In this document: in pieces, positions 1 through 64,000 of the stretch | Numbering within the stretch: position 1 is the first letter of the stretch | How the letters are laid out: each line of letters starts with the position of its first letter | Source of the DNA: a virus | Lineage: Duplodnaviria; Heunggongvirae; Uroviricota; Caudoviricetes | Strand: one strand, 5' to 3' | IMG/VR virus record: IMGVR_UViG_2703718869_000013 | Location: 33,127-97,126 of that record | DNA length: 64,000 nt | Position numbers and translations under genes: made by a program | The notes under the pieces: generated by a model | What the model was told of the DNA's origin: nothing | Database searches by the model: none | What the model saw: only the letters and a program-made list of their open reading frames with translations

Positions 1-1552
1 TAAAGACCCGGTTTTTGCGGGTATCTCTGATAATGCCACCGCTCAAATCGCTACAGCGTGGGCAAGTGCACTGGCTGACTACGCCGCAGCACATAAATCT
101 ATGCCGCGTCCGGAAATTCTGGCCTCCTGCCACCAGACGCTGGAAAACTGCCTGATTGAGTCCACCCGCAATAGCATGGATGCCACTAATAAAGCGATGC
201 TGGAATCCGTCGCAGCAGAGATGATGAGCGTTTCTGACGGTGTTATGCGTCTGCCTTTATTCCTCGCGATGATCCTGCCTGTTCAGTTGGGGGCAGCTAC
301 CGCTGATGCGTGTACCTTCATTCCGGTTACGCGTGACCAGTCCGACATCTATGAAGTCTTTAACGTGGCAGGTTCCTCTTTTGGTTCTTATGCTGCTGGT
401 GATGTTCTGGACATGCAATCCGTTGGTGTGTACAGCCAGTTACGTCGCCGCTATGTGCTGGTGGCAAGCTCCGATGGCACCAGCAAAACCGCAACCTTCA
501 AGATGGAAGACTTCGAAGGCCAGAATGTACCAATCCGAAAAGGTCGCACTAACATCTACGTTAACCGTATTAAGTCTGTTGTTGATAACGGTTCCGGCAG
601 CCTACTTCACTCGTTTACTAATGCTGCTGGTGAGCAAATCACTGTTACCTGCTCTCTGAACTACAACATTGGTCAGATTGCCCTGTCGTTCTCCAAAGCG
701 CCGGATAAAGGCACTGAGATCGCAATTGAGACGGAAATCAATATTGAAGCCGCACCTGAGCTGATCCCGCTGATCAACCACGAAATGAAGAAATACACCC
801 TGTTCCCAAGTCAGTTCGTTATCGCGGCTGAGCACACGGTACAGGCGGCGTATGAAGCACAGCGTGAATTTGGTCTGGACCTGGGTTCCCTACAGTTCCG
901 CACCCTGAAGGAATACCTGTCTCATGAACAGGATATGCTGCGTCTTCGCATCATGATCTGGCGTACTCTTGCGACCGACACCTTTGACATCGCTCTGCCG
1001 GTTAACCAGTCCTTTAATGTATGGGCAACCATCATTCGTGGCAAATTCCAGACTGTATATCGCGACATTATTGAGCGCGTTAAATCTTCTGGTGCGATGG
1101 GGATGTTTGCTGGTGCTGATGCAGCATCTTTCTTCAAACAGTTGCCGAAGGATTTCTTCCAGCCAGCCGAAGACTATATCCAGACTCCGTATGTTCACTA
1201 CATCGGTACCCTGTTCGGTAACGTGAAAGTGTACGAAGTACCTGCTGGTATTTGTAAGAACTTAACGACAGAGAACATTCAGTTCAGCTCGATGGATGTG
1301 CTGTGCTACGTCCGTGATGAAAATCCGGGTAAAGCAGGCTTCGTGACTGGTGATGCTGTCCCGGCTATCCCGTTCCAGCATCCGACCACTCCGGCGCTGG
1401 TCAACCGTACCACACTGTGGGGTTCGGCTATCAACGATATGCACCCACGCAACGGCGCTGATTACTTCACTCGTGTAACGCTGACAATGGCCAAAAAAGG
1501 CGGGCTTAACTTCATAAGCGGCGACACGATTGATGCCGGTGACTCTGAGTAA
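1..1552 (+). CDS. virion structural protein, 5'-truncated by the window edge (possibly major head protein)
   Basis: Frame 2 is open from base 2 with no stop before the listed ATG at 101; long ORF immediately upstream of a sheath-like gene; GC-rich hairpin 1579-1597 after the stop. Confidence 0.45.
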   Translation, partial: KDPVFAGISDNATAQIATAWASALADYAAAHKSMPRPEILASCHQTLENCLIESTRNSMDATNKAMLESVAAEMMSVSDGVMRLPLFLAMILPVQLGAATADACTFIPVTRDQSDIYEVFNVAGSSFGSYAAGDVLDMQSVGVYSQLRRRYVLVASSDGTSKTATFKMEDFEGQNVPIRKGRTNIYVNRIKSVVDNGSGSLLHSFTNAAGEQITVTCSLNYNIGQIALSFSKAPDKGTEIAIETEINIEAAPELIPLINHEMKKYTLFPSQFVIAAEHTVQAAYEAQREFGLDLGSLQFRTLKEYLSHEQDMLRLRIMIWRTLATDTFDIALPVNQSFNVWATIIRGKFQTVYRDIIERVKSSGAMGMFAGADAASFFKQLPKDFFQPAEDYIQTPYVHYIGTLFGNVKVYEVPAGICKNLTTENIQFSSMDVLCYVRDENPGKAGFVTGDAVPAIPFQHPTTPALVNRTTLWGSAINDMHPRNGADYFTRVTLTMAKKGGLNFISGDTIDAGDSE

Positions 1553-1612
1553 TCAGGGGAAGTTCTCCGTTTAACATAGCGCCCCCGTGCGGGGCGCATA
1601 ACAGGGAAAGTT

Positions 1613-3202
1613 ATGTCTCAATATTCAATTCAACAGTCATTAGGTAATGCATCCGGCGTCGCGGTTAGCCCGATCAATGCCGATGCGACGTTATCTACCG
1701 GTGTTGCATTAAATAGCAGCTTGTGGGCTGGTATTGGCGTATTTGCGCGTGGCAAGCCGTTTACTGTTCTTGCGGTTACTGAGTCCAATTACAAAGATGT
1801 TCTCGGCGAACCGCTGAAGCCGTCTTCCGGCTCACAGTTCGAACCAATTCGCCATGTATACGAAGCTATTCAGCAAACGTCAGGTTATGTTGTTCGTGCT
1901 GTTCCGGATGATGCGAAGTTCCCGATTATTATGTTCGATGAATCAGGCGAACCGGCTTACAGTGCGTTGCCATACGGTTCTGAAATTGAACTTGATAGTG
2001 GCGAAGCCTTTGCTATCTACGTTGATGATGGTGATCCGTGTATTTCACCTACCCGTGAGTTAACCATCGAAACGGCAACAGCGGACAGCGCGGGTAATGA
2101 ACGCTTCCTCTTAAAACTGACCCAGACGACTTCGCTCGGCGTGGTAACGACCCTGGAGACACACACTGTGTCTTTGGCGGAAGAAGCGAAAGATGACATG
2201 GGCCGCTTGTGTTATCTGCCTACGGCTCTGGAAGCCCGTTCTAAATATCTGCGCGCGGTTGTTAATGAAGAGCTGATTTCGACGGCGAAAGTAACAAATA
2301 AAAAATCGCTGGCGTTCACTGGTGGTACCAACGGTGATCAGTCGAAAATCTCAACCGCTGCGTACCTGCGTGCGGTTAAGGTGCTGAACAATGCGCCGTA
2401 CATGTACACCGCTGTTCTCGGCCTGGGTTGCTATGACAATGCGGCGATCACCGCGTTAGGTAATATCTGTTCTGATCGCCTGATTGATGGCTTCTTTGAT
2501 GTCAAACCGACATTGACGTATACGGAAGCGCTCTCTGCTGTTGAAGATACCGGTTTACTTGGTACCGATTATGTAAGCTGTGCTGTCTATCACTACCCGT
2601 TCTCCTGCAAAGACAAATGGACCCAATCCCGTGTGGTCTTTGGTCTGTCTGGCGTGGCGTATGCGGCGAAAGCTCGTGGCGTCAAGAAAAACTCTGATGT
2701 CGGCGGTTGGCATTACTCACCGGCTGGTGAAGAACGTGCCGTCATTGCTCGTGCGTCAATTCAACCGCTGTATCCGGAAGATACCCCGGACGAAGAAGCA
2801 ATGGTCAAGGGCCGTCTCAATAAAGTATCTGTTGGCACCTCTGGCCAGATGATCATCGACGATGCTTTAACTTGCTGCACGCAGGATAACTATCTGCACT
2901 TCCAGCACGTCCCATCCCTGATGAATGCAATCAGCCGTTTCTTTGTCCAGTTAGCCCGACAGATGAAGCATAGCCCGGACGGTATTACTGCGGCTGGCCT
3001 GACTAAAGGGATGACCAAACTTTTAGATCGCTTTGTCGCCTCCGGCGCTCTGGTGGCTCCTCGTGATCCTGATGCTGACGGTACAGAACCGTATGTGCTG
3101 AAAGTTACGCAGGCGGAATTCGATAAATGGGAAGTAGTCTGGGCCTGCTGCCCGACTGGCGTAGCCCGTCGTATCCAGGGCGTACCGCTGCTTATTAAGT
3201 AA
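1613..3202 (+). CDS. tail sheath-like protein
   Basis: 529 aa; N-terminal pattern (MSxY..., G-x-V, KPxxVLAVT) resembles contractile sheath N-termini; sits in a late operon between a capsid-like gene and small tube-sized genes. Family assignment from memory only. Confidence 0.5.
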   Translation: MSQYSIQQSLGNASGVAVSPINADATLSTGVALNSSLWAGIGVFARGKPFTVLAVTESNYKDVLGEPLKPSSGSQFEPIRHVYEAIQQTSGYVVRAVPDDAKFPIIMFDESGEPAYSALPYGSEIELDSGEAFAIYVDDGDPCISPTRELTIETATADSAGNERFLLKLTQTTSLGVVTTLETHTVSLAEEAKDDMGRLCYLPTALEARSKYLRAVVNEELISTAKVTNKKSLAFTGGTNGDQSKISTAAYLRAVKVLNNAPYMYTAVLGLGCYDNAAITALGNICSDRLIDGFFDVKPTLTYTEALSAVEDTGLLGTDYVSCAVYHYPFSCKDKWTQSRVVFGLSGVAYAAKARGVKKNSDVGGWHYSPAGEERAVIARASIQPLYPEDTPDEEAMVKGRLNKVSVGTSGQMIIDDALTCCTQDNYLHFQHVPSLMNAISRFFVQLARQMKHSPDGITAAGLTKGMTKLLDRFVASGALVAPRDPDADGTEPYVLKVTQAEFDKWEVVWACCPTGVARRIQGVPLLIK

Positions 3203-3211
3203 GGGAATACA

Positions 3212-4027
3212 ATGAGCAAAAACTTTTTTCAATCCGGGGCATTTTTGGGGAATGGACTGTCTCGTTTCGCTTTGAACTCTGATCCTGTGCAGCTGATGGA
3301 GTCCGCCCGAGCAAGCGCCGAACAGCCAACAGATCCGGTTATTAATAATAATCCGGAACCGGCGGCACAGACTAACGATAACGTTCCATCTGATCCGGCT
3401 CCTGAGCAAATCCTGGAAGGGAAAGACGGTAAAGAATGGACCGTCGAACAGGCGCACCAGATGATTCTGGAAGCTGCAAATAGAAGTGCTATGCAGAATG
3501 CGTTGAGTGATGCGGCCGACGCCGTTTTCGCCTGGGCTGATAGCGGTGATCTGACTTTCGACTCCCTTGATGGTTTCGTTCAGGCTATCGCTGGTATCTC
3601 TGATGACGACGACTCCGAAGTTACAGAAGAACAGGACGATGCCTATAACGAAGCATGGGCAAATGTTGCTGACTTCCTCGCAGCATGCGGTGTAGATGAT
3701 GACCTGATCGAAGCACTGGCTGACGATGAAGACGACGACGCAGCTGCTGATGTTGGTGCCTCTATCGCTGGTTTAGATAGCGACGACCGCGACGAACTGG
3801 AAGCGGCGTTTGTTGTTGCTGGCACTTCTGATGAAATGCTGACTGAAGCATTTAAGAAGGTTGTTCGTAATGGTGAGATCAAACTCATCCGTAAACGCCT
3901 GCGTAAAAAACGTCTGACTGCGGCTCAAAAATCGGCGCTGAAAAAAGCACGCCGTAAAGCCCAGACCGGCGCGGCAAAACTGGCCCGCAAAAAGTCAATG
4001 AAACTGCGCCGTAAGCGCCTTGGCTAA
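3212..4027 (+). CDS. hypothetical protein with strongly acidic body and Lys/Arg-rich C-terminal tail
   Basis: 271 aa; D/E-rich runs (DDEDDDAAAD, SDDDDSE) and a basic tail (KRLRKKRLTAAQKSALKKARRK...); followed by hairpin 4033-4055. Confidence 0.5.
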   Translation: MSKNFFQSGAFLGNGLSRFALNSDPVQLMESARASAEQPTDPVINNNPEPAAQTNDNVPSDPAPEQILEGKDGKEWTVEQAHQMILEAANRSAMQNALSDAADAVFAWADSGDLTFDSLDGFVQAIAGISDDDDSEVTEEQDDAYNEAWANVADFLAACGVDDDLIEALADDEDDDAAADVGASIAGLDSDDRDELEAAFVVAGTSDEMLTEAFKKVVRNGEIKLIRKRLRKKRLTAAQKSALKKARRKAQTGAAKLARKKSMKLRRKRLG

Positions 4028-4062
4028 AGGAGGAGGCCGGAGAACTCCGGCCTTTAACTTGA

Positions 4063-4644
4063 ATGGCACCTATACCTTATGGGGTTTACAGCCAGGCTGA
4101 CGGTGTATCACCATTTCTGAAAGTTACTTTAACGAACTCTCAGTACCAGGTTACCGGATATATCAGCCAGGGAGCGGCAATGAACATGGCCCAGAATTGG
4201 GAAGCGCCGTTTACCGGTATGTCCATGGGATCTGTTTCTGGTGCTCTGGGTGGTTTTGTGCAAGTAGGTACTGAAACAACGTCGGTTGCCCGTTGGAATA
4301 GCTTAATGGTTTGGGAAGGGGGGACTCCGCCGACGTTCACGCTGCCTGTAACTTTCATTGCTTTGAACAATCCATTCATTGAAGTTTCAGGCGCTATCGC
4401 CGCGTTGACAGCCATGATTAGCCCGGAACTAAAAGCGGCCAATGTTGGTGGTCGAATCCCGGAGCGCGTGACGCTAAACATTGGTCGCCGGATCAACATC
4501 ACCGATGTCGCCATCCAGGACTTAAGTTTTGATCTCGATGCGCCAAGGGATAGTAATGGATATTTCCTGAAAAACACCGTCAACCTCCAGTTGACCGGTT
4601 CTTCGATATATAACAGCTCCGATATTGTTCGGGCGTTCCAGTAA
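4063..4644 (+). CDS. putative tail tube or tail structural protein
   Basis: 193 aa ORF directly after the sheath-like gene in the same operon; size and position only. Confidence 0.35.
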   Translation: MAPIPYGVYSQADGVSPFLKVTLTNSQYQVTGYISQGAAMNMAQNWEAPFTGMSMGSVSGALGGFVQVGTETTSVARWNSLMVWEGGTPPTFTLPVTFIALNNPFIEVSGAIAALTAMISPELKAANVGGRIPERVTLNIGRRINITDVAIQDLSFDLDAPRDSNGYFLKNTVNLQLTGSSIYNSSDIVRAFQ

Positions 4645-4655
4645 AAGGATTTTAT

Positions 4656-5165
4656 ATGGGACACAATAACACTAAGGGAAACCGTAAATTTATTAAGGGC
4701 CGCTATACTGCCAACGCGGCCAAAGGCGAACGACTGGTATCTTCTGAATTCCAGCTCACTTTTGCAGGCCGTGAAGATATCAGCGTACTGGTTCGTACGT
4801 CGCAAATTCCTGAAATGACCCGCGAGGATGTGGAGGACTATGGTCCGAATGGTGTGAAGTTCAACCAGCACGGACCAATTCGAAACTCTGGGGAAATCCA
4901 GGTCCAGTGCGTGGAGACTATCGAAGGCGATATTCTTCAGTTCATCAAGGATCGCATTGCGGCGAAGGACTATGTTGATATCACGATGGCTGCTACCCCT
5001 GAATCCAAATCTTCCGGGGTTAACGCTGTGACAAAAGCTGCTACAACAATTGAAATGTTGGACTGCAAAATCTACAGTGATGCAATCGACTTTAGTACCG
5101 AAGATGTGACTGCCGCTGTGCGCCCGTCACTTCGTATCGTTTACAACTGGATTGAGTGGGATTAA
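4656..5165 (+). CDS. putative tail structural protein
   Basis: 169 aa ORF, last gene of the + strand late operon; followed by a strong terminator. Confidence 0.35.
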   Translation: MGHNNTKGNRKFIKGRYTANAAKGERLVSSEFQLTFAGREDISVLVRTSQIPEMTREDVEDYGPNGVKFNQHGPIRNSGEIQVQCVETIEGDILQFIKDRIAAKDYVDITMAATPESKSSGVNAVTKAATTIEMLDCKIYSDAIDFSTEDVTAAVRPSLRIVYNWIEWD

Positions 5166-5184
5166 GAGTCACCCCTTGTATTTT

Positions 5185-5208
5185 AAAGCTCCTACGGGAG
5201 CTTTTTTG
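5185..5208 (+). terminator. rho-independent terminator of the late structural operon
   Basis: Stem aaagctcc / ggagcttt with loop tacg, followed by tttt. Confidence 0.65.
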
Positions 5209-5248
5209 TGCTTAAATTATGCCGGTATAGCGAAATTTTGAGCATATT

Positions 5249-5545
5249 ATGGAAATTGATTTTTCATACTCTCCTGAAACGATAGAACGAAGATTCGAAA
5301 TAATTGGATGCAAAACTATTTCAGAGGAGCATTATTGGATTCTCTATGATGCCAATACATGGTTATGTGCCTTAGCAGAATGTCGGCCATCGTTATGTGC
5401 AGGGGAGGGAGGACTTCGACATAAGGTGCTGGCTACACTTGAAGTGAACACGTTACGATATTGGTGTGTCGAAATACTTAGGGATAACAAAGAATTACAT
5501 TTATTATTGCTGAATAAGTGTGCGCCTCTGCGCAGGAAAGCATAA
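5249..5545 (+). CDS. hypothetical small protein (AT-rich island)
   Basis: 98 aa ORF in AT-rich DNA after the terminator; weak RBS; no recognisable family. Confidence 0.3.
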   Translation: MEIDFSYSPETIERRFEIIGCKTISEEHYWILYDANTWLCALAECRPSLCAGEGGLRHKVLATLEVNTLRYWCVEILRDNKELHLLLLNKCAPLRRKA

Positions 5546-5711
5546 GAAAACCCAACCGCCATACTGGAATTATCAGAAGAATATGTGCGGAAAGTTATAG
5601 CTAGCTATTGAAAAGCTAAAGTAGATCGGTTAGATTTACTTTACTCATCTACCATGCGTAGAAAGAGCGATCGAACCCGATACATAGCAATATGTGTCGG
5701 GTTCAGCTTTT

Positions 5712-6176
5712 TTATGTCCCAAGTGCTCTTTTTCTGCTTTGTTTGAGTGTTCTGATTTTACTGTCATAGGTTACAACATAGGCTGTTTTGAGAAGCCAAT
5801 AGTCTCTACGTGCGGATAGCACAACAACGTAGTTTTCACACTCGTTCCAGATTACCCACTCTTCAGTTGGTCCTCGTCTTTCAGACCAACATGATATATC
5901 GCAATGGTCATAATTCCTTATCATATGCGCGATCCAGCGGATCCGCTTACACCGTTCAAGATCTGGTATTCGTTCTTCTTCTATTTTTCCCTCTGATACT
6001 AAATGCCAAAATCCGAACTCTTTCCCATCATATTCCGGTGAATAACGTAATCGAACAGGGAGACCCTTAAACGTTATATTAGAGATTAAAATATCTTCTC
6101 TAACAACATCATATACATCGTCTATATACTCTTGCCAACTTCCATTGAAGTACAATAAATCTGGCATTTGAAGCAT
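5712..6176 (-). CDS. hypothetical protein, downstream partner of a coupled two-gene operon
   Basis: ATG at 6176-6174 preceded by GGGAGG; its start overlaps the stop of the upstream gene (TGATG); AT-rich; no family recognised. The listed ORF extends to 6191. Confidence 0.5.
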   Translation of the reverse strand: MLQMPDLLYFNGSWQEYIDDVYDVVREDILISNITFKGLPVRLRYSPEYDGKEFGFWHLVSEGKIEEERIPDLERCKRIRWIAHMIRNYDHCDISCWSERRGPTEEWVIWNECENYVVVLSARRDYWLLKTAYVVTYDSKIRTLKQSRKRALGT

Positions 6177-6880
6177 CAGCGAGCCTCCCACACGAAAATA
6201 TTAAATTTACTTTCTGTTGGAAGAGTGCTTTTTAGTAACTCCCTGTTTGTATGTGATTTTATCCTGTTTATGACTTGGATTTTTCCCGCGTTGCTATTCA
6301 TTCCTCGATGAACGTAGCCTAACGCACCAATGAAAAGATCCGTTAGCTGCAATTGTTGCACTTCATGAGATCGTATATGTTGAATTCTGTTTATCGACTC
6401 ATGATTGTAATCATAGCGATCATTGTGAAGAACTCCTCTTAATTTCTCAATTTTTTCAATACCTAAAGTATCTTTTATATCTAGGTAGATATTGTATGTG
6501 TTGTTACTTTCTATTATGTTTTTTAAGACATAAAAAAACATCTTATAATAGAAAGTATTATGATCTTGATGGAATCGAGCATGGTCCAGTTGCTCTTTAT
6601 CAGGAACAACAACACCTCTAAAGCGCAATGCTGGGTTGCTGAAGAAGTAATCTACGACCTCTAAGTAAAATTCAACTTTGGACGCAGATACTTTAGTCCA
6701 CTTGATTTCGAAATCAGGTTTTAAATTGTGTTTTAATTTTAATCCCTTGATGTCTCTAGCAATTTTTTTTGTGATAGTGCCAGGACACCAAAGCGCACCC
6801 AATACCATGACTTTATTATGATCATTTAGTAGGTGACAGGATTCATCGCAGAATACATTAAATGTTCTTCGGTTCAACAT
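6176..6880 (-). CDS. hypothetical protein with an N-terminal FNVFCDES motif (DUF3800-like, tentative)
   Basis: 234 aa; N-terminal hydrophobic strand followed by D-E-S as I remember for DUF3800-type proteins; AT-rich; coupled to the downstream gene. Confidence 0.45.
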   Translation of the reverse strand: MLNRRTFNVFCDESCHLLNDHNKVMVLGALWCPGTITKKIARDIKGLKLKHNLKPDFEIKWTKVSASKVEFYLEVVDYFFSNPALRFRGVVVPDKEQLDHARFHQDHNTFYYKMFFYVLKNIIESNNTYNIYLDIKDTLGIEKIEKLRGVLHNDRYDYNHESINRIQHIRSHEVQQLQLTDLFIGALGYVHRGMNSNAGKIQVINRIKSHTNRELLKSTLPTESKFNIFVWEAR

Positions 6881-7048
6881 GTTAACTCCACTTATTGTTA
6901 GGTAGAATTGTCCGTTAGTTGTTTATTAATTGCAATAATTGGACGTTCTGATTTGCTAACTACGTCATCTTACCAGGACGCCTATGAGTTTTCCTCATGG
7001 CAAACTAGAGGTGTTGAAAGTATGCATGGTTATAATTAGAGCAATCTA

Positions 7049-7894
7049 TCACCCTCTGAATCCTACCGGTATACCCCATTGTTCGTTATCTTTATTTTTG
7101 GCTAATACCGCATTAAGAGCTTCGTTTACCGTCATGCAATGCGGTAGATTATCGAAGTTTGATATCCAGCCAATATCAGGAGAACGCTTGTTCTTCAGGT
7201 AAGCATATTTCCGCGCTGCCGCCTCTACTTTCTGCTTGAACTCATGTTTTTGAGCGCGTTTTTTGGATAACCGCAGATTGTCAGCCTTTGCTTTTGCTTC
7301 AGCGATCCATGAAGTCAATTTTTTGAGTCTGGTCGTTCCGGCACCGCCGGAAACTGATCTTTTTGTTTTTTTAACTTGTGACTTCTTATTCTTTATTGCC
7401 ACGTCATCCTGACAGGGGGAGGGGGTATCATTTTGACATGGGGGTGTGGATAAAAAATTAAATAAAGCCAATGTCTTAGCGAGAACAGCTTTAACCTTGG
7501 TTGCCGCTGAAGAGATCTTTAATTTGCTTTCAATCAGCGCATTTTTGGCTTGTTGTGCGAAGGCCAAAAAGGATGGTGTAAACCGGTACAGGTTAGCGCG
7601 ACGTTCACGGTGATCGCCGATAACAATCTCTACAGACAGAATTCCTTTGTTTACAGCTTCACGGAATGCACGAACGACGGTTGATTGGCTATAACCAGTT
7701 TCTGCCGCGATCAGGCGGTGAGGCTTGTGAATGAAGTATTCACTGGTTGTTGCCGCTAGATTTGCACATTGCGACAGGATATGCCCGGCGCTACGAGATA
7801 GACCGGAGTGTGTTACAAAGCAGGCCAATTCATAGCCAGAAAAAGTAAAATCGCTCATCGTTATACAGCTCAGGAAAGTGACTTTAGCCAGCAT
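7049..7894 (-). CDS. repL: RepL-like lytic replication initiator
   Basis: 281 aa, immediately downstream of a KilA-N protein as in the P1 kilA-repL operon; identification by size, position and basic C-terminal half. Confidence 0.6.
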   Translation of the reverse strand: MLAKVTFLSCITMSDFTFSGYELACFVTHSGLSRSAGHILSQCANLAATTSEYFIHKPHRLIAAETGYSQSTVVRAFREAVNKGILSVEIVIGDHRERRANLYRFTPSFLAFAQQAKNALIESKLKISSAATKVKAVLAKTLALFNFLSTPPCQNDTPSPCQDDVAIKNKKSQVKKTKRSVSGGAGTTRLKKLTSWIAEAKAKADNLRLSKKRAQKHEFKQKVEAAARKYAYLKNKRSPDIGWISNFDNLPHCMTVNEALNAVLAKNKDNEQWGIPVGFRG

Positions 7895-7923
7895 TACAAT
7901 GCTGGTGGTTCTTACTACGTCTG

Positions 7924-8724
7924 TTAGCGCGTTGCCGCGACAGGTACCAGCACACCAGCATCAAGCAATCGCTTCATCAGCCACTGCTGACCTTTGCCGG
8001 TTATACGAGTCGTGAAAGAAATCCTGCTTCCATTGCTTGTATCGATCACGGTTTCTTTAAGGGTGAAATACCCACGGGATATGTATTCTTGTTTGGGGAC
8101 GTTCCTGCGTTCACCGGTTGCGATCAGAATTCCGTTATCACGCAACCAGGTGAAGAGATAGTTTTGGCCCAGGCCGAGCACTTTGGCATAGTTGCCGATT
8201 AGAACCCCGCTGGCGGTAGCAACGCGTTCGGCGAATTCGACTTTAGGCGCATCCATAAGCATTTTTTGCTCCAGCCGTTGCTTTTGCTCTGCCAGGTCGG
8301 CAGCCAAACGGAGAGCTTCAGGGAGACTCTGCGGAATAGCAGGTTGTAATCTTCCGGCTCGATAGTCGATAAATGTCTGGTTTACCTTCAGCCGAAACGC
8401 GGGAGAAATCCAGCCTGCGTACTCCACAGCGAGCAATTCATGGGCAAACGTACCGCCGCCACGGCCTTCGAACGAAACTATGCAATTCTGCATAGTTTCT
8501 TTTTCAAGCTCTTCGATGAGCTGTTTAGCTGACAGCGTTCTTAGCCATTGAGCTGGCGCTTTATGGGCACCGAGTCCGCTCGCTCTGTGTAGAGCATTAA
8601 GGTTGTAACGGCCAGCGCGGTCGGTCGTAATTTCAACACCACAAATAACGGGCAGAGTGGTTGAAGGATCGACATTTTGATGAAGGTTTGATATATTCAT
8701 ATCCGCATTGAATGTTTGTTGCAT
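7924..8724 (-). CDS. kilA: KilA-like protein (KilA-N domain plus ANT/KilA-C domain)
   Basis: 266 aa; N-terminal KilA-N-like segment (YNLNALHRASG...KAPAQWLRT); C-terminal segment shared with the four Ant paralogs (APKVEFAERV...GKGQQWL). Confidence 0.7.
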   Translation of the reverse strand: MQQTFNADMNISNLHQNVDPSTTLPVICGVEITTDRAGRYNLNALHRASGLGAHKAPAQWLRTLSAKQLIEELEKETMQNCIVSFEGRGGGTFAHELLAVEYAGWISPAFRLKVNQTFIDYRAGRLQPAIPQSLPEALRLAADLAEQKQRLEQKMLMDAPKVEFAERVATASGVLIGNYAKVLGLGQNYLFTWLRDNGILIATGERRNVPKQEYISRGYFTLKETVIDTSNGSRISFTTRITGKGQQWLMKRLLDAGVLVPVAATR

Positions 8725-8792
8725 TTTTTCTCCAAATTTGCATCAACCTTCAATCACCAGCTCGAAATGGTGATTCTTTGCACTTAGAAAAC

Positions 8793-8809
8793 GAAATTTA
8801 TTAGAGCAA
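8793..8809. promoter_or_regulatory. C1-operator-like site upstream of kilA
   Basis: aaatttattagagcaaa matches the reverse complement of the P1 C1 operator consensus ATTGCTCTAATAAATTT at 16 of 17 positions. Confidence 0.6.
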
Positions 8810-8888
8810 ATTTTTCTGACTCGATCCAGATCGGGTTGGACGATCTGCTCAGAAACCTGCCAGTTTGCTGGCAGGTTTTTTTCTTTTG

Positions 8889-9932
8889 TTAACCTATTGC
8901 TACTGGTTTTAACAAACCAGCATCAAGTAGCTTGCGAGTTAACCACTGCTGGCCTTTACCCGTTAATTGGGGCGTCAGCCGTATCTGGTAGCCATTTTCA
9001 TCATCCAGCACCACTTCTTTCACCGTGAAATACCCGGCGTTAATGTACTGCTGGCGCGGTACGTTTTTGCGCGCACCAAAAGCCATGAGAATGCCGTTCT
9101 GGCGCAACCATGAGAAAAGGGCGTTTTGCTTAAGTCCAACGACCTTTGCAAAGTTCCCGATCAGGATTCCATTAGCCGCTGATACCCGGTCGGCAAAATC
9201 GACTTTAGGGGCTGCGGCCACCAGCTGTTGTTCCAACTGCATTTTCTGTTCTGCCAACTCGGCAGCCAGGCGTAGAGCTTCTGGTAATGTTTGGGGGATC
9301 GATGGGGTAGGGGAGTTTGCCTGCTGCAATTCTTCCAGTTTGTCGATCAGCGAACGGCGGACCGCTTTTGACTCGCGCGCGGCGACTCGCAAGGCTTGTT
9401 TGTAGGTCATGGTGATGACCTCAAAAGAGCGCCCAGCCCTTGTGCCATGGGATTTTGCACTTTTTGTGTAAAATTCACCTTCAAGTTCATCGAGTATTTT
9501 TTCGATGAATTTATTGTTTCTAACCTCTGGTTCTCCACATAACTTGCGTGCCTCATTGACCATCTTCAACAATGTTTGGCTGTCGATTGTGTCTCCGGTG
9601 TTGGGGATGACATTCACGGCTGGTGTTGGCGTAGCTGACGTAACAGGTGCTGGTTTCTCAACATTCAAATTTTTACCGGTCACTCTATGTGCCTCCTTTC
9701 TCATTTCTGCTGCCACCGTTGCGTAACGTAGACGTCCTTGTTCAATCAAATAATCCCTGATCTCGGCTATCAGTAGCCTGTTGATCACAGCCTTATCTGT
9801 TCGGGTATAAAAACGCCTGGTTATCATGAAATAGTTGGCAATTGCGCCGGGGATCTCCCGTGTCGGCATACAGGCAGTATGCAGGGCGATTGCTTCGGCT
9901 ATGTCATTACGGGTGACGAGAGGTTTTTTCAT
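8889..9932 (-). CDS. ant: antirepressor Ant (immI-like module A)
   Basis: 347 aa with a conserved ANT C-terminal domain; start overlaps the stop of a 73-aa icd-like ORF (ATGA), indicating translational coupling. Confidence 0.75.
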   Translation of the reverse strand: MKKPLVTRNDIAEAIALHTACMPTREIPGAIANYFMITRRFYTRTDKAVINRLLIAEIRDYLIEQGRLRYATVAAEMRKEAHRVTGKNLNVEKPAPVTSATPTPAVNVIPNTGDTIDSQTLLKMVNEARKLCGEPEVRNNKFIEKILDELEGEFYTKSAKSHGTRAGRSFEVITMTYKQALRVAARESKAVRRSLIDKLEELQQANSPTPSIPQTLPEALRLAAELAEQKMQLEQQLVAAAPKVDFADRVSAANGILIGNFAKVVGLKQNALFSWLRQNGILMAFGARKNVPRQQYINAGYFTVKEVVLDDENGYQIRLTPQLTGKGQQWLTRKLLDAGLLKPVAIG

Positions 9933-10150
9933 AAAACCCCCTGAACGTCGGCAGAGAAGGGGAGGTTCCAGTAACTAAGTGAATTGCGCGAGTTAGTTGA
10001 AAAACGGGCAGTAAAAATGCAGGGGCCATCAGGCAATTGAGAGCGTGCTTCGTCTTCTGTTGCTGCGATAACGAAGTGATAGTGGTGTTTTTTACAGGAA
10101 TAGAAACGCCAGATGAATTCTTGGCGTGCGCAAGGATTGGCATTAACCAT
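9929..10150 (-). CDS. icd: Icd-like small protein (module A)
   Basis: 73 aa (MVNANPCARQEFIWRF...), conserved in four copies, each directly upstream of and overlapping an ant gene. Confidence 0.6.
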   Translation of the reverse strand: MVNANPCARQEFIWRFYSCKKHHYHFVIAATEDEARSQLPDGPCIFTARFSTNSRNSLSYWNLPFSADVQGVL

Positions 10151-10224
10151 AGTTACGGCCTCACTAACAGGTTTAACAACCTGCTACCCGCTGTCAAACA
10201 GGTGGCAGGACGTGACAGGGTTGA

Positions 10225-10300
10225 CAGACTGGCGTTAGTGAAACCAGCAGGCCGAAGCCTCCCCATCACGCCCCACCATAATTCGGGCGTAACGCGGTTT
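10225..10300 (-). ncRNA. c4: c4-like antisense RNA (module A), approximate ends
   Basis: Conserved core (ggtggggcgtgatggggaggcttcggcctgctggttt on the minus strand) followed by heptamer CACTAAC; complementary GTTAGTG occurs upstream (plus 10345-10351) and at the icd RBS (plus 10162-10168). Confidence 0.55.
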
Positions 10301-10397
10301 ACGGACACAAAAATACCGCAATATCGGAAATCTGCGGTTGTCCGCACTAACATTCAGGCTGTCAAACCTGGTCGCAGAATTTGCTACGACGGCAGAA

Positions 10398-10425
10398 CTA
10401 TAAGCCTGAACGATTAAAAGGTCAA
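10398..10425 (-). promoter_or_regulatory. sigma70-like promoter of module A (TTGACC-N16-TATAGT)
   Basis: Reverse complement gives ttgacc then 16 nt then tatagt; the same element is conserved upstream of modules B and C. Confidence 0.5.
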
Positions 10426-10463
10426 TATGATGCGAAAAGATAGCATTCGCGACTTAAAAATAC

Positions 10464-10480
10464 AAATTTATTAGAGCATT
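10464..10480. promoter_or_regulatory. C1-operator-like site between module A and the sim locus
   Basis: aaatttattagagcatt, 16 of 17 match to the operator consensus; adjacent palindrome tttgtgcaataaatgcacaaa. Confidence 0.55.
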
Positions 10481-10576
10481 ATTTGTGCAATAAATGCACA
10501 AATGGATCTAATAACCTCTTTTTTTTAAAGGCGAAAATATGTACCCTAAATGGGTTATAAGGCAGGTGAGATTATA

Positions 10577-10708
10577 ATGAGAAGACTATTACTACCGTTA
10601 TTATTTATGGCCGGGACTGTTAATGCAGCATCAAGCGTAAAGGAGATTTGTACCGATTATACGAAATACCTTGGGCACGTTTACGCCTTTGCGATCAATG
10701 ACTATTAA
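10577..10708 (+). CDS. small secreted-type ORF, simA-like
   Basis: 43 codons (MRRLLLPLLFMAGTVNAASS...) with a signal-peptide-like N-terminus; below the ORF-track size cutoff, read by eye. Confidence 0.3.
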   Translation: MRRLLLPLLFMAGTVNAASSVKEICTDYTKYLGHVYAFAINDY

Positions 10709-10729
10709 TCCATGCGTAGGAGTGGATTT

Positions 10730-11047
10730 ATGCTGATTCGTTTGTTTTTAGTGCTTTCCTTTTTAACATTTAATGTTTTTGCTGATGAAGTTGACTTTTC
10801 GAAGGTAGATTGCAATTCAGTGGAAACAAGAAAAGCTCTTATTGAAGAATATAACGAAATATTATCGTCATATGGAATAACAGTGGTTGATTCTTATAAT
10901 CAAAAAACTATTCAGAAAGGAATAAATAAACTGGTTTGTTATGGGGTTTACCAATATTCAGATGGCTCTTCGGAGTATGTTATTTATAAAGCATACCCAA
11001 ATAGTCTTGGTGAATTGATTAGTGAGTTTAAACCGATTAATGAGTGA
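10730..11047 (+). CDS. secreted small protein, simB-like
   Basis: ATG at 10730 preceded by AGGAG (10718-10722); signal-peptide-like N-terminus (MLIRLFLVLSFLTFNVFA); AT-rich. The listed ORF starts at 10712. Confidence 0.45.
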   Translation: MLIRLFLVLSFLTFNVFADEVDFSKVDCNSVETRKALIEEYNEILSSYGITVVDSYNQKTIQKGINKLVCYGVYQYSDGSSEYVIYKAYPNSLGELISEFKPINE

Positions 11048-11054
11048 ATGGAAA

Positions 11055-11834
11055 ATGAAATTATTTAATGTAATAACATTTTGTTGTGCTATTTTTGCTG
11101 GAAGCGCGATAGCTGATAATAAATTGCCAGATTGGCTTTCTACTTCAAAAAAAGATTATGATTTAGTAAGGGTGTTCTATTTGTCTGGATTTGCCTCGAA
11201 AGCAATGAATAATCAATTTGGTTATCATTTTCCATCTGAGTTGGTTAATGATTTTAAAGATAATGAATTTGCCGCTCAGGAAAAATGGAATACAATTTCA
11301 ATTGTATATGGTGAAATAAAATCCATAAGAATGGTGAATAATGAACCAATTGTAGAGTTATTTACTCCAGGGGAAAATGCAACGCCACTAAATTATATCA
11401 AATTGAAAGTGTTGGATTCAAAACAAAACTCTCTGTTAAAACTAAAAAAAGGGGATGATATATATGCAGTGTGCTCCGGTGCTAATTTTAGGTTAGTGCC
11501 AATTCTGAGCAACTGCACTCCAGCAACTGACGTCATTGATGCTGCACTCTCTTTTTCTGGTGAATATATGTTCCCTGCTTTTGATTCTTTTTCACCTACT
11601 AAGCAAAACGTCAAATATATATTCACAAATCAAGATCCTGTTCAGATGATGAATTTTATAGGGTACCTATCCTTAGTCGATACAACGAAGGATAAGAATA
11701 AAATGGATATGGTTCGTAAGTGTACGCCTTGGAAGCCGGAATGTTCACAACAATTCGTTGATGTAATGGAAGGATTTGATAACATCATGTATAAATATGA
11801 GAGGGAATTTAAAAATTACATAGAATTAAAATAG
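11055..11834 (+). CDS. sim: exported protein, Sim/SimC-like superinfection exclusion candidate
   Basis: Signal peptide MKLFNVITFCCAIFAGSAIA; about 260 aa; lies next to a c4-icd-ant module as sim does in P1. Alternative starts at 11022 (GTG) and 11040. Confidence 0.45.
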   Translation: MKLFNVITFCCAIFAGSAIADNKLPDWLSTSKKDYDLVRVFYLSGFASKAMNNQFGYHFPSELVNDFKDNEFAAQEKWNTISIVYGEIKSIRMVNNEPIVELFTPGENATPLNYIKLKVLDSKQNSLLKLKKGDDIYAVCSGANFRLVPILSNCTPATDVIDAALSFSGEYMFPAFDSFSPTKQNVKYIFTNQDPVQMMNFIGYLSLVDTTKDKNKMDMVRKCTPWKPECSQQFVDVMEGFDNIMYKYEREFKNYIELK

Positions 11835-11866
11835 TATTTGAAATGATAGTCAATTTAAGTTTTAAC

Positions 11867-11894
11867 AAAACGCCCATTAAAGGGCGTTTTATTG
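11867..11894 (+). terminator. rho-independent terminator after the sim-like operon
   Basis: aaacgccc atta aagggcgttt followed by a T-rich run. Confidence 0.6.
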
Positions 11895-12057
11895 TTTTAC
11901 TCAAAACAACCTGACTCAAAACAACCTGATTGTGTGATAACCATATGATACTCCTCATTCCATCTACACTACCTACTCTAACTTAATGATACCATATTAC
12001 TCCCGGACGGCAATATTCCCACTCAATGGACAAATGACTACTCGTAGAATCGGGTAA

Positions 12058-12648
<591 letters not shown>

Positions 12649-12658
12649 GGGGGCTGAT

Positions 12659-13270
12659 ATGGGGCTTAATGTTGCTTCAGTAAAGTCTTATGTATCTTCG
12701 GCATTAACGACGACATTATTTGGCTCCGGCGTTGGTGAGCGGGAAGTTGGTAAGCTGACGTCAATCATCATGAACAAAATGCTGTTCGCGCAAGGATGGC
12801 AGTTCTCTGTCGAAGTTGATGGTCTGGAGGGGGCAGACTTCTTTGCTAAAGACATTACCTACCACGATTACAGCATCGAATATGAAACGATTAAAATCGG
12901 CGGAGGGAATATCCTTCAGCCAACGGAGCGTTCGCCTGGGCAGATAACAATGATGGTCAGGGACACTGTTGATGGCCTCGTTTTGGACTGGTTTAAGACG
13001 GCAAAAAGTCGGGTGATCAATCCTGACGGTACCGGGAACATACCATCTAAATATTTGCTCAATGTGCGTATTTATCGGTTGCTGTCTTCCGGCTTAACCA
13101 AACTGGAAAATGAGATGACGGTATTCCCGGTCACTACCGGCGATGTCACCTATGCGCGGGATCAGGTTACGGAATTTAAGTCATTCCCAATGACCTTCGC
13201 ATTGCACAGCACGTTTAACCAATCCTCAAGTTCTTTGGCTTCCCTTCTGGGCTTTAGTTTTTCTCTTTGA
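12659..13270 (+). CDS. tail/baseplate-associated protein
   Basis: 203 aa ORF, tight spacing within the operon. Confidence 0.4.
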   Translation: MGLNVASVKSYVSSALTTTLFGSGVGEREVGKLTSIIMNKMLFAQGWQFSVEVDGLEGADFFAKDITYHDYSIEYETIKIGGGNILQPTERSPGQITMMVRDTVDGLVLDWFKTAKSRVINPDGTGNIPSKYLLNVRIYRLLSSGLTKLENEMTVFPVTTGDVTYARDQVTEFKSFPMTFALHSTFNQSSSSLASLLGFSFSL

Positions 13271-13284
13271 ATTAAGGAGCAAGG

Positions 13285-14166
13285 ATGCTTTTACCCCTTT
13301 TCCCGCTACCATCGCGGCCAACTGAATTGATCCAGTTCCGTCAGCCAAATATTGCTGATGCGATGCGTTTCAACTCGATAACACCGGAGGAACAAGAACA
13401 ACAGACAACGGCATATTTAAAAGCCTTGCTGGCTGAACCCGTGAAACATGATCCCCTGACATGGACGGCGCAGGACCGGATTACCGCGTTATGGTGGATA
13501 TTTACTGGCTCCCGTGAAACACCGGTCGAGACATTCACCTACACCTGTAAACATTGCGGTAAAGAGCATTATTACGATTGTGATATGAATGCTCTGGCTG
13601 AAGATATCCAGGTCCTGGAAGTGGAACCTTTCATTGACGATATTGAGGTGTCTGTAGAGGGAGTACCTTATCAATGGCGTATCGTGCCGCTTGATGGTTG
13701 GGCAATGGAAATGCTGGAGATGCGCCGTGCAGCATTGCCACCTGAAGACGACGCGGAATTCAAAGAAGCGATCGTTGATTTGCGTTTTTGGGAATTCGCT
13801 TATCAGTGTGAGCTTTATAACGATGTTAGTGGTACTCGTGAAGATCAGGCTGAGCGTCGTTATGAAACGATCAAACGGATGGCCATTGATACTGAATTTA
13901 TGAAGCTGGCGGCACACATCCGGCTGGCTCATGAAAAGCTCGAACATGGTTTACCGTGCTACATCGATAAAGGCGAAATGCGTCTTCGTCTCCCGCCGCA
14001 CAAATGCCCAAACCAGGATACAAAGGAGTCCACAGAGGGTGCGTACACCCGTCTGTGGGTGCCCTTTCGGGCTACCGACTTCATTCCACAGGTGGGGATT
14101 GAAAAGCTATCAGACCTTAGTGTCCAACCTGGTTTTGTATGGGGGTATACCGATTCAGGACGCTGA
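13285..14166 (+). CDS. tail morphogenesis protein with Cys-rich motif
   Basis: 293 aa; YTCKHCGKEHYYDCD motif; immediately upstream of the sit-like gene. Confidence 0.4.
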   Translation: MLLPLFPLPSRPTELIQFRQPNIADAMRFNSITPEEQEQQTTAYLKALLAEPVKHDPLTWTAQDRITALWWIFTGSRETPVETFTYTCKHCGKEHYYDCDMNALAEDIQVLEVEPFIDDIEVSVEGVPYQWRIVPLDGWAMEMLEMRRAALPPEDDAEFKEAIVDLRFWEFAYQCELYNDVSGTREDQAERRYETIKRMAIDTEFMKLAAHIRLAHEKLEHGLPCYIDKGEMRLRLPPHKCPNQDTKESTEGAYTRLWVPFRATDFIPQVGIEKLSDLSVQPGFVWGYTDSGR

Positions 14167-14247
14167 AAGGCTTACTGAATCCTATGCGTTTTTCCTGTTG
14201 GAGAAACTGGAAGAAAAACTTAAACCGAAACGGTAGGCGATAAGATC

Positions 14248-17200
14248 ATGGAAAGAAAAAACGCCAATATTGACGATGTTATAAGGACAGTTGAAACCGC
14301 CAGCGCGAAAGAGCTGGAAGAGCTTGCAGGTATTCGGGAAGCTGTTGAAGATTTGAAAGGGGAACGAGTTGCAACTGTTGATCCTGTCTCTCGCAGTGTG
14401 TCGGCATTAAATCGCACAATCGAAAATTCCCGGCCAGACTTTGTGGCCAATGCGCCATCCGTGGACCCTATTGTTGAGGCAATGAAACGGCTTAATTTAG
14501 GGGACGTTTCTCGTGTAGTTCAGGAGGATGTTGCTCTAGAGGAACCGCAGGCCAAATCAACTACGCGAAAGGGTAAAAAACGACGCAAGAAGGCTATAAC
14601 AGAAGATGTAAAGGCGCAACGGACCGAAGCAGCCGAACACGCTCGCGAAATGTTCGGTCAAAAAGGCGGTGCGCAAAAAAGCCAAAACCAACGCGATGCG
14701 CGTGGTCGTTTTATTGGAAAGTCAGGGAGTAAGGCCGCAGCGGAAGATGCCCGTGCTGAACGTGCTGAAAAGGCCAGGCGCAAAGAGGATGATGAGCGTC
14801 TAAATGCTGAATCAGGTTTATTAAAAAAACTGTCAAAAGTAGCTGAAGGCATAGGTAACCCTTCAGAGACTCGTGCCGTCGATGCGTTAGGTTATGCCGT
14901 TGCTGGTCCATTGTGGGCAGCAGGGAAGGAGCTTGGCGGGATATCAAAAGAAGTTGGTGGATCGCTTAATGGTGCCAGAAAGTCTATTGCCGATGTGATT
15001 CGTGGCAATGACGATAACAGCCGTAGAAAAGGTTTTTTTAGGCGTAAATCGCAAAATAGTGCCGATGTCGTTCAGATTAACACCCAAAAACGGACGGTTC
15101 AGGAACTTCAGGATCAGACCAGCGAAATTAAAGAGGGCAATGACAAGATTCTCAGCGCCCTTGATCAGATAGCCAAAAACACCGGGAAAAAGAAGGGCGG
15201 CTTGCTGTCCAAATTATTTAGCCTGTTAGGGAAGGGGGCCGGTGGTATTGCCTCCCTTATTTTTGGCCGTGGGGCACTAAAGAAAGTTGGCTCGATGGCA
15301 CTCGGCGCTTTAGGTATTAAGGGGGTAGGGAAACTAGGGATTAAGGCGGTCGCAAAAGGCGCTTTACGTGCAATTCCGCTAGTCGGCACGGTGGCTGGAG
15401 GTATCTATGATGCGGTAACCGGTTGGAATGATATAGAAGCGCAACGCCGAGCGTTTGGGCTTAAATCAGGACAAGATCCATCATTCCAGCAAAAAGCCGC
15501 TTATACGTTAGCTAATGTTCTTGATATGGGGGGACTGGTATCTGGTATTAGCAGCGCCATTGGTGAGGTTCTCAAATCACTTGGATTTGAGGATATCGGC
15601 AATATGTTGCAATCATTTTCGACGGAAAGTATTGCCCAGGCCATTGATAGCGGGGTTACCAACTTAGAAACATATATTTCTAATCTTGGCGACACCATTT
15701 CTACCAAGTTCGATGATTATACAGCAAAGATTGGTGATGCTATTTCTGCATGGTTCAGTGACACCACAAAGAATCTGAACGAAAAATTAGACGCCATCAA
15801 AAACTTCTTTACTGTCGATAACCTGAAACAGGTTTTCAGTGATGCAATTGATAGTGCAATTGATTTCATTAAGAATCCTGGGAAATACATTAAAGAGGCT
15901 GGCAGTAATCTATGGAGTGCCGCAAAAGAGCTTTCAGGTGAGGTTGCAGATGCCGCTGTTCAGAGCACCCCTGTGGCCTGGGTTGCATCAAAGCTAGTCA
16001 ACAAAGCGGATGCGAAAGAGGTTACACCTGAATTAAAAACACCAGCTAAAGAAAGTCAGGAGGACAATGCTCCTAAGACTGAATATACCCCTAAAAAGGC
16101 TAATATTGTCACTCGTGTTGTAAATGCATCCCTAGATACGGCGAAAGATAGCAATAAAACAGTTAAAGAAACTGCCAATCAGATTATCAATGCAAATGCC
16201 GTAGAAACGGGCAATCGCGCGTTGCAGAAAATTGATAATGCTATTGGTCAAAATAGCTCATCATCATCGTCGCTTAATACTACTGGCACCAGGAATGACA
16301 TTCAGAAAGCTGCGGATACCTACAACAATGGCAACTTAGATGTAAAAGTCGGAAGCCTTGGCGCTGAAGGTAAGGCAAATCTCGATAAGTTGGCTCCGTA
16401 TTTTGCTGAACTAGAGAATAAATATGGCCTTCCTGAAGGTACTCTTTACGCGATCGCTGCAACTGAATCTGGTGGTGATCCTAACGCAAAATCTACGCTT
16501 ACAAGATCACCAAATGGAAAGCTAAGTGGTGGCGCTCTCGGAATGTTCCAGTTTACGAGCGTTGCTCGTGAGGAAACTGGATTATCCCGGGAAGATTCTT
16601 TTAATCCGGAAAAATCGGCAGAAGCTGCGGCTCTTCTCATGAGCAAGTATCTGAAGCAAGCCAATGGAGACTTAAACGAGGCCATCACTGCATATAACGC
16701 TGGGTTTGGCACTATCAATAAGTGGAAAAAAGGCACAGGTGACTTATCGAAAGAAAACCGTGAGTACGCGATCAAGGTCAATACTCATCGTGCTCGCTAT
16801 TTGGGTGGTGAAATCTATACACCTGGAGCAGGAGCACAGGGTGGGGCGCAATATGGAGTGAGGGGACCACTGCCTGATAACGCCGTTATCGATCAGTCTA
16901 CTGGCCTGGCGTTTACCCCTGGTGATAGCCCGTTTGAGAAAGGCGGTCTGGTAGACAAAATCGGCAATGCTGTTGGCGTTAACGATCTGGTCAACAAATT
17001 CATGAATGGCCGGGGGATGCGTCGGGAAGTCGTTCAGGGAACCCTCGAAGAACGTGCACGAGGAAGGGGAACCGCAACGGCAGCTGGCAATGTGTATGTT
17101 GATACACCTATGCCAGTTGAAGAGGCACGTCCGGTAGCAAACAACTCAAGTTACTTTGACCAACTCGGTGCACAAATGGGGATTGATGGGCTGTATGACA

Positions 17201-17580
17201 AACTCATTAATGCCCGGGGAATGCGCTCAAATAATTCTCCTCAACCAGCCTCCACGTCCCAGGTGACGACTGCCGCCAACGATTTGCAGCAACCAACCGG
17301 TCGTATGCAGATAGACGGACAGGTTATTAGTGACCTTGGCGGCTCCGGTGCCAAGCCGACAATGCAGTTGGCTGATAATACCGTTTCACTTGATGGTGAA
17401 ACGAAGCGGCTGTTTGCGCAGATGACCTCATTGCTTGCCAGGATTGAAGAGCACACTAAAGACTCGGCGAAAGGCCAGGGAACTGTCGTAAAGGTCAGCA
17501 CGCCTCAACCGGGCGTTATGCGCACGGTGCCACTGTCAATTGATGATCCGTTGATGAATGACTACGCGAGAGTTGATTGA
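14248..17580 (+). CDS. sit: Sit-like tail tape-measure / injection protein with lytic transglycosylase domain
   Basis: 1110 aa; SLT-type motif (AIAATESGGDPNAKS...GAMGMFQF...AYNAG); long low-complexity coiled regions. Confidence 0.75.
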   Translation: MERKNANIDDVIRTVETASAKELEELAGIREAVEDLKGERVATVDPVSRSVSALNRTIENSRPDFVANAPSVDPIVEAMKRLNLGDVSRVVQEDVALEEPQAKSTTRKGKKRRKKAITEDVKAQRTEAAEHAREMFGQKGGAQKSQNQRDARGRFIGKSGSKAAAEDARAERAEKARRKEDDERLNAESGLLKKLSKVAEGIGNPSETRAVDALGYAVAGPLWAAGKELGGISKEVGGSLNGARKSIADVIRGNDDNSRRKGFFRRKSQNSADVVQINTQKRTVQELQDQTSEIKEGNDKILSALDQIAKNTGKKKGGLLSKLFSLLGKGAGGIASLIFGRGALKKVGSMALGALGIKGVGKLGIKAVAKGALRAIPLVGTVAGGIYDAVTGWNDIEAQRRAFGLKSGQDPSFQQKAAYTLANVLDMGGLVSGISSAIGEVLKSLGFEDIGNMLQSFSTESIAQAIDSGVTNLETYISNLGDTISTKFDDYTAKIGDAISAWFSDTTKNLNEKLDAIKNFFTVDNLKQVFSDAIDSAIDFIKNPGKYIKEAGSNLWSAAKELSGEVADAAVQSTPVAWVASKLVNKADAKEVTPELKTPAKESQEDNAPKTEYTPKKANIVTRVVNASLDTAKDSNKTVKETANQIINANAVETGNRALQKIDNAIGQNSSSSSSLNTTGTRNDIQKAADTYNNGNLDVKVGSLGAEGKANLDKLAPYFAELENKYGLPEGTLYAIAATESGGDPNAKSTLTRSPNGKLSGGALGMFQFTSVAREETGLSREDSFNPEKSAEAAALLMSKYLKQANGDLNEAITAYNAGFGTINKWKKGTGDLSKENREYAIKVNTHRARYLGGEIYTPGAGAQGGAQYGVRGPLPDNAVIDQSTGLAFTPGDSPFEKGGLVDKIGNAVGVNDLVNKFMNGRGMRREVVQGTLEERARGRGTATAAGNVYVDTPMPVEEARPVANNSSYFDQLGAQMGIDGLYDKLINARGMRSNNSPQPASTSQVTTAANDLQQPTGRMQIDGQVISDLGGSGAKPTMQLADNTVSLDGETKRLFAQMTSLLARIEEHTKDSAKGQGTVVKVSTPQPGVMRTVPLSIDDPLMNDYARVD

Positions 17581-17936
17581 TGGCCAACAATAACGAAATT
17601 GATCCTTTACTGACGCTGGAGTTATCCGGCGTAAAAACGTATGAGTCCCAGGAGGAGGCCTGGGGCGCTCGTTTATATGAGTGGCTGAACACTTATCAGG
17701 GTGAGGTATACGGGGATCCGTCATGGGGCAATGTTTTACCGCAGTTTAAACACGAACCGACCAACTTGTCGCATGTTCAAATTGCGGTTGAGGCAATGCT
17801 GTTGCAAAAACTGACGGTAGATTTACCTGACATACCGATTTCTGGCTTGTCAGTAGCCGAGGGAGATGCTTTTGATAAGTTGAAAATATCCATTCGTATC
17901 AGGGATATAACTATCACACAGGACGTGGTGCTATGA
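17577..17936 (+). CDS. baseplate-associated small protein
   Basis: 119 aa; start overlaps the sit stop (ATGA) and its stop overlaps the next gene. Confidence 0.4.
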   Translation: MMANNNEIDPLLTLELSGVKTYESQEEAWGARLYEWLNTYQGEVYGDPSWGNVLPQFKHEPTNLSHVQIAVEAMLLQKLTVDLPDIPISGLSVAEGDAFDKLKISIRIRDITITQDVVL

Positions 17937-19366
17937 GTAAAACAACACCGACTAAAGACAGTATTCGTGCAGAGTTTGAAGAGCTTGTCGAGAAAGATTC
18001 ATTCTGGTCGAAGTTTGTCGGCTCTCAATTTGTCTCGATGCTGACATTGTTTATTACCCAGATTGTCTACAGGTGCTTTCAGTATGCCGATGCGGCGCTG
18101 GCTGAAGGCTTTATATCGACCGCGACGCGGCGTTCCTCTATCCTGGCAGCGGCAGAAACGAATAGTTACGTTGGTACCAAGCCAACACCGTCATCGGGGA
18201 TGATTGAGATCACCGCCACAAGTGAAGATGCCCCAGCGGTAATCCCCAAAAACATGCCTTTAATATCTGACGACCAGTACCCTTACATGACTATGGATGT
18301 ATGCAGGTTGGTTGACGGCACCGGTACGGTAGAAGTGGCACAGTTGGAAATCCAGGAGGTGACATATACCGTTACGGCAGCCAAAGAATTTCTGGAAGTC
18401 GTGTTATCAAAGGCTCTCACTGCTGTCTGCTATAAGCTGGAAGTATTCGTGACGACCGATGGTAAGACCACGCAGTGGTCTTCCAGCACTATGTTCCGGT
18501 TAGCCGGTAGTAAAAGCCAGGTCTACGTTGAGTTTTATAAGCCATCCGAGCAGTTGGGGGTTCGATTCGGTGATGGGCTAATTGGGCAAATACCGCCAGA
18601 AGGCTCGACCATTACACTTAAGGTATGGTGCACCAACGGAGATATAACCCTGGTTGCTGGCCAAAATCTGACGCCTGTCGATTCTGCGGCTAATTTAGCT
18701 AATTTGATTTCAGTTAAGACAACGACACCCATAACCGCAGGTACCGATGCCGAAACAACGGAGATCACACGTAATCGTGCACAATATTACCTTGCCTATG
18801 ATGATCAGGTCGTATGGGGCGGGGACTATACGTATTTTCTGGTGCGTAACATCCCGGGACTGTCCTGGGTAAAGGCATGGGGCGAAGGCCAGCAAGAGAA
18901 ATTAGATGGTGCTTATAATGTTCGGAATATCAATAAGATATTTATTTCAGGATGGCATCCAAACAAAAGCCAGTCAGAGCTTGAAGAAATGATCCTGGCT
19001 GCCTTTAAGAAGGTGCCGAATGAGTTGAACAAGAAATTCTCGTATAAAGAGGTCAGAAAACTCCCCTTTAAGATCACCATCACTGGGCGGATATCGGCAA
19101 GCCTGACCATTGAGAATGTGACCGATGAGCTGAAGTCGGCACTGGAAACAAAATTTGGGCGCGACTCAACTTTCTTTGATCCGAACCGCGTCGGGAAGTA
19201 CATCCTGATTAAGAAAAAAGACGTTTGGGCGTTTATCGAAACGCTGGGTTATTTCCGCGACTTTTATCTGGAATTTGTCGAGTGGAATGAGTCCAACGGC
19301 TTTTACGATTTCGTTTATCTGGATACAGAAAACTCCACCTTTAATATTTCGTATGAGGAGGAGTGA
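17933..19366 (+). CDS. baseplate J-like protein
   Basis: 477 aa; position between tape measure and tail fibre genes and size match baseplate J/wedge proteins of P1/P2/Mu-type tails. Confidence 0.5.
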   Translation: MSKTTPTKDSIRAEFEELVEKDSFWSKFVGSQFVSMLTLFITQIVYRCFQYADAALAEGFISTATRRSSILAAAETNSYVGTKPTPSSGMIEITATSEDAPAVIPKNMPLISDDQYPYMTMDVCRLVDGTGTVEVAQLEIQEVTYTVTAAKEFLEVVLSKALTAVCYKLEVFVTTDGKTTQWSSSTMFRLAGSKSQVYVEFYKPSEQLGVRFGDGLIGQIPPEGSTITLKVWCTNGDITLVAGQNLTPVDSAANLANLISVKTTTPITAGTDAETTEITRNRAQYYLAYDDQVVWGGDYTYFLVRNIPGLSWVKAWGEGQQEKLDGAYNVRNINKIFISGWHPNKSQSELEEMILAAFKKVPNELNKKFSYKEVRKLPFKITITGRISASLTIENVTDELKSALETKFGRDSTFFDPNRVGKYILIKKKDVWAFIETLGYFRDFYLEFVEWNESNGFYDFVYLDTENSTFNISYEEE

Positions 19367-20202
19367 TGCAGCGTTCCTGGTTTAATAACCGGCTTACATC
19401 AGCTAAGCAAAAGTCATTGCTCTATAAATCATTGGCTGATTTGGTTCAGTCAATGATGGACACCTTTGTTGACCCATGGTTGGAGCGAATTACCAACCGG
19501 AAGTCTATTTTCTCCATGAGCAAGGAGGATCTGGAGACCAGGACAAATGAACTTGGCCAGTTCTTTACTATCAGAACCTCGGACTCATCTTCCGTTCCGA
19601 TGTTGTTACAACAGCGGCTTGATGAGATCCACTTTAAGGGAACTGAACGTCCTATAAACCAGACAATTTACCGCGAATTTAACGGTATTTCTGTTTTATG
19701 GGATCCGATATATGCACCGGTGGACCTTGAGCGTCATCCCTATGGCACAGTTCTAATACCAGAAAGCACATTGGAGACTACCGGCGGCACATTCGGCGAG
19801 ATGTTTCTGACTTCCAGAGGGATGATCAGTATTCCCATAAACGACCTGGCCCGGACAATGGGTATTACTGGCACGATAGATCAGTCCGCAATTACAGAAG
19901 AAATTCTCAGAAAGTTTAATCAGTTCGTAAAGCCTCTACTGCCACTGCATATAGTGTTTGATGGGCTTACGCTCTATTTGTCGGTTGTTGTAAATGAACA
20001 GGCCGACATGATCACTTTGAACGAGATTTCTGATACCGAAAAAGCATTCTGCTGGTTTGAAACTTCGGATACAACTTCGCTTACTGGAGTTACGTCGATT
20101 AGCGCCCCGATCACCGCAACGCCTGGTGGCACTATTGTGAAAGCGACACCTACGTTTGATCGCACCCGCGCAGATGATTTGTTGCTGGATAGCGACGCCT
20201 GA
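19363..20202 (+). CDS. baseplate/tail-fibre hinge protein
   Basis: 279 aa; overlapping start; followed by GC-rich hairpin near 20214-20236. Confidence 0.4.
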   Translation: MMQRSWFNNRLTSAKQKSLLYKSLADLVQSMMDTFVDPWLERITNRKSIFSMSKEDLETRTNELGQFFTIRTSDSSSVPMLLQQRLDEIHFKGTERPINQTIYREFNGISVLWDPIYAPVDLERHPYGTVLIPESTLETTGGTFGEMFLTSRGMISIPINDLARTMGITGTIDQSAITEEILRKFNQFVKPLLPLHIVFDGLTLYLSVVVNEQADMITLNEISDTEKAFCWFETSDTTSLTGVTSISAPITATPGGTIVKATPTFDRTRADDLLLDSDA

Positions 20203-20280
20203 CAATCACCCCGTCCGCAGGGCGGGGTGACAAGTTACTTCTCTTACAATGAGGCTTCACAACAGTGATTAGGGAAAATC

Positions 20281-20715
20281 ATGTCTGACGTCTCAACAAA
20301 CCTCTATAAGAGTCAGTTGTTGGACTATTACTATCAGCGGCGCGCTGAATCGTCCATTAACAAAGGCTCTCGATTTTTAATCAGCAAGGCCGTTTTCGGT
20401 ACCAGTTCTCTGGTTACTAAGAAAGGAGATGGCACTTATGAGATTGGAGAACTGCCAAAGGCTTTCGATCTGGCAGAACTGACCAGCCAATTTTGTACCA
20501 TCAACCTCGTGCCAACCTACTCAGGTGGGATAATTACTGTCCGAATGGACCTTGATCAAAGCCAGTTGCAGGAAGGGAAAAACTACCCATTCAACACTCT
20601 GGTTGTTCTGGATAACGAGAACAAGCCAATCGCCATTATTTGTGTCCAGGAAGACTCGCTGTATGTGGGCAAAACATATACCGCAGTTATGGCCATAAAC
20701 ACGACTACAGCATAA
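20281..20715 (+). CDS. tail fibre-associated protein (R-like)
   Basis: 144 aa ORF immediately upstream of the tail fibre gene. Confidence 0.4.
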
Positions 20716-20726
20716 GGATATGCTTG

Positions 20727-23576
20727 ATGAATGACGTTACAGTTGTTACATCGGTTACTTACCCATCACCCGAGTCGTTGGCTCTGGTTGCTGATGTGCA
20801 ATACCACGAACCATATCTGTCAGCCGCGCTAAACCGAAAATTCAGGGGGATTGTTGACCCGGGATTTTATGCCGGTTTCTTACCTAAGCCTGGCGGTGGG
20901 ATGAACCTGTTAATCACCTCAGTGGATGGAGATAAAACCGCAGGCGCGGCGTCGGTGGATATTGGTGAATTCTACCAGGTAACTATTCAGCAATGTACGG
21001 ATATTCCTCTTGCACTTAGTGCAGGCAAGAAATATGCAATTGTGCTGAAGGGAAGATACCTCCTTGGAGAGGATACCTATCAGGTTAATACCGCGTCACA
21101 TATTCATGCGGCTGAATTTGTTACCAGAACCTATACCGATTCATATCAGTTAGGAGATGGGGAGCTGCTTGTTTGTACGGTGAATATCCCTGCTGGAGTA
21201 TCAGCCATTACCCAGGAGATGATTGATACATCCGAGCGTATTAACCGCACGATCGGCATTGATATCTCAGACTCTGTAACCAGTAGCAGAAGTGATGTTG
21301 CTGCAAGTTCGCTGGCAGTTAAAAAAGCCTACGATCTGGCGAACAGTAAGTATACGGCGCAGGATGCAAGCACAACGCAAAAGGGATTAGTTCAGCTCAG
21401 TAGCGAAACTAACAGCGACAGCGAAACAATGGCGGCTACCCCTAAAGCCGTTAAGTCTGTAAAAGATCTTGCTGATACCAAAGCGCCAATAGAAAGCCCG
21501 AGTCTGACAGGAACGCCAACCGCGCCGACGGCAGCGCAAGGTACAAATAGCACGCAGATCGCAAATACAGCCTTTGTTAAGGCAGCTATAACGGCACTTA
21601 TCAACGGTGCACCTGGCACACTGGATACGCTTAAAGAAATAGCTGCTGCGATCAATAACGACCCGAATTTCAGCACAACTATCAACAATGCTCTGGCTCT
21701 TAAAGCTCCTTTAGCAAGTCCTGCATTAACGGGAATACCTACTGCGCCTACCGCTGCACAGGGTACGAATAACACGCAGATTGCTACGACCGCTTATGTA
21801 AGAGCTGCCATATCCGCATTGGTTGGTTCATCACCAGAAGCTCTTGATACCCTGAATGAGCTTGCCGCAGCACTTGGTAATGACCCGAACTTTGCGACAA
21901 CAATGACAAATGCGCTGGCAGGCAAACAGCCTCTGGATGCAACTTTAACCGCGCTTGCTGGTCTTGCTACAGGCGCAAATAAATTGCCGTACTTTACCGG
22001 TACAGACACTATTTCTCAGACTGACTTAACGTCAGTCGGTCGCGATATTCTGGCCAAAACAAGCGTCCTTGCTGTTATCCAATACCTTGATTTAAGAGAA
22101 CTTGGCACAAGCGGTGAAAAGATCCCCCTGTTGAGCACGGCTAACAAATGGGGTGCACGCCAGACTTTCAACGGTGGGATCACCGGGGCGCTGACAGGGA
22201 ACGCCGACACCGCGACGAAATTAAAAACAGCCATAAACATTAATGGCGTCAGATTCGATGGTTCGGCTGACATTAATATCAATACTCTGGTATCTCGCGG
22301 TCGCGTAACGGCCCTAGAGGCGAATGCACAGGGAACATCCGGGATTCAGCTGTATGAGGCATACAACAATGGCTACCCTTCCCCCTATGGCAATGTGCTT
22401 CACCTTAAAGGTGCCACCGCTGCTGGCGAAGGTGAGTTATTCATTGGCTGGAGTGGCACGAGCGGTGACCATGCGCCCGTACATATCCGTTCGCGGCGTG
22501 ATACTGATTCTGCCAACTGGTCTGAATGGGCGCAGGTCTATACGTCAAAAGATTCAATTCCCGGCGTCAATGCCAAAGGGGATCAGGACACCTCTGGTAA
22601 TGCGGCTACAGCGACCAAGTTGCAGACAGCATGTACTATCAATGGCGTCTCGTTTGATGGTTCTACTGATATCACTTTAACCGCTGCGCATGTTGCTGCT
22701 TTTGCCAGAAGAGCAACGGATACGTATGCCGATGCGGATGGGGGCGTTCCCTGGAATGCCGAATCAGGCGCTTACAATGTCATTCGCTCTGCCGACAGCT
22801 ATATTCTGGTTAACTTCTATACCGGAGTCGGAAGTTGCCCGACCTTGCAGATGAAGGCGCATTACAGAAATGGTGGTCTGTTCTACCGTTCTTCAAGAGA
22901 CGGTTATGGTTTTGAGGAAGACTGGGCAGAAGTTTATACCTCGAAAAATCTTCCACCAGAAAGCTACCCAGTCGGCGCACCAATCCCGTGGCCATCAGAT
23001 ACCGTTCCGTCTGGTTATGCCCTGATGCAGGGGCAGACTTTTGACAAATCTGCATACCCGAAACTTGCAGCGGCTTATCCGTCAGGCGTTATTCCTGATA
23101 TGCGTGGCTGGACGATTAAGGGCAAGCCCGGCAGTGGTCGTGCCGTATTGTCTCAGGAACAGGACGGCATTAAATCGCACACCCACAGCGCCAGCGCATC
23201 CAGTACGGATTTGGGGACGAAAACCACATCGTCGTTTGATTACGGTACTAAAACGACCAGTTCATTTGATTACGGCACAAAAACTACGAATAGCGCTGGA
23301 AATCATTCACACAATATACCTGTTGGTCACACTGGCGCGGGGAATGGTGTATCAGCCGGTTTTAACGCTGCGTTAGGTACTGGTACCACGTCGAGCGCAG
23401 GCGAGCATGCTCACAATGTATATATCGGTGCCCATAACCACACTATCGGCATTGGTGCTCATGCCCATTCTGTCATTATTGGTCCCCACGGACACACCAT
23501 CACCGTTAACGCTACGGGTAACGAAGAAAACACCGTAAAAAACATCGCATTTAACTATATTGTGAGGCTTGCATAA
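20727..23576 (+). CDS. S: tail fibre protein S with lambda Stf-like distal tip
   Basis: ATG at 20727 preceded by AAGGA; repeated motif [20 protein letters not shown] of the T4 gp37 / P1 S / Mu S family; C-terminus has His-x-His boxes and ends [13 protein letters not shown] as lambda Stf does. Confidence 0.85.
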
Positions 23577-24154
23577 TGACATTCAGAATGAGTGAACAAT
23601 CACGGACCATAAAAATTTATAATCTACTGGCTGGAACCAATGAGTTTATTGGTGAAGGTGATGCATACATTCCACCTCATACAGGTCTGCCTGCAAACAG
23701 TACCGATATTGCCCCGCCAGATATTCCGGCTGGCTTCGTGGCCGTTTTCAACAGTGATGAGGCATCGTGGAATCTCGTTGAAGACCATCGGGGAAAAACC
23801 GTCTATGACGTGGCTTCCGGCGACGCGTTATTTATTTCTGAACTTGGCCCATTACCGGAAAATGTCACCTGGTTATCCCCGGAAGGGGAGTTTCAGAAGT
23901 GGAACGGCACAGCCTGGGTGAAAGATGCAGAAGCAGAAAAACTGTTCCGGATCCGGAAGGCGGAAGAAACAAAAAACAGCCTGATGCAGATGGCCAGTGA
24001 GCATATTGCGCCACTTCAGGATGCCGTAGATTTGGATATTGCGACGGAGGAAGAGGCATCGTTACTGACTGCATGGAAGACATATCGGGTATTGTTGAAT
24101 CGTGTTGATACAACAGTAGCATCGGATGTTGAGTGGCCAGTCGCCCCGCAATAA
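23576..24154 (+). CDS. tfa: tail fibre assembly protein (lambda Tfa-like)
   Basis: 192 aa, [44 protein letters not shown]..., near-identical over most of its length to lambda Tfa as I recall it. Confidence 0.85.
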
Positions 24155-24197
24155 AAGGATAAAGCCATCGATAGAAATATTGATGGCTTCATGTACT

Positions 24198-24701
24198 CTA
24201 TTTATACAATACAACACCGCTCTTTTTTGTTATATATGTGCAGTTCGATGGTATATCTTTATTTATAAAAGACATTGCACCTATTTTTACATTATCCCCA
24301 ATTTTACGTGATAATCCAATGATGCAACAATTAGCTCCGATATCAACGTTATTACCAATTTTTACTCTTGAACCAGGCATGTCACCATCTACCTGTCCAA
24401 TGGTAGTATTCTGTCGCAAAACCAGATTTTCACCAGCATCAACAGCAAAATGAACAACAATTCCAGTATGATGGGGAATTGTTAAACCTTTTCCAATATT
24501 TGCGCCCAATCCAATTTCGCAACCAAATCTGTTAATTATATTATTGTTTAACTTTCTGGCTGCTTTCTTATGTAATTTATTGCCATTAATATACATTTCA
24601 TTAGCCAGTCTCCACCAGAAAAGGAAATTCCGATTGCGCTGCTTCTTCTCTCTTAATAGTCGCCAAACATCCATTTTTTCACGCCTGATGATTTCAGCCA
24701 T
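24198..24701 (-). CDS. hexapeptide-repeat O-acetyltransferase (WcaB/CysE-like)
   Basis: Left-handed beta-helix repeats (GCEIGLGANIGKGLTIPHHTGIVV...) and WcaB-like length from Met at 24701; the listed ORF extends to 24770; very AT-rich flanks. Confidence 0.6.
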   Translation of the reverse strand: MAEIIRREKMDVWRLLREKKQRNRNFLFWWRLANEMYINGNKLHKKAARKLNNNIINRFGCEIGLGANIGKGLTIPHHTGIVVHFAVDAGENLVLRQNTTIGQVDGDMPGSRVKIGNNVDIGANCCIIGLSRKIGDNVKIGAMSFINKDIPSNCTYITKKSGVVLYK

Positions 24702-25525
24702 CCAGTAGCTCAATAGAGCTTTTGAATTCCCGAAGATGACAAAGTGAATAGCTATTAAGTAACATAACATATTGCAACTGCCTATATTTTTTGGTTTCTA
24801 TGTTTATATATTGACATTATAATTAAAACAATAATCATCAGTGTGTTACTGCGTTCCTGCTAAACTAAATCAACGCACAATGTAAACACAAATGTTAATT
24901 TTAAACTGAGCGCTAAAGGGATGTCAATATTGTATTGATAATGAGTTGCAAGATTGCCAACACTTTCTATATTTTTGGATGTAATAATTTATATTTTATC
25001 TATTTAGTGTTTCTTTAGACTTATTAAGGATGTCATTATTAATTTATGGCTTGCCATTTCTATACATATCTGTTAAAAATTTTGACTTGTTTGTTGAAAA
25101 TAGATTTAATTGATTGGTTTATTTTTTACATGACGCTCTTTAATATAGCTTCAGGTATATATAAGCACAATGCATTATTTCCAGAGGAAATTAACAAAAT
25201 TGTTAGCTCTTATTTGTTGAGCTTATAGATATTAATTAAGGCCCGATTCCGGGCCTTTCCTCATTCCGGCTTTTCGGGAAACGTTACTGGAAGGATGGAG
25301 GTATCCGTGGATTCGACTTTCTGCGCATAGAGAATCCACTCGGTTAATTTTTGTTTACCCTGAACGGAAATAATGCCTAGCCGTAACTGTGAGTCCCAGA
25401 GCTGAGTTTTATCCCTGACGAGCTGTAGCAGGCTTTGCTTTTCTTTTTCCGCTTGTTGTCTTTGCATGACCGGTTGAGAAGTTACTTTGCATACCATTAC
25501 CTCCTGACAACGTAGGAGGGAACTT

Positions 25526-25855
25526 GTGCTTGACACACAGGAATTAGCTCCAGTTGCTATTGCGCTCCTGCTTTCAGTAATTGGTGGGATAGGCACGTTC
25601 CTGATGGATGTCCGAGACGGTCGCCAGTCTGGCAATTTGTTGGGATTGGTTACGGAGATCTTTGTTGCAGTGACAGCTGGCGCGGTGGCGTACCTATTGG
25701 GGCAACACGAGGGCTGGGAGTTATCAATTACGTACTTAATGGTAACGATAGCCAGCAATAACGGTCATGAGGTGATTTCAGGGATGAAACGAGTGAATAT
25801 CGATAGCATTCTGAATGTTCTTACAAGTTTGGTGAAAAAGGGAGGTGGGAAATGA
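25526..25855 (+). CDS. lydA: holin (LydA-like)
   Basis: 109 aa with two hydrophobic helices; GTG start preceded by AGGAGGG (25514-25520); followed by an overlapping lydB-like gene. Confidence 0.55.
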   Translation: MLDTQELAPVAIALLLSVIGGIGTFLMDVRDGRQSGNLLGLVTEIFVAVTAGAVAYLLGQHEGWELSITYLMVTIASNNGHEVISGMKRVNIDSILNVLTSLVKKGGGK

Positions 25856-26295
25856 TTGGCTGGGGTGTATGCGCTCTTGCGTTAGCCTTAGCCGATCGCT
25901 ATTTGCTAAAACGCAAGGACATCACGCATTTAGAACTTGGTGATGTGGAAATTAAACCGGGTTTCATCCGGGTGCCGTTCAAATACCGGTCTAAATTCCC
26001 GTTTTTGCGCGGCGCAACGGTCAGATATTGGATCCGCGATGTTCAGAAGCCAACGACAGTGATTGAAGGCGAACAACGTTGTCTGACGTCGGCTGAACAG
26101 GGCGAAAACAGTGAATGGTTGTACATACCCACTGAATATATGGGTAAAGGAGAACGGCTGTGGCATTTCAACGTCATGGTTACGCATGGCGACTCGTTCA
26201 TTAACCCGTTGTATCGGATTTTCCCTGTTACTCAGCAAATCCGCAGAAGTTACGTAATAAATCTCGCACAGGATGTGTCAGATGACGAAAAATAA
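25852..26295 (+). CDS. lydB: LydB-like antiholin / lysis regulator
   Basis: 147 aa with N-terminal hydrophobic segment, overlapping the holin stop. Confidence 0.45.
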   Translation: MIGWGVCALALALADRYLLKRKDITHLELGDVEIKPGFIRVPFKYRSKFPFLRGATVRYWIRDVQKPTTVIEGEQRCLTSAEQGENSEWLYIPTEYMGKGERLWHFNVMVTHGDSFINPLYRIFPVTQQIRRSYVINLAQDVSDDEK

Positions 26296-26884
26296 GTATG
26301 CAACGGTCGATTTTGACCAGGTTAATGAAAAGGGGCTGAAATCCCTTATCGCGGCGATCAATAAAACCGGTGTTACGGTAATTGAGGTTGACTCCAGCAA
26401 CCGCGCAACAACGAAAGATGGCGTTAAAGTTAAAACCGCAAAGCTGGTTCTTAACGACGGACAAATTCTTGCCATACAGGTAAACGATACTGGCGATATA
26501 TCGTCTGTGAGGCTGAATGGAAAAGCTATTCCTAACGCTCAGTCGCCGGATATCAAGACGCTTGGTACCGTCATGGGGCAAGCGGCCCGCAAAAACTCCG
26601 CAAAATTCCAGAAATCACTGATCGCCAAAGCGAAACGTGTTGCCAATCCGGTAGACAAGAAACCGGCAGTAAAATCCAACTTTCAGCGCCTGCAAGAGGC
26701 AAAACAGCGGAATGCTCAGGTGGTTGCCGCTTATAAATCAGCGCAGAACTCGGTGTCTTTCAATCAACAGCAGATCACTGATTTGCGGGCGAAGCTGGAT
26801 AAGGAGACAGGCCGACTCAATAACGAAAAGGCCCGAAATGGCGAACTCAAACGCCGTCTTAAGCAACTGAAAGCAGGAAATTAA
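26273..26884 (+). CDS. hdf: Hdf-like protein (homolog of a DarA fragment)
   Basis: Shares motifs NDGQILAI and KNSAKFQ with the downstream 639-aa DarA-like protein (SDGQTISI, KNSAKFQ); start may be ATG at 26282. Confidence 0.5.
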   Translation: MCQMTKNKYATVDFDQVNEKGLKSLIAAINKTGVTVIEVDSSNRATTKDGVKVKTAKLVLNDGQILAIQVNDTGDISSVRLNGKAIPNAQSPDIKTLGTVMGQAARKNSAKFQKSLIAKAKRVANPVDKKPAVKSNFQRLQEAKQRNAQVVAAYKSAQNSVSFNQQQITDLRAKLDKETGRLNNEKARNGELKRRLKQLKAGN

Positions 26885-26885
26885 C

Positions 26886-28805
26886 ATGGAACAGTTCAAT
26901 ATCAATAAAGGGGTGGCGATCAAGCCTGGGCTTGACGTGCTTCCCCCGCCAGTGACTGATGATGAATATCGCGCATTAATGGCCGGTGAGGACCGCTATC
27001 TGATGACGGAATCCAACACCCTGGAGGAAATCGAGGCTACGTTCTTCTATGACACGCCGATCCACTGGTGTGCTACGGATTTACTGGAGGCGATTAGTTC
27101 TACTCGTTTGCAGCTACACCGGACCATGCAGGCATTTGTCCGGGCATTGAACCAGAAGCTGAATGGTACCGGAATCTCTGCGGGGAGTGATAAAACGGGG
27201 GACGTGGCCCAGAACGGTGCACGCGCGATCGGCGGGGCTGAAATTGGCCGGGCGCGTAACGTTAACGGGCTGCCGGTTCTGCCAGCCATTATTCCGCTCA
27301 GTGATGGTCAGACTATCAGCATTCTGTTTCATAGCCCGACAGCGGAAAACCGGATCACCAATAGCGATACGCTGATTGCTTTCCAGTTCTTACTGAATAA
27401 AAAAGACGTTACTCATACCGTTGCTCCGATGAGTGGACGTGATATGACGCTGGCGCAGGTCACCATGAAACTTGCCAACCTTGCAGAGAAAAACTCGGCA
27501 AAATTCCAGCGTGCGCAGAAGAAGAAAAAAGCCCTGGTTGATGAAATAACCCAACTACAGGCTGACAGTGACCAGAAAGAGGATGCCATGAGCGACCTCG
27601 CGGATCAGGTGGCAGCGGTAGAAGGCCAGAAGGCAGATCTGGAGCAGAAAATTAACGTGGTTGCTTCGGAAGCGGATTCTCTTTATCAAGAAAATGAGCG
27701 TTTGCAGGCGGAGATTGATCAGCTCAATCGCACTGGTGGGCGCGATACCATTGCTCCTGCGGGGATGACTGGTGGGCACTCTCGCGTGCTGACGGATCGC
27801 CTTGCCAGTATCAAAAATCGTATGCATATGGACGGGGAAGCGACGCTCAGTAATGGTGCATCAATGAAGCAATTCATTGGGGATGGCGAAGGGTATATCC
27901 AGTTAACCGATCCGGATGGCAGCGTATACATGATCAAGGCTAAATCCATACAGGGTGTGGACATGGCAGATGCGATCGGCAAGCTGTTTAAAGCCTATAA
28001 AGCGGGTAATGTATCGGAATACCTGGTCCAACCAGAAGAACATAAACCGGAAAACGTCGAACCTGAACCAGCGGAGGATACCGGTAGCTCTTCGCCTGAA
28101 CCAGAAGTCTCTGTAGGTGCATATCGATATGCCCTGCAAATGCGTCCGGCGGCCCCTGGCGCAATACCTGAAGGTAACAAAGCAATTCTGCCGCGCCCTG
28201 ATGAAGGTGACCCGTATTATGAATATGCACGCTACGGCATTGCTACTTACGATACCCCGCTTTCTGATCAGCAAATGAGTGAGTACGACCTGAAGTTATT
28301 GCCTCGCGAGGATTCTTTCGACTTCCTGGCGAAGACACTTACTAATGGTCCGTTTGGCAAATATGCACAAAAAGCTCTGGATCTGGCCACCAGCTCACCA
28401 GACGAGTTCCGCGTAATGCTGAAAACTCAGTTTCAAAAAACTTTCCCCAATATTGCGTTTCCGGGGGGCGCTGGCACCGAGAAAATGGTGCAGAGCATGA
28501 TCAATGCATTGCAGGCCGAAGTCGGTGAGATTACTCAGCCAGAACCTGCCCCGGCACAGCCTGATGAAACGGTTAGCGAAGCAGATGCAGAGGCTAATAA
28601 AGCCATTGAATATCTCAATAACGTGATGGATATGCAAAGCACTGACATGGCGGAGATCCGTAACGCCCGGGGTAATGTCCGGGAAGCGATTGCAGCCCTT
28701 CAGGCTGCCGGGCGTTTTGAGGAAAACGAAGAGCTGGTTAATGGCGCTGCTCGCCACCTGGCTGATCTGCTGGTAGCAATCCAGAAAGCGGGGGTAGCGG
28801 CATGA
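26886..28805 (+). CDS. darA: DarA-like virion antirestriction protein
   Basis: 639 aa; position after lydAB as in the P1 darA operon; coiled-coil central region. Confidence 0.55.
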   Translation: MEQFNINKGVAIKPGLDVLPPPVTDDEYRALMAGEDRYLMTESNTLEEIEATFFYDTPIHWCATDLLEAISSTRLQLHRTMQAFVRALNQKLNGTGISAGSDKTGDVAQNGARAIGGAEIGRARNVNGLPVLPAIIPLSDGQTISILFHSPTAENRITNSDTLIAFQFLLNKKDVTHTVAPMSGRDMTLAQVTMKLANLAEKNSAKFQRAQKKKKALVDEITQLQADSDQKEDAMSDLADQVAAVEGQKADLEQKINVVASEADSLYQENERLQAEIDQLNRTGGRDTIAPAGMTGGHSRVLTDRLASIKNRMHMDGEATLSNGASMKQFIGDGEGYIQLTDPDGSVYMIKAKSIQGVDMADAIGKLFKAYKAGNVSEYLVQPEEHKPENVEPEPAEDTGSSSPEPEVSVGAYRYALQMRPAAPGAIPEGNKAILPRPDEGDPYYEYARYGIATYDTPLSDQQMSEYDLKLLPREDSFDFLAKTLTNGPFGKYAQKALDLATSSPDEFRVMLKTQFQKTFPNIAFPGGAGTEKMVQSMINALQAEVGEITQPEPAPAQPDETVSEADAEANKAIEYLNNVMDMQSTDMAEIRNARGNVREAIAALQAAGRFEENEELVNGAARHLADLLVAIQKAGVAA

Positions 28806-29167
28806 CACTATCAGCTATTGAGTTAATGGACCTCAGCGATAAGTTGGATGCTCTGATGTCCAAAGCGGCTACCGCGAGTGGCATGGAGTTGCTGGATATC
28901 AGCGATGAAATTGACCAGATCATGCAACAGATGGGGTACGGCGCGTCTGGCGACGGTAGTGGCGAGGAGAAACAACCTTCGGAACATGATGGTGTGCCAA
29001 AACTGGTTGCTGATTTCCTGGCTGATAAATTCGTCGATCAGAGCACCGATGCATTTATCGGTACGTTGCAGGACTTGAGTCAATATGTTGGCACATACAT
29101 CGATCTGGACCAGGTTAAACAGCACACGGCGGCATGGATAGCCGCCAACATTAAAGAGGCAGCGTGA
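28802..29167 (+). CDS. ddrA: DdrA-like small acidic protein
   Basis: 121 aa, overlapping the darA stop; acidic. Confidence 0.4.
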   Translation: MTLSAIELMDLSDKLDALMSKAATASGMELLDISDEIDQIMQQMGYGASGDGSGEEKQPSEHDGVPKLVADFLADKFVDQSTDAFIGTLQDLSQYVGTYIDLDQVKQHTAAWIAANIKEAA

Positions 29168-30514
29168 CATCCTCCACGCCCCGAAGGGCGTGGATTCCTG
29201 CTACGTTCAGGCTGTCGCCTGAATCATTTCGGTGGGTTCCTGCTTCAACGGGCGGCCTGACTGCACCATCCCTCCACAGGCAAGTACGGCGTGTCCCGCC
29301 GCTAAAATGTTACGAGCGCCGTTTACATCGGCGTTCGCTGTATATCCACATACCTGGCATCTGAATTTACTTTGTGACAGGCGATTTTCTTTCGCTGTAT
29401 GACCACAGCACGCGCAACGCTGGCTTGTGTACGCTGGCGGAACAGCAAGCACCTGACCGCCACGCCAGAGCTGCTTGTACTCAAGCTGGCGGCGCATTTC
29501 ATACCAGCCCTGATCCAGTATCGAACGGTTTAAACCTGATTTTGCCCGGACATTGCGACCCGGATGACTTATCGTTCCCGCCGCTGACTTTGACATGTAT
29601 TTAACCTTCAAATCCTCAATGACAATCATTGCGTGGTTTTTGCTGATGATCGTTGTGACTTTATGAAGGTAGTCTCTGCGGATATTTGCGATACGAAAAT
29701 GCAGTCGCTGTATTTTGCGTTTCTGCTTCTGCCAGTTGTTGCTGAATTTGACCTTGCGGCTTAACTGTCGCTGAAGTCTCGCCAGCTTCTTCTGGTTTTT
29801 CTGAAAACTGTTTACAGGCTCAAAGACTGTGCCATCTGACAGCGTGGCGAGTTTAGCCACGCCAGCATCCAGCCCGATCATTGATGCTGAAGGGTGAACC
29901 GGAGTGGATATTTCACTTTCTGTCTGAATACTGATGTACCACTTACCGCAGGACTGGCTGACAGTGACATTTTTCACAACTCCCGTGACCTGACGGCTAT
30001 TCCGGTAGCGCATCCAGCCCAGTTTCGGCAGAAAAATACGGCTGTTTTCCTGATCGAGCTTAACGCCCTGCGGGTAGCGAAATGCATCATTCTGTCCCCG
30101 CTTTTTGAATCGGGGAAAAGCAGCCCGATTCTGGAAGAAGTTTTTGTAAGCCCGCTCAAGGTCTTTCAGTGACTGTTGCAATGGCTGTGAGGGAGAATCT
30201 ATAAGCCATTCGGTTTCAGTGTCTTTTTTCCACTCAACCAACCAGGAAGCCATTTTCGTGTAAGGGATGTATTTTTTACCGGCCTCATGATTCTCATTCT
30301 GAAGCGCCAGAGCACGGTTGAAAACGAAACGACAAGCTCCGGCAAAGTGCCTCATTTGACACTCCTGTTGACCATCTGGTTTTAACCGGAATTTGAATGA
30401 CACCTGTTGTTTCATGTCACTATTTTAAGCAAAAATAGCCGGGAGGAAAACTGTGCCTTATATCCCCACTATGAGGAGCGTAGGGGGCGGCACATTGGAT
30501 AAGGCGTAACAGGG
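29168..30514 (-). mobile_element. IS200/IS605-family insertion element carrying tnpB only; boundaries approximate
   Basis: TnpB ORF with flanking non-coding DNA inserted between ddrA and ddrB; subterminal hairpin ccacgccc cgaa gggcgtgg at 29174-29193; no tnpA ORF seen. Confidence 0.55.
29207..30415 (-). CDS. tnpB: TnpB (OrfB) RNA-guided nuclease-type transposase-associated protein
   Basis: 402 aa; RuvC-like motifs ([21 protein letters not shown]) and C-terminal zinc finger CACCGH...CQVCG. Confidence 0.85.
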
Positions 30515-33502
30515 ATGAGCTTAAGCGATCAGGTGGTAATGGCCACCAGCATAGAAACGCTGATCGAGCTGCTAAAGAACCTGCCCGATTATGGGCGGGT
30601 TTCGTATGTGGTGACAGCGAAGGGAGACGAGGTAAAAACAGCGTTTGATATCGTCGATGCCTCAGTTCTTTTGGTATCCAATACTCTGGATGGGAAAATT
30701 AATCCAGACTATCCCCAGGAACTTCAGCCGCGCGACCGGACCCGCGCATCCAGCCTTCTTCAGGTTAACCAGATATCCAAAGATTTGCGGCCTGCTCAGC
30801 TTACCGATTCCGGTTTATCCAGCCATGGCGCGCCGATAATTGGTGAGGACAATGCCGTTGAGTCAGGTAATGGACGGACCATGGGGATCATCAAAGCCTA
30901 TCAGGACGGCAATGCGGATCGGTATCGTGAGTACCTGATTGATCATGCGACCGAATTCGGCATACGACCTGAAAAGGTTGAATCAATGACGGCTCCGGTA
31001 CTGGTGCGCCGCCGGTTAACTAAGGTTGACCGCGTTCAGTTTGCCAAGGACTCAAATATTTCTGATCTTCAGGAAATGGCAGCCAGTGAAAAGGCTTTTG
31101 TTGATGCCGACAGCATAACACCGGCGATGATGGCGCTTTTTAACCCGTCAGAAAGCGGAGATCTGCTTAGCCGCAGTAATGACGCGTTTATTCGCGGATT
31201 TATGACGCAAGTTGGTGCCACACAGGCGGCTGGCCTTGTAACTGAAGATGGGCGACCAACACGGCAACTTGTTGACCGTATACAAAACGCGATCTTTGCC
31301 AAGGCATATAAGGATGCGCGCCTGGTAAGGATGGTTGCAGAAGAACCTGATCCGGATATGCGTAATGTTCTGACGGCGCTTAATGCGGCAGCCAATGATT
31401 TTGTCCAGATGCAGGCTTTATCAGGAGAAGCGCACAAGCAGGCTGTGACAACTATTGTTGATGGCATTGAGACAGCGGATAGCCTCGATAAAAAGGCGCT
31501 GGCGGCATTGAAAGATGCGGTAGACCTGGTAAGGCAATCGAAGGAGTCAGGCCAGCATATTACCGATGTTATTGCTCAGGGGGATATGTTCAGCGAAACG
31601 GCCCCGGAAGTGAAAGCACTCGCGTTGTTCATCGTCGCGAATAACCGTAGCGCGAAGCGTATGGCCACCGCCTTTAAGTTGATGGCGCAACGTATCAATG
31701 ATGAGTTACAGCACCAGGGCCAGGCGCTCGGGGATATGTTTGGCGGCGGCGATGTGTCGTTACAGGATATCCTTCGCCAAGTATCTCAGGAACTGGAAAA
31801 CGAAGGTATGCAAGGGATATCTGGCGGTCTTTTCGAGTCAGCTTCTGGCGGTAGTTACAACGGTGTTGCTCCATATACCAGCTTGCTATTACATCGGGCA
31901 TCCGGCATCAAAGACATTATTCATCTGATCAGGCTGCTTTCCCGTACAGATCCCCAGGATGAACAGCTTGTTCAAGTGCTTGCGCATTTTGTTCGAATGC
32001 CTGTTGCCGACGTGAAAAAATGGTGCCGATTATTCGGTATCAGCAATTCGTTACTTCGCGGCTTGTTAAATCACGCATCCTCCCTTGGGCGCGATGGCTT
32101 TGACGAGATAGCGCAGGCGATAAAAAACGGAGATATGCCACCAGCTATTGACTGGTTTTCCATTCGCCCAACCAGGGTGAAAGCATTCCTTAGCGCGGCG
32201 CATTCGGCATCACCATTGGCAGAAATGGTTCAGAGGTTATCGCTCATATTCACAGACCATACCGCGTTGGGTGATCTGACTCTGGACGAGATGAAAGAAG
32301 CCTCCATTCAGTGGGCCGATCAACAAAATGAGGTTAACTCAGACTTCTTGCCAGCATTCAGGAAGGCCGTTAGTAAAGCGGATGATGCCCGTGGAATTCT
32401 GAAGGCATTTAAGGCATTGCAAAGTCGGGTTAATAAACATGTCGGTGATATCGATGGGGTAACGGCGGAAGGCAGGGATATCCTTAAAGAGCACGGCATA
32501 ACGCCAGAGTTTATTGATGAGATCAGGACGGATATGCAGCGTGAGGTCGTATCGTCCCTGCAAATTGTAGTCAGAGCGTTGGCGGATGCTAATCCGAAGA
32601 GTGCGGCCATTGTTAACCGGGTTATTGGTGATATTGAAGCATCGGAGGGCATGGGGGCGCTGAAACACTTCCTTTCGCGAGCGTTTAATCCTAACGGCAA
32701 TATTCTCCCCGGCATTATTGGTGAGGCTAAAAAGTATGTCAGCGAAGAAGAACTTGAGCATCTTGACCAACTACTTAAGCGATTCTCATATAACCCGCAG
32801 ACACGCTGGCAAATGAATCAGCGAAGTATGGGTTCGGTCCACGAGAAAGTGTTATCCGCCATGAACAGTGCGATCGCCAACTCATCCGTATCTGAAGAAA
32901 AAGCTCTTGAGTGGGCCGACTCTTTTATCACGGAAGAAGTGGAAGAAGCCCGCGCTGGACAGAATGGTGGGATAGACCTGCGCAAGGAACTTGCTGATAT
33001 TTATCGCCTGACCGGCGGTAAAATTTCGACCTTATCAAAGGTGGTTCACCACCAGGGAAGGGCATATGCAAATCTTAATGGTGTTGTTGCTGTCAATTTG
33101 AACGATGAAAATGCAAGTGCACTGTGGCACGAGCTGGGTCATCATCTTGAGTACAGTAACCCAGGTTTGTTAGAGAAAGCCCGGTCATTCCTGAAGGCCA
33201 ATGTTGAAGGGGATAAGCCATCTTTCGTCAATATCGGTGGGCGTGGCAAGCCTGAATGGTGCTTCAGATCTCGATTGAGTAATATTTATATGGCGAAGGT
33301 ATACCCGCCAGCCTCAGTAAGTAACACCGGGAAAATTCGGCAGAAATCACCGACTATTTCCAAAACGTCAGCAACGGAAGTATTCTCTATGGCTCTTCAG
33401 TTGTATCATGGCAAAGAGGCCGCTGCCGCATCACTGATGAATGGTGACGGATTGCTGGAACTGTTATTAGGTGTGGCAAAGGAGCTAAATAATGCAGATT
33501 AA
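30515..33502 (+). CDS. ddrB: DdrB-like large protein with HExxH motif
   Basis: 995 aa; position in the dar operon; HELGHH at 33128-33145. Confidence 0.45.
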   Translation: MSLSDQVVMATSIETLIELLKNLPDYGRVSYVVTAKGDEVKTAFDIVDASVLLVSNTLDGKINPDYPQELQPRDRTRASSLLQVNQISKDLRPAQLTDSGLSSHGAPIIGEDNAVESGNGRTMGIIKAYQDGNADRYREYLIDHATEFGIRPEKVESMTAPVLVRRRLTKVDRVQFAKDSNISDLQEMAASEKAFVDADSITPAMMALFNPSESGDLLSRSNDAFIRGFMTQVGATQAAGLVTEDGRPTRQLVDRIQNAIFAKAYKDARLVRMVAEEPDPDMRNVLTALNAAANDFVQMQALSGEAHKQAVTTIVDGIETADSLDKKALAALKDAVDLVRQSKESGQHITDVIAQGDMFSETAPEVKALALFIVANNRSAKRMATAFKLMAQRINDELQHQGQALGDMFGGGDVSLQDILRQVSQELENEGMQGISGGLFESASGGSYNGVAPYTSLLLHRASGIKDIIHLIRLLSRTDPQDEQLVQVLAHFVRMPVADVKKWCRLFGISNSLLRGLLNHASSLGRDGFDEIAQAIKNGDMPPAIDWFSIRPTRVKAFLSAAHSASPLAEMVQRLSLIFTDHTALGDLTLDEMKEASIQWADQQNEVNSDFLPAFRKAVSKADDARGILKAFKALQSRVNKHVGDIDGVTAEGRDILKEHGITPEFIDEIRTDMQREVVSSLQIVVRALADANPKSAAIVNRVIGDIEASEGMGALKHFLSRAFNPNGNILPGIIGEAKKYVSEEELEHLDQLLKRFSYNPQTRWQMNQRSMGSVHEKVLSAMNSAIANSSVSEEKALEWADSFITEEVEEARAGQNGGIDLRKELADIYRLTGGKISTLSKVVHHQGRAYANLNGVVAVNLNDENASALWHELGHHLEYSNPGLLEKARSFLKANVEGDKPSFVNIGGRGKPEWCFRSRLSNIYMAKVYPPASVSNTGKIRQKSPTISKTSATEVFSMALQLYHGKEAAAASLMNGDGLLELLLGVAKELNNAD

Positions 33503-33812
33503 AATCGCAGCGCCATTAGGTGGAGATGCCATTATCGAATTTGATGATAATGAAGAAGTTTCCGGGCGTTTAAGCATTATCTCCGGTGACATTACCGAGG
33601 ACATGATCGCTGAAGCCATAGCTGGGGCAAATCCCAATAGCTATATGGGATTCGTTAACACCCTTGATGCTCCCGCAAGTGATGTTCTCCGAACGCTGCA
33701 TCTTTACGCTGGCTGGTTTGTTGATTGGCCAGCAGTAGATGGTGGCGATGAGGATGATGATGACGATGAAGAGGGTTTTAGTGATGAAACAGTCAACCAA
33801 CTCTTGTATTGA
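33492..33812 (+). CDS. small highly acidic protein
   Basis: 106 aa ending DGGDEDDDDDEEGFSDETVNQLLY; overlaps the ddrB stop. Confidence 0.45.
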   Translation: MQIKIAAPLGGDAIIEFDDNEEVSGRLSIISGDITEDMIAEAIAGANPNSYMGFVNTLDAPASDVLRTLHLYAGWFVDWPAVDGGDEDDDDDEEGFSDETVNQLLY

Positions 33813-34015
33813 CAGGAATTGGCATAGAATTGATTGTTCAAATTTCATCCATCACATAGACGACTTCATGTTATTTGCCTGATAATTATGGCCTTAATAA
33901 CCCATGTATATCTTTTGGGTTATATTCTTATCTTTAACAAGGTTATAAGAGCGACAATGATAAATTTATCACTATCGCTCTTATAACTCTTTGTTAGCTA
34001 TAGCTTTAAACAAAT

Positions 34016-34303
34016 TTAGTTTTGAGGCAATGCAACAAAAGTCAGCTCTTGATCTTTGATTAATGCTTTTGTTTGTTTGGATGTAATTCCCACTTTAGTT
34101 TTTACATCATTGTGGAGCTTCTTATACGCTTTTATTTCATCTGCTGTATATCGGAAGCCATTTGCACTGTTACTGGACAGTTGAAGTGCGATTACGTCAT
34201 CACTGACACCCGCATCGCTTAGCTTAGCTATGCGGGTAATAGTGTGGCCTGCGCGAGTGTTTGTGGTGGATATTTTGTCTAAGAAATTGTTCAGTTTTTC
34301 CAT
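34016..34303 (-). CDS. hypothetical protein (AT-rich island)
   Basis: 95 aa ORF in AT-rich DNA between hairpin elements; no family recognised. Confidence 0.35.
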   Translation of the reverse strand: MEKLNNFLDKISTTNTRAGHTITRIAKLSDAGVSDDVIALQLSSNSANGFRYTADEIKAYKKLHNDVKTKVGITSKQTKALIKDQELTFVALPQN

Positions 34304-34549
34304 TGTTTACAACCTCTTACTTGAGTTTATTGCCAGTAGAATTGCCACTATTCTTTTGCCTCAACGAATCACAATGTACTGGAATAAGAAACTATGAGCA
34401 ATACTTACGCTTTGCGAATACAGAAGATGAATAATCAACTTATTACTAAAATGTTAATAATATTATTCTGTTACATAGTGTTCGCTATAACAATCGGGAG
34501 TTGAATGCTAATTCAATAAATAAAGAACCCGCCAATTGGCGGGTTCTTT

Positions 34550-35332
34550 TTAATCACTTTCCACTTCTTCCGTGGTGTTTTCTTGCAGTTCTGTTAATGC
34601 AGCACGACATAGGTTCCGGGCATTGGCTATAGCCACACTTTTGACTTCATCCGTCATCGTGCAGGTAATGTACTGATCGAGTTCTTCAGCGCGGATGATG
34701 CTTTTGCCAATCAGAAACTGTATTTGCCAGAGCAGATCGGCATCCATAATCAGAATTTCTGCCGGGCCTTCAGGGCCAGCCGGGAAGGAAACATAAGACT
34801 GTTTGCCCAGGCCGACAACTCGACAACTTGCTTCAAGAATTGCGCGCTTGAGGTCTGACTTTATAACGGAAACAGGTTGATTTTCACCAGTGATTACGCC
34901 GTTGACATGGAAAGGCATGTAGCTTGAAATACGCTCCACTTTCCACACACCAGCAAGCGATCCTTCATGCAGCACAATGGGGGTAACCGCGAGTTTCATC
35001 TCACCATATAGCTGCTGGCAGATAGCTGGATTGCTGAATACATCTAAAGGCTCACATTCAAACAGCGGCGCAATCTGCATGAGGTCCATCATGGTCATCC
35101 CTGGGGTACGAGCAGTAATGAATCTGCGCATACCAGTATCCATTGCGCTCCAGATTGCTACACCATGCTTTTTGCTCACTTCTTCAGTAAAGCCAAGGTG
35201 GCACATGATGGTTTTTTCGATAGCCAGATCAGAGATCGAAACCTTTTCGCCAGGCACACCATCATTATTGATGGTCACTTCGACACTCTGACCATTACGC
35301 AGGCGGTATTGAATTGCTTTAGTATTTTCCAC
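34550..35332 (-). CDS. hypothetical protein, third gene of the ssb operon
   Basis: 260 aa; 6-bp gap from the upstream gene; hairpin gaacccgcc aatt ggcgggttc at its 3' end. Confidence 0.5.
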   Translation of the reverse strand: MENTKAIQYRLRNGQSVEVTINNDGVPGEKVSISDLAIEKTIMCHLGFTEEVSKKHGVAIWSAMDTGMRRFITARTPGMTMMDLMQIAPLFECEPLDVFSNPAICQQLYGEMKLAVTPIVLHEGSLAGVWKVERISSYMPFHVNGVITGENQPVSVIKSDLKRAILEASCRVVGLGKQSYVSFPAGPEGPAEILIMDADLLWQIQFLIGKSIIRAEELDQYITCTMTDEVKSVAIANARNLCRAALTELQENTTEEVESD

Positions 35333-35338
35333 GTTAAA

Positions 35339-36016
35339 TCACTCCACTACAAACCAGTCACATGCCAGTAAGTCGCCTACAGAAGGAACCCACGGAACAA
35401 CTACACCTTGTGCATTTTTTAAGGCGAAATAAGCACCATACGGAACGAGGTCGCCGGGGAAATATCCCTTAATGGCTTCCATTCGTGCCGGGTACTGTCC
35501 TTCAGGAACCAGCCAGCAGAATTGGTTTTCGCCGTTCCACCCGCGTCGGGCAACTTTCTTGCCATCCTTCAGCCACATCAGCGCGTCAGAAAAGTCGGCT
35601 GCTTCAAGGTCGATTTCTTCTTGTAGAGTAGCGATACCGCCAGCAGAAATAGTTACGTCCCTGGCTGTAATGAATGTCACCCCATTGTGACCTTCAATGC
35701 TGAGCGATACCCCATTTTCGAAGAAGTCGTTAGTCCGACTAAAGCCTTCTTCAAATGTTTTTTCTGGCGAATAGGACAGAGATCCGTCCTCATAAGCGAC
35801 CAGATATCCGCCAATTTCTGGTCGGTGTTTTTGCAAAAATATTTTATCAACATGGACTTTTACCCCTTCTGGCTCAACGACTTCGATGTTGCAAAAAAGG
35901 ACCACATCCATTAGGGCGATAATTTCGATATCTTTGATTTTTGAGGCGCGAACTGTTTTATGGCTTTTGTATTTTGGAAGTGCCGTCAAAAGCTCTTTCG
36001 TTGTCATGTTATTCAT
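35339..36016 (-). CDS. protein with C-terminal DUF2829 / Tad2-like domain (candidate anti-defence sponge)
   Basis: C-terminal 80 aa FSDALMWLKDGKKVARRGWNGENQFCWLV...WVPSVGDLLACDWFVVE fit the DUF2829 pattern as I remember it (F-x-E/D-A-L..LK-x-GKKV-x-R-x-GW...DLLA-x-DW). Confidence 0.5.
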   Translation of the reverse strand: MNNMTTKELLTALPKYKSHKTVRASKIKDIEIIALMDVVLFCNIEVVEPEGVKVHVDKIFLQKHRPEIGGYLVAYEDGSLSYSPEKTFEEGFSRTNDFFENGVSLSIEGHNGVTFITARDVTISAGGIATLQEEIDLEAADFSDALMWLKDGKKVARRGWNGENQFCWLVPEGQYPARMEAIKGYFPGDLVPYGAYFALKNAQGVVVPWVPSVGDLLACDWFVVE

Positions 36017-36213
36017 AGTCTTTCCTCTGCTTAAAACCTGATGTATTGCGCCTTCAGGTGGGTCAGGAATGTTTTCCCACCAGCGAACGCAATATCTCGG
36101 GGTGTTCTATTCGTTAAAAGCGCGTGCCATTGCCAACTTTGGCGTTTTTGAGCGAGTTCGTGCTTTTGTCGGCGTCTGGACCACCGCTTTTTTTTCAGTC
36201 GTTTTTTACACAT

Positions 36214-36702
36214 TCAAAACGGAATATCGTCGTCAAAGTCCATTGGAGGTTCGTTATTAGCGTTGCTCTGAGGTTTACCGCCACCACTGTATTGCTGGTG
36301 GTTTTGAGGTTGGTTTGATTGCCCCCAGCCATTTGTGGACTGTGAATCGTCGCGACGAGCGCCGATCATTTGCATGGTGCCGCCCTGGCTGACGATAATT
36401 TCCGTCGTGTAACGTTCTACACCGGCGTCATCTGTCCACTTACGGGTTTTAAGTTTCCCTTCGATGTAGACCTGAGAACCTTTTCGTAAATACTCACTCG
36501 CAATTTCAGCAAGTTTTCCGAACAAAACGACTTTATGCCATTCTGTTTGCTCTTTCTGTTGGCCCGTTTGCTTGTCGCGCCATGATTCATTCGTTGCGAT
36601 GCTGAGTCTTCCGACCGCTCCGCCATTTGGTATATACCTGATCTCCGGGTCTTGCCCCAGGGTACCAATCAGGATGACTTTGTTTACACCGCGTTGTGCC
36701 AC
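36214..36702 (-). CDS. ssb: single-stranded DNA-binding protein
   Basis: 162 aa; OB-fold N-terminus typical of SSB, Gly/Gln-rich linker, acidic tail DFDDDIPF. Confidence 0.9.
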
Positions 36703-36721
36703 TTATCTTACCTAATAAAAT

Positions 36722-36738
36722 AAATTAATTAGAGCAAT
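36722..36738. promoter_or_regulatory. C1-operator-like site in the divergent ssb / lyz promoter region
   Basis: aaattaattagagcaat, 16 of 17 match to the operator consensus (reverse complement orientation). Confidence 0.55.
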
Positions 36739-36871
36739 AATGTATATCTTTGAAACGTAGCTAACAAGTGATTTGCATTATCCTGTGCCTTCTAAAGGGA
36801 TCGAGTCAGTCGGTATTGGCTGTGAATGGGTGTTTGTCCTGGAGCGTAAAAAATTCGCTTATGAGGTCTTT

Positions 36872-37429
36872 ATGAAGGGAAAAACAGCCGCAGGAGGCGG
36901 TGCAATTTGCGCTATCGCGATGATGATTACCATCGTGATGGATAATGGCAATGTGCGAACCAACCAGGCGGGGCTTGAGCTTATCGGAAACGCTGAAGGT
37001 TGCCGACGTGATCCATACAAGTGCCCGGCGGGTGTATGGACCGACGGGATCGGTAATACACACGGGGTAACGCCTGGCGTGCGAAAAACCGACCAGCAAA
37101 TCGCCGCTGATTGGGAAAAGAATATCCTGATCGCTGAACGCTGTATTAACCAGCACTTCCGGGGCAAAGACATGCCCGATAATGCCTTCAGCGCAATGAC
37201 AAGCGCGGCATTCAATATGGGATGCAATAGTTTACGGACCTACTACAGCAAAGCGCGAGGCATGCGAGTCGAAACGTCCATCCACAAGTGGGCGCAGAAA
37301 GGGGAATGGGTGAATATGTGTAACCATCTCCCTGATTTTGTGAACAGTAACGGCGTCCCCCTGCCCGGGTTAAAGATTCGCCGTGAAGAAGAACGCCAGC
37401 TTTGCCTGACGGGGCTTGTCAATGAATAA
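36872..37429 (+). CDS. lyz: SAR endolysin (P1 Lyz-like, T4-lysozyme family)
   Basis: 185 aa from MKGKTAAGGGAICAIAMMITIV (signal-anchor-release N-terminus) with catalytic E...CRRD...T triad region ELIGNAEGCRRDPYKCPAGVWTDGIGNT; the listed ORF starts earlier at 36773. Confidence 0.9.
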   Translation: MKGKTAAGGGAICAIAMMITIVMDNGNVRTNQAGLELIGNAEGCRRDPYKCPAGVWTDGIGNTHGVTPGVRKTDQQIAADWEKNILIAERCINQHFRGKDMPDNAFSAMTSAAFNMGCNSLRTYYSKARGMRVETSIHKWAQKGEWVNMCNHLPDFVNSNGVPLPGLKIRREEERQLCLTGLVNE

Positions 37430-37673
37430 ACTCCGGCAGCTCCGCCGACTTTCGACAATGAAGTTATCGCTGGCGGCGATAGTTTTTGACTCGATTTTCA
37501 TGGCGGTATATGTGCTCAATGAGACGTGGCCACTGGAACCACTATTATATGCCGGGCTTCGGCTGTGCCTGACATTTTTGAGCATGGCTGCAAGATTGAT
37601 GCAGCAGAAAGAAACCGCTTCAGATTGCCCACGTCGCGCGGTGCGCAAATATATGGCACGCAGGCGAAGATGA
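37422..37673 (+). CDS. small membrane protein overlapping the lyz stop (lysis-associated candidate)
   Basis: ATG at 37422 overlaps the lyz stop (ATGAATAA); two hydrophobic segments; basic C-terminus; the listed ORF starts at 37416. Confidence 0.3.
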   Translation: MNKLRQLRRLSTMKLSLAAIVFDSIFMAVYVLNETWPLEPLLYAGLRLCLTFLSMAARLMQQKETASDCPRRAVRKYMARRRR

Positions 37674-37683
37674 TTTAACCATT

Positions 37684-37717
37684 ATTGCTCTAATAAATTT
37701 GATTTATTAGAGCAAAT
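37684..37717. promoter_or_regulatory. paired inverted C1-operator-like sites upstream of module B
   Basis: ATTGCTCTAATAAATTT (perfect consensus, 37684-37700) followed by inverted atttattagagcaaat (37702-37717). Confidence 0.7.
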
Positions 37718-37741
37718 AACCTACCATCGAACACGGCTCTA

Positions 37742-37770
37742 TTGATCTCATCGTCGTTCAGGCTTATAGT
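37742..37770 (+). promoter_or_regulatory. sigma70-like promoter of module B (TTGATC-N17-TATAGT)
   Basis: ttgatc 37742-37747, tatagt 37765-37770. Confidence 0.5.
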
Positions 37771-37869
37771 TCCACCGTCGTAGCAAATTCTGCGACCAGG
37801 TTTGACAGCCTGAATACTTGTGCGGACAACCGCAGATTTCCGATATTGCGGTATTTTTGTGTCCGTAAA

Positions 37870-37950
37870 ACCGCGTTACGCCCGAATTATGGTGGGGCGT
37901 GATGGGGAGGCTTCGGCCTGCTGGTTTCACAAGTGCCAGTCTGTCAACCC
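37870..37950 (+). ncRNA. c4: c4-like antisense RNA (module B), approximate ends
   Basis: Core ggtggggcgtgatggggaggcttcggcctgctggtttca followed by a' CACAAGT (37928-37934) and b' CTGTCA; complementary ACTTGTG at 37816-37822 and 38000-38006, and TGACAG upstream and downstream. Confidence 0.6.
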
Positions 37951-38017
37951 TGTCACGTCCTGCCACCTGTTTGACAGCGGGTAGCAGGTTGTTAATTCAA
38001 CTTGTGAGGCCGTAACT

Positions 38018-38239
38018 ATGGTTAATGCCAATCCTTGCGCACGCCAAGAATTCATCTGGCGTTTCTATTCCTGTAAAAAACACCACTATCACTTCGTTAT
38101 CGCAGCAACTGAAGACGAAGCACGCTCTCAATTGCCTGATGGCCCCTGCATTTTTACTGCCCGTTTTTCAACTAACTCGCGCAATTCACTTAGTTACTGG
38201 AGCCTCCCCTTCTCTGCCGACGTTCAGGGGGGTTTATGA
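38018..38239 (+). CDS. icd: Icd-like small protein (module B)
   Basis: 73 aa, stop overlaps the ant start; RBS overlapped by the ACTTGTG target heptamer. Confidence 0.6.
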   Translation: MVNANPCARQEFIWRFYSCKKHHYHFVIAATEDEARSQLPDGPCIFTARFSTNSRNSLSYWSLPFSADVQGGL

Positions 38240-39279
38240 AAAAACCTCTCGTCACCCGTAATGACATAGCCGAAGCGATCGCCCTGCATACTGCCTGTAT
38301 GCCGACACGGGAGATCCCCGGCGCAATTGCCAACTATTTCATGATAACCAGGCGTTTTTATACCCGAACAGATAAGGCTGTGATCAACAGGCTACTGATA
38401 GCCGAGATCAGGGATTATTTGATTGAACAAGGACGTCTACGTTACGCAACGGTGGCAGCAGAAATGAGAAAGGAGGCACATAGAATGACCAGTAATAATT
38501 TGAATGTTAAAAAACCAGCATCTGTTGCTTCAGCTACGCCATCACCAGCTGTGAATGTTATCTCCAACACTGGAGATACAATCGACAGCCAGACGCTGTT
38601 AAAGATGGTTAATGAGGCGCGCAAGCTATGTGGGGAAAATGAGATCCGCAATAACGATTTTCTCAATAGAATTAAGGATGAACTTGATGGGGAATTTTAC
38701 GAAACTTTCGTAAAATCCCATGGCACAAGGGCCGGGCGCTCTTTTGAGGTCATAACCATGACCTACAAACAAGCCCTGCGAGTCGCCGCGCGCGAGTCAA
38801 AAGCGGTCCGCCGTTCGCTGATCGACAAACTGGAAGAATTGCAGCAGGCAAACTCCCCTACCCCATCGATCCCCCAAACATTACCAGAAGCCCTACGTCT
38901 GGCTGCCGAGTTAGCAGAACAGAAAATGCAGTTGGAACAACAGCTGGTGGCCGCAGCCCCTAAAGTCGATTTTGCTGACCGGGTATCAGCGGCTAATGGA
39001 ATCCTGATCGGGAACTTTGCAAAGGTCGTTGGACTTAAGCAAAACGCCCTTTTCTCATGGTTGCGCCAGAACGGCATTCTCATGGCTTTTGGTGCGCGCA
39101 AAAACGTACCGCGCCAGCAATACATCAACGCCGGGTATTTCACGGTGAAAGAAGTGGTGCTGGATGATGAAGATGGTTACCAGATACGGCTGACGCCCCA
39201 ATTAACGGGTAAAGGCCAGCAGTGGTTGACGCGTAAACTGCTCGATGCAGGTTTATTAAAGCCTGTAGCGGCTGAGTGA
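38236..39279 (+). CDS. ant: antirepressor Ant (module B)
   Basis: 347 aa, about 90 percent identical to the module A Ant by eye; conserved ANT C-terminal domain. Confidence 0.75.
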   Translation: MKKPLVTRNDIAEAIALHTACMPTREIPGAIANYFMITRRFYTRTDKAVINRLLIAEIRDYLIEQGRLRYATVAAEMRKEAHRMTSNNLNVKKPASVASATPSPAVNVISNTGDTIDSQTLLKMVNEARKLCGENEIRNNDFLNRIKDELDGEFYETFVKSHGTRAGRSFEVITMTYKQALRVAARESKAVRRSLIDKLEELQQANSPTPSIPQTLPEALRLAAELAEQKMQLEQQLVAAAPKVDFADRVSAANGILIGNFAKVVGLKQNALFSWLRQNGILMAFGARKNVPRQQYINAGYFTVKEVVLDDEDGYQIRLTPQLTGKGQQWLTRKLLDAGLLKPVAAE

Positions 39280-39309
39280 TTAAATTAAAAAGGCGGCCTT
39301 TCGGCCGCC
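39280..39309. terminator. bidirectional hairpin terminator between ant B and pro
   Basis: ggcggcc tttc ggccgcc preceded by an A/T run; the same element follows ant C at 46975-47000. Confidence 0.5.
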
Positions 39310-39354
39310 AGTGATTTCAGATACCCCGGCAGCCGCCGGGGTTATTTTTGGTGG

Positions 39355-42085
<2,731 letters not shown>

Positions 42086-42387
42086 TTAATTAGAACAATT
42101 CACATCATGTTTGAACGGAATTTAACACTAGTCACTTGTTAAGGATTACCAATGAACAAGCTATCTATGTGGTGTTTCGCTGTTCAAGTGTCAGCGAAAT
42201 ATTGAAATATATTAGTGCAATAACATTTCATCGGGCGCCGATTAGATACGGCGTGGAAAAGGTGGAAGGCAAAAGCTATGACCGACTACGCCGGACGTGA
42301 AATAATATGTCCACACTATCTGATACAATAAAACCGAATAGGACATAACTTCGACGTCAAAGCCTTGGCACAGGCTGGAGAGAAAAC

Positions 42388-42636
42388 TTGAAAAAGCGAT
42401 ACTACACAGTAAAGCATGGGACGCTACGAGCATTACAAGAGTTTGCTGACAAGCATAACGTTGAGGTGCGCAGGGAAGGGGGAAGTAAAGCTCTGCGCAT
42501 GTACCGTCCGGACGGGAAATGGCGTACGGTCGTCGATTTCAAAACTAACAGTGTTCCCCAGGGCGTCCGCGATCGGGCATTCGAAGAATGGGAGCAGATC
42601 ATCATAGATAATGCTCTGCTACTAAATGCTGACTGA
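42388..42636 (+). CDS. hypothetical small basic protein
   Basis: 82 aa; faint resemblance to HicA/YcfA-type small RNA-binding toxins (GSKALRMYRPDGKWRTVV) but lacks the His and any adjacent antitoxin ORF. Confidence 0.3.
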   Translation: MKKRYYTVKHGTLRALQEFADKHNVEVRREGGSKALRMYRPDGKWRTVVDFKTNSVPQGVRDRAFEEWEQIIIDNALLLNAD

Positions 42637-42674
42637 GTTTAATATTACAATATTATCTGGGAGATAAATGCATA

Positions 42675-43409
42675 TTATTTTCCAGATAATAACTGATGTT
42701 TTGCATATTCACGTGGCGTGCAATTATAATATTGCCTGAACAGGCACACAAAGTACGATGTACTACTAAAGCCACAGCTTTCTGATACTTGTTTGACTGA
42801 ATGATTTTGCTTTAGTAATTTAATAGCGAAAGCCATCCGTGTATCAAGTAATAACTTACTGAAGGAGGTGTTTTCCAATAATAGTTTTTTCTTTATTAAG
42901 CTTTCACTCATGTAGAGATAATCGGTTAGGTCTCTTAGTTTCCAGTGTTTAGATACATCTGAAAGAAATATGCTGCGCACTTTCCCTGAGAAAGTGGGCA
43001 TACCAGACGTAAGAAATGCTCTAAAGTTATCAACATCATTAAAAATTGAGAGTAATGAAAAAGTTACTGCCTCCCTAAAATCAGAATGGATATGATTTTG
43101 GTCGCTTATATTATCGATCATCCTGATTAATAAATCAGGATAGGCAAAAGACTTTTTTAGCAAATGTGGACACTTATCCAGCGATTGGTTTCCAAGGTTG
43201 TTGCTGCATAATAAATAGTTTCTTACGGTATTATCATTGAGTTCGAATTCTATATATTTGTCTGAATACATTTTTAAGCATTCATGCTCAGAATGCTTAA
43301 GCAACAACACATCACCGTAATTTAATATCAAGAAATCCTTAAGAAATTGAAAGCTTATAGGTTTCTTTATGAGTATGAAGTAACAAACTGCTGACATGGC
43401 CACCACCAT
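42675..43409 (-). CDS. AraC-family transcriptional regulator (AppY/EnvY-like)
   Basis: C-terminal helix-turn-helix region LIKKKLLLENTSFSKLLLDTRMAFAIKLL...GFSSTSYFVCLFRQYY closely resembles E. coli AppY as I recall it; AT-rich gene. Confidence 0.8.
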   Translation of the reverse strand: MVVAMSAVCYFILIKKPISFQFLKDFLILNYGDVLLLKHSEHECLKMYSDKYIEFELNDNTVRNYLLCSNNLGNQSLDKCPHLLKKSFAYPDLLIRMIDNISDQNHIHSDFREAVTFSLLSIFNDVDNFRAFLTSGMPTFSGKVRSIFLSDVSKHWKLRDLTDYLYMSESLIKKKLLLENTSFSKLLLDTRMAFAIKLLKQNHSVKQVSESCGFSSTSYFVCLFRQYYNCTPREYAKHQLLSGK

Positions 43410-43535
43410 TCTAAAGAGGCTTTGAATAAGAATAGAGATAGCCAGGCTCAGAAATCAAGAAGTTGTGTAAAAATAAAATTATTGATTTATGTCACATTTT
43501 TTGATTGTTTTAATTGATGTTTTTCAATATTATCA

Positions 43536-43559
43536 CAAACAAACAAACAAACAAACAAA
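43536..43559. repeat. tetranucleotide microsatellite (CAAA)6 in a divergent promoter region
   Basis: Six perfect tandem CAAA units between the divergently transcribed AraC-like and EAL genes. Confidence 0.95.
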
Positions 43560-43661
43560 TAAATTGACATTTAATCTACAAAAGTAGAGTGTAACTCTTG
43601 TAAATATAGGGGGCTCGTTATCTGAGCAAAATCAAGCAATTTAAAACTTGAGGGTGGGGAT

Positions 43662-44351
43662 ATGGAAGTTATCTACATTGCAGAACCAATCATTTCTACG
43701 AGCACGAACAAGTTGATTGCAGTAGAAGTGTTAAGCAGATTTCGCTCCAAAGATGGTGTCGCTCTTCCTACTCAAAGAGTATTGGGTATGTTTACCAATA
43801 AGATGAAGATTAATTTACTTAAATCACAACTTAACACAATAATGAAATACAAGTGTTTTTTTGAACGCCATAATATACTATGTTCTATTAATGTAGATTA
43901 TGATACATGTATATATATATACAGTAATAAACAAACTCAAGAGTTAATTAAAAACAATAAATTTATAGCTCTTGAGATATCAGAAAACTACCCTGATTTA
44001 AGCGATGAGGATTACGTTATACCCTTTCTCCTGACTTTGACAGACTATGTTTGGCTTGATGATTTTGGAAGTGGCAACACCACCATGAAAACATTAATTA
44101 AAAATAAATACCATGCAATAAAACTTGATAAGGCCTTTTTCCAAGAATATGGGACTAATCCTCATTTTGATGTCATTATTAGTAATTTAAAAAAATTATG
44201 CCCGAATATCATCGCTGAAGGTGTTGAAAACATTGAGTGTCATAAGCTATCAAAAGGGATAGGGCTATGGGGTGCCCAGGGATATTTTTTTCCATCAATT
44301 CCTCTGGTGGAGATTGAGTCCATAGATAGTAAGTGGCTATCAGATTTATGA
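43662..44351 (+). CDS. stand-alone EAL-domain c-di-GMP phosphodiesterase (PdeH/YhjH-like)
   Basis: 229 aa with conserved EAL catalytic motifs: EVL, EISE, DDFGSGNTT, KLDK, EGVE, QGY; architecture and length like E. coli PdeH. Confidence 0.8.
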   Translation: MEVIYIAEPIISTSTNKLIAVEVLSRFRSKDGVALPTQRVLGMFTNKMKINLLKSQLNTIMKYKCFFERHNILCSINVDYDTCIYIYSNKQTQELIKNNKFIALEISENYPDLSDEDYVIPFLLTLTDYVWLDDFGSGNTTMKTLIKNKYHAIKLDKAFFQEYGTNPHFDVIISNLKKLCPNIIAEGVENIECHKLSKGIGLWGAQGYFFPSIPLVEIESIDSKWLSDL

Positions 44352-44404
44352 GATGCAGAGAGTTAGGATATTGATATGAACGTCTAAGCACCTCATTACC
44401 ATGC

Positions 44405-45049
44405 TTAAAAGATGTTATCCTTACCTGTTAATTTACCTTGAGGAACTTTAGCGAGCTCCATCCGATAAAATGCTCTTATCATATTTACAAATGGTTCATA
44501 TGGTGAATATCTGTTGTCTTGTTCAGTAATGGTGTTTGTCATTGTCCTGATGAAGTCTGCGCTTGCCACGTTGTTGTATTCCGTTGCGAAGCAGCATAAC
44601 AACGTCAGAACGTGCTCTGTCGTTATTTCGCTCCAGTTGATGTTGAAAAACTCATCGCCTTTTTTATCGTGTTCGGAATCGAAGATGCTTTGGTGGAGGA
44701 TGTATTTGCCGGATTCCTTGCGCGGTAACTTGATTGCTTTCTGGCGTTCCAGCTCCTTATAAATCTGCATTGCCTCAATTAGTACCGGCCTGCCGTTCAT
44801 GAAGGGATCGCGCAACCTTACACGCTGGCCAACTCGACCAGTAATAAAGCTGTTTTCCTCTTCCACCAGCACGATAAAACCCTTCTCCTCTTTTTCTCGC
44901 AATTCGCGCAGCAGCTGGAGTTCCATATCGCGGCGGCGTTCAGGGTAGCTGGTCCGCTCAGCCATTATCAGCTCGTTATTGATCCATGCAGCAGTCATTG
45001 ACGCCGGTTTGCCGACGCTCATCGAAACAACGCATATTTTCTTATCCAT
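44405..45049 (-). CDS. hypothetical protein
   Basis: 214 aa from ATG at 45049 preceded by GGGGGAG; the listed ORF extends to 45196; no family recognised. Confidence 0.45.
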   Translation of the reverse strand: MDKKICVVSMSVGKPASMTAAWINNELIMAERTSYPERRRDMELQLLRELREKEEKGFIVLVEEENSFITGRVGQRVRLRDPFMNGRPVLIEAMQIYKELERQKAIKLPRKESGKYILHQSIFDSEHDKKGDEFFNINWSEITTEHVLTLLCCFATEYNNVASADFIRTMTNTITEQDNRYSPYEPFVNMIRAFYRMELAKVPQGKLTGKDNIF

Positions 45050-45309
45050 AGCTCCCCCTACAAAAAAGAAAAGCCACCAGCGGCGGCTTAGCAATACAAC
45101 TGAAGGTAGCGCCCGGTACTCAGACTGTGCCGTCCATGGAATATTTGAAAAGGGATCCATCCGTACCGGGCGTGTGATGATTTTGACTGAAGTCACTTGT
45201 CAGTTGTCAATTATTTATTATTAAAAATAATATATTTATTAGTGCATACAAATAATACACTAAGTGTGCACATTGCAACCTCAGAGAGGAAACATTCAAC
45301 CAGATTGTT

Positions 45310-45326
45310 ATTGCTCTAATAAATTT
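45310..45326. promoter_or_regulatory. C1-operator-like site upstream of module C
   Basis: ATTGCTCTAATAAATTT, perfect match to the consensus, followed by a degenerate inverted copy. Confidence 0.7.
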
Positions 45327-45496
45327 GATTTATTGGGGCAAATAAACTACTATTGGACGCCAGACTATTGATCTTCCTGTTGTTCAGGCTTATAGTTCCT
45401 ACGCCGTAGCAAATTCTGCGACCGGGTTTAGCAGCCTGAATGTACATGCGGACAACCGCAGATTTCCGATATTGCGGTATTTTTATGTCCGTAAAA

Positions 45497-45577
45497 CCGC
45501 GTTACGCCCGAATTATGGTGGGGCGTGATGGGGAGGCTTCGGCCTGCTGGTTTCATGTACGCCAGTCTGCTAACCCC
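45497..45577 (+). ncRNA. c4: c4-like antisense RNA (module C), approximate ends
   Basis: Same core as module B; a' CATGTAC (45554-45560) with targets GTACATG at 45442-45448 and 45626-45632; b elements TAGCAG / CTGCTA instead of TGACAG / CTGTCA. Confidence 0.6.
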
Positions 45578-45643
45578 GTCACGTCCTGCCACCCGTTTAG
45601 CAGCGGGTAGCAGGTTGTTAAACCTGTACATGAGGCCGTAACT

Positions 45644-45865
45644 ATGGTTAATGCCAATCCTTGCGCACGCCCTGAATTTATCTGGCGCTTTTACTCCTGC
45701 CAGAAACGCCACTATCACTTCGTTATTGCACCGACAGAAGATGAGGCACGTTCTCAGCTTCCGGATGCTCCCTGCATTTTCTCCGCACGCTTTTCTACTG
45801 ACTCGCGCAATTCTCTCAGTTACTGGTGCCTCCCTGTTAACGCTTCTGTTCAGGAGGGGCTATGA
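45644..45865 (+). CDS. icd: Icd-like small protein (module C)
   Basis: 73 aa paralog; stop overlaps the ant start. Confidence 0.6.
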   Translation: MVNANPCARPEFIWRFYSCQKRHYHFVIAPTEDEARSQLPDAPCIFSARFSTDSRNSLSYWCLPVNASVQEGL

Positions 45866-46974
45866 GAACGTCATTAGTCACCCGTGAAGAGATGATCGAG
45901 GCAATTGAACAGCACACAATCTGTATCAGCACCAGGGATATACCAGGCGTTATTGCCAACTACTTCATGATCACCAAACAACTTTACCGGAGAAAGGACA
46001 AGAACGCGGTTCACCGTATCCTGTTGTCTGATATCCGCGAATACCTGCTCGAACAGGGTCATCTGAATTACGCAACCGTCGCAGCCGAAGCACGCAAGGA
46101 GGCACACAGAATGAAAGCAACTAACGTTAAATCAGAAAAAATTTATGCACCTTCAGTTCAGGAATCGGAACTGGTGGTTGTTCAGAATCAGCCGGATGAA
46201 ATTCCCGTTCTGGAATGGCAGGGAGTACGTGTCGTAACAACCGAAACTCTTGCTAGAGGGTATGGGGTCGATGAAGCCAATATTCGCAACAATTTGTCTC
46301 GCAACCTTGACCGCTTTGAAGAAGGTAAGCATTACTTTCTTCTAACTGGTTTAAAATTAAGAGAATTTAAGAACAGAGTAACCGGAAGTTACTCTGTTGG
46401 TAAGAACGCCAGAAGCCTTACACTCTGGACAGAGCGCGGCGCTGCACGCATGTCTAAGATCGTGGACACAAATGAAGCATGGGCATTCTTTGAAAAACTG
46501 GAAGACAGCTACTTCCGGCAAAAAGAACAGCAACCGGTCGCAATCCCTCAGACGCTTCCCGAAGCTCTGCGCCTGGCTGCCGAGCTGGCTGAACAAAAGC
46601 AACTTCTGGAACAGAAAGCCCACCAGCTAAATCAGCAGCTGGTGGCCGCCGCCCCTAAAGTCGATTTTGCCGACCGGGTATCAGGGGCCAAGGGGATCCT
46701 GATTGGAAATTTTGCAAAGGTTGTTGGGCTTAAGCAAAACGCGTTGTTTGCCTGGTTACGGGGGAACGGCATCCTGATAGCGTCCGGTGGACGTAAAAAT
46801 GTGCCGTTCCAGCAATACATCAACGCCGGGTATTTCACGGTGAAAGAAGTGGTGCTGGATGATGAAGATGGTTACCAGATACGGCTGACGCCCCAATTAA
46901 CGGGTAAAGGCCAGCAGTGGTTGACGCGTAAACTGCTCGAAGCTGGCTTGTTAAAACCGGTGGCGGCTGAATGA
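45862..46974 (+). CDS. ant: antirepressor Ant, type 2 (module C)
   Basis: 370 aa; different central domain from modules A/B (AntA/ORF6N-like, PVLEWQGVRVVTTETLARGYG) plus the shared ANT C-terminus. Confidence 0.75.
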   Translation: MRTSLVTREEMIEAIEQHTICISTRDIPGVIANYFMITKQLYRRKDKNAVHRILLSDIREYLLEQGHLNYATVAAEARKEAHRMKATNVKSEKIYAPSVQESELVVVQNQPDEIPVLEWQGVRVVTTETLARGYGVDEANIRNNLSRNLDRFEEGKHYFLLTGLKLREFKNRVTGSYSVGKNARSLTLWTERGAARMSKIVDTNEAWAFFEKLEDSYFRQKEQQPVAIPQTLPEALRLAAELAEQKQLLEQKAHQLNQQLVAAAPKVDFADRVSGAKGILIGNFAKVVGLKQNALFAWLRGNGILIASGGRKNVPFQQYINAGYFTVKEVVLDDEDGYQIRLTPQLTGKGQQWLTRKLLEAGLLKPVAAE

Positions 46975-47213
46975 TTAAAAAAGGCGGCCTTTCGGCCGCC
47001 AATGATGTCACGGAGTCTATAATGGCAATGTCTTCGTAGTTGACTAAAGCCACAACTCAATTATAACAATTAATTATAGCAATAGTGGCTATTTTATTTA
47101 TCGCGAATCACATTTTTTCTCTTCAGTACATGTGTGCTATACTCCTTCTTGATTGATTGGATGCGGAATACAAACCCGCTCTTTTGTGCAGCCTGGCTCC
47201 TTGCCAGGCTTTT

Positions 47214-47525
47214 TTATTTCATCATGGAAGCTGTTAACGCTTTGGACCTTGCTGAACTGATTGAGAGGGCTTTGTCAACGTGCCCCAAAAATTCGCCAAA
47301 CTCAGACATCACTTTAGCAAAACCGCGCCGTGCTTCTTCCTCGGTGGCGTTCATCACGAAATGTTCAGCACCACGCATACTTTTGACAGGGAACGCAACG
47401 GATATTGAGTCAATATCAGGCATTCTATCGCTCAGCTTTACAGTGACAATGACGGCTGGCGACTGAATATTAGTGCTTACAGACAGCACTACATATTTTC
47501 CGTCGATGTTGAAATCCTTTCTCAT
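47214..47525 (-). CDS. hypothetical protein downstream of cre
   Basis: 103 aa with good coding character; the overlapping + strand ORF 47134-47466 is judged spurious. Confidence 0.45.
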   Translation of the reverse strand: MRKDFNIDGKYVVLSVSTNIQSPAVIVTVKLSDRMPDIDSISVAFPVKSMRGAEHFVMNATEEEARRGFAKVMSEFGEFLGHVDKALSISSARSKALTASMMK

Positions 47526-47575
47526 ATGTCACCATAAATATCAAAGAATTAGAGCAATCATTTACGCGTTGATGG

Positions 47576-48607
47576 CTAATCGCCATCTTCCAGCAGGCGC
47601 ACCATTGCCCCTGTTTCACTATCCAGGTTACGAATGTAGTTCATGACAATATTTACGTTGGTCCAGCCACCAGCTTGCATGATCTCCGGTATTGAAACTC
47701 CGGCGCGGGCCATATCTCGCGCGGCACCGACACGGGCACTATGTCCAGACCAGGCCAGGTATCGCTGACCAGAGTCATCTTTTGCCCCGTAAATCAATCG
47801 GTGAGTTGCTTCAAAAATCCCTTCCAGGGCGCGAGTTGATAGCTGGCTGGTGGATGATGGCGCGGCAACACCATTTTTTCTGACGCGGCAAAACAGGTAG
47901 TTATTCGGATCATCAGCTACACCAGAGACAGAAATCCATCGCTCAACCAGTTTAGTTACCCCCAGGCTAAGTGCCTTCTCTACACCAGCGGTGCTAACCA
48001 GCGTTTTCGTTCTGCCAATATGGATTAACATTCTCCCACCGTCAGTACGTGAGATATCTTTAACCCTGATCCTAGAAATTTCGGCTATACGTAACAGGGT
48101 GTTATAAGCAATCCCCAGAAATGCCAGATTACGTATATCCTGGCAGCGATCGCTATTTTCCATGAGTGAACGAACCTGGTCGAAATCAGTGCGTTCGAAC
48201 GCCAGCGCCTGTTTTGCACGCTCACCGGCATCAACGTTTTCTTTTCGGATCCGTCGCATGACCAGTGAAACAGCATTGCTGTCACTTGGTCGTGGCAGCC
48301 CGGACCGACGATGAAGCATGTTTAGCTGGCCCAAATGTTGCTGGATAGTTTTTACTGCCAGACCACGCGCCTGAAGATATAGAAGGTAATCGCGAACATC
48401 TTCAGGTTCTGCGGGAAACCATTTCCGGTTATTCAACATGCACCATGCCGCCCACGACCGGCAAACGGACAGAAGCATTTTCCAGGTATGATCAGAAAAC
48501 GCCTGGCGATCCCTGAACATGTCCATCAGGTTCTTGCGAACCTCATCACTCGTTGCATCGACCGGCAATGCAGGCAAATTTTGGTGAACGGTTAACGAAT
48601 TAGTCAT
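47576..48607 (-). CDS. cre: Cre site-specific tyrosine recombinase
   Basis: 343 aa; matches P1 Cre along its whole length with a few substitutions as far as I can recall (for example N-terminus MTNSL versus MSNLL); loxP lies 820 bp upstream. Confidence 0.97.
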   Translation of the reverse strand: MTNSLTVHQNLPALPVDATSDEVRKNLMDMFRDRQAFSDHTWKMLLSVCRSWAAWCMLNNRKWFPAEPEDVRDYLLYLQARGLAVKTIQQHLGQLNMLHRRSGLPRPSDSNAVSLVMRRIRKENVDAGERAKQALAFERTDFDQVRSLMENSDRCQDIRNLAFLGIAYNTLLRIAEISRIRVKDISRTDGGRMLIHIGRTKTLVSTAGVEKALSLGVTKLVERWISVSGVADDPNNYLFCRVRKNGVAAPSSTSQLSTRALEGIFEATHRLIYGAKDDSGQRYLAWSGHSARVGAARDMARAGVSIPEIMQAGGWTNVNIVMNYIRNLDSETGAMVRLLEDGD

Positions 48608-48999
48608 TTATTATGCGTGATTTTAACAGTTAAGCCTTGTTCATGAAGTATCTCATCAATAATTCGAATCACATCCCCTGGTAGATCATCGTTCTCGAAA
48701 TATCTGTGATCGGGGATTTCTACAGTGATTGGGGTTGCTGCTTTATGCAAAATCCGAACAATCTTTTTTTCTTTTTTGCATGTTGCATATTCAGCCTCTT
48801 CGATATCTATCCAGCTCGCACCATCAAATTGCTGGTAAACCCGAGTGTATAGTAAGCGGTTTCGCTTTACTTCTTCTGCTAACTCCCAAATTGCAACAGC
48901 CATAGCACGTTCATTTTCATTCGTTCCAGGGTTAGCAGCTTTTTGTTTTGCGTCGTTCAGTAAGGCGTTTACCTTGGCATCTGTCAGGCCATTAAACAT
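48604..48999 (-). CDS. cra: cre-associated upstream protein (Cra-like)
   Basis: 131 aa; stop overlaps the cre start; positioned between loxP and cre. Confidence 0.45.
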   Translation of the reverse strand: MFNGLTDAKVNALLNDAKQKAANPGTNENERAMAVAIWELAEEVKRNRLLYTRVYQQFDGASWIDIEEAEYATCKKEKKIVRILHKAATPITVEIPDHRYFENDDLPGDVIRIIDEILHEQGLTVKITHNK

Positions 49000-49018
49000 T
49001 CATCACCTCATGATCAAG

Positions 49019-49240
49019 TTAAATTATTGTTTTCAGCAGAGTGTACAGGATTGGCTCTGCCTTTACCTGGTTATGGTTCTCGTCATAGAAACGCCAGCGA
49101 CCGCGCGTGCGTTCTATTTTCTCTTCACCGCGAGATAATGACTGTTGGTAACTATCACGCTCAAACCATTTTGCCCGCCAGTAACCACGGTTTTTCTCAA
49201 GCTCAAGATGAGTGGACACTTTAGCAGCTGAATATCCCAT
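49019..49240 (-). CDS. hypothetical small protein between loxP and cra
   Basis: 73 aa ORF; may instead be regulatory leader of the cre operon. Confidence 0.25.
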   Translation of the reverse strand: MGYSAAKVSTHLELEKNRGYWRAKWFERDSYQQSLSRGEEKIERTRGRWRFYDENHNQVKAEPILYTLLKTII

Positions 49241-49337
49241 TTTTCACCTCTGATTGATTGGTGGTGCTAAGTGCGCTACGCGAAATCTGGAGCACTAACA
49301 CTGCCAACATTTCGCAGATTTTACGTAGCGCAACCTT

Positions 49338-49357
49338 GATCAAATGATCAAGTGATC
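49338..49357. promoter_or_regulatory. cluster of three Dam GATC sites in the cre upstream region
   Basis: ttgatcaaatgatcaagtgatcac: GATC at 49338, 49346 and 49354. Confidence 0.6.
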
Positions 49358-49429
49358 ACTATTTGACCTGATAAGGTATTGAACTGTATGGATTTACAGG
49401 TAAATTAATCATGTTCAATAACCCTTAAG

Positions 49430-49463
49430 ATAACTTCGTATAATGTATGCTATACGAAGTTAT
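49430..49463. other. loxP: loxP recombination site
   Basis: Exact 34-bp site ATAACTTCGTATA-ATGTATGC-TATACGAAGTTAT (13-bp inverted repeats, 8-bp spacer). Confidence 0.98.
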
Positions 49464-49506
49464 TAGGTCCGAAGAGGAGTTTACGTCCAGCTACGCATAA
49501 AAATCA

Positions 49507-49523
49507 AGAATTATTAGAGCAAT
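49507..49523. promoter_or_regulatory. C1-operator-like site (Op99-type) upstream of coi/c1
   Basis: agaattattagagcaat, 15 of 17 match to the operator consensus. Confidence 0.5.
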
Positions 49524-49583
49524 AAATTTTGAGAGAAAAATCCCACTCCACCAGCCAAAAACTGGATTGTTTTTCATAGTTGT

Positions 49584-49610
49584 TTGACAATTGCTCTAAT
49601 AAATTATAGT
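49584..49610 (+). promoter_or_regulatory. promoter TTGACA-N15-TATAGT overlapped by a C1-operator-like site (49590-49606)
   Basis: ttgaca 49584-49589, tatagt 49605-49610, with ATTGCTCTAATAAATTa embedded; classic repressor-over-promoter arrangement directing transcription toward coi and c1. Confidence 0.6.
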
Positions 49611-49844
49611 TTTGCCGCCGTTACGTAATACGACTTTGGATTCACTATTTAATGTGTCTTCAGCGTTGTAGAGCGGCTCAGAAGGAAATGAGCAAACAGG
49701 GAAACCTTATACAACGGCATTACAGCTATGCATTGCTCATCTTACACACAGCGCAATGTTGTTAGATTACCCCAGCATGGATCATGGGTGAAACAGTAGG
49801 TCAGAGCTTCAGGCTCTGTGTTGTCAATACAGTGAGGCATAATT

Positions 49845-50054
49845 ATGGCTTTCATTCAACCAACCATCGACGACGTTAGACATTGCTCTAACGCTTTATC
49901 TGTAGACCCTGCCGAAACCGACGCTGCCCGCGCCATTGCTGAACACTACTCAAAGATATCCAATCAGGAGTACCGCATCACCCAAGACGACCTGGATGAT
50001 CTCACTGACACAATCGAATATCTCATGGCCACTAACCAGCCAGACTCACAATAA
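49845..50054 (+). CDS. coi: Coi-like C1 inactivator
   Basis: 69 aa acidic protein immediately upstream of the c1-like gene, as in the P1 immC region. Confidence 0.55.
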   Translation: MAFIQPTIDDVRHCSNALSVDPAETDAARAIAEHYSKISNQEYRITQDDLDDLTDTIEYLMATNQPDSQ

Positions 50055-50164
50055 ATGCACTAATAAATCTATTATTTTCGTTGGATCCTTCTATAATGGT
50101 GGCCAACAACTCCCAGTGTAATCCGCTGTGAGTTGTTGGCCATGTCAATTCTGGAGGAGGATCA

Positions 50165-51016
50165 ATGATAAATTATGTCTACGGCGAACAACTGTACCAG
50201 GAGTTCGTCAGCTTCAGGGATCTCTTTCTAAAAAAAGCTGTTGCACGCGCCCAACACGTTGATGCCGCCAGCGACGGTCGTCCTGTACGCCCGGTTGTCG
50301 TTCTGCCGTTCAAAGAAACGGACAGCATTCAGGCTGAAATTGATAAATGGACTTTAATGGCGCGGGAACTGGAACAGTACCCAGACCTCAATATCCCAAA
50401 GACTATTTTATATCCAGTGCCTAACATCCTTCGCGGTGTGCGTAAGGTTACAACTTATCAGACAGAAGCTGTGAACAGCGTCAACATGACCGCTGGCCGC
50501 ATTATTCATCTGATTGATAAGGACATTCGCATCCAGAAAAGCGCGGGGATCAATGAGCACAGTGCGAAATACATAGAGAACCTGGAAGCAACAAAAGAGC
50601 TAATGAAGCAGTACCCGGAGGATGAAAAATTCCGTATGCGTGTACACGGCTTTAGCGAAACAATGCTGCGCGTCCATTACATTTCCAGTAGCCCTAACTA
50701 CAATGATGGTAAATCAGTTAGTTACCATGTGCCGCTGTGTGGTGTGTTTATCTGCGATGAAACTCTCCGTGATGGAATCATCATCAACGGTGAATTCGAG
50801 AAAGCAAAATTTAGCCTTTATGACTCTATAGAACCGATCATCTGCGACCGCTGGCCGCAGGCAAAAATATATCGCCTGGCAGATATTGAAAATGTAAAAA
50901 AACAAATTGCCATCACTCGCGAAGAGAAAAAGGTTAAGTCAGCCGCATCAGTTGCGCGCAGCCGTAAAACCAAGAAGGGGCAGCCAGTAAACGACAACCC
51001 CGAAAGCGCGCAATAA
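50165..51016 (+). CDS. c1: C1-like primary repressor of lysogeny
   Basis: 283 aa, P1 C1 size; strong RBS GGAGGAGG; many matches to the C1 operator consensus across the window. Confidence 0.75.
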   Translation: MINYVYGEQLYQEFVSFRDLFLKKAVARAQHVDAASDGRPVRPVVVLPFKETDSIQAEIDKWTLMARELEQYPDLNIPKTILYPVPNILRGVRKVTTYQTEAVNSVNMTAGRIIHLIDKDIRIQKSAGINEHSAKYIENLEATKELMKQYPEDEKFRMRVHGFSETMLRVHYISSSPNYNDGKSVSYHVPLCGVFICDETLRDGIIINGEFEKAKFSLYDSIEPIICDRWPQAKIYRLADIENVKKQIAITREEKKVKSAASVARSRKTKKGQPVNDNPESAQ

Positions 51017-51018
51017 AT

Positions 51019-51041
51019 TATGCCCGGCATCAACCGGGCAT
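51019..51041. terminator. bidirectional hairpin terminator between c1 and ant D
   Basis: atgcccgg catcaa ccgggcat between convergent genes. Confidence 0.5.
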
Positions 51042-51048
51042 TCTTCCA

Positions 51049-52167
51049 TTATTCAGCCGCCACCGGTTTTAACAAGCCAGCATCGAGCAGTTTACGCGTC
51101 AACCACTGCTGGCCTTTACCCGTTAATTGAGGCGTCAACCGTATCTGGTAGCCATCTTCATCATCCAGCACCACTTCTTTCACCGTGAAATACCCGGCGT
51201 TGATGTACTGCTGGAACGGCACATTTTTACGTCCACCGGACGCTATCAGGATGCCGTTCTCCCGTAACCAGACAAACAGCGCGTTTTGCTTAAGTCCAAC
51301 AACCTTTGCAAAATTCCCAATCAGGATCCCTTTAGCTACTGATACCCGGTCGGCAAAATCGACTTTAGGAGCGGCGGCCACCAGCTGCTGATTTAGCTGG
51401 TGGGCTTTCTGTTCCAGAAGTTGCTTTTGTTCAGCCAGTTCGGCAGCCAGGCGTAGGACTTCAGGAAGCGTCTGGGGGATTGCGATCGGTTGCTGTTCTT
51501 TTTGTCGGAAGTAGCTGTCTTCCAGTTTTTCAAAGAATGCCCATGCCTGATCGGTTTCGAGCATTTTAGCGTGGCGGGCTGCGCCGCGTTCTGTCCAGAG
51601 GGTGAGTGAGCGAACATTGCGAGCAATTTTTACAGAGTAGTTTAAAGCTACTCTGTGCTTCAACTCGCGCAATGATTCTCCTTCAACTTTGAAAAAGTGC
51701 TTCCCTTCAACAAAGCGTACTTTGTTCTCATGATGATTTTGGCGAATACGGATTGTTTCTGTCCCATACCCTCTCGCAAGAGTCTCGGTTGTCACTACAC
51801 GCACTCCCTGCCATTCCAGAACGGGAATTTCATCAGACTGATTCTGAACAACCACCAGCTCCGATTCCTGAACTGAAGGTGCATGAATTTTTTCTAATTT
51901 AACGTTATTTGCTTTCATTCTGTGTGCCTCCTTGCGTGCTTCGGCTGCGACGGTTGCGTAATTCAGATGACCCTGTTCGAGCAGGTATTCGCGGATATCA
52001 GACAACAGGATACGGTGAACCGCGTTCTTGTCCTTTCTCCGGTAAAGTTGTTTGGTGATCATGAAGTAGTTGGCAATAACGCCAGGTATATCCCTGGTGC
52101 TGATACAGATTGTGTGCTGTTCAATTGCCTCGATCATCTCTTCACGGGTGACTAATGACGTTCTCAT
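51049..52167 (-). CDS. ant: antirepressor Ant, type 2 (module D)
   Basis: 372 aa, close paralog of the module C Ant. Confidence 0.75.
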   Translation of the reverse strand: MRTSLVTREEMIEAIEQHTICISTRDIPGVIANYFMITKQLYRRKDKNAVHRILLSDIREYLLEQGHLNYATVAAEARKEAHRMKANNVKLEKIHAPSVQESELVVVQNQSDEIPVLEWQGVRVVTTETLARGYGTETIRIRQNHHENKVRFVEGKHFFKVEGESLRELKHRVALNYSVKIARNVRSLTLWTERGAARHAKMLETDQAWAFFEKLEDSYFRQKEQQPIAIPQTLPEVLRLAAELAEQKQLLEQKAHQLNQQLVAAAPKVDFADRVSVAKGILIGNFAKVVGLKQNALFVWLRENGILIASGGRKNVPFQQYINAGYFTVKEVVLDDEDGYQIRLTPQLTGKGQQWLTRKLLDAGLLKPVAAE

Positions 52168-52385
52168 AGTCCCTCCTGAGCAGAAGCGTTAACAGGGAGG
52201 CACCAGTAACTGAGAGAATTGCGTGAATCAGTGGAAAAACGGGCAGAGAAAATACATGGGGCGTCAGGAAGCTGAGAGCGAGCCTCATCTTCTGTTGGTG
52301 CAATAACGAAGTGATAGTGACGTTTTTGGCAGGAGTAAAAGCGCCAGATAAATTCAGGATGAGTTGGGGTAGGGATAGTAGCCAT
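52164..52385 (-). CDS. icd: Icd-like small protein (module D)
   Basis: 73 aa from MATIPTPTHPEFIWRF...; RBS AAGGAGG; the listed 187-aa ORF (to 52727) is an upstream read-through artefact. Confidence 0.55.
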   Translation of the reverse strand: MATIPTPTHPEFIWRFYSCQKRHYHFVIAPTEDEARSQLPDAPCIFSARFSTDSRNSLSYWCLPVNASAQEGL

Positions 52386-52469
52386 ATTGGCAGCCTCCTT
52401 AGACGTTGGTATGTAACCACCGCAGAAGAGACCAATCTTGCTGGCGGTGGACTGTACGGAGTTGGCCTT

Positions 52470-52530
52470 ACTGGCGTCCAAGGTAACCAGCCTACCCGAA
52501 GGTAGCCCCATACAGCCCACCATTGTAGAG
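52470..52530 (-). ncRNA. c4: divergent c4-like antisense RNA (module D), approximate ends
   Basis: Minus-strand core ggtgggctgtatggggctaccttcgggtaggctggtta; loop CTTGGACG can pair with CGTCTAAG at the icd RBS (one G-U wobble); GTCTAAG also upstream (plus 52581-52587). Confidence 0.45.
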
Positions 52531-52703
52531 GTGTGCGTGTACGCCGATACAAAAAAAGACGCGAGCGGCGTCTGTATCGCCTTAGACTTAAGCGGGAGGC
52601 CAATCCCGGCACCCGTTTTAATGAGGTGCCTGATAAGCATAAACCGAAAATGCCTCAAGGCGCAAGAGGTCAGGCTCAATGTAACATCGGTAGTTAAAAA
52701 ACA

Positions 52704-52720
52704 CAATTTATTAGAGCAAA
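52704..52720. promoter_or_regulatory. C1-operator-like site upstream of module D
   Basis: caatttattagagcaaa, 15 of 17 match to the operator consensus. Confidence 0.55.
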
Positions 52721-52723
52721 TAT

Positions 52724-54208
52724 TCATTCATTAAGCCATGCCAGAGCTTCATCAACCTGCGCTTCGTCTTCGACGCTAAGCACTTCATCCTGGGGAACAT
52801 AATCCGCCAGCATAGCGAAACAATATGTATCCCAATGGTCTGGTGAGTGCAGGTTGAGTTTTTTCTTCATATCCTCCTTACTCATCACTTTCCATTGACC
52901 TGCGGAGTTAATCCCTACAGGGATTTTCGACGCTTCCTCAATAGTTTCATTACCCTTATCCAGTCTCATACGACCAGATTTTACGGCCTCTGCGGCTTGA
53001 ACGTTGGCATAAGCACGTTTATCAAAGTACAGGCTCTTATCTTCACGGCTATGCATCTTTTTACCCCAGCGTATACGCTGTACGGTAATACCATAATACT
53101 CGTACATCAGATCCGCCGTTGCTTTACCCAGGCCATCGCCGTCTATCGCTATGGTGATATTTGGGAATCGCTCAGGATTACATTCTGCGAAAATTTTGGC
53201 GGCAAGCTGCGTTTCTGTAACGTCTGTGTATTCCAGCATTCGATAGTTGATTACACGGCGTTTATTTCGCTGGCCGGACACCATCATGATATTAATAACG
53301 GACTTATCTCGTCCTGTGCCACCAGCAACGTCAACACATGCAACCCAGCCCCATCCTTTGGCAATCTTGACTTTCCGCCGCGTTGCACGTTCAACCTCAT
53401 CACGTCCAAGAAGGAAGCCATCCTGTGATTTAGGAAATAGGCCGCGTACCTTAATCATGTACATAGGGTTATCACGCCCGCCGTACTCCGCCAGCTTCAT
53501 TTTGATAAATGCTGGCGTTACCAGCGGTGATTCCTCACTGTTAAGCGTGATCGCCGTATAAACGCCATCAGGGTTACCAGGCCGCTTGGCCAGTTTATGG
53601 TGAGTATCGTAGAAATAGCCGCTTGGGCGTGTAGGCTGTGACAGCAATAAGATGCGGTTATCCTGTCCGGTAAGAGCACCGGTGATGATACCGAAAGCTC
53701 TATCACTGACACCGGAGGCTTCATCGATAATATACAGAAGATGATCTGCGTGTTCACCTGCGAGAGCTTCTTCACTTCCCAGACGAAAGCCCTTCGGTAC
53801 TACAGTCCATACACCTTTACCAGTAACTTCATAAAAAGCGGTTTCTGTCAGAACAAAATAATCCGCAAGCCATGGAAAACGGCTGGTGGCCGTAGCCCAG
53901 TTTATCTTGATGTACTTGAATATACCGGTCATTACCTGCTGAATTTTGTTCGCAACGATAATGGCACGGGCACCGGGATACATGATTATGAACAACATGA
54001 TCATGATAGAAGTCATGTCTGATTTCCCGGTACCGTGACCAGACGAAACAGATGTCTTGCTACCCTGTTCCTGCACAGACTCAATAATCAGATCCTGCTG
54101 CCAGGTAGGTGTTTTGCCGAACAAAACATCAGCGGCCGCAATCCAGTCATAACGATATAGCGCCACCAGCTCGCGCCAACGTGGATCCGTTACGCAACTT
54201 CTGGCCAT
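52724..54208 (-). CDS. pacB: terminase large subunit (PacB-like)
   Basis: 494 aa; Walker A SGHGTGKS and Walker B-like IIDEAS; directly downstream of the pacA-like gene. Confidence 0.8.
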
Positions 54209-55401
54209 TAATCATCATCCCCGTATAGCTTGCGGGTAACTTCTTCGTCTTCCTCCTCGTCTTCGTCCAGGTCTTGTTCCAGCCATGGTTCGTTTGATAC
54301 ACCTTCAGTATCAACATCTCCATAACCGCCTGTATCAACGATATCGGCGATTTCTTCCCTACGTTGCTCAATCCACAATGCAGCATCGGCGCGGCGGTTG
54401 GCGGCCCGTTCTCGCGCAACTTTGTCCAGATCTTCAAGAGAAGGGCCACCGACGGCAGTTTGCCTTTCCTCATCATCGGTATTTGTCTTAGGAGCACGCA
54501 GATCGGCTTTGATTTGTTCCAGCATCAGGGGCGGCACTTTCCCTCCATGCGCCTCGATGAATTCAGCCGCTTCCAGCACTGACCAGTTATTTTCACGCTT
54601 TCGTTCGTATGCCAGCTTAACAATGCCAGCTTGCCCCATAGATAAAGCGTGCTTTTCCGCCTCCCGGCTTTCTTTTCGATAGTTATTCCGGATGCTGTAA
54701 ATGGTGTTGATCAGGCTGCTTATCTGCGCGGAACAGCTGTTTAGCATGCTCGCGATACGGTATTCAGGCGGAGTACCTTCATCATCGGCTTTTTGCTGAT
54801 CGCGCATTTCCTGCACCAAGCGAATACACGTATCCCTGGCGTTCTCCAGCATAAGGAGATGAGAAAGAGACTTTTCAAGAAGAGTGGTTTCCAGAACATC
54901 GGCCCCGGACCGACGCAACATAGCGCGCGCGGCCTTCCGCGCTTCAACGTTATCTATCAGGTAATCGCCAGCTTCAAATTCAAAGCGTTCACCATCATCA
55001 TCCAGGGTGTCGCGTTCCAGGCGATCACGTAAGGTCCGGTGGGCGCGGGTGATCACGTCATGATCATCTGAACGATCATTTATGCGCTTATTTTGGCGCT
55101 TCGCATTCTCTACTGCGGCACTGACAACGGCATTAACTCTTTGTTTTTCCGCTATTTCCGCCGCAATGTGATCACCTGAATGTTGATCATTAGAGTGATC
55201 AATGATCATGCTTTTTAGTGGCTTCCTGACTGGCTTATTTGGCTTGCGGCTGTCCGCAGTCCTGGTGTCTTCTTTGAAGGCACGGAGATAACGACGTGCG
55301 GTATTAGGGTTAAGATTAAACTCGGCGGCATACTGTGCGATGGTGTAACCACCATCTCGCGCCAGGCGAGCAAAATTCTTTTTGTGATCGTCCCAGGTCA
55401 C
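54208..55401 (-). CDS. pacA: terminase small subunit / pac-recognition protein (PacA-like)
   Basis: 397 aa; contains the clustered TGATCA hexamers characteristic of the P1 pac site within its coding sequence. Confidence 0.75.
55022..55208. other. pac: pac packaging site: two clusters of four TGATCA/CGATCA hexamers
   Basis: Hexamers at 55022, 55050, 55061, 55073 and at 55169, 55184, 55196, 55203, each containing a Dam GATC site. Confidence 0.7.
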
Positions 55402-55486
55402 TTATGCTTCCTTTCGTAAAAACTCTTTTTGACGCGAGGGTAACGAAAGTCACATGTCAAAAGGCCCGGAACGGGCAAGCAATCAA

Positions 55487-55939
55487 TCAGATACGTGCAG
55501 ATGTGGCATTACCGTAATGACGGTGCTGACGGGCCACCTTATTGAAAAGTTGACGCGCCATTACCCAAGGCTGGTGCTCCCGGCGTTCCTTTTCGTCCTG
55601 CGTCATATAGAGTTCGTTCTGGAGTTTTTCATCAAACCGGCGCGGAGCGCGGCTACGGCGAAAGAATTCAGGATTCAGAGAGTGGATCTGAAATCTACGT
55701 GGGCGTGTACTGTCATCAATCAAAACAGACGAATACTTAGACACAGCGATAGCCTTTAAGCGCAGATAAACATCGCGCTTATCGACATCCAGATGCGGGT
55801 ATTCCTTTTCAAGAATTGCTGCGAGTTCTTTCGCTGATAGAAGAGATTTAGTGCGGATCATGTAATCCGCAATCTCGTACGATGTTATTCGTGAGTGATT
55901 TATTTCCATGAAGTGGCGTCCCTGCCAGTTAAGTAACAT
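55487..55939 (-). CDS. lpa: Lpa-like late promoter activator
   Basis: 150 aa basic protein upstream of pacA, preceded by a C1-operator-like site; identification by position and size. Confidence 0.5.
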   Translation of the reverse strand: MLLNWQGRHFMEINHSRITSYEIADYMIRTKSLLSAKELAAILEKEYPHLDVDKRDVYLRLKAIAVSKYSSVLIDDSTRPRRFQIHSLNPEFFRRSRAPRRFDEKLQNELYMTQDEKERREHQPWVMARQLFNKVARQHRHYGNATSARI

Positions 55940-56009
55940 CCTGTCACCTACTGATTAGCCCATGTCAACTAATCAACGTCGAATATAATACCCTCGATTA
56001 AAGAAATAG

Positions 56010-56026
56010 CAATACATTAGAGCAAT
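56010..56026. promoter_or_regulatory. C1-operator-like site upstream of lpa
   Basis: caatacattagagcaat, 14 of 17 match to the operator consensus. Confidence 0.4.
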
Positions 56027-56027
56027 T

Positions 56028-57071
56028 TTATCTAACGCTCGACGAGTGACTTGTGATAGCGCCAACTCCAAGCGCGTAATCAAAGAACAATCGTTGATGC
56101 ATCGCCAGCCTACCGTGCGTCTTCTCCCAATTATCGCGGTCACGCTCAATATCACGCTGGCATGACTGGCACAGAGGAATAGCATAAATGTCATGCGCGC
56201 ATAATCGACTATGACGAACGATATAAGGCGTAATGTGAGCGACAGCTCCCGCAGCTCCACAGCCACAGCATGGACGGGAAGCCACAAAGTCCATGTACTC
56301 GGGCAATTTTAGCGATTGAAGTTTTGGTATTTTGAAATGCGCCATGCCAGGGTCGGAGTCAACATCCACAGGGCATACTTTTGCACGCATCGGCGCGGCG
56401 CGTTCTTCCATCATCTGAACATATGCTGTAGCGCGATCGTCATACGGGCGAATATCCGCCTCTTTCAGAGGTCCGCTATCCTGCGTTGCGGCTTTCATCT
56501 TATTTATTGATATACGGCAAACTTCTTCCGGCATCAGGTGCATCATGTTGCGCATGAAAGCCCACCAGCACAGTTCCTGAATACTTAAATCATGGCCATC
56601 TGAAAGCCCCATTTCCTGACGGGCGACATCCAGTATCCAGTTAACGCGATTATTATGCAGCGTTTCTTTCAGCTCATTAAAACCACGCATCCGGTAATGG
56701 TTATCGTGATGCCAGCACAACAACACCGCGCTATTGTCTCGTTCTGCGTGGACAATATGGTTGTCACACCAGCTACGATCTGCGGCCTGGCATTGTCCCT
56801 CTTTCCTGCGCAACCACGCCACCAGCGCGTCAATTCCACCAATACGGCGAAACAGTTCATCGCTGTTAAAAAACGGCTGCAACGCCTCATTTGTTGCCAT
56901 GGTTTGCTCGGTAACAACGAGGCCGTCTTCCATGTGCTCGATTAACTCACGCGGCACCGGCTCCATAATAAATTTACGGCCAGCCTCCACCAGCTTTCTG
57001 ACCTCCTGATCCACTTTGAACGTGGCGAGGCCAAGCTCTTTCTGTACAAAGGGAGTAATTACGGCTTTCAC
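56028..57071 (-). CDS. PdcB-like protein (post-doc region)
   Basis: 347 aa, Cys/His-rich; located between doc and lpa. Confidence 0.4.
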
Positions 57072-57098
57072 ATCACACCTTTCATCACTGATTGGGCT

Positions 57099-57299
57099 TT
57101 ATCTGCTGCCCGGCATTCTCTGTTTAAGCACAACCATTTCCTGACGGCATAACACAGCAATAGCGGTCCTGGCACCAATTTGCTTACCAACCAGGTATTG
57201 CTTTACCTTGCGGCGACTCACGCCATCAAGAAGCATCTTTAACGCTTCACGGGACAATTTGTTGTATTTGCGTGCCATTAATCTACTCCGCAGAGCCAT
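57099..57299 (-). CDS. small basic protein (PdcA-like)
   Basis: 66 aa ORF overlapping the doc 3' end. Confidence 0.25.
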
Positions 57300-57663
57300 A
57301 CAATCTACGTAACGTGTCGGCGACAGAAGATACAGATATCTCGCCAGTCGCAGCGCCTACAGTAAGGTCTGCCAGTTCAGGTGAATCAAATACCTGCACC
57401 CCGTTACGGCGTAGAAATAGCAGCGCACTGTTTAGCGCGGTACGCTTATTGGCATCATTGAATATATGCCCTCTCGCTGTAGCCACAAGGTAGGTGGCGG
57501 AGACTTCGAAAAGGTCGGTGATCTCTTCGTAGGCAACTCTGGCCTGAACTCTCCCGATAATGGCCTCTGCCCTACCCGGATCTGACATTCCCGGCAGGCC
57601 GCCGTAGCGGCTTATATTCGCATCATGAAGCGCAATAAGTTCTTCCGGTGATATATGCCTCAT
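57283..57663 (-). CDS. doc: Doc toxin (Fic-fold kinase) of the phd-doc addiction module
   Basis: 126 aa, [40 protein letters not shown]..., matches P1 Doc. Confidence 0.92.
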
Positions 57664-57884
57664 TATCGGTTAACCAGTTCCTTGTTGGTGGAGTCCAGGG
57701 TGTCAAACAGGGATGCAAATTCAGCATCCAGCGCCGCTTTTTTGTAGGCTTCGAAAGTAGCCTTGCTGACAATTACTGCTGGCTCACGGCCTCTGCGGGT
57801 GATTTCAACCTCTTCCCCGGCTTCAACATTGTTGAGCACTTCAGAAAGGTTGCCGCGCGCGGTACGGAAGTTAATGGATTGCAT
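57663..57884 (-). CDS. phd: Phd antitoxin
   Basis: 73 aa from [39 protein letters not shown]..., matches P1 Phd; stop overlaps the doc start. The listed ORF starts two codons earlier. Confidence 0.92.
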
Positions 57885-57956
57885 AAACACCTCGTGTACT
57901 CGTTATGTGTACACAATTATAAACTTCACAGGCATAAAGCACCAGCACTTTGCAGC

Positions 57957-58346
57957 TTAAATCACCGGACAATCATCAAATTCCCCACTTCGGGCATCAT
58001 TGATGACATGAGTGATCACACCAAAAACAGCATTACTGCACGTGTATCCATCGTCATCTACTGGTAATGCCTCTTTCTTCCCGGTGCTTAAATCCTCCAG
58101 GTGCTGGCGCGGATACTTCCTGTATCTCTTTATGCGATATTCACCCTCCATAGCGCACACAAGCAGAGAACCATCAACCGGAGTAAGCGAGGAATCAACC
58201 ACCAGCAAAGCACCCCGCAATATTCCCTCACGGTGATGGCTATCAGCTGCCCGCATGAAGTAGGTTGCTGATGGATGCCTGATTAGTTGCTGATCAAGAG
58301 AAATTCGGCTTTCAACATAATCCGCCGCAGGAGAAGGGAAGCCCAT
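57957..58346 (-). CDS. humD: HumD (UmuD-like, LexA/S24 peptidase family)
   Basis: 129 aa with S24 autopeptidase-like region (CAMEGEYRIKRYRK); LexA box 20 bp upstream. Confidence 0.75.
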   Translation of the reverse strand: MGFPSPAADYVESRISLDQQLIRHPSATYFMRAADSHHREGILRGALLVVDSSLTPVDGSLLVCAMEGEYRIKRYRKYPRQHLEDLSTGKKEALPVDDDGYTCSNAVFGVITHVINDARSGEFDDCPVI

Positions 58347-58365
58347 AGCGTTTTCACCTCAATAA

Positions 58366-58385
58366 TACTGTTCATTTATACAGTA
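58366..58385. promoter_or_regulatory. LexA (SOS) box
   Basis: TACTGTTCATTTATACAGTA = CTGT-N8-ACAG palindrome in the humD / 58521 divergent promoter region. Confidence 0.75.
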
Positions 58386-58520
58386 TACATTAAAGAGACA
58401 CCTTTGGTGCAAACGCGTTACGTACATCAACCACCGCTGATGATTTTGTGCTCTTTGCTACTATTCATCACCAACGGATCAGCGTAACCTCGTTGCCAAT
58501 CAGTTAATAAGGAATTAGCT

Positions 58521-58931
58521 ATGCCTAATCGCATTCCTCTCGATCCTGTATTGCCCAAAAATTTTGACTGCACTCCTAACGAGAAACGCTCTAAAGCTCA
58601 GCTGGACGCCTGGTGGGACCATCCCTATGGGGTTACAGAACATGACGGGAAAATTGTTGTTTATTGTCTGAATGGTGGTGCGTGGGACCGTCCATCCGTG
58701 CTTGGTTTGGCAAATAACTATGATGAAGCCTGTGAACTTGCCGAAAGACAGCAGGCTAGATGGGTGAAAACACGGTCACAGCCGACATTCATGTTTTCAA
58801 AAGAACCGCCATTTATACTGGCGAGGATGCCGCAGCGACCGGATCATCAACAAGAAATTGTTGCTGAATTTTCCTCAAGGGATGAGATGAATCTCTTCTC
58901 ATTAAAGCAGGAAGAAAGGGAGCGCGTCTAA
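58521..58931 (+). CDS. hypothetical protein divergent from humD (possibly SOS-regulated)
   Basis: 136 aa ORF with RBS; shares the LexA-box-containing intergenic region. Confidence 0.45.
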   Translation: MPNRIPLDPVLPKNFDCTPNEKRSKAQLDAWWDHPYGVTEHDGKIVVYCLNGGAWDRPSVLGLANNYDEACELAERQQARWVKTRSQPTFMFSKEPPFILARMPQRPDHQQEIVAEFSSRDEMNLFSLKQEERERV

Positions 58932-59167
58932 GTGTCTCCAACTCTCGACCACAACCGGATGAACATGGCCCAGCTCGCCTGGTACAGCAAAGAATTAGAT
59001 ATGTCTATTGCCCGGCTTGAAAACGAAAAAGCCGCTATCCAAGCCCAGCATGAAGGGGTAGTAACCGGGTAGCTACGAGAACTGCCAACTATTCGGAAAA
59101 ACGTACGCTAATTAGCGTACGTTTTCATTCCATTGGGCTTCAGACGCCTTCACCGTCTTGTTCTTTG

Positions 59168-60097
59168 CTACGGATATTCGTAATGCATGTTTTCATCCGG
59201 ATAAGGGTTGTCAAACGCATTTGCAGAAACACGGATCGTCAAATTATCCGATAATCCTTCGATCATCTCCAAAATCTCAGGCGGACAACTTTTGTCAAAG
59301 GTCAACACAAAGTCATAGATCAAACCGTCATCACTACTGTTTTCCTGTGTGTCCCATTCCAGCAATTCAAGATCTTCGTCTGTTATGCCAAGCTCCGCTG
59401 CCAGTCTGCTCTGAGGAGGTTTGCCATACTTTAGCTCCGGGTCAACCCTGTCGTCATTGACGCAGCCTCCAGCTTCAAGCTCGAAATCGTAAAAACCGCG
59501 CTTGCCAGCCATGCGGGGCAATATCACCTTCACAACTATATCAAGGGTGTCACCACAGAACGGCCTATCGTCCAGTGTCTCGCCCTTGTACTGGATTTTG
59601 GCAATAGCCACCAATTTGTCACCACGATCCTCGATTTGCACATCGTCATAATAAGCATCGAAAAATTCCGCATTGGTTTCAGCCATCAAACCGGAAAGCT
59701 GGTCATCTATAAGAGATTGGCAATCGGGTAGTAAGACTTCGACAATATAGTTTTCCAGTGTGTCATGGATCCAGACATTTCCACCACATAGCCCTTCACT
59801 GGTAAGCATGTCTGATAGAAGCCTGGCGAGGTCAATTGACTGGGTAAGGTCATTTGGCAAACCGTTGAGTTTCGAGCGTCTGTCATTCATCAACGGTATA
59901 TCAGGAATGAAGATATATGCCTCTTCGAGCTGAACCAGCGGGTAGGTCTTCTCGGCCATGAGTGCCGCATGGCTCTTGTAACCGAAAAATGCTGCAACCA
60001 GCTCTCTTGCATGTGAAGCTTTTAGTTTTTCAGTGGATTGGGAAACATGATTTTGACGTAGGAAATCTGCGCAAAGTTTTGAGAGATCGGTACTCAT
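59168..60097 (-). CDS. hypothetical acidic protein
   Basis: 309 aa, D/E-rich; no family recognised. Confidence 0.45.
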   Translation of the reverse strand: MSTDLSKLCADFLRQNHVSQSTEKLKASHARELVAAFFGYKSHAALMAEKTYPLVQLEEAYIFIPDIPLMNDRRSKLNGLPNDLTQSIDLARLLSDMLTSEGLCGGNVWIHDTLENYIVEVLLPDCQSLIDDQLSGLMAETNAEFFDAYYDDVQIEDRGDKLVAIAKIQYKGETLDDRPFCGDTLDIVVKVILPRMAGKRGFYDFELEAGGCVNDDRVDPELKYGKPPQSRLAAELGITDEDLELLEWDTQENSSDDGLIYDFVLTFDKSCPPEILEMIEGLSDNLTIRVSANAFDNPYPDENMHYEYP

Positions 60098-60591
60098 AGT
60101 AGTGATCCTGTCTTAACAATGCTGGACTTTAAAAGTAGTGGTAAGTGTTTAAGTCACTACGCTTGCCAGCATGGTTAATAAAGATCAACTGTCATTGGCA
60201 GGTAGTTCGATTTGCTGTCTTTTAGGTCACTTACAGCCTTGGCAATCAGCTCCGATACCTAAGATACCAGAATGGCCGATTTTAGCAAGACGAATAAATG
60301 ATGCTTTCAGCTAGCCATGTCCTAGCATGGCCAGATTTTGGGTGTTCGTATTTATTTCATTGACCAGCAATATAATCGTTAATCTGGTTACTCGGAGACG
60401 GGCTGCAACATCGAGCGCAGCGCGTGAAGGTGGAAGGATAAAAGTTGGCAGTTATCTCAGCTACCCGGTCACTCTCCCATGAAGTAGTTCTGAACCGGAT
60501 TAGAGAAATGCAAAACGATAACAGAGGCTAAATCGAGGTAGAAAACACATTATTTAAGGCCACTAATTGTGGCCTTAAAGGGGAGAGATGC

Positions 60592-61146
60592 TTATTGGCT
60601 ATGGCTAAAAATCAAATGAGACACTTCATTTGGTTGTAGCTCGTCAAGATCCGGGGCCACAAAACCTTTTCCGAAAGACTTCACAAGAGATTCACCAGCC
60701 GCATCATTGTCACCTATTACACGAAAGTCATACGGCAGCATCGCAAGTTGACGGCGTAATCCTGCGGAGAAAGTCGAACCTAACAGCGCCCACGAATTGC
60801 CGCCCGCATTGTGTACAGCTGCGCTCTTAAAAATAGACTCAGTTATCCATATTGGGCCATCTTTTAAAGGAAGATAGGTTCCCCAAAGTAACTGTCTGCC
60901 GTGTGATCGCGTGAAATACCGGGCCATCTTCGGATTGCTATGCTGCTTAGGAGCACCTGGTCTATATGTCTGATACCCAGCCAACATCCCATCAAACCTG
61001 TATAGAGGGAATGTAACTACTCCTTCGCTTTCATCGATCCACTGTCTATATGGGTGTATATCATGGCGGTAGTTACGAGTTAGCAAATGAGCTTCCAGCT
61101 TTCCAAATTTTGTCATAATTCCGTTCTTCCTGGCTTTTAGCTGCAA
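60592..61146 (-). CDS. hypothetical protein with a possible Toprim-like motif
   Basis: 184 aa; ITESIF (Glu) and VIGDNDAAGE (DxD) are reminiscent of Toprim catalytic motifs; weak evidence. Confidence 0.35.
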   Translation of the reverse strand: MQLKARKNGIMTKFGKLEAHLLTRNYRHDIHPYRQWIDESEGVVTFPLYRFDGMLAGYQTYRPGAPKQHSNPKMARYFTRSHGRQLLWGTYLPLKDGPIWITESIFKSAAVHNAGGNSWALLGSTFSAGLRRQLAMLPYDFRVIGDNDAAGESLVKSFGKGFVAPDLDELQPNEVSHLIFSHSQ

Positions 61147-61164
61147 TATTGCAGTTGCTCATGT

Positions 61165-61431
61165 TTAAAGCTCACATTTCCAGATGGTATTCTGAACACC
61201 CGAACCGGGAGCGAGATGGGGATTAGCATTCGCGCTATGCTGATATACAGCTTTAGACTTCCCATATTGCTGACAGGCTTTATCTGCGGTTTTTTGCAGG
61301 CTATCCAGGCCATACCAACCATCTGACTGTATGCTTACCTTTTCACCGTCGTTGTATTGCACCATTGCGCACCCAGATATAGCCAGTATCGCGCCGACAA
61401 TAACGCTTTTCCATAAAACTCTATGCAACAT
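61165..61431 (-). CDS. lipoprotein
   Basis: Signal peptide with lipobox (VIVGAILAISGC); Met at 61431 likely start; the listed ORF extends to 61437. Confidence 0.55.
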   Translation of the reverse strand: MLHRVLWKSVIVGAILAISGCAMVQYNDGEKVSIQSDGWYGLDSLQKTADKACQQYGKSKAVYQHSANANPHLAPGSGVQNTIWKCEL

Positions 61432-61476
61432 ATACAAAAATCCCCTCTGTGAATTGAGGGGATTTTAGCATGGTGA

Positions 61477-61737
61477 TCAGACATCAGCTTTATGCAGAAT
61501 TTTATCCACCAGCGATGTGATTTTTTCTGCCAGGTCATCATTACTTACCCAATCCTGGCGGGCAGCCAGAACGGGCGACAAGGCTAATATTAACTCTCGT
61601 CGTAATGATACGTTCCTTGCTACAGGCGGAATACGTGGTGCTGGTGGTGGTTTAAGCCCCTCACTCCCTTGTATTTCTGGAGTATTCGGCTGATAGCCAT
61701 TAGTTATTTTCGGCGGTATTGGACGAGGACGAAACAT
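61477..61737 (-). CDS. proline-rich small protein
   Basis: 86 aa from ATG at 61737 preceded by GGAGG; PRPIPPKIT...KPPPAPRIPP; the listed ORF extends to 61857. Confidence 0.45.
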   Translation of the reverse strand: MFRPRPIPPKITNGYQPNTPEIQGSEGLKPPPAPRIPPVARNVSLRRELILALSPVLAARQDWVSNDDLAEKITSLVDKILHKADV

Positions 61738-61741
61738 CGCG

Positions 61742-62026
61742 CTACCTCCTACACTCAGGGCAAGTGTTCCCTTCCGCAAAGTAGGGGAAACTGCTATCAA
61801 GTTCATCACACCATCTGCGATGCTCGTAGCACCAAAAAGCCTCCCACGGTAAACCAAAAGACTTCATCCACCGGGACACTCGATCTGGTATATCTGCTGG
61901 TGGCAGTTCTTCTGGCAATAATTTGCCTGATAATTCCCTTTCCGCCCGCGCCAGCATTCCTTTTAGACTCGCATTCTCTTTTTCAAGAATCTCTATGCGC
62001 GCCTGTAACTCAGCTTTCGTTGGCAT
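61742..62026 (-). CDS. coiled-coil protein with C-terminal Cys cluster
   Basis: 94 aa from ATG at 62026 preceded by a GAGG RBS; the listed ORF extends to 62107. Confidence 0.4.
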   Translation of the reverse strand: MPTKAELQARIEILEKENASLKGMLARAERELSGKLLPEELPPADIPDRVSRWMKSFGLPWEAFWCYEHRRWCDELDSSFPYFAEGNTCPECRR

Positions 62027-62660
62027 GGTCCGCCTCATGCTTTTCAGCCGCCAGCGGCAATAAAGCCCTGGCCATCTTATGAACCAATAGTGCATCAATA
62101 ATGCCAAGCGTATGCCCTGGCTTAATGTTTAATGCCGCCTCGAGGTGACATCTTTCCAGGCCACTTTTCTCGACTTGTTTATGATGATCTGGCGTAATAA
62201 CGTCGCCCAAAACACGGCTAATTCTTTCTCGTAATTGCTGGGTGCCAGCACACTTGATCGCTGTATCGTGGAGACGGTTAACCAGTTCGCGATAAACATG
62301 CGGCTTAATGCGGATACGTTCACCGGTGACGCCCTTTCCTGGCGCTGGCACCGAACTATCCGGAATATCCGGATAGTTGCCAGCCTCGTAAGCTACCCGC
62401 AGCCAGTGCATGAATGTTTCAGTGGACACACAACCACAGTCCACATCGATTTTTCCGCGTTGCTGTTCCAGCCACTGCTCAAAATTCAATCTACACGTAT
62501 TACTTTCATGTTGCTCTTTTTGTCTCAAGGCCAGCATCTGCTGGGCTATTTCCAATACTTCATCTGCCGTATATCCAGCACCGTGACCATACATTTCGAT
62601 ACGGGAAATAATCTCTGATATACGCTCTTCAGTGATTCTGGTCATTTCTTTTTGCGCCAT
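62010..62660 (-). CDS. hypothetical protein
   Basis: 216 aa ORF, 3' end overlapping the next gene by 17 nt. Confidence 0.45.
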   Translation of the reverse strand: MAQKEMTRITEERISEIISRIEMYGHGAGYTADEVLEIAQQMLALRQKEQHESNTCRLNFEQWLEQQRGKIDVDCGCVSTETFMHWLRVAYEAGNYPDIPDSSVPAPGKGVTGERIRIKPHVYRELVNRLHDTAIKCAGTQQLRERISRVLGDVITPDHHKQVEKSGLERCHLEAALNIKPGHTLGIIDALLVHKMARALLPLAAEKHEADHANES

Positions 62661-63016
62661 TTCTTTTCACATTCCTTAGTCCATTTTTCAATGTTCATTT
62701 TGGCAATATCAGTCATTCCATCACCTAAGAAATACTTTTTCCGGTATGTCTTACACTTAAACCACACTACAACAGCCACCAGCCAGAAAATAAAAGGCCA
62801 TACAGCAATACCAACGACAGCCGCGATAAAGCCCAATATCCATAAATGAAGCTCTCCAACTTCTGTTTCCGGCAATATTCTTAAAGAATTAAACAGCAGG
62901 CTGAACGAATGGTCGTATGCATTGGCAGTATAAGACATGCAATCCATATAATTAAAGTCATAGCCTGCGGCTGCCGCCCATAATGGGCGGTCAAGAAAAT
63001 GTTTTAGTGTCATCAT
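62642..63016 (-). CDS. small membrane protein
   Basis: 124 aa with one strongly hydrophobic segment (LWILGFIAAVVGIAVWPFIFWLVAVVVWF) and a Lys-rich C-terminus. Confidence 0.45.
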   Translation of the reverse strand: MMTLKHFLDRPLWAAAAGYDFNYMDCMSYTANAYDHSFSLLFNSLRILPETEVGELHLWILGFIAAVVGIAVWPFIFWLVAVVVWFKCKTYRKKYFLGDGMTDIAKMNIEKWTKECEKKWRKKK

Positions 63017-63022
63017 ATAAAT

Positions 63023-63316
63023 TTAAGGTTCAGACCAGTTATCTTCAATAGCAATGCTTAATCTTTGTAGCCATTCTGCTAATTTCAGCATTGCTTCTCT
63101 TTCGCTTAAACCACGAGGAAAATCATCAAGCGATATTGTTGGCTTGAAGCCCCCGTAATTATCCATTTCAACGGTCAGATTTTGCTCCAGTACGGTATTC
63201 CTTACGCGGCTATTGTGGCGAAGCAAATATACTGAACGTGATTTATTGGTTTTGTGGTCGAGCTGATATTCGGTAAGTATCATCTGGCTTTTGCCATGAC
63301 TATTACCTCTCCACAT
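63023..63316 (-). CDS. hypothetical protein
   Basis: 97 aa from ATG at 63316 preceded by GAGGTAAG; the listed ORF extends to 63412. Confidence 0.4.
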   Translation of the reverse strand: MWRGNSHGKSQMILTEYQLDHKTNKSRSVYLLRHNSRVRNTVLEQNLTVEMDNYGGFKPTISLDDFPRGLSEREAMLKLAEWLQRLSIAIEDNWSEP

Positions 63317-63323
63317 ACTTACC

Positions 63324-63446
63324 TCACTTAATAAAACAACTCCATGCGTAGTTGATGATTTTTTCCCACGTAATATAAATCTGCACTCCGGCAGTAAAAC
63401 CAAAGCCAACAATTGCTGAAAAAATCAAAACATTTACTTTTGACAT
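63324..63446 (-). CDS. 40-aa hydrophobic peptide
   Basis: MSKVNVLIFSAIVGFGFTAGVQIYITWEKIINYAWSCFIK; its stop abuts the RBS of the next gene; read by eye, below the ORF-track size cutoff. Confidence 0.3.
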   Translation of the reverse strand: MSKVNVLIFSAIVGFGFTAGVQIYITWEKIINYAWSCFIK

Positions 63447-63494
63447 TATAAATTTTCTCTCGGTGTCGTAGGTGATAGCACCATAATTTCTAAT

Positions 63495-63746
63495 TTAGTG
63501 AGTTAGCAGTTCCATTTTTTGGATGATTTCCGCATGAGCATCATCGTTGTCAACACTTAACTCGTTTAATGCCTCTCGCACTACATCAACTTCTTCTGGT
63601 TGGAAGAAGTCATCTCGGTAGTCACCAAATAGAACCGAAACAAGCCTGCCACCAGCAACATCAAGATTGGCGCTAACAGGTGGCTCTTTACCATCCTCAA
63701 ATTCGACTACAAAAGTTAATTTCCCCATCGTTACCACCAGCGACAA
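63495..63746 (-). CDS. hypothetical acidic small protein
   Basis: 83 aa ORF; no family recognised. Confidence 0.35.
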   Translation of the reverse strand: MSLVVTMGKLTFVVEFEDGKEPPVSANLDVAGGRLVSVLFGDYRDDFFQPEEVDVVREALNELSVDNDDAHAEIIQKMELLTH

Positions 63747-64000
63747 ATTGAATACAAACCCAGTGCTGCCGCCATCACAATTCCTACCGTTGCGAATGCT
63801 TCAGGCCAGCTCATTGACCTGCCTCCTGGGGAGGTTCTGGTAGCAGCATCCAGAACAAGGCGTTCCCTAACCACGATAAAGTGCCGTCGCTCAACTCCAC
63901 GTATTCCCCTTGCACCTGTCCTGCCATATACTCACCGTGCTTTGAATAAATTAAAATCCAATCATCTTGAGCGGGCATTCGCTCACTACAGCTTATCCAA

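What the first reader, a model, noticed from the sequence alone, without database searches (positions are those of the whole stretch)
42675..44351. Cargo module: AppY-like AraC regulator divergent from a catalytically intact PdeH-like EAL phosphodiesterase
The plus-strand gene encodes a stand-alone EAL domain with all catalytic motifs preserved (EVL, EISE, DDFGSG, KLDK, EGVE, QGY), resembling E. coli PdeH. The divergent minus-strand gene resembles the horizontally acquired regulator AppY. Both are AT-rich and lie between prt and an ant module, where P1 carries ref, mat and res/mod. A phage-plasmid-borne PDE could lower host c-di-GMP in lysogens, affecting motility, biofilm or c-di-GMP-dependent processes.
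Basis: partly seen in the sequence, partly recalled or inferred. Interest (0 to 1): 0.7.

Follow-up and report, generated by a model that had tools for sequence, protein, structure and literature searches.

The report
P1 phage-plasmid AraC–EAL cargo cassette
In the slot where phage P1 keeps its restriction system, this P1-type phage-plasmid carries a two-gene cassette: a transcription regulator and an enzyme predicted to destroy the bacterial lifestyle signal c-di-GMP. The cassette is real, widespread and unstudied, but it is built from known kinds of parts.

Summary
Two divergent genes lie in a 1.9-kb segment with 33% GC, the most AT-rich stretch of the window. It sits exactly where P1 has res/mod, between lxc and mat.

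The plus-strand gene encodes a compact stand-alone EAL protein of 229 aa. All 12 canonical catalytic residues are present, and they are kept in relatives down to about 33% identity. dN/dS is 0.1–0.2 and the predicted structure is confident. It is most likely an active c-di-GMP phosphodiesterase.

It is not a PdeH orthologue (26% identity, below the curated cut-off). Its closest solved relatives are the non-catalytic anti-FlhDC factors STM1697 and YdiV, so that mode of action is the main rival.

The regulator is closer to YdeO (35% over the full length) than to AppY, and its fold resembles Rns/CsvR/ToxT.

The divergent pair recurs on P1-like, IncFII and fimbrial plasmids, in about 3% of complete E. 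coli genomes and in a laboratory P1vir stock. In Escherichia plasmids it is more common than P1 res.

A (CAAA)n tract in the shared control region varies between 2 and 6 copies among otherwise identical sequences.

No function has been tested, and I found no literature on it. Verdict: a new member of known kinds, of moderate interest.

The parts
42633..44539 (.). AT-rich segment with no homology to P1. It replaces P1 positions 3337-9753 (the 3' end of mat, res, and mod with IS5).
   Evidence: blastn against P1 NC_005856 gives breakpoints at window 42632/42633 and 44539/44540. GC is 33.0%, the lowest 1.9-kb stretch of the window.
42388..42636 (+). lxc (bof), left flank; a conserved P1 gene
   Evidence: ORF of 82 aa. 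phrog_2160 matches its full length at 190 bits. 96.7% identical to P1 lxc. Annotated as lxc/bof in the related loci L001 and L002.
42651..42691 (.). 17-bp-stem inverted repeat between the lxc stop and the regulator stop; a possible bidirectional terminator
   Evidence: Terminator-like hit. The number of such hits in the region is no higher than in shuffled sequence, so this is only a candidate.
42675..43397 (-). AraC/XylS-type regulator of 240 aa (the ORF runs on to 43409)
   Evidence: Pfam HTH_18 and HTH_AraC. Best NCBIfam hit is YdeO at 155 bits, below the 348 cut-off. phrog_1450 at 225 bits. YdeO 35% over the full length. AF2 pLDDT 87.7, with Foldseek hits to CsvR, Rns, ToxT and GadX. dN/dS 0.05-0.20.
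43398..43661 (.). Divergent control region of 264 bp with 30.7% GC. The half nearest the regulator (about 43428-43520, including the 23-mer at 43481-43503) is conserved across lineages whose synonymous sites are saturated.
   Evidence: Alignment of 8 alleles. The 23-mer is unique in the window. The sigma-70 scan found no consensus promoter here.
43535..43563 (+). Tetranucleotide microsatellite (ACAA)7.2, equal to (CAAA)6 plus TAAA, directly upstream of a TTGACA hexamer at 43564-43569
   Evidence: TRF hit, and the only short-period repeat in the 64 kb. Copy number is 2, 3, 4 or 6 among otherwise identical intergenic sequences.
43650..43659 (+). Purine-rich ribosome-binding site GAGGGTGGGG, ending 2 nt before the EAL ATG
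   Evidence: Read directly from the sequence.
43662..44351 (+). Stand-alone EAL-domain protein of 229 aa, predicted c-di-GMP phosphodiesterase
   Evidence: Pfam EAL 64.8 bits. 12/12 catalytic residues. phrog_32988 full length. AF2 pLDDT 92.3. Foldseek hits to YdiV, STM1697 and YahA. dN/dS 0.12-0.35.
44405..45160 (-). mat (maturation control), right flank. Its last 132 nt (44405-44539) belong to the non-P1 segment.
   Evidence: phrog_1837. RefSeq calls in L032 and L033. P1 homology begins at 44540.

Best explanation
This is a self-contained accessory cassette (a moron-like cargo unit of foreign origin) in the variable mat-lxc slot of a P1-type phage-plasmid, where P1 itself carries the EcoP1I res/mod system.

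Shown: the plus-strand gene encodes a compact, single-domain EAL protein with a complete catalytic site.

Inferred:
- Once made, the enzyme hydrolyses c-di-GMP to pGpG without any sensory input domain. Control would therefore be transcriptional.
- The divergently encoded AraC-type regulator (YdeO/AppY/GadX/Rns-like) acts on the shared 264-bp AT-rich control region. It activates or de-silences the cassette, and it may also reach host acid-resistance or motility genes, as AppY, PsrA/B and PatE do.
- In lysogens the added enzyme lowers c-di-GMP. That would favour motility and reduce c-di-GMP-dependent matrix and surface glycans.
- The variable (CAAA)n tract between the conserved upstream block and the EAL-proximal promoter region may tune expression between lineages.
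For: Gene identity and intactness:
- All 12 catalytic residues are present, and 40 of 108 stand-alone relatives share the full set.
- In a 25-sequence family alignment reaching down to 24% identity, the invariant columns are almost exclusively the catalytic motifs: E22, N77, E105, E108, D133, D134, K154, E186 and Q206.
- The motifs match those of solved, active PdeL/YahA.
- The model is confident (pLDDT 92.3, pTM 0.89) and its best PDB matches are all EAL or EAL-like domains.
- dN/dS is 0.1-0.2 for both genes.

Linkage of the two genes:
- The same divergent pair is kept in three lineages on different replicons: P1-like elements, IncFII plasmids (EAL 68%, regulator 79%) and plasmids next to usher fimbriae (69%/67%).
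- The control region has blocks conserved despite saturated dS.
- A more distant EAL lineage (43%) is again embedded among AraC-type (Rob-like) regulators.

Cargo status and spread:
- Exact replacement of res/mod and the lowest GC in the window.
- 123 full copies in PLSDB plasmids, with 146 matching Escherichia records, against 52 Escherichia records carrying P1 res.
- 146-203 of 5,426 complete E. coli genomes carry it.

Precedents:
- Prophage-borne AraC regulators rewire acid resistance, biofilm and motility (AppY: PMC10057817; PsrA/B and PatE: PMC10877973).
Against: - There are no biochemical or expression data for this protein.
- Its closest solved relatives by sequence and fold are the non-catalytic STM1697 and YdiV.
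- Two consensus features deviate. The N-terminal 'QP' motif is 'EP', although E is the rule in this subfamily (73 of 108 sequences). Loop 6 reads DFGSGNTT rather than the DFG(T/A)GYSS consensus, which I recall from memory.
- No consensus promoter was found in the control region.
- The regulator-to-enzyme link rests only on conserved synteny. Regulator homologues also occur without an EAL gene: next to a K88-type fimbrial gene and near motA.
- The copy in phage Ro157c2YLVW has a 1-nt deletion that truncates it before EGVE, so the gene is dispensable for the phage. This could also be a sequencing error.
Confidence: 0.6

Rival explanations
1. The EAL protein works mainly by protein-protein contact, like its closest relatives YdiV/RflP and STM1697. 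It would bind FlhD and switch off flagellar class II genes in lysogens, with or without also hydrolysing c-di-GMP (a 'trigger enzyme').
For: - STM1697 is the best sequence hit in the PDB (99.6 bits, against 36 for PdeL/YahA).
- Reciprocally, STM1697's best hit among the references is this protein.
- The best fold matches are YdiV (TM 0.88) and the STM1697-FlhD complex (TM 0.85/0.92).
- The hydrophobic core of the STM1697 interface is conservatively kept: F160->F159, L173->I172, L172->V171, V147->I146 (mapped, with interface residues from PMC5622320).
- A deposited record annotates an 87% identical copy as ydiV.
- The AppY family of regulators is already linked to FlhDC turnover (PMC10057817).
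Against: - YdiV and STM1697 have lost the catalytic residues (5/12 and 8/12). This protein and its whole clade keep 12/12.
- The three polar FlhD contacts of STM1697 are lost: K167->N, K175->S, H176->N.
- Position 171 is V, G or E within the clade, so no interface is conserved.
- The retained F159 lies in the general K-x-D-x-(S/A)-F EAL motif, so it does not discriminate.
Confidence: 0.17
2. The protein binds c-di-GMP but hydrolyses it poorly. It would act as a receptor or conditional enzyme, like YkuI-type or LapD-type EAL domains, and report c-di-GMP to a phage or host partner.
For: Loop 6 (DFGSGNTTMKTL) departs from the canonical sequence and the 'QP' glutamine is replaced. The protein has no sensory domain.
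Against: All metal-binding and general-base residues are retained under purifying selection. PdeH, an active enzyme, also has a non-canonical loop 6, DDFGTGMANF.
Confidence: 0.1
3. The cassette is a counter-defence device. The EAL enzyme would degrade cyclic-nucleotide immune signals such as those of CBASS, rather than housekeeping c-di-GMP.
For: It sits in a phage genome in a slot otherwise used for defence genes: res/mod in P1 and a RelA/SpoT-family gene in SJ46.
Against: There are no significant PADLOC hits. No EAL domain is known to me to act on CBASS signals (from memory). The same pair occurs on non-phage IncFII and fimbrial plasmids. The divergent AraC-type regulator fits lysogenic-conversion cargo better.
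Confidence: 0.03
4. The cassette is decaying or neutral hitch-hiking DNA with no current function.
For: One phage copy is frameshifted. IS elements interrupt or flank some copies.
Against: dN/dS is 0.05-0.35 for both genes over deep divergence. Both genes are intact in the vast majority of the more than 120 complete copies. The exact protein is recorded in 364 index blocks of public assemblies.
Confidence: 0.03

Closest known systems
PdeH (YhjH) of E. coli and Salmonella, the stand-alone EAL c-di-GMP phosphodiesterase of the flagellar regulon
   Same: It is a single-domain EAL protein of similar size with the catalytic motifs intact. It is the best NCBIfam model hit. The expected mode of action is the same: constitutive hydrolysis controlled at the level of transcription.
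   Different: Identity is only 26%, the score of 93 bits is below the 190 cut-off, and it falls in a separate clade. PdeH has QP, KIA and QGW where this protein has EP, KLD and QGY. The gene is plasmid/phage-borne with its own AraC-type partner, rather than a chromosomal flagellar-regulon gene.
STM1697 and YdiV/RflP (STM1344), EAL-like anti-FlhD4C2 factors
   Same: They are the closest solved relatives by sequence and by fold. They share the compact domain, the 'AEP' N-terminal motif (STM1697) and the GxGN-x-TMK-like loop (YdiV).
   Different: Those proteins lack catalytic residues and neither bind nor cleave c-di-GMP (PMC5622320). This protein keeps 12/12. Their polar FlhD contacts are not conserved here.
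YdeO, AppY and GadX of E. coli K-12, and the prophage-encoded PsrA, PsrB and PatE of EHEC
   Same: They are AraC/XylS regulators of about 240-250 aa encoded on AT-rich, horizontally acquired DNA. YdeO is 35% identical over the full length, and the AppY and GadX C-terminal domains are about 40% identical. The family includes prophage-borne members that rewire acid resistance, type III secretion, biofilm and motility (PMC10057817, PMC10877973).
   Different: The score is below every equivalog cut-off. The AppY motif ATGSCWGM is absent from the control region. The targets are unknown. I could not compare directly with PsrA/B or PatE, because I did not obtain their sequences.
Rns, CsvR and ToxT, fatty-acid-responsive AraC virulence regulators
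   Same: They are the best full-length structural matches (E about 1e-12 to 1e-13 over about 250 aligned columns) and match in sequence at 76-77 bits. Close homologues of the regulator lie next to fimbrial genes.
   Different: Identity is only 22-23%. The global TM-score is about 0.44 because the domain orientation differs. The ligand-pocket residues were not examined.
P1 EcoP1I res/mod locus (the mat-lxc variable slot)
   Same: The insertion slot and flanking genes are identical. The cassette behaves as an allelic alternative to res/mod across P1-like elements.
   Different: The content is unrelated and has no recognisable defence protein.
Promoter-proximal tetranucleotide tracts that phase-vary expression, such as the TAAA tract upstream of Neisseria nadA (recalled from memory)
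   Same: A 4-nt repeat lies just upstream of a -35-like hexamer, and its copy number differs among otherwise identical alleles.
   Different: No effect on expression has been shown. Only 2-6 copies were seen. Such control is unusual in E. coli.

Membership tests
Catalytically competent EAL-domain c-di-GMP phosphodiesterase | EAL domain (PF00563) above the gathering score | tested here: met
   64.8 bits against a cut-off of 31.3, covering profile positions 14-233 of 236.
Catalytically competent EAL-domain c-di-GMP phosphodiesterase | Catalytic, metal-binding and substrate-binding residues: E(AL), R, N, ExxE, DD, KxD, EGVE, Q | tested here: met
   12/12 present and aligned with solved PdeL/YahA. 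They are invariant across the family alignment.
Catalytically competent EAL-domain c-di-GMP phosphodiesterase | Canonical N-terminal QP motif and loop 6, DFG(T/A)GYSS | tested here: inconclusive
   The motif is EP rather than QP, and loop 6 is DFGSGNTT. E is the majority residue in this subfamily (73/108). Active PdeH also has a non-canonical loop 6.
Catalytically competent EAL-domain c-di-GMP phosphodiesterase | Hydrolysis of c-di-GMP to pGpG | not testable with these tools
   Needs an enzyme assay.
PdeH (YhjH) orthologue | NCBIfam equivalog NF008617 at or above its cut-off | tested here: not met
   93.3 bits against 190.
PdeH (YhjH) orthologue | Closest relationship to PdeH among stand-alone EAL proteins | tested here: not met
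   26% identity and 77 bits, lower than to STM1697 or YdiV. PdeH is in a separate clade of the NJ tree, which was not bootstrapped.
YdiV/STM1697 anti-FlhD4C2 EAL-like factors | Closest sequence and fold similarity | tested here: met
   STM1697 99.6 bits and YdiV 78.7 bits. TM-scores 0.85-0.92.
YdiV/STM1697 anti-FlhD4C2 EAL-like factors | Degenerate catalytic site (no c-di-GMP binding or hydrolysis) | tested here: not met
   The window protein has 12/12, STM1697 8/12 and YdiV 5/12.
YdiV/STM1697 anti-FlhD4C2 EAL-like factors | FlhD-contact residues (STM1697 F160, L172, L173, K167, K175, H176) | tested here: inconclusive
   The hydrophobic residues are conservatively kept (F159, V171, I172). The three polar contacts are lost (N166, S174, N175). 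Mapping from the alignment, with interface residues from PMC5622320. These positions are not conserved within the clade.
YdiV/STM1697 anti-FlhD4C2 EAL-like factors | Binding to FlhD and repression of class II flagellar genes | not testable with these tools
   Needs an interaction assay. The structure tool folds single chains only.
AraC/XylS family, YdeO/AppY/GadX subgroup | C-terminal double helix-turn-helix domain | tested here: met
   HTH_18 50.7 bits and HTH_AraC 38.5 bits. GadX C-terminal domain 39-40% identical with TM 0.89.
AraC/XylS family, YdeO/AppY/GadX subgroup | Orthology to YdeO or AppY | tested here: not met
   YdeO model 155 bits against 348. YdeO is 35% identical over the full length. 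AppY matches only residues 112-235.
Known anti-phage defence systems (PADLOC) | A match to any defence-system protein model | tested here: not met
   No significant hit for either protein or for the flanking genes. The only match was 13.9 bits, E=0.006.
P1 (Punavirus) mat-lxc variable cargo slot | Flanked by lxc and mat, with P1 homology breaking at the slot borders | tested here: met
   The same arrangement is seen in Ro157c2YLVW, P1vir OP279344 and O111 plasmids.

The most novel reading that the evidence does not exclude
The cassette could be a defence-like 'second-messenger depletion' module that took over the restriction slot of P1. By lowering c-di-GMP, the plasmid-borne enzyme would switch off c-di-GMP-dependent surface glycans that other phages need. 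One example is the NfrB/DgcJ-dependent receptor pathway of N4. Extra copies of seven host phosphodiesterase genes are known to make E. coli resistant to N4 (PMC7553319, PMC8669469, PMC8669472). Lysogens would thereby be protected from superinfection. The hypervariable (CAAA)n tract would act as a heritable expression dial.

A second unexcluded reading is that this clade is the catalytically intact sister of the STM1697 and YdiV lineages and couples c-di-GMP hydrolysis to FlhDC binding.
Probability: 0.15. Interest if true: 0.75.

Novelty: new member of a known kind. Interest (0 to 1): 0.45.

Why it matters
P1-like phage-plasmids are common in E. coli from humans and livestock, including STEC O111. 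This cassette is more frequent in sequenced Escherichia plasmids than the textbook P1 res gene, yet every copy is annotated only as 'helix-turn-helix' and 'EAL domain-containing'.

If the enzyme is active, about 3% of complete E. coli genomes carry a mobile c-di-GMP phosphodiesterase outside the described chromosomal network. It could shift motility, biofilm matrix, host colonisation and susceptibility to c-di-GMP-dependent phages.

The protein is also a catalytically intact close relative of the degenerate anti-FlhDC factors. That makes it useful for asking how those factors evolved.

A sequenced laboratory P1vir stock carries the cassette, so the experiments are easy to set up.

Tried and rejected
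- **Defence system:** the PADLOC models gave nothing.
- **RNA elements:** an Rfam E-value scan of 41500-47500 found no c-di-GMP riboswitch or other RNA in the cassette. It found only the neighbouring C4 RNA.
- **Promoters and terminators:** the scan gave no more hits than shuffled sequence, and none in the control region. I therefore name no promoter.
- **AppY motif:** ATGSCWGM is absent from the control region.
- **Other copies of the conserved block:** the 23-mer of the control region does not recur elsewhere in the window.
- **Other species:** the scan of one genome per species found no relative, and the family alignment was too diverse for a pattern search. The taxonomic origin of the AT-rich DNA therefore remains open. 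The nearest non-Escherichia relatives, at about 33%, are from Pantoea and Erwiniaceae.
- **Already named?** PdeU1, PdeU2 and PdeU3 of Cimdins et al. have different motifs (QP, EVLIR, ELTE, DDFGTGYAT) and are not this protein. The paper that defines PdeW and PdeX (Povolotsky and Hengge 2016) is not held. Identity with those named proteins could not be excluded from text. The 43% lineage is only on 3 plasmids.
- **Literature:** searches linking P1-like elements or phage-plasmids with EAL or c-di-GMP returned nothing relevant.
- **A 206-aa gene beside a regulator homologue near motA:** it is not an EAL relative.
Full report
**What is there.** The window holds two divergent ORFs at the coordinates given. 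One is on the minus strand at 42675..43409 (244 aa), with a probable true start at 43397 giving 240 aa, as called in near-identical copies. The other is on the plus strand at 43662..44351 (229 aa) and is preceded by the ribosome-binding site GAGGGTGGGG. Pfam assigns an AraC-type double helix-turn-helix to the first and an EAL domain to the second, both above gathering scores. The segment is strikingly AT-rich. The stretch without P1 homology, 42633-44539, has 33.0% GC against a window median of 47.8%, and it is the lowest 1.9-kb stretch in the 64 kb.

**Genomic setting.** The window is a P1-type (Punavirus) phage-plasmid. The best matches are phage vB_EcoM-Ro157c2YLVW (99.5% identity across the cassette) and P1-like plasmids of STEC O111, which show the same gene order. 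In the P1 reference the order is cre-c8-ref-mat-res-mod-lxc-ulx-darB-prt.

Alignment to that reference shows four differences:
- P1 3337-9753 (the last 132 nt of mat, res, and mod with IS5) is replaced by the cassette.
- darB is deleted except for its first 144 nt.
- ulx has an internal deletion.
- ref is replaced by a c4-icd-ant cassette. The C4 antisense RNA lies at 45511-45596 (Rfam, 71.7 bits).

The meaningful statement is that the cassette occupies the res/mod slot between lxc and mat. Other P1-like elements carry other genes in this slot, such as a RelA/SpoT-family gene in SJ46, or nothing.

**The EAL protein.** All twelve canonical catalytic, metal-binding and substrate-binding positions are present: E22, R26, N77, E105, E108, D133, D134, K154, D156, E186, E189 and Q206. 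They align one to one with the motifs of the solved active enzyme PdeL/YahA.

An exhaustive HMMER search found only 98 representative proteins (one per cluster at 50% identity) at E<=1e-10, nearly all stand-alone proteins of 220-280 aa. I aligned 108 proteins: the full-length stand-alone hits from both protein searches, four reference sequences and the window protein. Of these, 40 keep 12/12 residues and 27 keep 11/12.

In a 25-sequence family alignment reaching 24% identity, the invariant columns are essentially the catalytic motifs. This is the pattern expected if catalysis is the conserved function. dN/dS between alleles is 0.12-0.35. The AlphaFold model is confident (pLDDT 92.3, pTM 0.89).

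Two features deviate from the textbook signature. The N-terminal 'QP' motif is 'EP', which is the majority state in this subfamily. Loop 6 is DFGSGNTT.

**Which family.** The protein is not a PdeH orthologue. Identity is 26% (77 bits), the NCBIfam score is 93 against a cut-off of 190, and PdeH falls in a separate clade of a neighbour-joining tree that was not bootstrapped.

The closest solved proteins, by sequence and by fold, are the EAL-like anti-FlhD4C2 factors:
- STM1697: 99.6 bits, TM 0.85/0.92.
- YdiV: 78.7 bits, TM 0.88.

Active EAL domains such as YahA score only about 35 bits and TM 0.76-0.79. STM1697's own best match among the references is this protein rather than YdiV. In the tree, the window protein and its E. 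coli relatives form a clade of fully intact enzymes. STM1697 and YdiV sit in clades of degenerate proteins (8/12 and 5/12).

I mapped the published STM1697-FlhD interface (PMC5622320) onto the protein. The hydrophobic positions are conservatively retained (F159, V171, I172, I146). The three polar contacts are lost (N166, S174, N175). These positions vary within the clade. I therefore rank FlhD binding as the main rival rather than the leading model. One GenBank record (Salmonella phage SJ1) already labels an 87% identical copy 'ydiV'.

**The regulator.** The best model hit is YdeO (155 bits, below its cut-off of 348). BLAST gives 35% identity to YdeO over 233 aa. AppY matches only the C-terminal 125 aa at 41%. 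The PHROG family phrog_1450, of unknown function, matches at 225 bits.

The model (pLDDT 87.7) aligns over its full length with CsvR, Rns and ToxT, and its C-terminal half aligns with GadX. This places it among the AT-rich-DNA-binding regulators that include prophage-encoded AppY, PsrA/B and PatE. Those proteins are known to rewire acid resistance, secretion, biofilm and motility (PMC10057817, PMC10877973). dN/dS is 0.05-0.20.

**Evidence that the two genes are a unit.** The same divergent pair is found in three lineages:
- P1-like elements, at 86-100% protein identity.
- IncFII plasmids, with the EAL protein at 68% and the regulator at 79%.
- Plasmids where the pair lies beside a chaperone-usher fimbrial operon, at 69% and 67%.

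Synonymous sites between these lineages are saturated (dS > 1.4). Even so, the regulator-proximal half of the intergenic region keeps long identical blocks, for example ATTGAT..A..TCACATTTTTTG at 43481-43503.

A more distant EAL lineage (43%) lies between two Rob-like AraC regulators next to tibC and an autotransporter. Regulator homologues also occur alone, next to a K88-type fimbrial gene and near motA. Alleles reassort: the O111 plasmid has a regulator 99% identical to the window's but an EAL protein only 86% identical.

**Distribution.**
- Full copies occur in 122 of 5,426 complete E. coli genomes, partial matches in 146, and the wider family in 203. Nearly all are on plasmids.
- In PLSDB, 123 plasmids hold the full cassette and 146 Escherichia records match it. 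P1 res is in 108 plasmids, of which 52 are Escherichia.
- The exact protein of the window is recorded in 364 index blocks of public assemblies.
- A laboratory P1vir stock (OP279344) carries the cassette in place of res/mod.
- All annotations are generic. Literature searches found no study of it.

**A variable repeat in the control region.** (ACAA)7.2, equal to (CAAA)6 plus TAAA, lies at 43535-43563 directly upstream of a TTGACA hexamer. It is the only short-period microsatellite in the window. In copies whose remaining intergenic sequence is identical, the CAAA count is 3, 4, 4, 4, 6 and 6, as well as 6 in this window. It is 2 in slightly diverged alleles and 0 in the 86% allele. This is the signature of slipped-strand mutation. 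Whether it changes expression is untested.

**Mechanism.**
- Shown: gene content, an intact catalytic signature, purifying selection, conserved pairing, and exact replacement of res/mod.
- Inferred: the enzyme hydrolyses c-di-GMP constitutively once made. Its level is set by the AraC-type regulator acting on the shared AT-rich, probably H-NS-silenced, control region. Lysogens then have lower c-di-GMP, with effects on motility, matrix and c-di-GMP-dependent glycans.

Increased dosage of host phosphodiesterase genes makes E. coli resistant to phage N4 (PMC7553319). This gives a concrete, testable reason why such a gene might sit in a slot otherwise used for restriction. I give this only about 15% probability.

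**Verdict.** The finding is real and correctly spotted. The labels 'PdeH-like' and 'AppY-like' should become 'stand-alone EAL of the PdeH/STM1697/YdiV radiation with an intact active site' and 'YdeO/AppY-family regulator'. The parts are known kinds, and their combination as a common, unstudied P1 cargo cassette is a new member of those kinds. I score interest as moderate (0.45).

Noticed in passing
window 43535-43563; also L001, L027, L032-L039, L041: The tetranucleotide tract (CAAA)n in the divergent control region has 6 copies here. It has 2, 3, 4 or 6 copies in otherwise identical intergenic sequences from other isolates, and none in the 86% allele. It is the only microsatellite in the 64 kb.
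   Followed up: yes
window 42077-42360: Relative to P1, darB is deleted except for its first 144 nt, and ulx has an internal deletion of about 364 bp. This element therefore lacks res/mod, DarB and Ulx together. STEC O111 plasmid p99_1145-3 has a similar gene order, including a short methyltransferase (darB-like) remnant next to prt.
   Followed up: partly
window 45248-46976: A c4-icd-ant immunity-type cassette sits where P1 has ref. It comprises C4 antisense RNA at 45511-45596, its a1/b1 targets at 45390-45442, icd at 45644-45865 and ant at 45862-46974.
   Followed up: partly
window 51049-52167(-), 38236-39279(+), 8898-9932(-), 7933-8400(-): There are four further antirepressor (Ant) paralogues in the window, 88%, 57%, 55% and 57% (partial) identical to the Ant at 45862-46974. 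That is an unusually high number of ant genes for one element.
   Followed up: no
L002 (OP279344.1, 'P1 isolate del res del mod'): A laboratory P1vir stock used in Argonaute studies carries the AraC-EAL cassette (86-87% protein identity) in place of res/mod. Some 'P1vir' stocks therefore differ from the reference P1 at this locus.
   Followed up: partly
L001 (NC_050153.1), equivalent to window 44189: The copy in phage Ro157c2YLVW has a single-base deletion at gene position 528, which truncates the EAL protein before the EGVE and QGY motifs. It is annotated as 199 aa. This is either a pseudogene or a sequencing error.
   Followed up: yes
L033 (NZ_CP077484.1) compared with the window: The cassette is mosaic. 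The O111 plasmid's regulator is 99% identical to the window's, but its EAL protein is only 86% identical and matches the common P1vir-type allele. This implies recombination inside the cassette.
   Followed up: partly
L005-L010; L019-L022; L023-L026: A 43%-identical EAL lineage lies between two Rob-like AraC regulators, next to tibC and an autotransporter, on rare plasmids. Homologues of the regulator also occur without an EAL gene, next to a K88-type fimbrial subunit gene and within a few kb of motA.
   Followed up: partly
H124 (OQ595196.1, Salmonella phage SJ1): An 87%-identical copy is annotated 'ydiV: putative anti-FlhC(2)FlhD(4) factor'. The protein keeps all the catalytic residues that YdiV lacks, so this label is probably misleading.
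   Followed up: yes
window 44405-44539: The last 44 codons of mat lie inside the AT-rich non-P1 segment. The Mat C-terminus therefore differs from P1 Mat, and Mat length varies (214, 250 or 251 aa) among related elements.
   Followed up: no

What the first reader, a model, noticed from the sequence alone, without database searches (positions are those of the whole stretch)
43536..43559. (CAAA)6 microsatellite in the AppY-like / EAL divergent promoter: possible phase-variable switch
Six perfect tandem CAAA units lie in the 250-bp region between the two divergently transcribed cargo genes, about 100 bp upstream of the EAL start. Tetranucleotide tracts of this length are prone to slipped-strand mispairing, and when they sit in promoter spacers they change promoter strength. 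Such tracts are rare in enterobacterial phage DNA.
Basis: seen in the sequence. Interest (0 to 1): 0.6.

Follow-up and report, generated by a model that had tools for sequence, protein, structure and literature searches.

The report
Variable CAAA microsatellite upstream of EAL
A short CAAA repeat between two accessory genes of a P1-like E. coli phage-plasmid is real and changes length (2 to 8 units) far faster than the DNA around it, but it looks like a slowly drifting microsatellite that at most fine-tunes gene expression, not a proven fast on/off switch.

Summary
(CAAA)6 sits at 43536-43559, 103 bp upstream of the EAL start, in the intergenic region between a YdeO/AppY-like regulator and a standalone EAL gene. 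The pair is low-GC cargo in the res/mod slot of a P1-type phage-plasmid. No shuffle of the window reproduces the tract.

The slippage claim is supported by comparison. Across 34 independent public copies the tract has 2, 3, 4, 5, 6 or 8 units. Nineteen copies share a byte-identical 1,653-nt module and still carry 3, 4, 5, 6 or 8 units. Other short repeats in the same DNA barely vary. The tract therefore mutates about 10^2.5 to 10^3.5 times faster than a single base.

Five near-identical plasmids all keep 4 units. The implied rate (about 10^-7 to 10^-6 per generation, inferred) is 2 to 3 orders of magnitude below classical contingency loci.

The tract is not in a -35/-10 spacer of any credible EAL promoter. 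It lies just upstream of a conserved TTGACA, at about -41 to -64.

The best reading is a young microsatellite born from a (CAAA)2TAAA proto-repeat, acting at most as a nadA-like spacing rheostat. Neutrality is almost as likely. Any effect on expression is untested.

The parts
43536..43559 (+). (CAAA)6 microsatellite, read as (TTTG)6 on the minus strand; polymorphic with 2-8 units in relatives
   Evidence: presence, non-random; length polymorphism
43560..43563 (+). TAAA, an imperfect seventh unit; together with (CAAA)2 it forms the ancestral proto-repeat seen in diverged homologues
   Evidence: ST2747 and O111 plasmids carry (A/G)CAAACAAATAAA; E. albertii ACTAACAAATAAG; OP279344 ACAGATAAATAAA
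43564..43569 (+). Perfect -35-like TTGACA, 4 nt downstream of the tract and invariant in all homologues; its complement ATGTCA could serve as a minus-strand -35
   Evidence: invariant columns
43585..43590 (+). Candidate -10 TAGAGT, 15 nt after TTGACA (suboptimal spacing; not conserved in E. albertii)
   Evidence: best plus-strand score, 8.4 bits in a rough PWM; missed by the stricter tool scan
43599..43607 (+). Candidate extended -10, TGTAAATAT, conserved in all homologues; in OP279344 a 15-bp deletion places TTGACA exactly 17 nt upstream of it
   Evidence: conserved block TGT[A/G]AATATA; 15-bp gap in OP279344
43529..43537 (-). Candidate extended -10 TGTGATAAT on the minus strand, abutting the tract; its -35 would fall in or beyond the tract (ATGTCA at 18 nt only for n=3, TTGTTT at 18 nt for n>=6). 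Not conserved in distant homologues
   Evidence: (E. albertii CTTTACC and OP279344 TTTCACT at this position)
43429..43458 (-). Best conserved candidate promoter of the regulator gene: TTGATT (43458-43453), 18-nt spacer, TATTCT (43434-43429). Both hexamers are invariant in all homologues. The tract lies more than 100 bp upstream of it
   Evidence: 7.1 bits, independent of n; invariant columns 43428-43440 and 43451-43467
43453..43465 (+). Perfect IHF core consensus WATCAANNNNTTR (AATCAAGAAGTTG), invariant in homologues; a near-copy, AAATCAAGCAATT, lies at 43629-43641
   Evidence: 4 matches in 64 kb against 3.8 expected, so about 0.016 expected inside this 264-nt region; direct repeat D1
42675..43397 (-). 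YdeO/AppY-like AraC-family regulator, 240 aa
   Evidence: HTH_18; full-length match to the YdeO model at 155 bits, below the 348-bit cut-off; PGAP start as
43662..44351 (+). Standalone EAL protein, 229 aa, related to STM1697/YdiV but with catalytic motifs intact
43910..43921 (+). (TA)6 inside the EAL CDS; one TA unit is lost in GCA_020342095.1, giving an 87-aa product
44189..44195 (+). A7 run inside the EAL CDS; it is A6 in phage Ro157c2YLVW, GCA_044596115.1 and GCA_012657575.1, giving a 199-aa product

Best explanation
The tract is a young, truly hypermutable microsatellite made by slipped-strand mispairing. It lies in the upstream regulatory DNA shared by a divergent YdeO-like regulator gene and an EAL gene, which are cargo of a P1-type phage-plasmid. 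It arose from a (CAAA)2TAAA proto-repeat that is still visible in diverged homologues. It then expanded and contracted to 3-8 units while the surrounding 2.5-kb module stayed almost invariant and spread across diverse P1-like backbones (shown). It sits directly upstream of the conserved TTGACA, not within a core-promoter spacer. Each unit therefore moves everything to its left 4 bp (about 137 degrees of helix) away from the EAL core promoter. That includes the conserved upstream blocks, the IHF-like site and the regulator's promoter (anatomy shown; promoter identities inferred). The most likely consequence is a graded, heritable, lineage-to-lineage change in EAL transcription, and possibly in regulator transcription. 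This would be a nadA-like spacing rheostat (inferred, untested). It would operate at roughly 10^-7 to 10^-6 changes per generation, which is too slow for classical ON/OFF phase variation within a culture (inferred from comparative data and a textbook E. coli mutation rate).
For: The tract is real and non-random. There is an allele series across 34 independent records: n=2 in 4, n=3 in 11, n=4 in 8, n=5 in 3, n=6 in 4 (window included), n=8 in 1, one (CAAA)5(TAAA)2 variant, and two degenerate outgroups. Nineteen records with an identical 1,653-nt module haplotype carry n=3, 4, 5, 6 or 8. Against the IMG/VR contig the window shows 1 substitution in 2.9 kb and a 2-unit difference; against phage Ro157c2YLVW it shows 3 point changes and a 3-unit difference. 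Control repeats in the same loci show 0-1 changes in 17-19 loci: seven 7-nt homopolymers and (TA)6. The alleles are coherent by descent, which argues against artefact: the five-plasmid cluster at 0-18 SNPs is all n=4, while pairs at 22 and 28 SNPs differ in n. Polarity is clear, because only the most diverged haplotypes have 2 units or a degenerate tract. On position, TTGACA (43564-69), the TGT[A/G]AATATA block and the regulator-proximal hexamers are invariant in homologues up to 13% diverged, and the tract lies between them. No C1 operator lies in the region. There is a precedent for a 4-13-unit tetranucleotide tract upstream of a core promoter tuning transcription through the spacing of distal elements: nadA (PMC2791445).
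Against: No transcription start, regulator site or expression measurement exists for this locus. The tool scan finds no canonical sigma-70 promoter, and my PWM candidates are weak. Observed alleles show no preference for particular helical phases: 3, 4, 5, 6 and 8 all occur on one haplotype. That is what neutrality predicts. Diverged homologues do without any tract, so it is not required for the module to work. The IHF-like site is about 70 bp from the tract, not at its border as in nadA. The rate estimate rests on parsimony counts, ignores selection and recombination, and uses a per-base mutation rate taken from general knowledge.
Confidence: 0.45

Rival explanations
1. Selectively neutral microsatellite. 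Slippage in AT-rich, horizontally acquired intergenic DNA created and keeps resizing the tract, but tract length has no meaningful effect on expression of either gene.
For: All lengths from 3 to 8 occur on one identical haplotype with a roughly geometric spectrum (mode 3, tail to 8) and no helical-phase preference. Diverged homologues lack the tract. No strong promoter overlaps it. The tempo is slow.
Against: The tract abuts a perfectly conserved TTGACA and lies between conserved blocks of a compact divergent control region. In such regions, insertions of 4-24 bp at about -41 usually alter activator, UP-element or H-NS geometry (general knowledge). nadA shows that tracts of this type and position can matter (PMC2791445).
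Confidence: 0.4
2. Classical high-frequency ON/OFF phase variation of the hifA/hifB type. The tract would be the spacer of a minus-strand promoter for the regulator gene (ATGTCA, tract, TGtGATAAT). That promoter would have a workable 18-nt spacer only at n=3, or use a tract-derived TTGTTT -35 at n>=6. The regulator, and through it the EAL gene, would then switch on and off.
For: The extended -10 TGTGATAAT abuts the tract. ATGTCA falls 18 nt away exactly at n=3, the commonest allele, and the score varies with n. The divergent-promoter SSR precedent is hif (PMC2651432).
Against: GATAAT is not conserved in the E. albertii or OP279344 homologues, whereas a promoter-like pair nearer the gene (TTGATT-18-TATTCT) is invariant. 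That candidate would leave a leader of about 120 nt. Five near-identical plasmids all keep n=4, which argues against rapid switching. n=4 and n=5, the predicted OFF states, are common.
Confidence: 0.1
3. Translational frameshift switch of a mini-ORF that spans the tract (43489-43587 on the plus strand, 32 aa; or 43570-43487 on the minus strand, 27 aa).
For: Both ORFs exist, and their C-termini change with n modulo 3.
Against: Neither has a Shine-Dalgarno sequence. ORFs of this size are expected by chance in AT-rich DNA. There was no Rfam or protein-family support. All frames occur freely among alleles.
Confidence: 0.02
4. Sequencing or assembly artefact, such as stutter or collapse of the repeat.
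For: Most relatives are short-read draft assemblies.
Against: The tract is at most 32 nt, far shorter than a read. Each allele recurs in several independent assemblies and follows backbone relatedness (cluster all n=4). Complete genomes and a finished phage genome show the same kind of differences.
Confidence: 0.01

Closest known systems
nadA promoter (TAAA)n tract of Neisseria meningitidis (Metruccio et al. 2009, PMC2791445)
   Same: Both are A-rich tetranucleotide tracts of similar size (nadA has 4-13 units; isolates carry 5, 6, 8, 9 or 12). Both lie upstream of the core promoter rather than in the -35/-10 spacer, in horizontally acquired DNA. Length changes alter the spacing of distal elements, not the sigma-factor contacts. 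Isolates differ in repeat number.
   Different: nadA switching is measured at about 4.4x10^-4; here the inferred rate is about 10^-7 to 10^-6. nadA has mapped NadR operators on both sides and an IHF site at the tract's distal border. Here no regulator sites are mapped, and the only IHF-like consensus is about 70 bp away. The host is E. coli, and the genes are a regulator/EAL pair, not an adhesin. No expression data exist.
hifA/hifB (TA)n tract of Haemophilus influenzae (van Ham 1993 and Geluk 1998, as summarised in PMC2651432)
   Same: An SSR sits between two divergently transcribed genes and is proposed to affect both.
   Different: The hif tract lies between the -10 and -35 of overlapping promoters. 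Here that holds only for a weak, non-conserved minus-strand candidate, and not for the EAL promoter candidates. The unit is a dinucleotide with 9-11 copies, against a tetranucleotide with 2-8.
neuO of prophage CUS-3 in E. coli K1 (PMC13001214)
   Same: A phage-borne cargo gene in E. coli with a slippage-prone SSR whose copy number differs widely among genomes. It shows that SSR contingency loci can ride on E. coli phages.
   Different: The neuO repeat is a heptanucleotide inside the coding region (3-53 copies) and gives translational ON/OFF with measurable within-culture heterogeneity. The present tract is intergenic, short, and has no demonstrated phenotype.
Tetranucleotide contingency loci of Haemophilus influenzae (PMC2651432)
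   Same: The same mutational mechanism and unit length. The tract exceeds the length expected by chance (3 units at most).
   Different: Those tracts are mostly inside ORFs, typically much longer, and mutate at about 10^-4 per generation. This one is short, intergenic and apparently 100- to 1000-fold slower.
STM1697 and YdiV (EAL-like anti-FlhD4C2 factors) and PdeH (YhjH), as relatives of the downstream gene
   Same: The best PDB sequence matches are STM1697 (E=1.4e-27) and YdiV (E=3.6e-21), both standalone EAL folds of similar size. The best NCBIfam match is the PdeH-type model.
   Different: Unlike STM1697 and YdiV, this protein keeps EVLSR, DDFGSG, KLD, EGVE and QG. It could therefore be an active c-di-GMP phosphodiesterase. 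It scores below the PdeH equivalog cut-off (93 against 190 bits).

Membership tests
SSR-mediated phase-variable (contingency) locus | Uninterrupted simple-sequence repeat longer than expected by chance | tested here: met
   Six perfect units. There were 0 matches in 100 shuffles. It is the only tetranucleotide tract of 4 or more units in 64 kb.
SSR-mediated phase-variable (contingency) locus | Repeat number differs between closely related strains while the flanks are conserved | tested here: met
   n=3, 4, 5, 6 and 8 occur on one identical 1,653-nt haplotype in 19 records. Controls are nearly invariant.
SSR-mediated phase-variable (contingency) locus | High-frequency, reversible switching within a clonal population (about 10^-5 per generation or more) | not testable with these tools
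   No read-level or single-colony data are available. Indirect evidence points lower. Five plasmids 0-18 SNPs apart all have n=4, and the tract changes about 10^2.5 to 10^3.5 times faster than one base.
SSR-mediated phase-variable (contingency) locus | Tract placed so that length changes alter expression (inside an ORF, or inside or next to a promoter) | tested here: inconclusive
   The tract is intergenic, 4 nt upstream of a conserved TTGACA and next to a minus-strand TGTGATAAT. No canonical promoter was found by the tool, and there is no TSS data.
nadA-type distal-spacing phase variation | Tetranucleotide tract upstream of the -35, outside the core promoter | tested here: inconclusive
   This holds for both plus-strand promoter candidates (tract at about -41 to -64, or further upstream), but the promoters are consensus predictions only.
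nadA-type distal-spacing phase variation | IHF site at the distal border of the tract, and regulator operators on both sides | tested here: not met
   The only WATCAANNNNTTR match is at 43453-43465, about 70 bp from the tract. No operators are known, and no C1 operator lies in the region.
hif-type SSR in the spacer of overlapping divergent promoters | Tract lies between the -35 and -10 hexamers | tested here: not met
   No plus-strand candidate has the tract in its spacer. The only minus-strand candidate that does (ATGTCA, tract, GATAAT) is not conserved in the E. albertii or OP279344 homologues.
P1-like (Punavirus) phage-plasmid | P1 gene order and C1 operator network | tested here: met
   The module is 99.2% identical to Punavirus phage Ro157c2YLVW. 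Synteny runs lxc, cargo, mat, icd/ant, cre, c1. There are 13 C1-operator matches against 0.39 expected.
YdiV/STM1697 EAL-like anti-FlhD4C2 factors | Sequence membership of the clade | tested here: met
   The best PDB hits are STM1697 at 1.4e-27 and YdiV at 3.6e-21, aligned over the full length.
YdiV/STM1697 EAL-like anti-FlhD4C2 factors | Degenerate catalytic motifs (loss of DDFG and EGVE) | tested here: not met
   The window protein has EVLSR(22), DDFGSG(133), KLD(154), EGVE(186) and QG(206). STM1697 has GDLGVG and GGQEN, and YdiV has GNLGAG and GGIDT.
PdeH (YhjH) c-di-GMP phosphodiesterase | Score above the NCBIfam equivalog cut-off | tested here: not met
   NF008617 scores 93.3 bits against a cut-off of 190. 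Pfam EAL is met at 64.8 bits against 31.3.
YdeO/AppY subgroup of AraC/XylS regulators | Full-length similarity above the curated cut-off | tested here: not met
   The YdeO model aligns over residues 1-233 of 240 but scores 155 bits against a cut-off of 348. The AraC-type HTH domain is met. It is a relative, not an orthologue.

The most novel reading that the evidence does not exclude
The tract is a true transcriptional contingency element carried by an E. coli phage-plasmid. Its length would set the expression of a YdeO-like regulator and a catalytically intact STM1697/YdiV-family EAL protein, so populations of lysogens would be heritably heterogeneous for motility or biofilm behaviour. That would be an SSR-based, nadA-like switch in a species where phase variation is otherwise almost entirely driven by DNA inversion or methylation.
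Probability: 0.12. Interest if true: 0.6.

Novelty: new member of a known kind. Interest (0 to 1): 0.35.

Why it matters
If tract length does tune the EAL/regulator pair, P1-like phage-plasmids would give their E. coli hosts a heritable, mutable setting for a c-di-GMP or flagellar control protein. That would add an SSR-based mechanism to a species known mainly for inversion-based and methylation-based phase variation. Even if the tract is neutral, it is a clean natural example of microsatellite birth and growth (2 to 8 units) in a bacterial mobile element. It is also a practical high-resolution marker for tracking this cargo module, which is nearly invariant yet found on many different P1-like backbones in public E. 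coli assemblies.

Tried and rejected
1. Canonical sigma-70 promoter and terminator scan of 43300-43750: nothing found. My own rough PWM gave only weak candidates, so no promoter is asserted.
2. Gapped pattern scans for the tract with its flanks: 0 hits in genome contigs and in metagenome contigs, and 1 in IMG/VR.
3. Protein-seeded scan of genome contigs with the EAL protein: no relatives confirmed. Species-representative genomes evidently lack this plasmid module.
4. Mini-ORFs across the tract as frameshift targets: rejected. They have no ribosome-binding site, all frames occur freely, and ORFs of this size are expected by chance.
5. A structured RNA in or near the region: no Rfam match at E<=1.
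6. C1-operator control of the cargo pair: no operator in the intergenic region. The nearest are at 42205-42221 and 45310-45326.
7. The 22-nt imperfect inverted repeat that includes the distal tract units (43489-43510 / 43549-43570, 82% complementary): noted but not interpreted, because it is low-complexity A/T sequence.
8. Helical-phase preference among alleles: none seen.
9. Literature on this gene pair in P1-like elements: none found in the held library. PHROGs lists both proteins as 'unknown function'.
10. A literature search for E. coli SSR surveys returned nothing useful.
11. (CAAA)6 in IMG/VR is too widespread among unrelated, often giant-virus contigs to say anything about enterobacterial phages.

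Full report
OBSERVATION. The sequence contains six perfect CAAA units at 43536-43559, followed by an imperfect unit, TAAA, at 43560-43563. TRF reports 7.2 copies of period 4 at 43535-43563. None of 100 dinucleotide-preserving shuffles of the window produced a match, even with two mismatches allowed. A full microsatellite census shows this is the only tetranucleotide repeat of 4 or more units in 64 kb. The only dinucleotide repeat of 5 or more units, (TA)6 at 43910-43921, lies in the neighbouring EAL gene. The regulator CDS is 42675-43397 on the minus strand, the EAL CDS is 43662-44351 on the plus strand, the intergenic region is 264 nt, and the tract ends 103 nt before the EAL ATG.

CONTEXT. 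The window is a P1-type (Punavirus) phage-plasmid. The module is 99.2% identical to Escherichia phage vB_EcoM-Ro157c2YLVW and 87% identical to a P1 record. The gene order lxc/bof, regulator, EAL, mat, icd/ant, cre, c1 is that of P1. P1 C1-operator sequences are strongly enriched, with 13 matches against 0.39 expected. The two cargo genes occupy the slot between lxc and mat where P1 carries res/mod. They are 33% GC against 47% for the window. The regulator is a full-length but sub-threshold relative of YdeO, and so belongs to the YdeO/AppY/GadX group. The EAL protein is a standalone EAL domain. Its closest solved relatives are STM1697 (E=1.4e-27) and YdiV (E=3.6e-21), the anti-FlhD4C2 'EAL-like' factors. 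Unlike them it retains EVLSR, DDFGSG, KLD, EGVE and QG.

IS THE TRACT UNSTABLE? YES, ON AN EVOLUTIONARY SCALE. Complete genomes, phage records and plasmids gave few relatives. Exact-protein look-ups showed that the module is common in public E. coli draft assemblies, in 364 and 445 index blocks respectively. Across 34 independent records the spectrum is as follows:
- n=2 in 4 records, all on diverged haplotypes
- n=3 in 11 records
- n=4 in 8 records
- n=5 in 3 records
- n=6 in 4 records, including the window
- n=8 in 1 record
- one (CAAA)5(TAAA)2 variant, which has the window's length with a C-to-T change in the last unit
- two degenerate outgroup sequences: ACTAACAAATAAG in E. albertii and ACAGATAAATAAA in OP279344

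The decisive result concerns a single haplotype. Nineteen independent records share a byte-identical 1,653-nt haplotype (861 nt to the left of the tract and 792 nt to the right) and yet carry n=3 (5 records), 4 (7), 5 (2), 6 (4) or 8 (1). Pairwise comparison agrees. The window differs from the IMG/VR contig by one substitution in 2.9 kb plus two repeat units. It differs from phage Ro157c2YLVW by three point changes plus three units. Internal controls behave differently. Seven 7-nt homopolymers and the (TA)6 run show 0-1 changes in the same 17-19 loci. The alleles follow descent: a five-plasmid cluster is uniformly n=4. The tract is much shorter than a read. Assembly artefact is therefore excluded for practical purposes.

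TEMPO. Within the close clade there are about 6-9 mutational events in the 1,653 non-tract bases and at least 4 tract-length events. Over 10.7 kb of shared backbone, plasmids 0-18 SNPs apart all keep n=4. Pairs 22 and 28 SNPs apart differ by 2 units and 1 unit. Both approaches put the tract at roughly 10^2.5 to 10^3.5 times the per-base rate. With an E. coli mutation rate of about 2x10^-10 per base per generation (general knowledge, not computed here), that gives about 10^-7 to 10^-6 per generation. This is within the '100-10,000 times basal' band quoted for SSR loci (PMC11868660). It is 2-3 orders of magnitude below nadA (4.4x10^-4; PMC2791445) and below Haemophilus tetranucleotide tracts (about 10^-4; PMC2651432). 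The estimate is crude: it uses parsimony and ignores recombination and selection.

HISTORY. Only the most diverged haplotypes have two units or a degenerate sequence, so the ancestral state was a (CAAA)2TAAA proto-repeat. The tract of 3 or more units arose on the 'A' variant (ATCACAAACAAA) and then diversified. The module itself is nearly invariant, with 10 variable sites in about 2,460 core columns, while the backbone to its right has tens to hundreds of variable sites per 500 columns. The module therefore appears to have spread recently across diverse P1-like backbones.

WHERE THE TRACT SITS. The consensus scan finds no canonical sigma-70 promoter in 43300-43750. A rough PWM scan of synthetic alleles with n=2-8, combined with conservation in homologues up to 13% diverged, gives four candidates:
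(a) Plus strand, TTGACA at 43564-43569, which is invariant, then 15 nt, then TAGAGT.
(b) Plus strand, a conserved extended -10 block, TGT[A/G]AATATA, at 43599-43608. In OP279344 a 15-bp deletion places TTGACA exactly 17 nt upstream of it.
(c) Minus strand, TTGATT, 18 nt, TATTCT at 43458-43429. Both hexamers are invariant, and the pair is close to the regulator gene.
(d) Minus strand, TGTGATAAT, abutting the tract. Its -35 would be ATGTCA at 18 nt only when n=3, or a tract-derived TTGTTT when n>=6. Its -10 is not conserved in distant homologues.

For candidates (a) to (c) the tract lies outside the core promoter. It is at about -41 to -64 (a) or further upstream (b) of the EAL start, and more than 100 bp upstream of the regulator start (c). 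Because the tract is periodic, the bases directly upstream of TTGACA stay the same for any n of 2 or more. What changes is the distance, and the helical phase (about 137 degrees per unit), to everything on the left. That includes a perfect, invariant IHF core consensus at 43453-43465, for which about 0.016 matches would be expected by chance in a region this size. No C1 operator lies in the region. There is no Rfam match. The mini-ORFs that cross the tract lack ribosome-binding sites.

MECHANISM AND RIVALS.
- Shown: the tract is made by slippage, is hypermutable, is multi-allelic, and lies upstream of the conserved -35-like element.
- Inferred, best reading (confidence 0.45): a nadA-like spacing rheostat that gives graded, heritable differences in EAL and perhaps regulator transcription between lineages, at a slow tempo.
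- Nearly as likely (0.40): a neutral microsatellite. All lengths occur on one haplotype without phase preference, and diverged homologues lack the tract.
- Less likely (0.10): a hif-like ON/OFF switch through candidate (d). Against it are the non-conserved -10, the common n=4 and n=5 alleles, and the stable n=4 cluster.
- Rejected: the mini-ORF frameshift switch and the artefact explanation.

COMPARISON WITH KNOWN SYSTEMS. The closest mechanistic analogue is the meningococcal nadA (TAAA)n tract, which is upstream of the core promoter, has 4-13 units, and acts through the spacing of distal elements (PMC2791445). Two defining features of that system, an IHF site at the tract border and flanking repressor operators, are not met or not testable here, so this locus is 'works-like at most', not a member. 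The hifA/hifB tract shares the divergent-gene setting but not the tract's position within the promoter (PMC2651432). neuO on prophage CUS-3 shows that phage-borne SSR contingency genes exist in E. coli, but its repeat is a coding-region heptanucleotide (PMC13001214). I found no paper on this gene pair or tract in the held library.

VERDICT. The slippage claim is confirmed by comparative data. The 'promoter-spacer phase-variable switch' is not demonstrated, and its strong form is unlikely. I classify the tract as a new member of a known kind: a polymorphic intergenic microsatellite next to a promoter. Interest is moderate to low (0.35). It is a neat natural example and a testable hypothesis, but it is not surprising to a specialist and its function is unproven.

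Noticed in passing
window 44189-44195 and 43910-43921 (EAL CDS); L003, L018, L039, L038: Two more slippage tracts inside the EAL gene are frameshifted in public copies. A7 is A6 in phage Ro157c2YLVW, GCA_044596115.1 and GCA_012657575.1, giving a 199-aa product. (TA)6 is (TA)5 in GCA_020342095.1, giving an 87-aa product. About 4 of 31 close copies therefore carry an inactivated EAL gene.
   Followed up: partly
window 43662-44351: By sequence the EAL protein belongs with STM1697 and YdiV, the degenerate anti-FlhD4C2 factors, yet it keeps all canonical catalytic motifs (EVLSR22, DDFGSG133, KLD154, EGVE186, QG206). It could be an active c-di-GMP phosphodiesterase, an FlhDC antagonist, or both. These activities would have opposite effects on motility.
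   Followed up: partly
window 42360-44860 compared with 45860-53300: The cargo module is almost invariant across 19 plasmids (10 variable sites in about 2,460 core columns), while the adjacent P1 backbone is highly diverse. This suggests recent spread of the module among different P1-like backbones by recombination.
   Followed up: partly
window 42675-44351; L004 (OP279344.1): The regulator/EAL pair sits between lxc and mat, exactly where P1 carries its type III res/mod genes. A GenBank record titled 'P1 isolate del res del mod' carries an 87%-identical homologue of the pair at that position. That copy has a 15-bp deletion that places TTGACA 17 nt from the conserved TGTAAATAT block.
   Followed up: partly
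window 43453-43465 and 43629-43641: A perfect IHF core consensus, AATCAAGAAGTTG, is invariant in all homologues and overlaps the candidate -35 of the regulator promoter. A near-copy, AAATCAAGCAATT, lies 21-33 nt upstream of the EAL ATG.
   Followed up: partly
window 43489-43510 / 43549-43570: A 22-nt imperfect inverted repeat (82% complementary) pairs ATGTCACATTTTTTGATTGTTT with the distal tract units plus TAAATTGACAT. It may be a chance feature of A/T-rich sequence, or it may be a binding or hairpin element.
   Followed up: no
L001 (E. coli ST2747 chromosome); L028/L035 (GCA_020366045.1, 269-kb contig): The module also occurs in chromosomal contexts, flanked by remnants of P1 genes (Ref, Eco57I-like methylase) or by chromosomal-looking genes (DUF1090, DUF883, yqjK, doxX, GST). 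P1-like elements carrying it have therefore integrated, or left fragments, in chromosomes.
   Followed up: no
window: 8794, 10464, 36722, 37684, 37700, 42205, 45310, 47067, 49507, 49590, 50054, 52704, 56010: There are thirteen matches to the P1 C1 operator ATTGCTCTAATAAATTT at 3 or fewer mismatches, against 0.39 expected. Perfect copies lie at 37684 and 45310, and 37684-37716 looks like a back-to-back pair.
   Followed up: no
window 42077-42387; L002, L022-L041: The window lacks darB and ulx between the portal gene and lxc. Many relatives carry the full 6.8-kb darB plus ulx there, and the collinear O111 plasmid is annotated with a darB (N-6 methylase) remnant. This is a structural polymorphism next to the cargo.
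   Followed up: no

What the first reader, a model, noticed from the sequence alone, without database searches (positions are those of the whole stretch)
52398..52721. Module D carries a diverged c4-like RNA whose pairing includes a G-U wobble, plus an internal terminator-like hairpin
Module D has a different core (ggtgggctgtatggggctaccttcgggtaggctggtta on the minus strand). Its loop CTTGGACG can pair with CGTCTAAG at the icd RBS with one G-U pair, and GTCTAAG recurs upstream (plus 52581-52587). A hairpin plus T-run (plus 52551-52575, read on the minus strand) lies between the upstream target and the c4 core. This looks like an older or independently acquired specificity.
Basis: seen in the sequence. 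Interest (0 to 1): 0.6.

Follow-up and report, generated by a model that had tools for sequence, protein, structure and literature searches.

The report
IsrK–C4 antisense switch guarding an antirepressor
This stretch of a P1-like phage-plasmid holds a known type of two-RNA immunity switch, an IsrK-like leader RNA plus a C4 antisense RNA with its own pairing specificity, that most likely keeps an extra antirepressor operon silent; it is a new example of a described system, not a new system.

Summary
On the minus strand, between pacB and c1 of a P1-like E. coli phage-plasmid, lies a C4 antisense RNA (52527..52440, Rfam 75.9 bits). Its loop CCUUGGACG pairs with CGUCUAAGG at the icd ribosome-binding site and with GUCUAAGG upstream, each with one G·U. 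The 'internal terminator hairpin' is the terminator of an IsrK-family leader RNA (52629..52552, 60.8 bits), which carries the upstream target.

It also missed a C1 operator with P1 immI-like promoters upstream.

In 22 relatives with about 20 loop specificities, loop and both targets covary (7 of 8 and 9 of 9 pairs changed on both sides; 0 of 500 shuffles reach the score).

The element is the P4-type seqA/IsrK–CI/C4 cassette, also found in Gifsy-1 and Stx phages. Here it drives a P1-type icd–antirepressor pair. The a1..b2 segment is swapped relative to RCS47 at the same locus and to this plasmid's module B, so 'independently acquired specificity' holds and 'older' does not.

It is a new member of a known kind. 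One oddity is unexplained: the icd reading frame stays open across the whole RNA cassette.

The parts
52704..52720 (-). C1 repressor operator (TTTGCTCTAATAAATTG), the counterpart of P1 Oc4/Op51
   Evidence: It has 2 mismatches to the 17-bp consensus. There are 13 such sites in the window against 0.39 expected. It aligns with the annotated Oc4 of P1 and with the operators of the other three modules.
52678..52706 (-). P51a(P2c4)-like promoter: -35 TTGTGT (overlaps the operator end), 17-nt spacer, -10 TACATT
   Evidence: Placed only by alignment to the promoter annotated in the P1 reference record. It is a weak consensus match. Inferred.
52636..52665 (-). P51b(P1c4)/PisrK-like promoter: -35 TTGCGC, 17-nt spacer, -10 TATGCT, predicted start at G52629
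   Evidence: It aligns with TTGACC/TATAGT of P1 and of modules A-C. The -10 to +1 spacing is the same as in Gifsy-1 isrK. Homology to Stx phages begins at 52629/52628.
52551..52629 (-). IsrK-family leader RNA (the P4 seqA / P1 a1b1 leader): two hairpins, a single-stranded linker, and an intrinsic terminator
   Evidence: Rfam RF01394 scores 60.8 bits against a gathering score of 50. The c4-a1b1 model matches only sub-threshold, at 20.5 bits. Hairpins 1 and 2 are 100% paired in 22 relatives, and 3 pairs changed on both sides.
52598..52604 (-). a1 site AUUGGCC, in the loop of IsrK hairpin 2; pairs with a'
   Evidence: The helix is 100% paired in 22 sequences. This window supplies the one compensatory change, GC to CG.
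52580..52587 (-). b1 site GUCUAAGG, in the IsrK linker; pairs with the C4 loop b' (8 bp, one G·U)
   Evidence: 7 of 8 pairs changed on both sides. The covariation score is 0.373 against 0.110 for shuffles, and 0 of 500 shuffles reach it. The cognate site sits at the same position in 26 loop classes.
52551..52573 (-). Intrinsic terminator of the leader: AGACGC-CGCUC-GCGUCU followed by a U-run
   Evidence: Found by the terminator scan. It matches the terminator part of the isrK model. All relatives have a hairpin plus T-run at this position.
52440..52527 (-). C4 antisense RNA (the P4 CI RNA homologue). By homology with P1 the mature form is probably about 52521..52449.
   Evidence: Rfam RF01695 scores 75.9 bits against a gathering score of 45. 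The MFE is -41.6 kcal/mol, z = -3.5. The closing stem is 99.7% paired, and all 5 pairs of hairpin 1 changed on both sides.
52475..52483 (-). b' specificity loop CCUUGGACG, in C4 hairpin 2
   Evidence: The near-identical scaffold in L128 carries a different loop with matching b1 and b2.
52461..52467 (-). a' site GGCCAAC, in the single-stranded junction of C4
   Evidence: Among the four modules of the window there are three a types, each changed at all three sites.
52417..52450 (-). Hairpin CCACCGC/GCGGUGG that presents a2 (AUUGGUC, 52436..52430) in its loop. Its 5' arm overlaps the 3' strand of the C4 closing stem.
   Evidence: 99.4% paired in 22 sequences, and 3 pairs changed on both sides. 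The a'-a2 helix is 100% paired.
52394..52405 (-). b2 site CGUCUAAGG, overlapping the Shine-Dalgarno sequence AAGGAGG of icd
   Evidence: 9 of 9 pairs changed on both sides. The covariation score is 0.347 against 0.113 for shuffles, and 0 of 500 shuffles reach it.
52164..52385 (-). icd-like gene (73 aa)
   Evidence: NCBIfam NF033153 scores 49.8 bits against a cut-off of 25. It is 98% identical to the Icd of module B from residue 10 onward.
51049..52167 (-). Antirepressor (372 aa, ORF6N and KilAC domains). Its start overlaps the icd stop (ATGA).
   Evidence: Pfam PF03374 scores 107.8 bits and PF10543 scores 69.8 bits. It is 88% identical to the Ant of module B.
52164..52727 (-). Conceptual 187-aa reading frame (an 'Ash family' match fused in frame to icd) running through the operator, promoters, IsrK, terminator and C4. 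Probably not a gene.
   Evidence: Pfam PF10554 scores 44.5 bits on residues 35-126, which span exactly the RNA cassette. Stop-codon depletion is seen in relatives. There is no codon periodicity.

Best explanation
Module D is a complete immunity-type RNA switch of the IsrK/C4 kind (seqA/CI in phage P4). It sits in front of an icd–antirepressor pair, between pacB and c1 of a P1-like phage-plasmid.

Proposed mechanism:
1. Transcription starts at P1 immI-like promoters next to a C1 operator.
2. Most transcripts stop at the leader terminator and give a roughly 78-nt IsrK-like RNA. This RNA displays two sites, a1 in a hairpin loop and b1 in a single-stranded linker.
3. Read-through transcripts contain the C4 RNA. 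By analogy with P1 and P4, C4 is cut out as a stable RNA of about 75 nt.
4. The C4 loop b' (CCUUGGACG) and junction a' (GGCCAAC) pair with b2 (on the icd Shine-Dalgarno sequence) and a2 (in a hairpin loop just downstream of C4). This blocks icd translation. Through the ATGA overlap and polarity it also blocks antirepressor synthesis.
5. The same C4 surfaces pair with a1 and b1 on the leader. In P4 this pairing promotes termination at the leader terminator. In Gifsy-1, free IsrK supplied in trans relieves repression. The terminated leader therefore most likely acts as a decoy for C4, and the leader-to-C4 ratio sets the threshold for antirepressor release.
6. D's a and b sequences differ from those of the plasmid's other three C4 modules, so each module is controlled separately (heteroimmunity).

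Shown here: family membership, folds, three-way covariation, orthogonality of predicted duplexes, and the mosaic origin.
Inferred from homologues: processing, direction of regulation, and the decoy and termination roles.
For: - Rfam C4 scores 75.9 bits and isrK 60.8 bits, both above gathering score and directly adjacent.
- A terminator is present, and the C4 fold has z = -3.5.
- In 26 loop classes from 66 IMG/VR relatives, every loop has a cognate complement at fixed positions in the leader and at the SD. Mean scores are 8.5 and 9.1, against 5.0 and 5.5 for non-cognate combinations.
- On a 22-sequence alignment, b1-b' has 7 of 8 pairs changed on both sides and b'-b2 has 9 of 9. The a helices are 100% paired. 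Slid controls fall to 25-47% paired.
- The intramolecular helices are 90.6% paired, with 16 pairs changed on both sides.
- Predicted duplexes among the four window modules are strongest for the cognate partner in every row.
- All four modules, and annotated P1 immI (Oc4, P51a/b, a1, b1, C4, a2, b2, icd, ant1), align end to end with D.
- The Gifsy-1 isrK locus has the same parts (isrK, C4 at 69 bits, and c4-a1b1 overlapping isrK). Its published compensatory mutants G28A/C162U and G31A/C159U fall in a1 and a'. IsrK in trans raises anrP translation more than 100-fold (PMC4825925).
- P4 itself scores C4 74.9 bits and isrK 60.8 bits.
- Barquist et al. 2013 already describe the 'IsrK-C4 immunity system' (PMC3632133).
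- The cassette is at least 99% conserved in 118 complete E. coli records.
Against: - There is no transcript, processing or reporter data for this element. The start site, read-through fraction and mature C4 ends are all inferred.
- D's promoter hexamers are weak (TTGCGC/TATGCT), and the simple promoter scan did not list them.
- The c4-a1b1 model does not reach its threshold on D's leader (20.5 against 46.7 bits).
- Single-sequence duplex statistics are only modest.
- The role of a1/b1 is described differently in P4 (termination) and in Gifsy-1 (activation through a structural switch in the mRNA). The unifying decoy reading is my inference.
- An open reading frame in the icd frame covers the cassette and is depleted of stop codons in relatives. 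The model does not explain this.
Confidence: 0.78

Rival explanations
1. Cis-only leader switch. The 'C4' element is not released as a trans-acting RNA here. Instead it is part of an mRNA leader that folds into an inactive structure, with the IsrK segment paired to the C4 segment and the RBS sequestered. The short IsrK RNA opens this structure in trans, as proposed for Gifsy-1.
For: The Gifsy-1 model has structures A and B, native-gel evidence, and a requirement for translation starting at the AUGs inside the C4 body ('orf45'). D keeps those AUGs (52523, 52511) in frame with icd. A conserved alternative hairpin overlaps the 3' strand of the C4 closing stem.
Against: A stable processed species (STnc1160) exists in Gifsy-1. 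P1 C4 is annotated as a separate RNA, and P4 CI RNA is known to me as a discrete trans-acting RNA. The C4 closing stem is 99.7% paired with compensatory changes, which fits a free, folded RNA. Specificity differences between four modules in one plasmid only make sense for trans-acting regulators.
Confidence: 0.15
2. The region encodes a protein: an 'Ash family' protein, or a long Ash–Icd isoform of up to 187 aa that starts at ATG 52727, which overlaps the pacB stop. On this view the RNA-like features are secondary.
For: The icd frame is open from 52727 to 52164. Pfam Phage_ASH scores 44.5 bits, and PGAP annotates 'ash family protein' here and in relatives. In 30 Icd-type relatives none of 50 unique variable-segment variants has a stop in this frame, against 13 and 13 in the other two frames.
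Against: - Variation shows no codon periodicity (0.486/0.484/0.474).
- The frame would run through a C1 operator, two promoters and an intrinsic terminator.
- Changes are compensatory for RNA helices and for three-way intermolecular pairing.
- L072, 99% identical to D, has an extra T in the T-run, which is a frameshift.
- The RCS47 allele has two in-frame stops. Non-Icd relatives have stops in the loop. P1-type modules have a stop 36 nt before icd.
- The Pfam family also matches the obsolete P4 'cI protein' ORF that overlaps the CI RNA gene.
Confidence: 0.06
3. Inert relic. The module is a recombination remnant that is no longer expressed or needed, carried along with the P1-like backbone.
For: The promoter hexamers are weak. 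The plasmid already has three other icd–ant modules.
Against: Every part is intact: operator, leader, terminator, C4, both target pairs, SD, and the icd and ant ORFs with their ATGA coupling. At least 99% identity is kept in 118 complete records. Allelic cassettes at the same locus keep all three sites matched.
Confidence: 0.07

Closest known systems
Phage P1/P7 immI operon (Oc4/Op51, P51a/b, a1 b1, c4, a2 b2, icd, ant1/2)
   Same: D aligns end to end with the annotated P1 region. It has the same order of parts, a C1 operator, b2 on the icd RBS, a 73-aa Icd and a KilAC antirepressor with ATGA coupling. In P1, C4 blocks icd translation and hence ant expression (annotation; Citron & Schuster 1990/1992 and Heinrich 1995, from my own knowledge).
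   Different: The RNA segment is only about 50% identical to the P1-type modules. The leader is of the IsrK type, with a strong canonical terminator. The a and b sequences differ. The location is pacB–c1, not the immI locus. The icd frame is open upstream, whereas P1-type modules have a stop 36 nt upstream.
Gifsy-1 isrK–orf45/STnc1160–anrP locus (Hershko-Shalev et al. 2016, PMC4825925)
   Same: It has the same IsrK plus C4 pair followed by an antirepressor. The a1-a' pairing was proven there by compensatory mutations. IsrK terminates at its own terminator with partial read-through, and acts in trans.
   Different: Gifsy-1 has no icd. The ORF through the C4 body ('orf45') ends at the anrP start, whereas in D it runs in frame into icd. 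The promoter has no C1 operator. The b specificity differs (UCGGUGAU).
Satellite phage P4 immunity region (seqA–CI RNA–seqC)
   Same: P4 scores C4 74.9 bits and isrK 60.8 bits with the same spacing. Barquist 2013 equates seqA with IsrK and CI with C4. From my recollection of Briani et al. 2000, the P4 leader terminator t1 needs CI RNA and seqA for efficient termination.
   Different: The P4 cassette controls replication genes (the alpha operon) by premature termination, not an icd–ant pair. It has different a and b sequences and no C1 operator.
isrK–C4 cassettes of Stx-converting phages (for example TL-2011c and F039)
   Same: They are the closest phage relatives of the RNA part, at 79% identity starting exactly at the IsrK +1 position. 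In record LC710660 both RNAs are already annotated.
   Different: They are followed by a Rha-type regulator, not icd–ant. Their sites differ: a' GUAGCAA and b' CCUUGAUUG.
The pacB–c1 'ant' insertion of phage RCS47 and of pTZ20_1P (Venturini et al. 2019, PMC6906374)
   Same: Same locus. The flanks are at least 97% identical, including the operator, promoters and icd–ant.
   Different: The a1..b2 segment (about 52621-52404) is replaced. RCS47 has a' GUCUCAA and b' CCUUUGAC. The papers describe only the ORFs, not the RNAs.

Membership tests
C4 antisense RNA (Rfam RF01695; P1 c4 / P4 CI RNA) | Covariance-model score at or above the gathering score (45 bits) | tested here: met
   75.9 bits over the full-length model 1-87, at 52527..52440.
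C4 antisense RNA (Rfam RF01695; P1 c4 / P4 CI RNA) | Long closing stem enclosing two hairpins, supported by compensatory changes | tested here: met
   The closing stem is 99.7% paired, with 5 pairs changed on both sides. All 5 pairs of hairpin 1 changed on both sides. The MFE z-score is -3.5.
C4 antisense RNA (Rfam RF01695; P1 c4 / P4 CI RNA) | Loop (b') and junction (a') complementary to a site pair on the RBS of the downstream gene (a2, b2) and to a second pair upstream (a1, b1) | tested here: met
   Covariation exceeds all 500 shuffles and all slid controls.
C4 antisense RNA (Rfam RF01695; P1 c4 / P4 CI RNA) | Stable ~77-nt RNA processed from a longer transcript (RNase P), acting in trans as a repressor | not testable with these tools
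   No expression data are available. Inferred from P1 (the misc_RNA annotation) and from the literature.
IsrK (Rfam RF01394; P4 seqA leader) | Covariance-model score at or above the gathering score (50 bits) | tested here: met
   60.8 bits over model 1-77, at 52629..52552.
IsrK (Rfam RF01394; P4 seqA leader) | Ends in a Rho-independent terminator and lies directly upstream of a C4-type RNA | tested here: met
   The terminator is at 52573..52557 with a T-run. C4 starts 25 nt downstream.
IsrK (Rfam RF01394; P4 seqA leader) | Hfq binding, and trans-activation of the downstream antirepressor | not testable with these tools
   Known only for Gifsy-1 (PMC4825925).
c4-a1b1 motif (Rfam RF03163) | Covariance-model score at or above the gathering score (46.7 bits) | tested here: not met
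   20.5 bits, E = 0.007, at 52642..52589. The two-hairpin architecture is the same. Modules A and C and Gifsy-1 (48.1 bits) pass, and P4 falls just short (44.1 bits).
P1-type immI operon | C1 operator at the promoter | tested here: met
   15 of 17 matches, aligned with P1 Oc4.
P1-type immI operon | Two sigma-70 promoters (P51a controlled by C1, and P51b) | tested here: inconclusive
   Hexamers align with the P1 annotation but are weak. The simple scan did not call them.
P1-type immI operon | icd followed by a translationally coupled KilAC antirepressor | tested here: met
   NF033153 scores 49.8 bits. PF03374 scores 107.8 bits. The ATGA overlap is at 52167..52164.
Ash protein family (Pfam PF10554) | HMM score at or above the cut-off (26 bits) | tested here: met
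   44.5 bits on the conceptual ORF.
Ash protein family (Pfam PF10554) | A real translated protein with coding-type conservation | tested here: inconclusive
   There is no codon periodicity, and some alleles carry frameshifts or stops. Against that, stop codons are depleted in Icd-type relatives. The family also matches the obsolete P4 'cI' ORF that lies over the CI RNA.

The most novel reading that the evidence does not exclude
In Icd-type IsrK–C4 cassettes, including this one, the icd reading frame is kept free of stop codons through the leader RNA, its terminator and the C4 RNA. The same DNA may therefore serve both as two regulatory RNAs and as the coding sequence of an N-terminally extended 'Ash–Icd' product. 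Alternatively, ribosomes starting at the C4-internal AUGs may have to translate through into icd. In this plasmid the frame even starts at an ATG overlapping the pacB stop. Late read-through transcripts could thus express icd–ant while bypassing C4 control.
Probability: 0.12. Interest if true: 0.7.

Novelty: new member of a known kind. Interest (0 to 1): 0.35.

Why it matters
The finding shows that the extra antirepressor gene noted between pacB and c1 of many P1-like phage-plasmids is not a bare gene. It comes with a complete, C1-linked RNA immunity switch of the P4/Gifsy-1 type.

At this one locus, alleles differ specifically in the roughly 200-nt a1..b2 specificity segment. This gives a natural set of orthogonal antisense/target triplets: four in this one plasmid and about 26 loop classes in relatives. 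They are useful for studying heteroimmunity and cross-talk between co-resident phages and satellites.

The finding also flags the 'ash family protein' annotations (Pfam PF10554 and PGAP) as probably conceptual translations of these RNA genes.

It does not reveal a new mechanism.

Tried and rejected
- A first regex parser for C4 hairpin 2 failed because of its lazy quantifier. It was replaced by explicit enumeration.
- A MAFFT alignment of all 95 anchored IMG/VR segments was too gappy to use directly. A 22-sequence subset was used instead.
- In that subset MAFFT misaligns the terminator helix, which counts as only 53% paired although every sequence shows a hairpin plus T-run.
- The classic P1 papers (PMC523184, PMC312442, PMC196329) and the supplement of Weinberg 2017 are not held. 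P1 and P4 mechanistic statements therefore rest on the P1 GenBank annotation, on papers that cite them, and on my own knowledge.
- The codon-periodicity test was weak as a discriminator, because the icd control itself shows little periodicity.
- The Pas sRNA preprint and the O111 plasmid preprint contained nothing relevant.
- I looked for an ancestral loop with A in place of the wobble G (CCTTAGACG) in the fetched loci and found none.
- I considered that the count of GTCTAAGG alone proves the pairing, and rejected this because it is not significant.
- I considered that D is a diverged copy of the plasmid's own c4, and rejected this on the identity profiles and the Stx/P4-type affinities.
Full report
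**1. What is at the coordinates**

- the 'core' at 52521..52484;
- the loop CCTTGGACG at 52483..52475;
- CGTCTAAGG at 52405..52397, overlapping the Shine-Dalgarno sequence AAGGAGG;
- GTCTAAGG again at 52587..52580;
- a hairpin at 52573..52557 followed by a T-run, which the terminator scan also lists.

The pairing of the loop with both sites includes one G·U, at the same loop base (G52479).

On this one sequence the statistics are modest. The 8-mer occurs only at these two places in 64 kb, but two hits are not unusual. Duplex energies beat 97-99% of shuffles.

**2. Identity of the parts**

A scan of the whole window against Rfam gives four C4 antisense RNA hits. The one in this finding is the best, at 75.9 bits against a gathering score of 45.

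Directly upstream lies an isrK hit (52629..52552, 60.8 bits against 50). The 'internal terminator-like hairpin' is therefore the terminator of an IsrK-family leader RNA. The upstream copy of the target (b1) lies in that RNA's single-stranded linker.

The c4-a1b1 model, which describes the equivalent leader of P1-type modules, matches the same two hairpins only below threshold (20.5 bits).

Downstream are two genes:
- a 73-aa Icd-like protein (NF033153, 49.8 bits);
- a 372-aa ORF6N plus KilAC antirepressor, overlapping the icd stop by ATGA.

Upstream, at 52720..52704, is a C1 operator with 15 of 17 consensus matches. The window has 13 such sites against 0.39 expected.

**3. Context**

The window is a P1-like E. 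coli phage-plasmid. The 2-kb region is 99% identical to many plasmids of about 92-100 kb and to phage vB_EcoM-673R5.

The module sits between pacB and c1. That insertion has been noted at the gene level for RCS47 and pTZ20_1P (PMC6906374).

The four C4 modules of the window align end to end with each other and with the richly annotated immI region of P1. The shared parts are Oc4/Op51, P51a, P51b, a1, b1, C4, a2, b2, icd and ant1.

By that alignment D has:
- a P51a-like promoter whose -35 overlaps the operator;
- a P51b-like promoter (TTGCGC, 17-nt spacer, TATGCT) with its predicted start at G52629.

These promoter assignments are inferred. The hexamers are weak, and the simple scan did not call them.

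**4.

As in P1, there are two interaction surfaces. Besides b' (the loop), the single-stranded junction a' (GGCCAAC, 52467..52461) is complementary to:
- a1 (AUUGGCC, 52604..52598, in the loop of IsrK hairpin 2);
- a2 (AUUGGUC, 52436..52430).

The a2 site is itself presented in the loop of a conserved hairpin, CCACCGC/GCGGUGG (52450..52417). That hairpin is 99.4% paired in relatives, with three pairs changed on both sides. Its 5' arm overlaps the 3' strand of the C4 closing stem.

**5. Comparative test of the pairings**

An exact-match scan of viral contigs with the conserved IsrK hairpin-2 sequence returned 119 loci. These gave 95 unique anchored segments, of which 66 parse as IsrK plus C4, with 26 different hairpin-2 loops.

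In every class the loop has a complement at the same position in the leader and on the Shine-Dalgarno region of the downstream gene. Cognate scores average 8.5 and 9.1, against 5.0 and 5.5 for non-cognate combinations.

Results on a 22-sequence alignment that includes Gifsy-1:

| Pairing | Pairs changed on both sides | Covariation score | Shuffled mean | Shuffles reaching it | Slid controls |
|---|---|---|---|---|---|
| b1-b' | 7 of 8 | 0.373 | 0.110 | 0 of 500 | ≤0.085 |
| b'-b2 | 9 of 9 | 0.347 | 0.113 | 0 of 500 | ≤0.141 |

- Both a helices are 100% paired.
- The window sequence supplies their only compensated change, made at all three sites: a1 ..GGCC, a' GGCC.., a2 ..GGUC, against GGCG/CGCC/GGCG in the others.
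- The intramolecular helices of IsrK and C4 are 90.6% paired, with 16 pairs changed on both sides.
- G·U pairs are common: 13 of 26 classes have one in b1 and 17 of 26 in b2. The wobble is unremarkable.

A chromosomal relative (L128) has the same scaffold and a type as D but a different loop (CCUUGAUUG), with matching b1 and b2. This is a clean example of a coordinated three-site specificity change.

**6. Origin**

Identity profiles show three things:
- Against the Stx-converting phages, similarity (79%) starts exactly at the IsrK +1 position and runs to the icd start. In those phages the cassette precedes a Rha-type regulator.
- Against module B of the same plasmid, D is about 50% identical down to about 52370. 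It is then 80-100% identical through icd and ant.
- Against RCS47, which carries a module at the same locus, D is at least 97% identical everywhere except about 52621-52404, that is from a1 to b2. There RCS47 has a' GUCUCAA and b' CCUUUGAC.

The specificity segment is therefore a swappable cassette inside otherwise conserved flanks. 'Independently acquired' is right. 'Older' is not supported.

The D cassette is at least 99% conserved in 118 complete E. coli records, mostly plasmids.

**7. Relation to characterised systems**

- **Gifsy-1.** The isrK locus has isrK, a C4 hit (69 bits) and a c4-a1b1 hit overlapping isrK. The published 'orf45'/STnc1160 is the C4 body. The published compensatory mutants G28A/C162U and G31A/C159U lie in a1 and a'. 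In that system IsrK terminates at its own terminator with partial read-through. IsrK supplied in trans raises anrP transcription 8-fold and translation more than 100-fold.
- **P4.** It scores C4 74.9 bits and isrK 60.8 bits. Barquist et al. 2013 already call this the 'IsrK-C4 immunity system', equating seqA with IsrK and CI RNA with C4, and they note similar systems in P1, P7 and N15 (PMC3632133).
- **Existing annotation.** One Stx phage record already annotates both RNAs.

The kind is therefore known. What is specific here is its fusion to P1-type control DNA and to icd–ant at the pacB–c1 locus, and its D-specific a and b sequences.

**8. Most likely mechanism**

See the best explanation for the full statement. 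In brief:
- C4-D blocks the icd RBS through b'-b2 and a'-a2, and so blocks coupled antirepressor synthesis (P1 precedent).
- C4 pairing with a1/b1 on the nascent leader favours termination at the leader terminator (P4 t1 precedent, from my recollection of Briani et al. 2000).
- The terminated IsrK-like leader acts as a decoy for C4 (my reading of the Gifsy-1 trans-activation data).
- Predicted duplexes among the four modules are strongest for the cognate partner in each row. This fits separate control of four antirepressor modules in one plasmid.

None of this is shown experimentally for this element.

**9. Rival: protein coding**

*For:*
- The icd frame is open for 187 codons, from an ATG overlapping the pacB stop.
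- Pfam Phage_ASH matches residues 35-126, exactly the RNA cassette (44.5 bits).
- PGAP annotates 'ash family protein' there.
- In 30 Icd-type relatives, none of 50 unique variable-segment variants has a stop in that frame, against 13 and 13 in the other two frames.

*Against:*
- There is no codon periodicity.
- One near-identical copy has a frameshift.
- RCS47 has in-frame stops, non-Icd relatives have stops in the loop, and P1-type modules have a stop 36 nt upstream of icd.
- The frame crosses an operator, promoters and a terminator.
- The Pfam family also matches the obsolete P4 'cI protein' ORF that lies over the CI RNA gene.

I regard the family as most likely a conceptual translation of RNA genes. 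The stop-codon depletion remains unexplained. It may reflect a need for ribosomes that start at the C4-internal AUGs (Gifsy-1 'orf45') to read on into icd.

**10. Verdict**

The element is a new member of a known kind, of moderate-to-low interest, with one unexplained side observation.

Noticed in passing
window 8889-10480 (-), 37684-39279 (+), 45310-46974 (+), 51049-52720 (-): The window carries four complete modules (C1 operator, leader, C4, icd, KilAC antirepressor) with four b specificities and three a specificities, each changed at all three sites. The loop of module A (CACUAAC) equals that of P1 itself. Predicted duplexes are strongest for cognate partners.
   Followed up: partly
window 52350-52625 (-); L127 8171-8584 (-); L128 1137-2165: Pfam PF10554 'Phage_ASH' and PGAP 'ash family protein' calls coincide with the IsrK–C4 RNA cassette. 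They also match the obsolete P4 'cI protein' ORF that lies over the CI RNA gene. The family looks like a conceptual translation of RNA genes.
   Followed up: partly
window 52164-52727 (-) and 30 IMG/VR relatives (for example L005, L035, L056): The icd reading frame has no stop codon through the leader RNA, terminator and C4. In relatives, 0 of 50 unique variable-segment variants carry a stop in this frame, against 13 and 13 in the other two frames. Yet there is no codon periodicity, and RCS47 and the non-Icd relatives do carry stops. Unexplained.
   Followed up: partly
L015, L043, L059, L082, L024, L057, L079, L084 (about 39 nt between the IsrK terminator and C4): A subset of relatives has a roughly 39-nt insertion with a TTG...TATAAT promoter-like sequence between the leader terminator and C4. 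This could give C4 a promoter of its own.
   Followed up: no
window 52417-52450 (-): A conserved hairpin presents a2 in its loop and competes with the C4 closing stem for the CCACC strand. It mirrors the way IsrK hairpin 2 presents a1, and it suggests a folding switch that depends on processing.
   Followed up: partly
window 51597-51773 (-): The middle of the antirepressor gene, between the ORF6N and KilAC domains, is a second variable patch. It is 37-73% identical to RCS47 and 47-60% to module B, inside otherwise 90-100% identical genes.
   Followed up: no
window 37950-37990 and the aligned positions in modules A, B and P1 (alignment columns about 160-195): The P1-type leaders also have, at the position of the IsrK terminator, a 6-bp hairpin (ACCGCA...TGCGGT) followed by ATTTTTG. 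A weaker leader terminator may therefore be a general feature of immI leaders. It is not annotated in the P1 record.
   Followed up: no
window 23919-24117 (+): A strong Rfam hit to IS009 (192 bits), unrelated to the finding.
   Followed up: no
window, 13 sites (for example 8794, 36722, 42205, 47067, 49507, 49590, 50054, 56010): There are thirteen C1-operator-like sites in 64 kb against 0.39 expected. This fits a P1-type C1 regulon spread over the plasmid.
   Followed up: no
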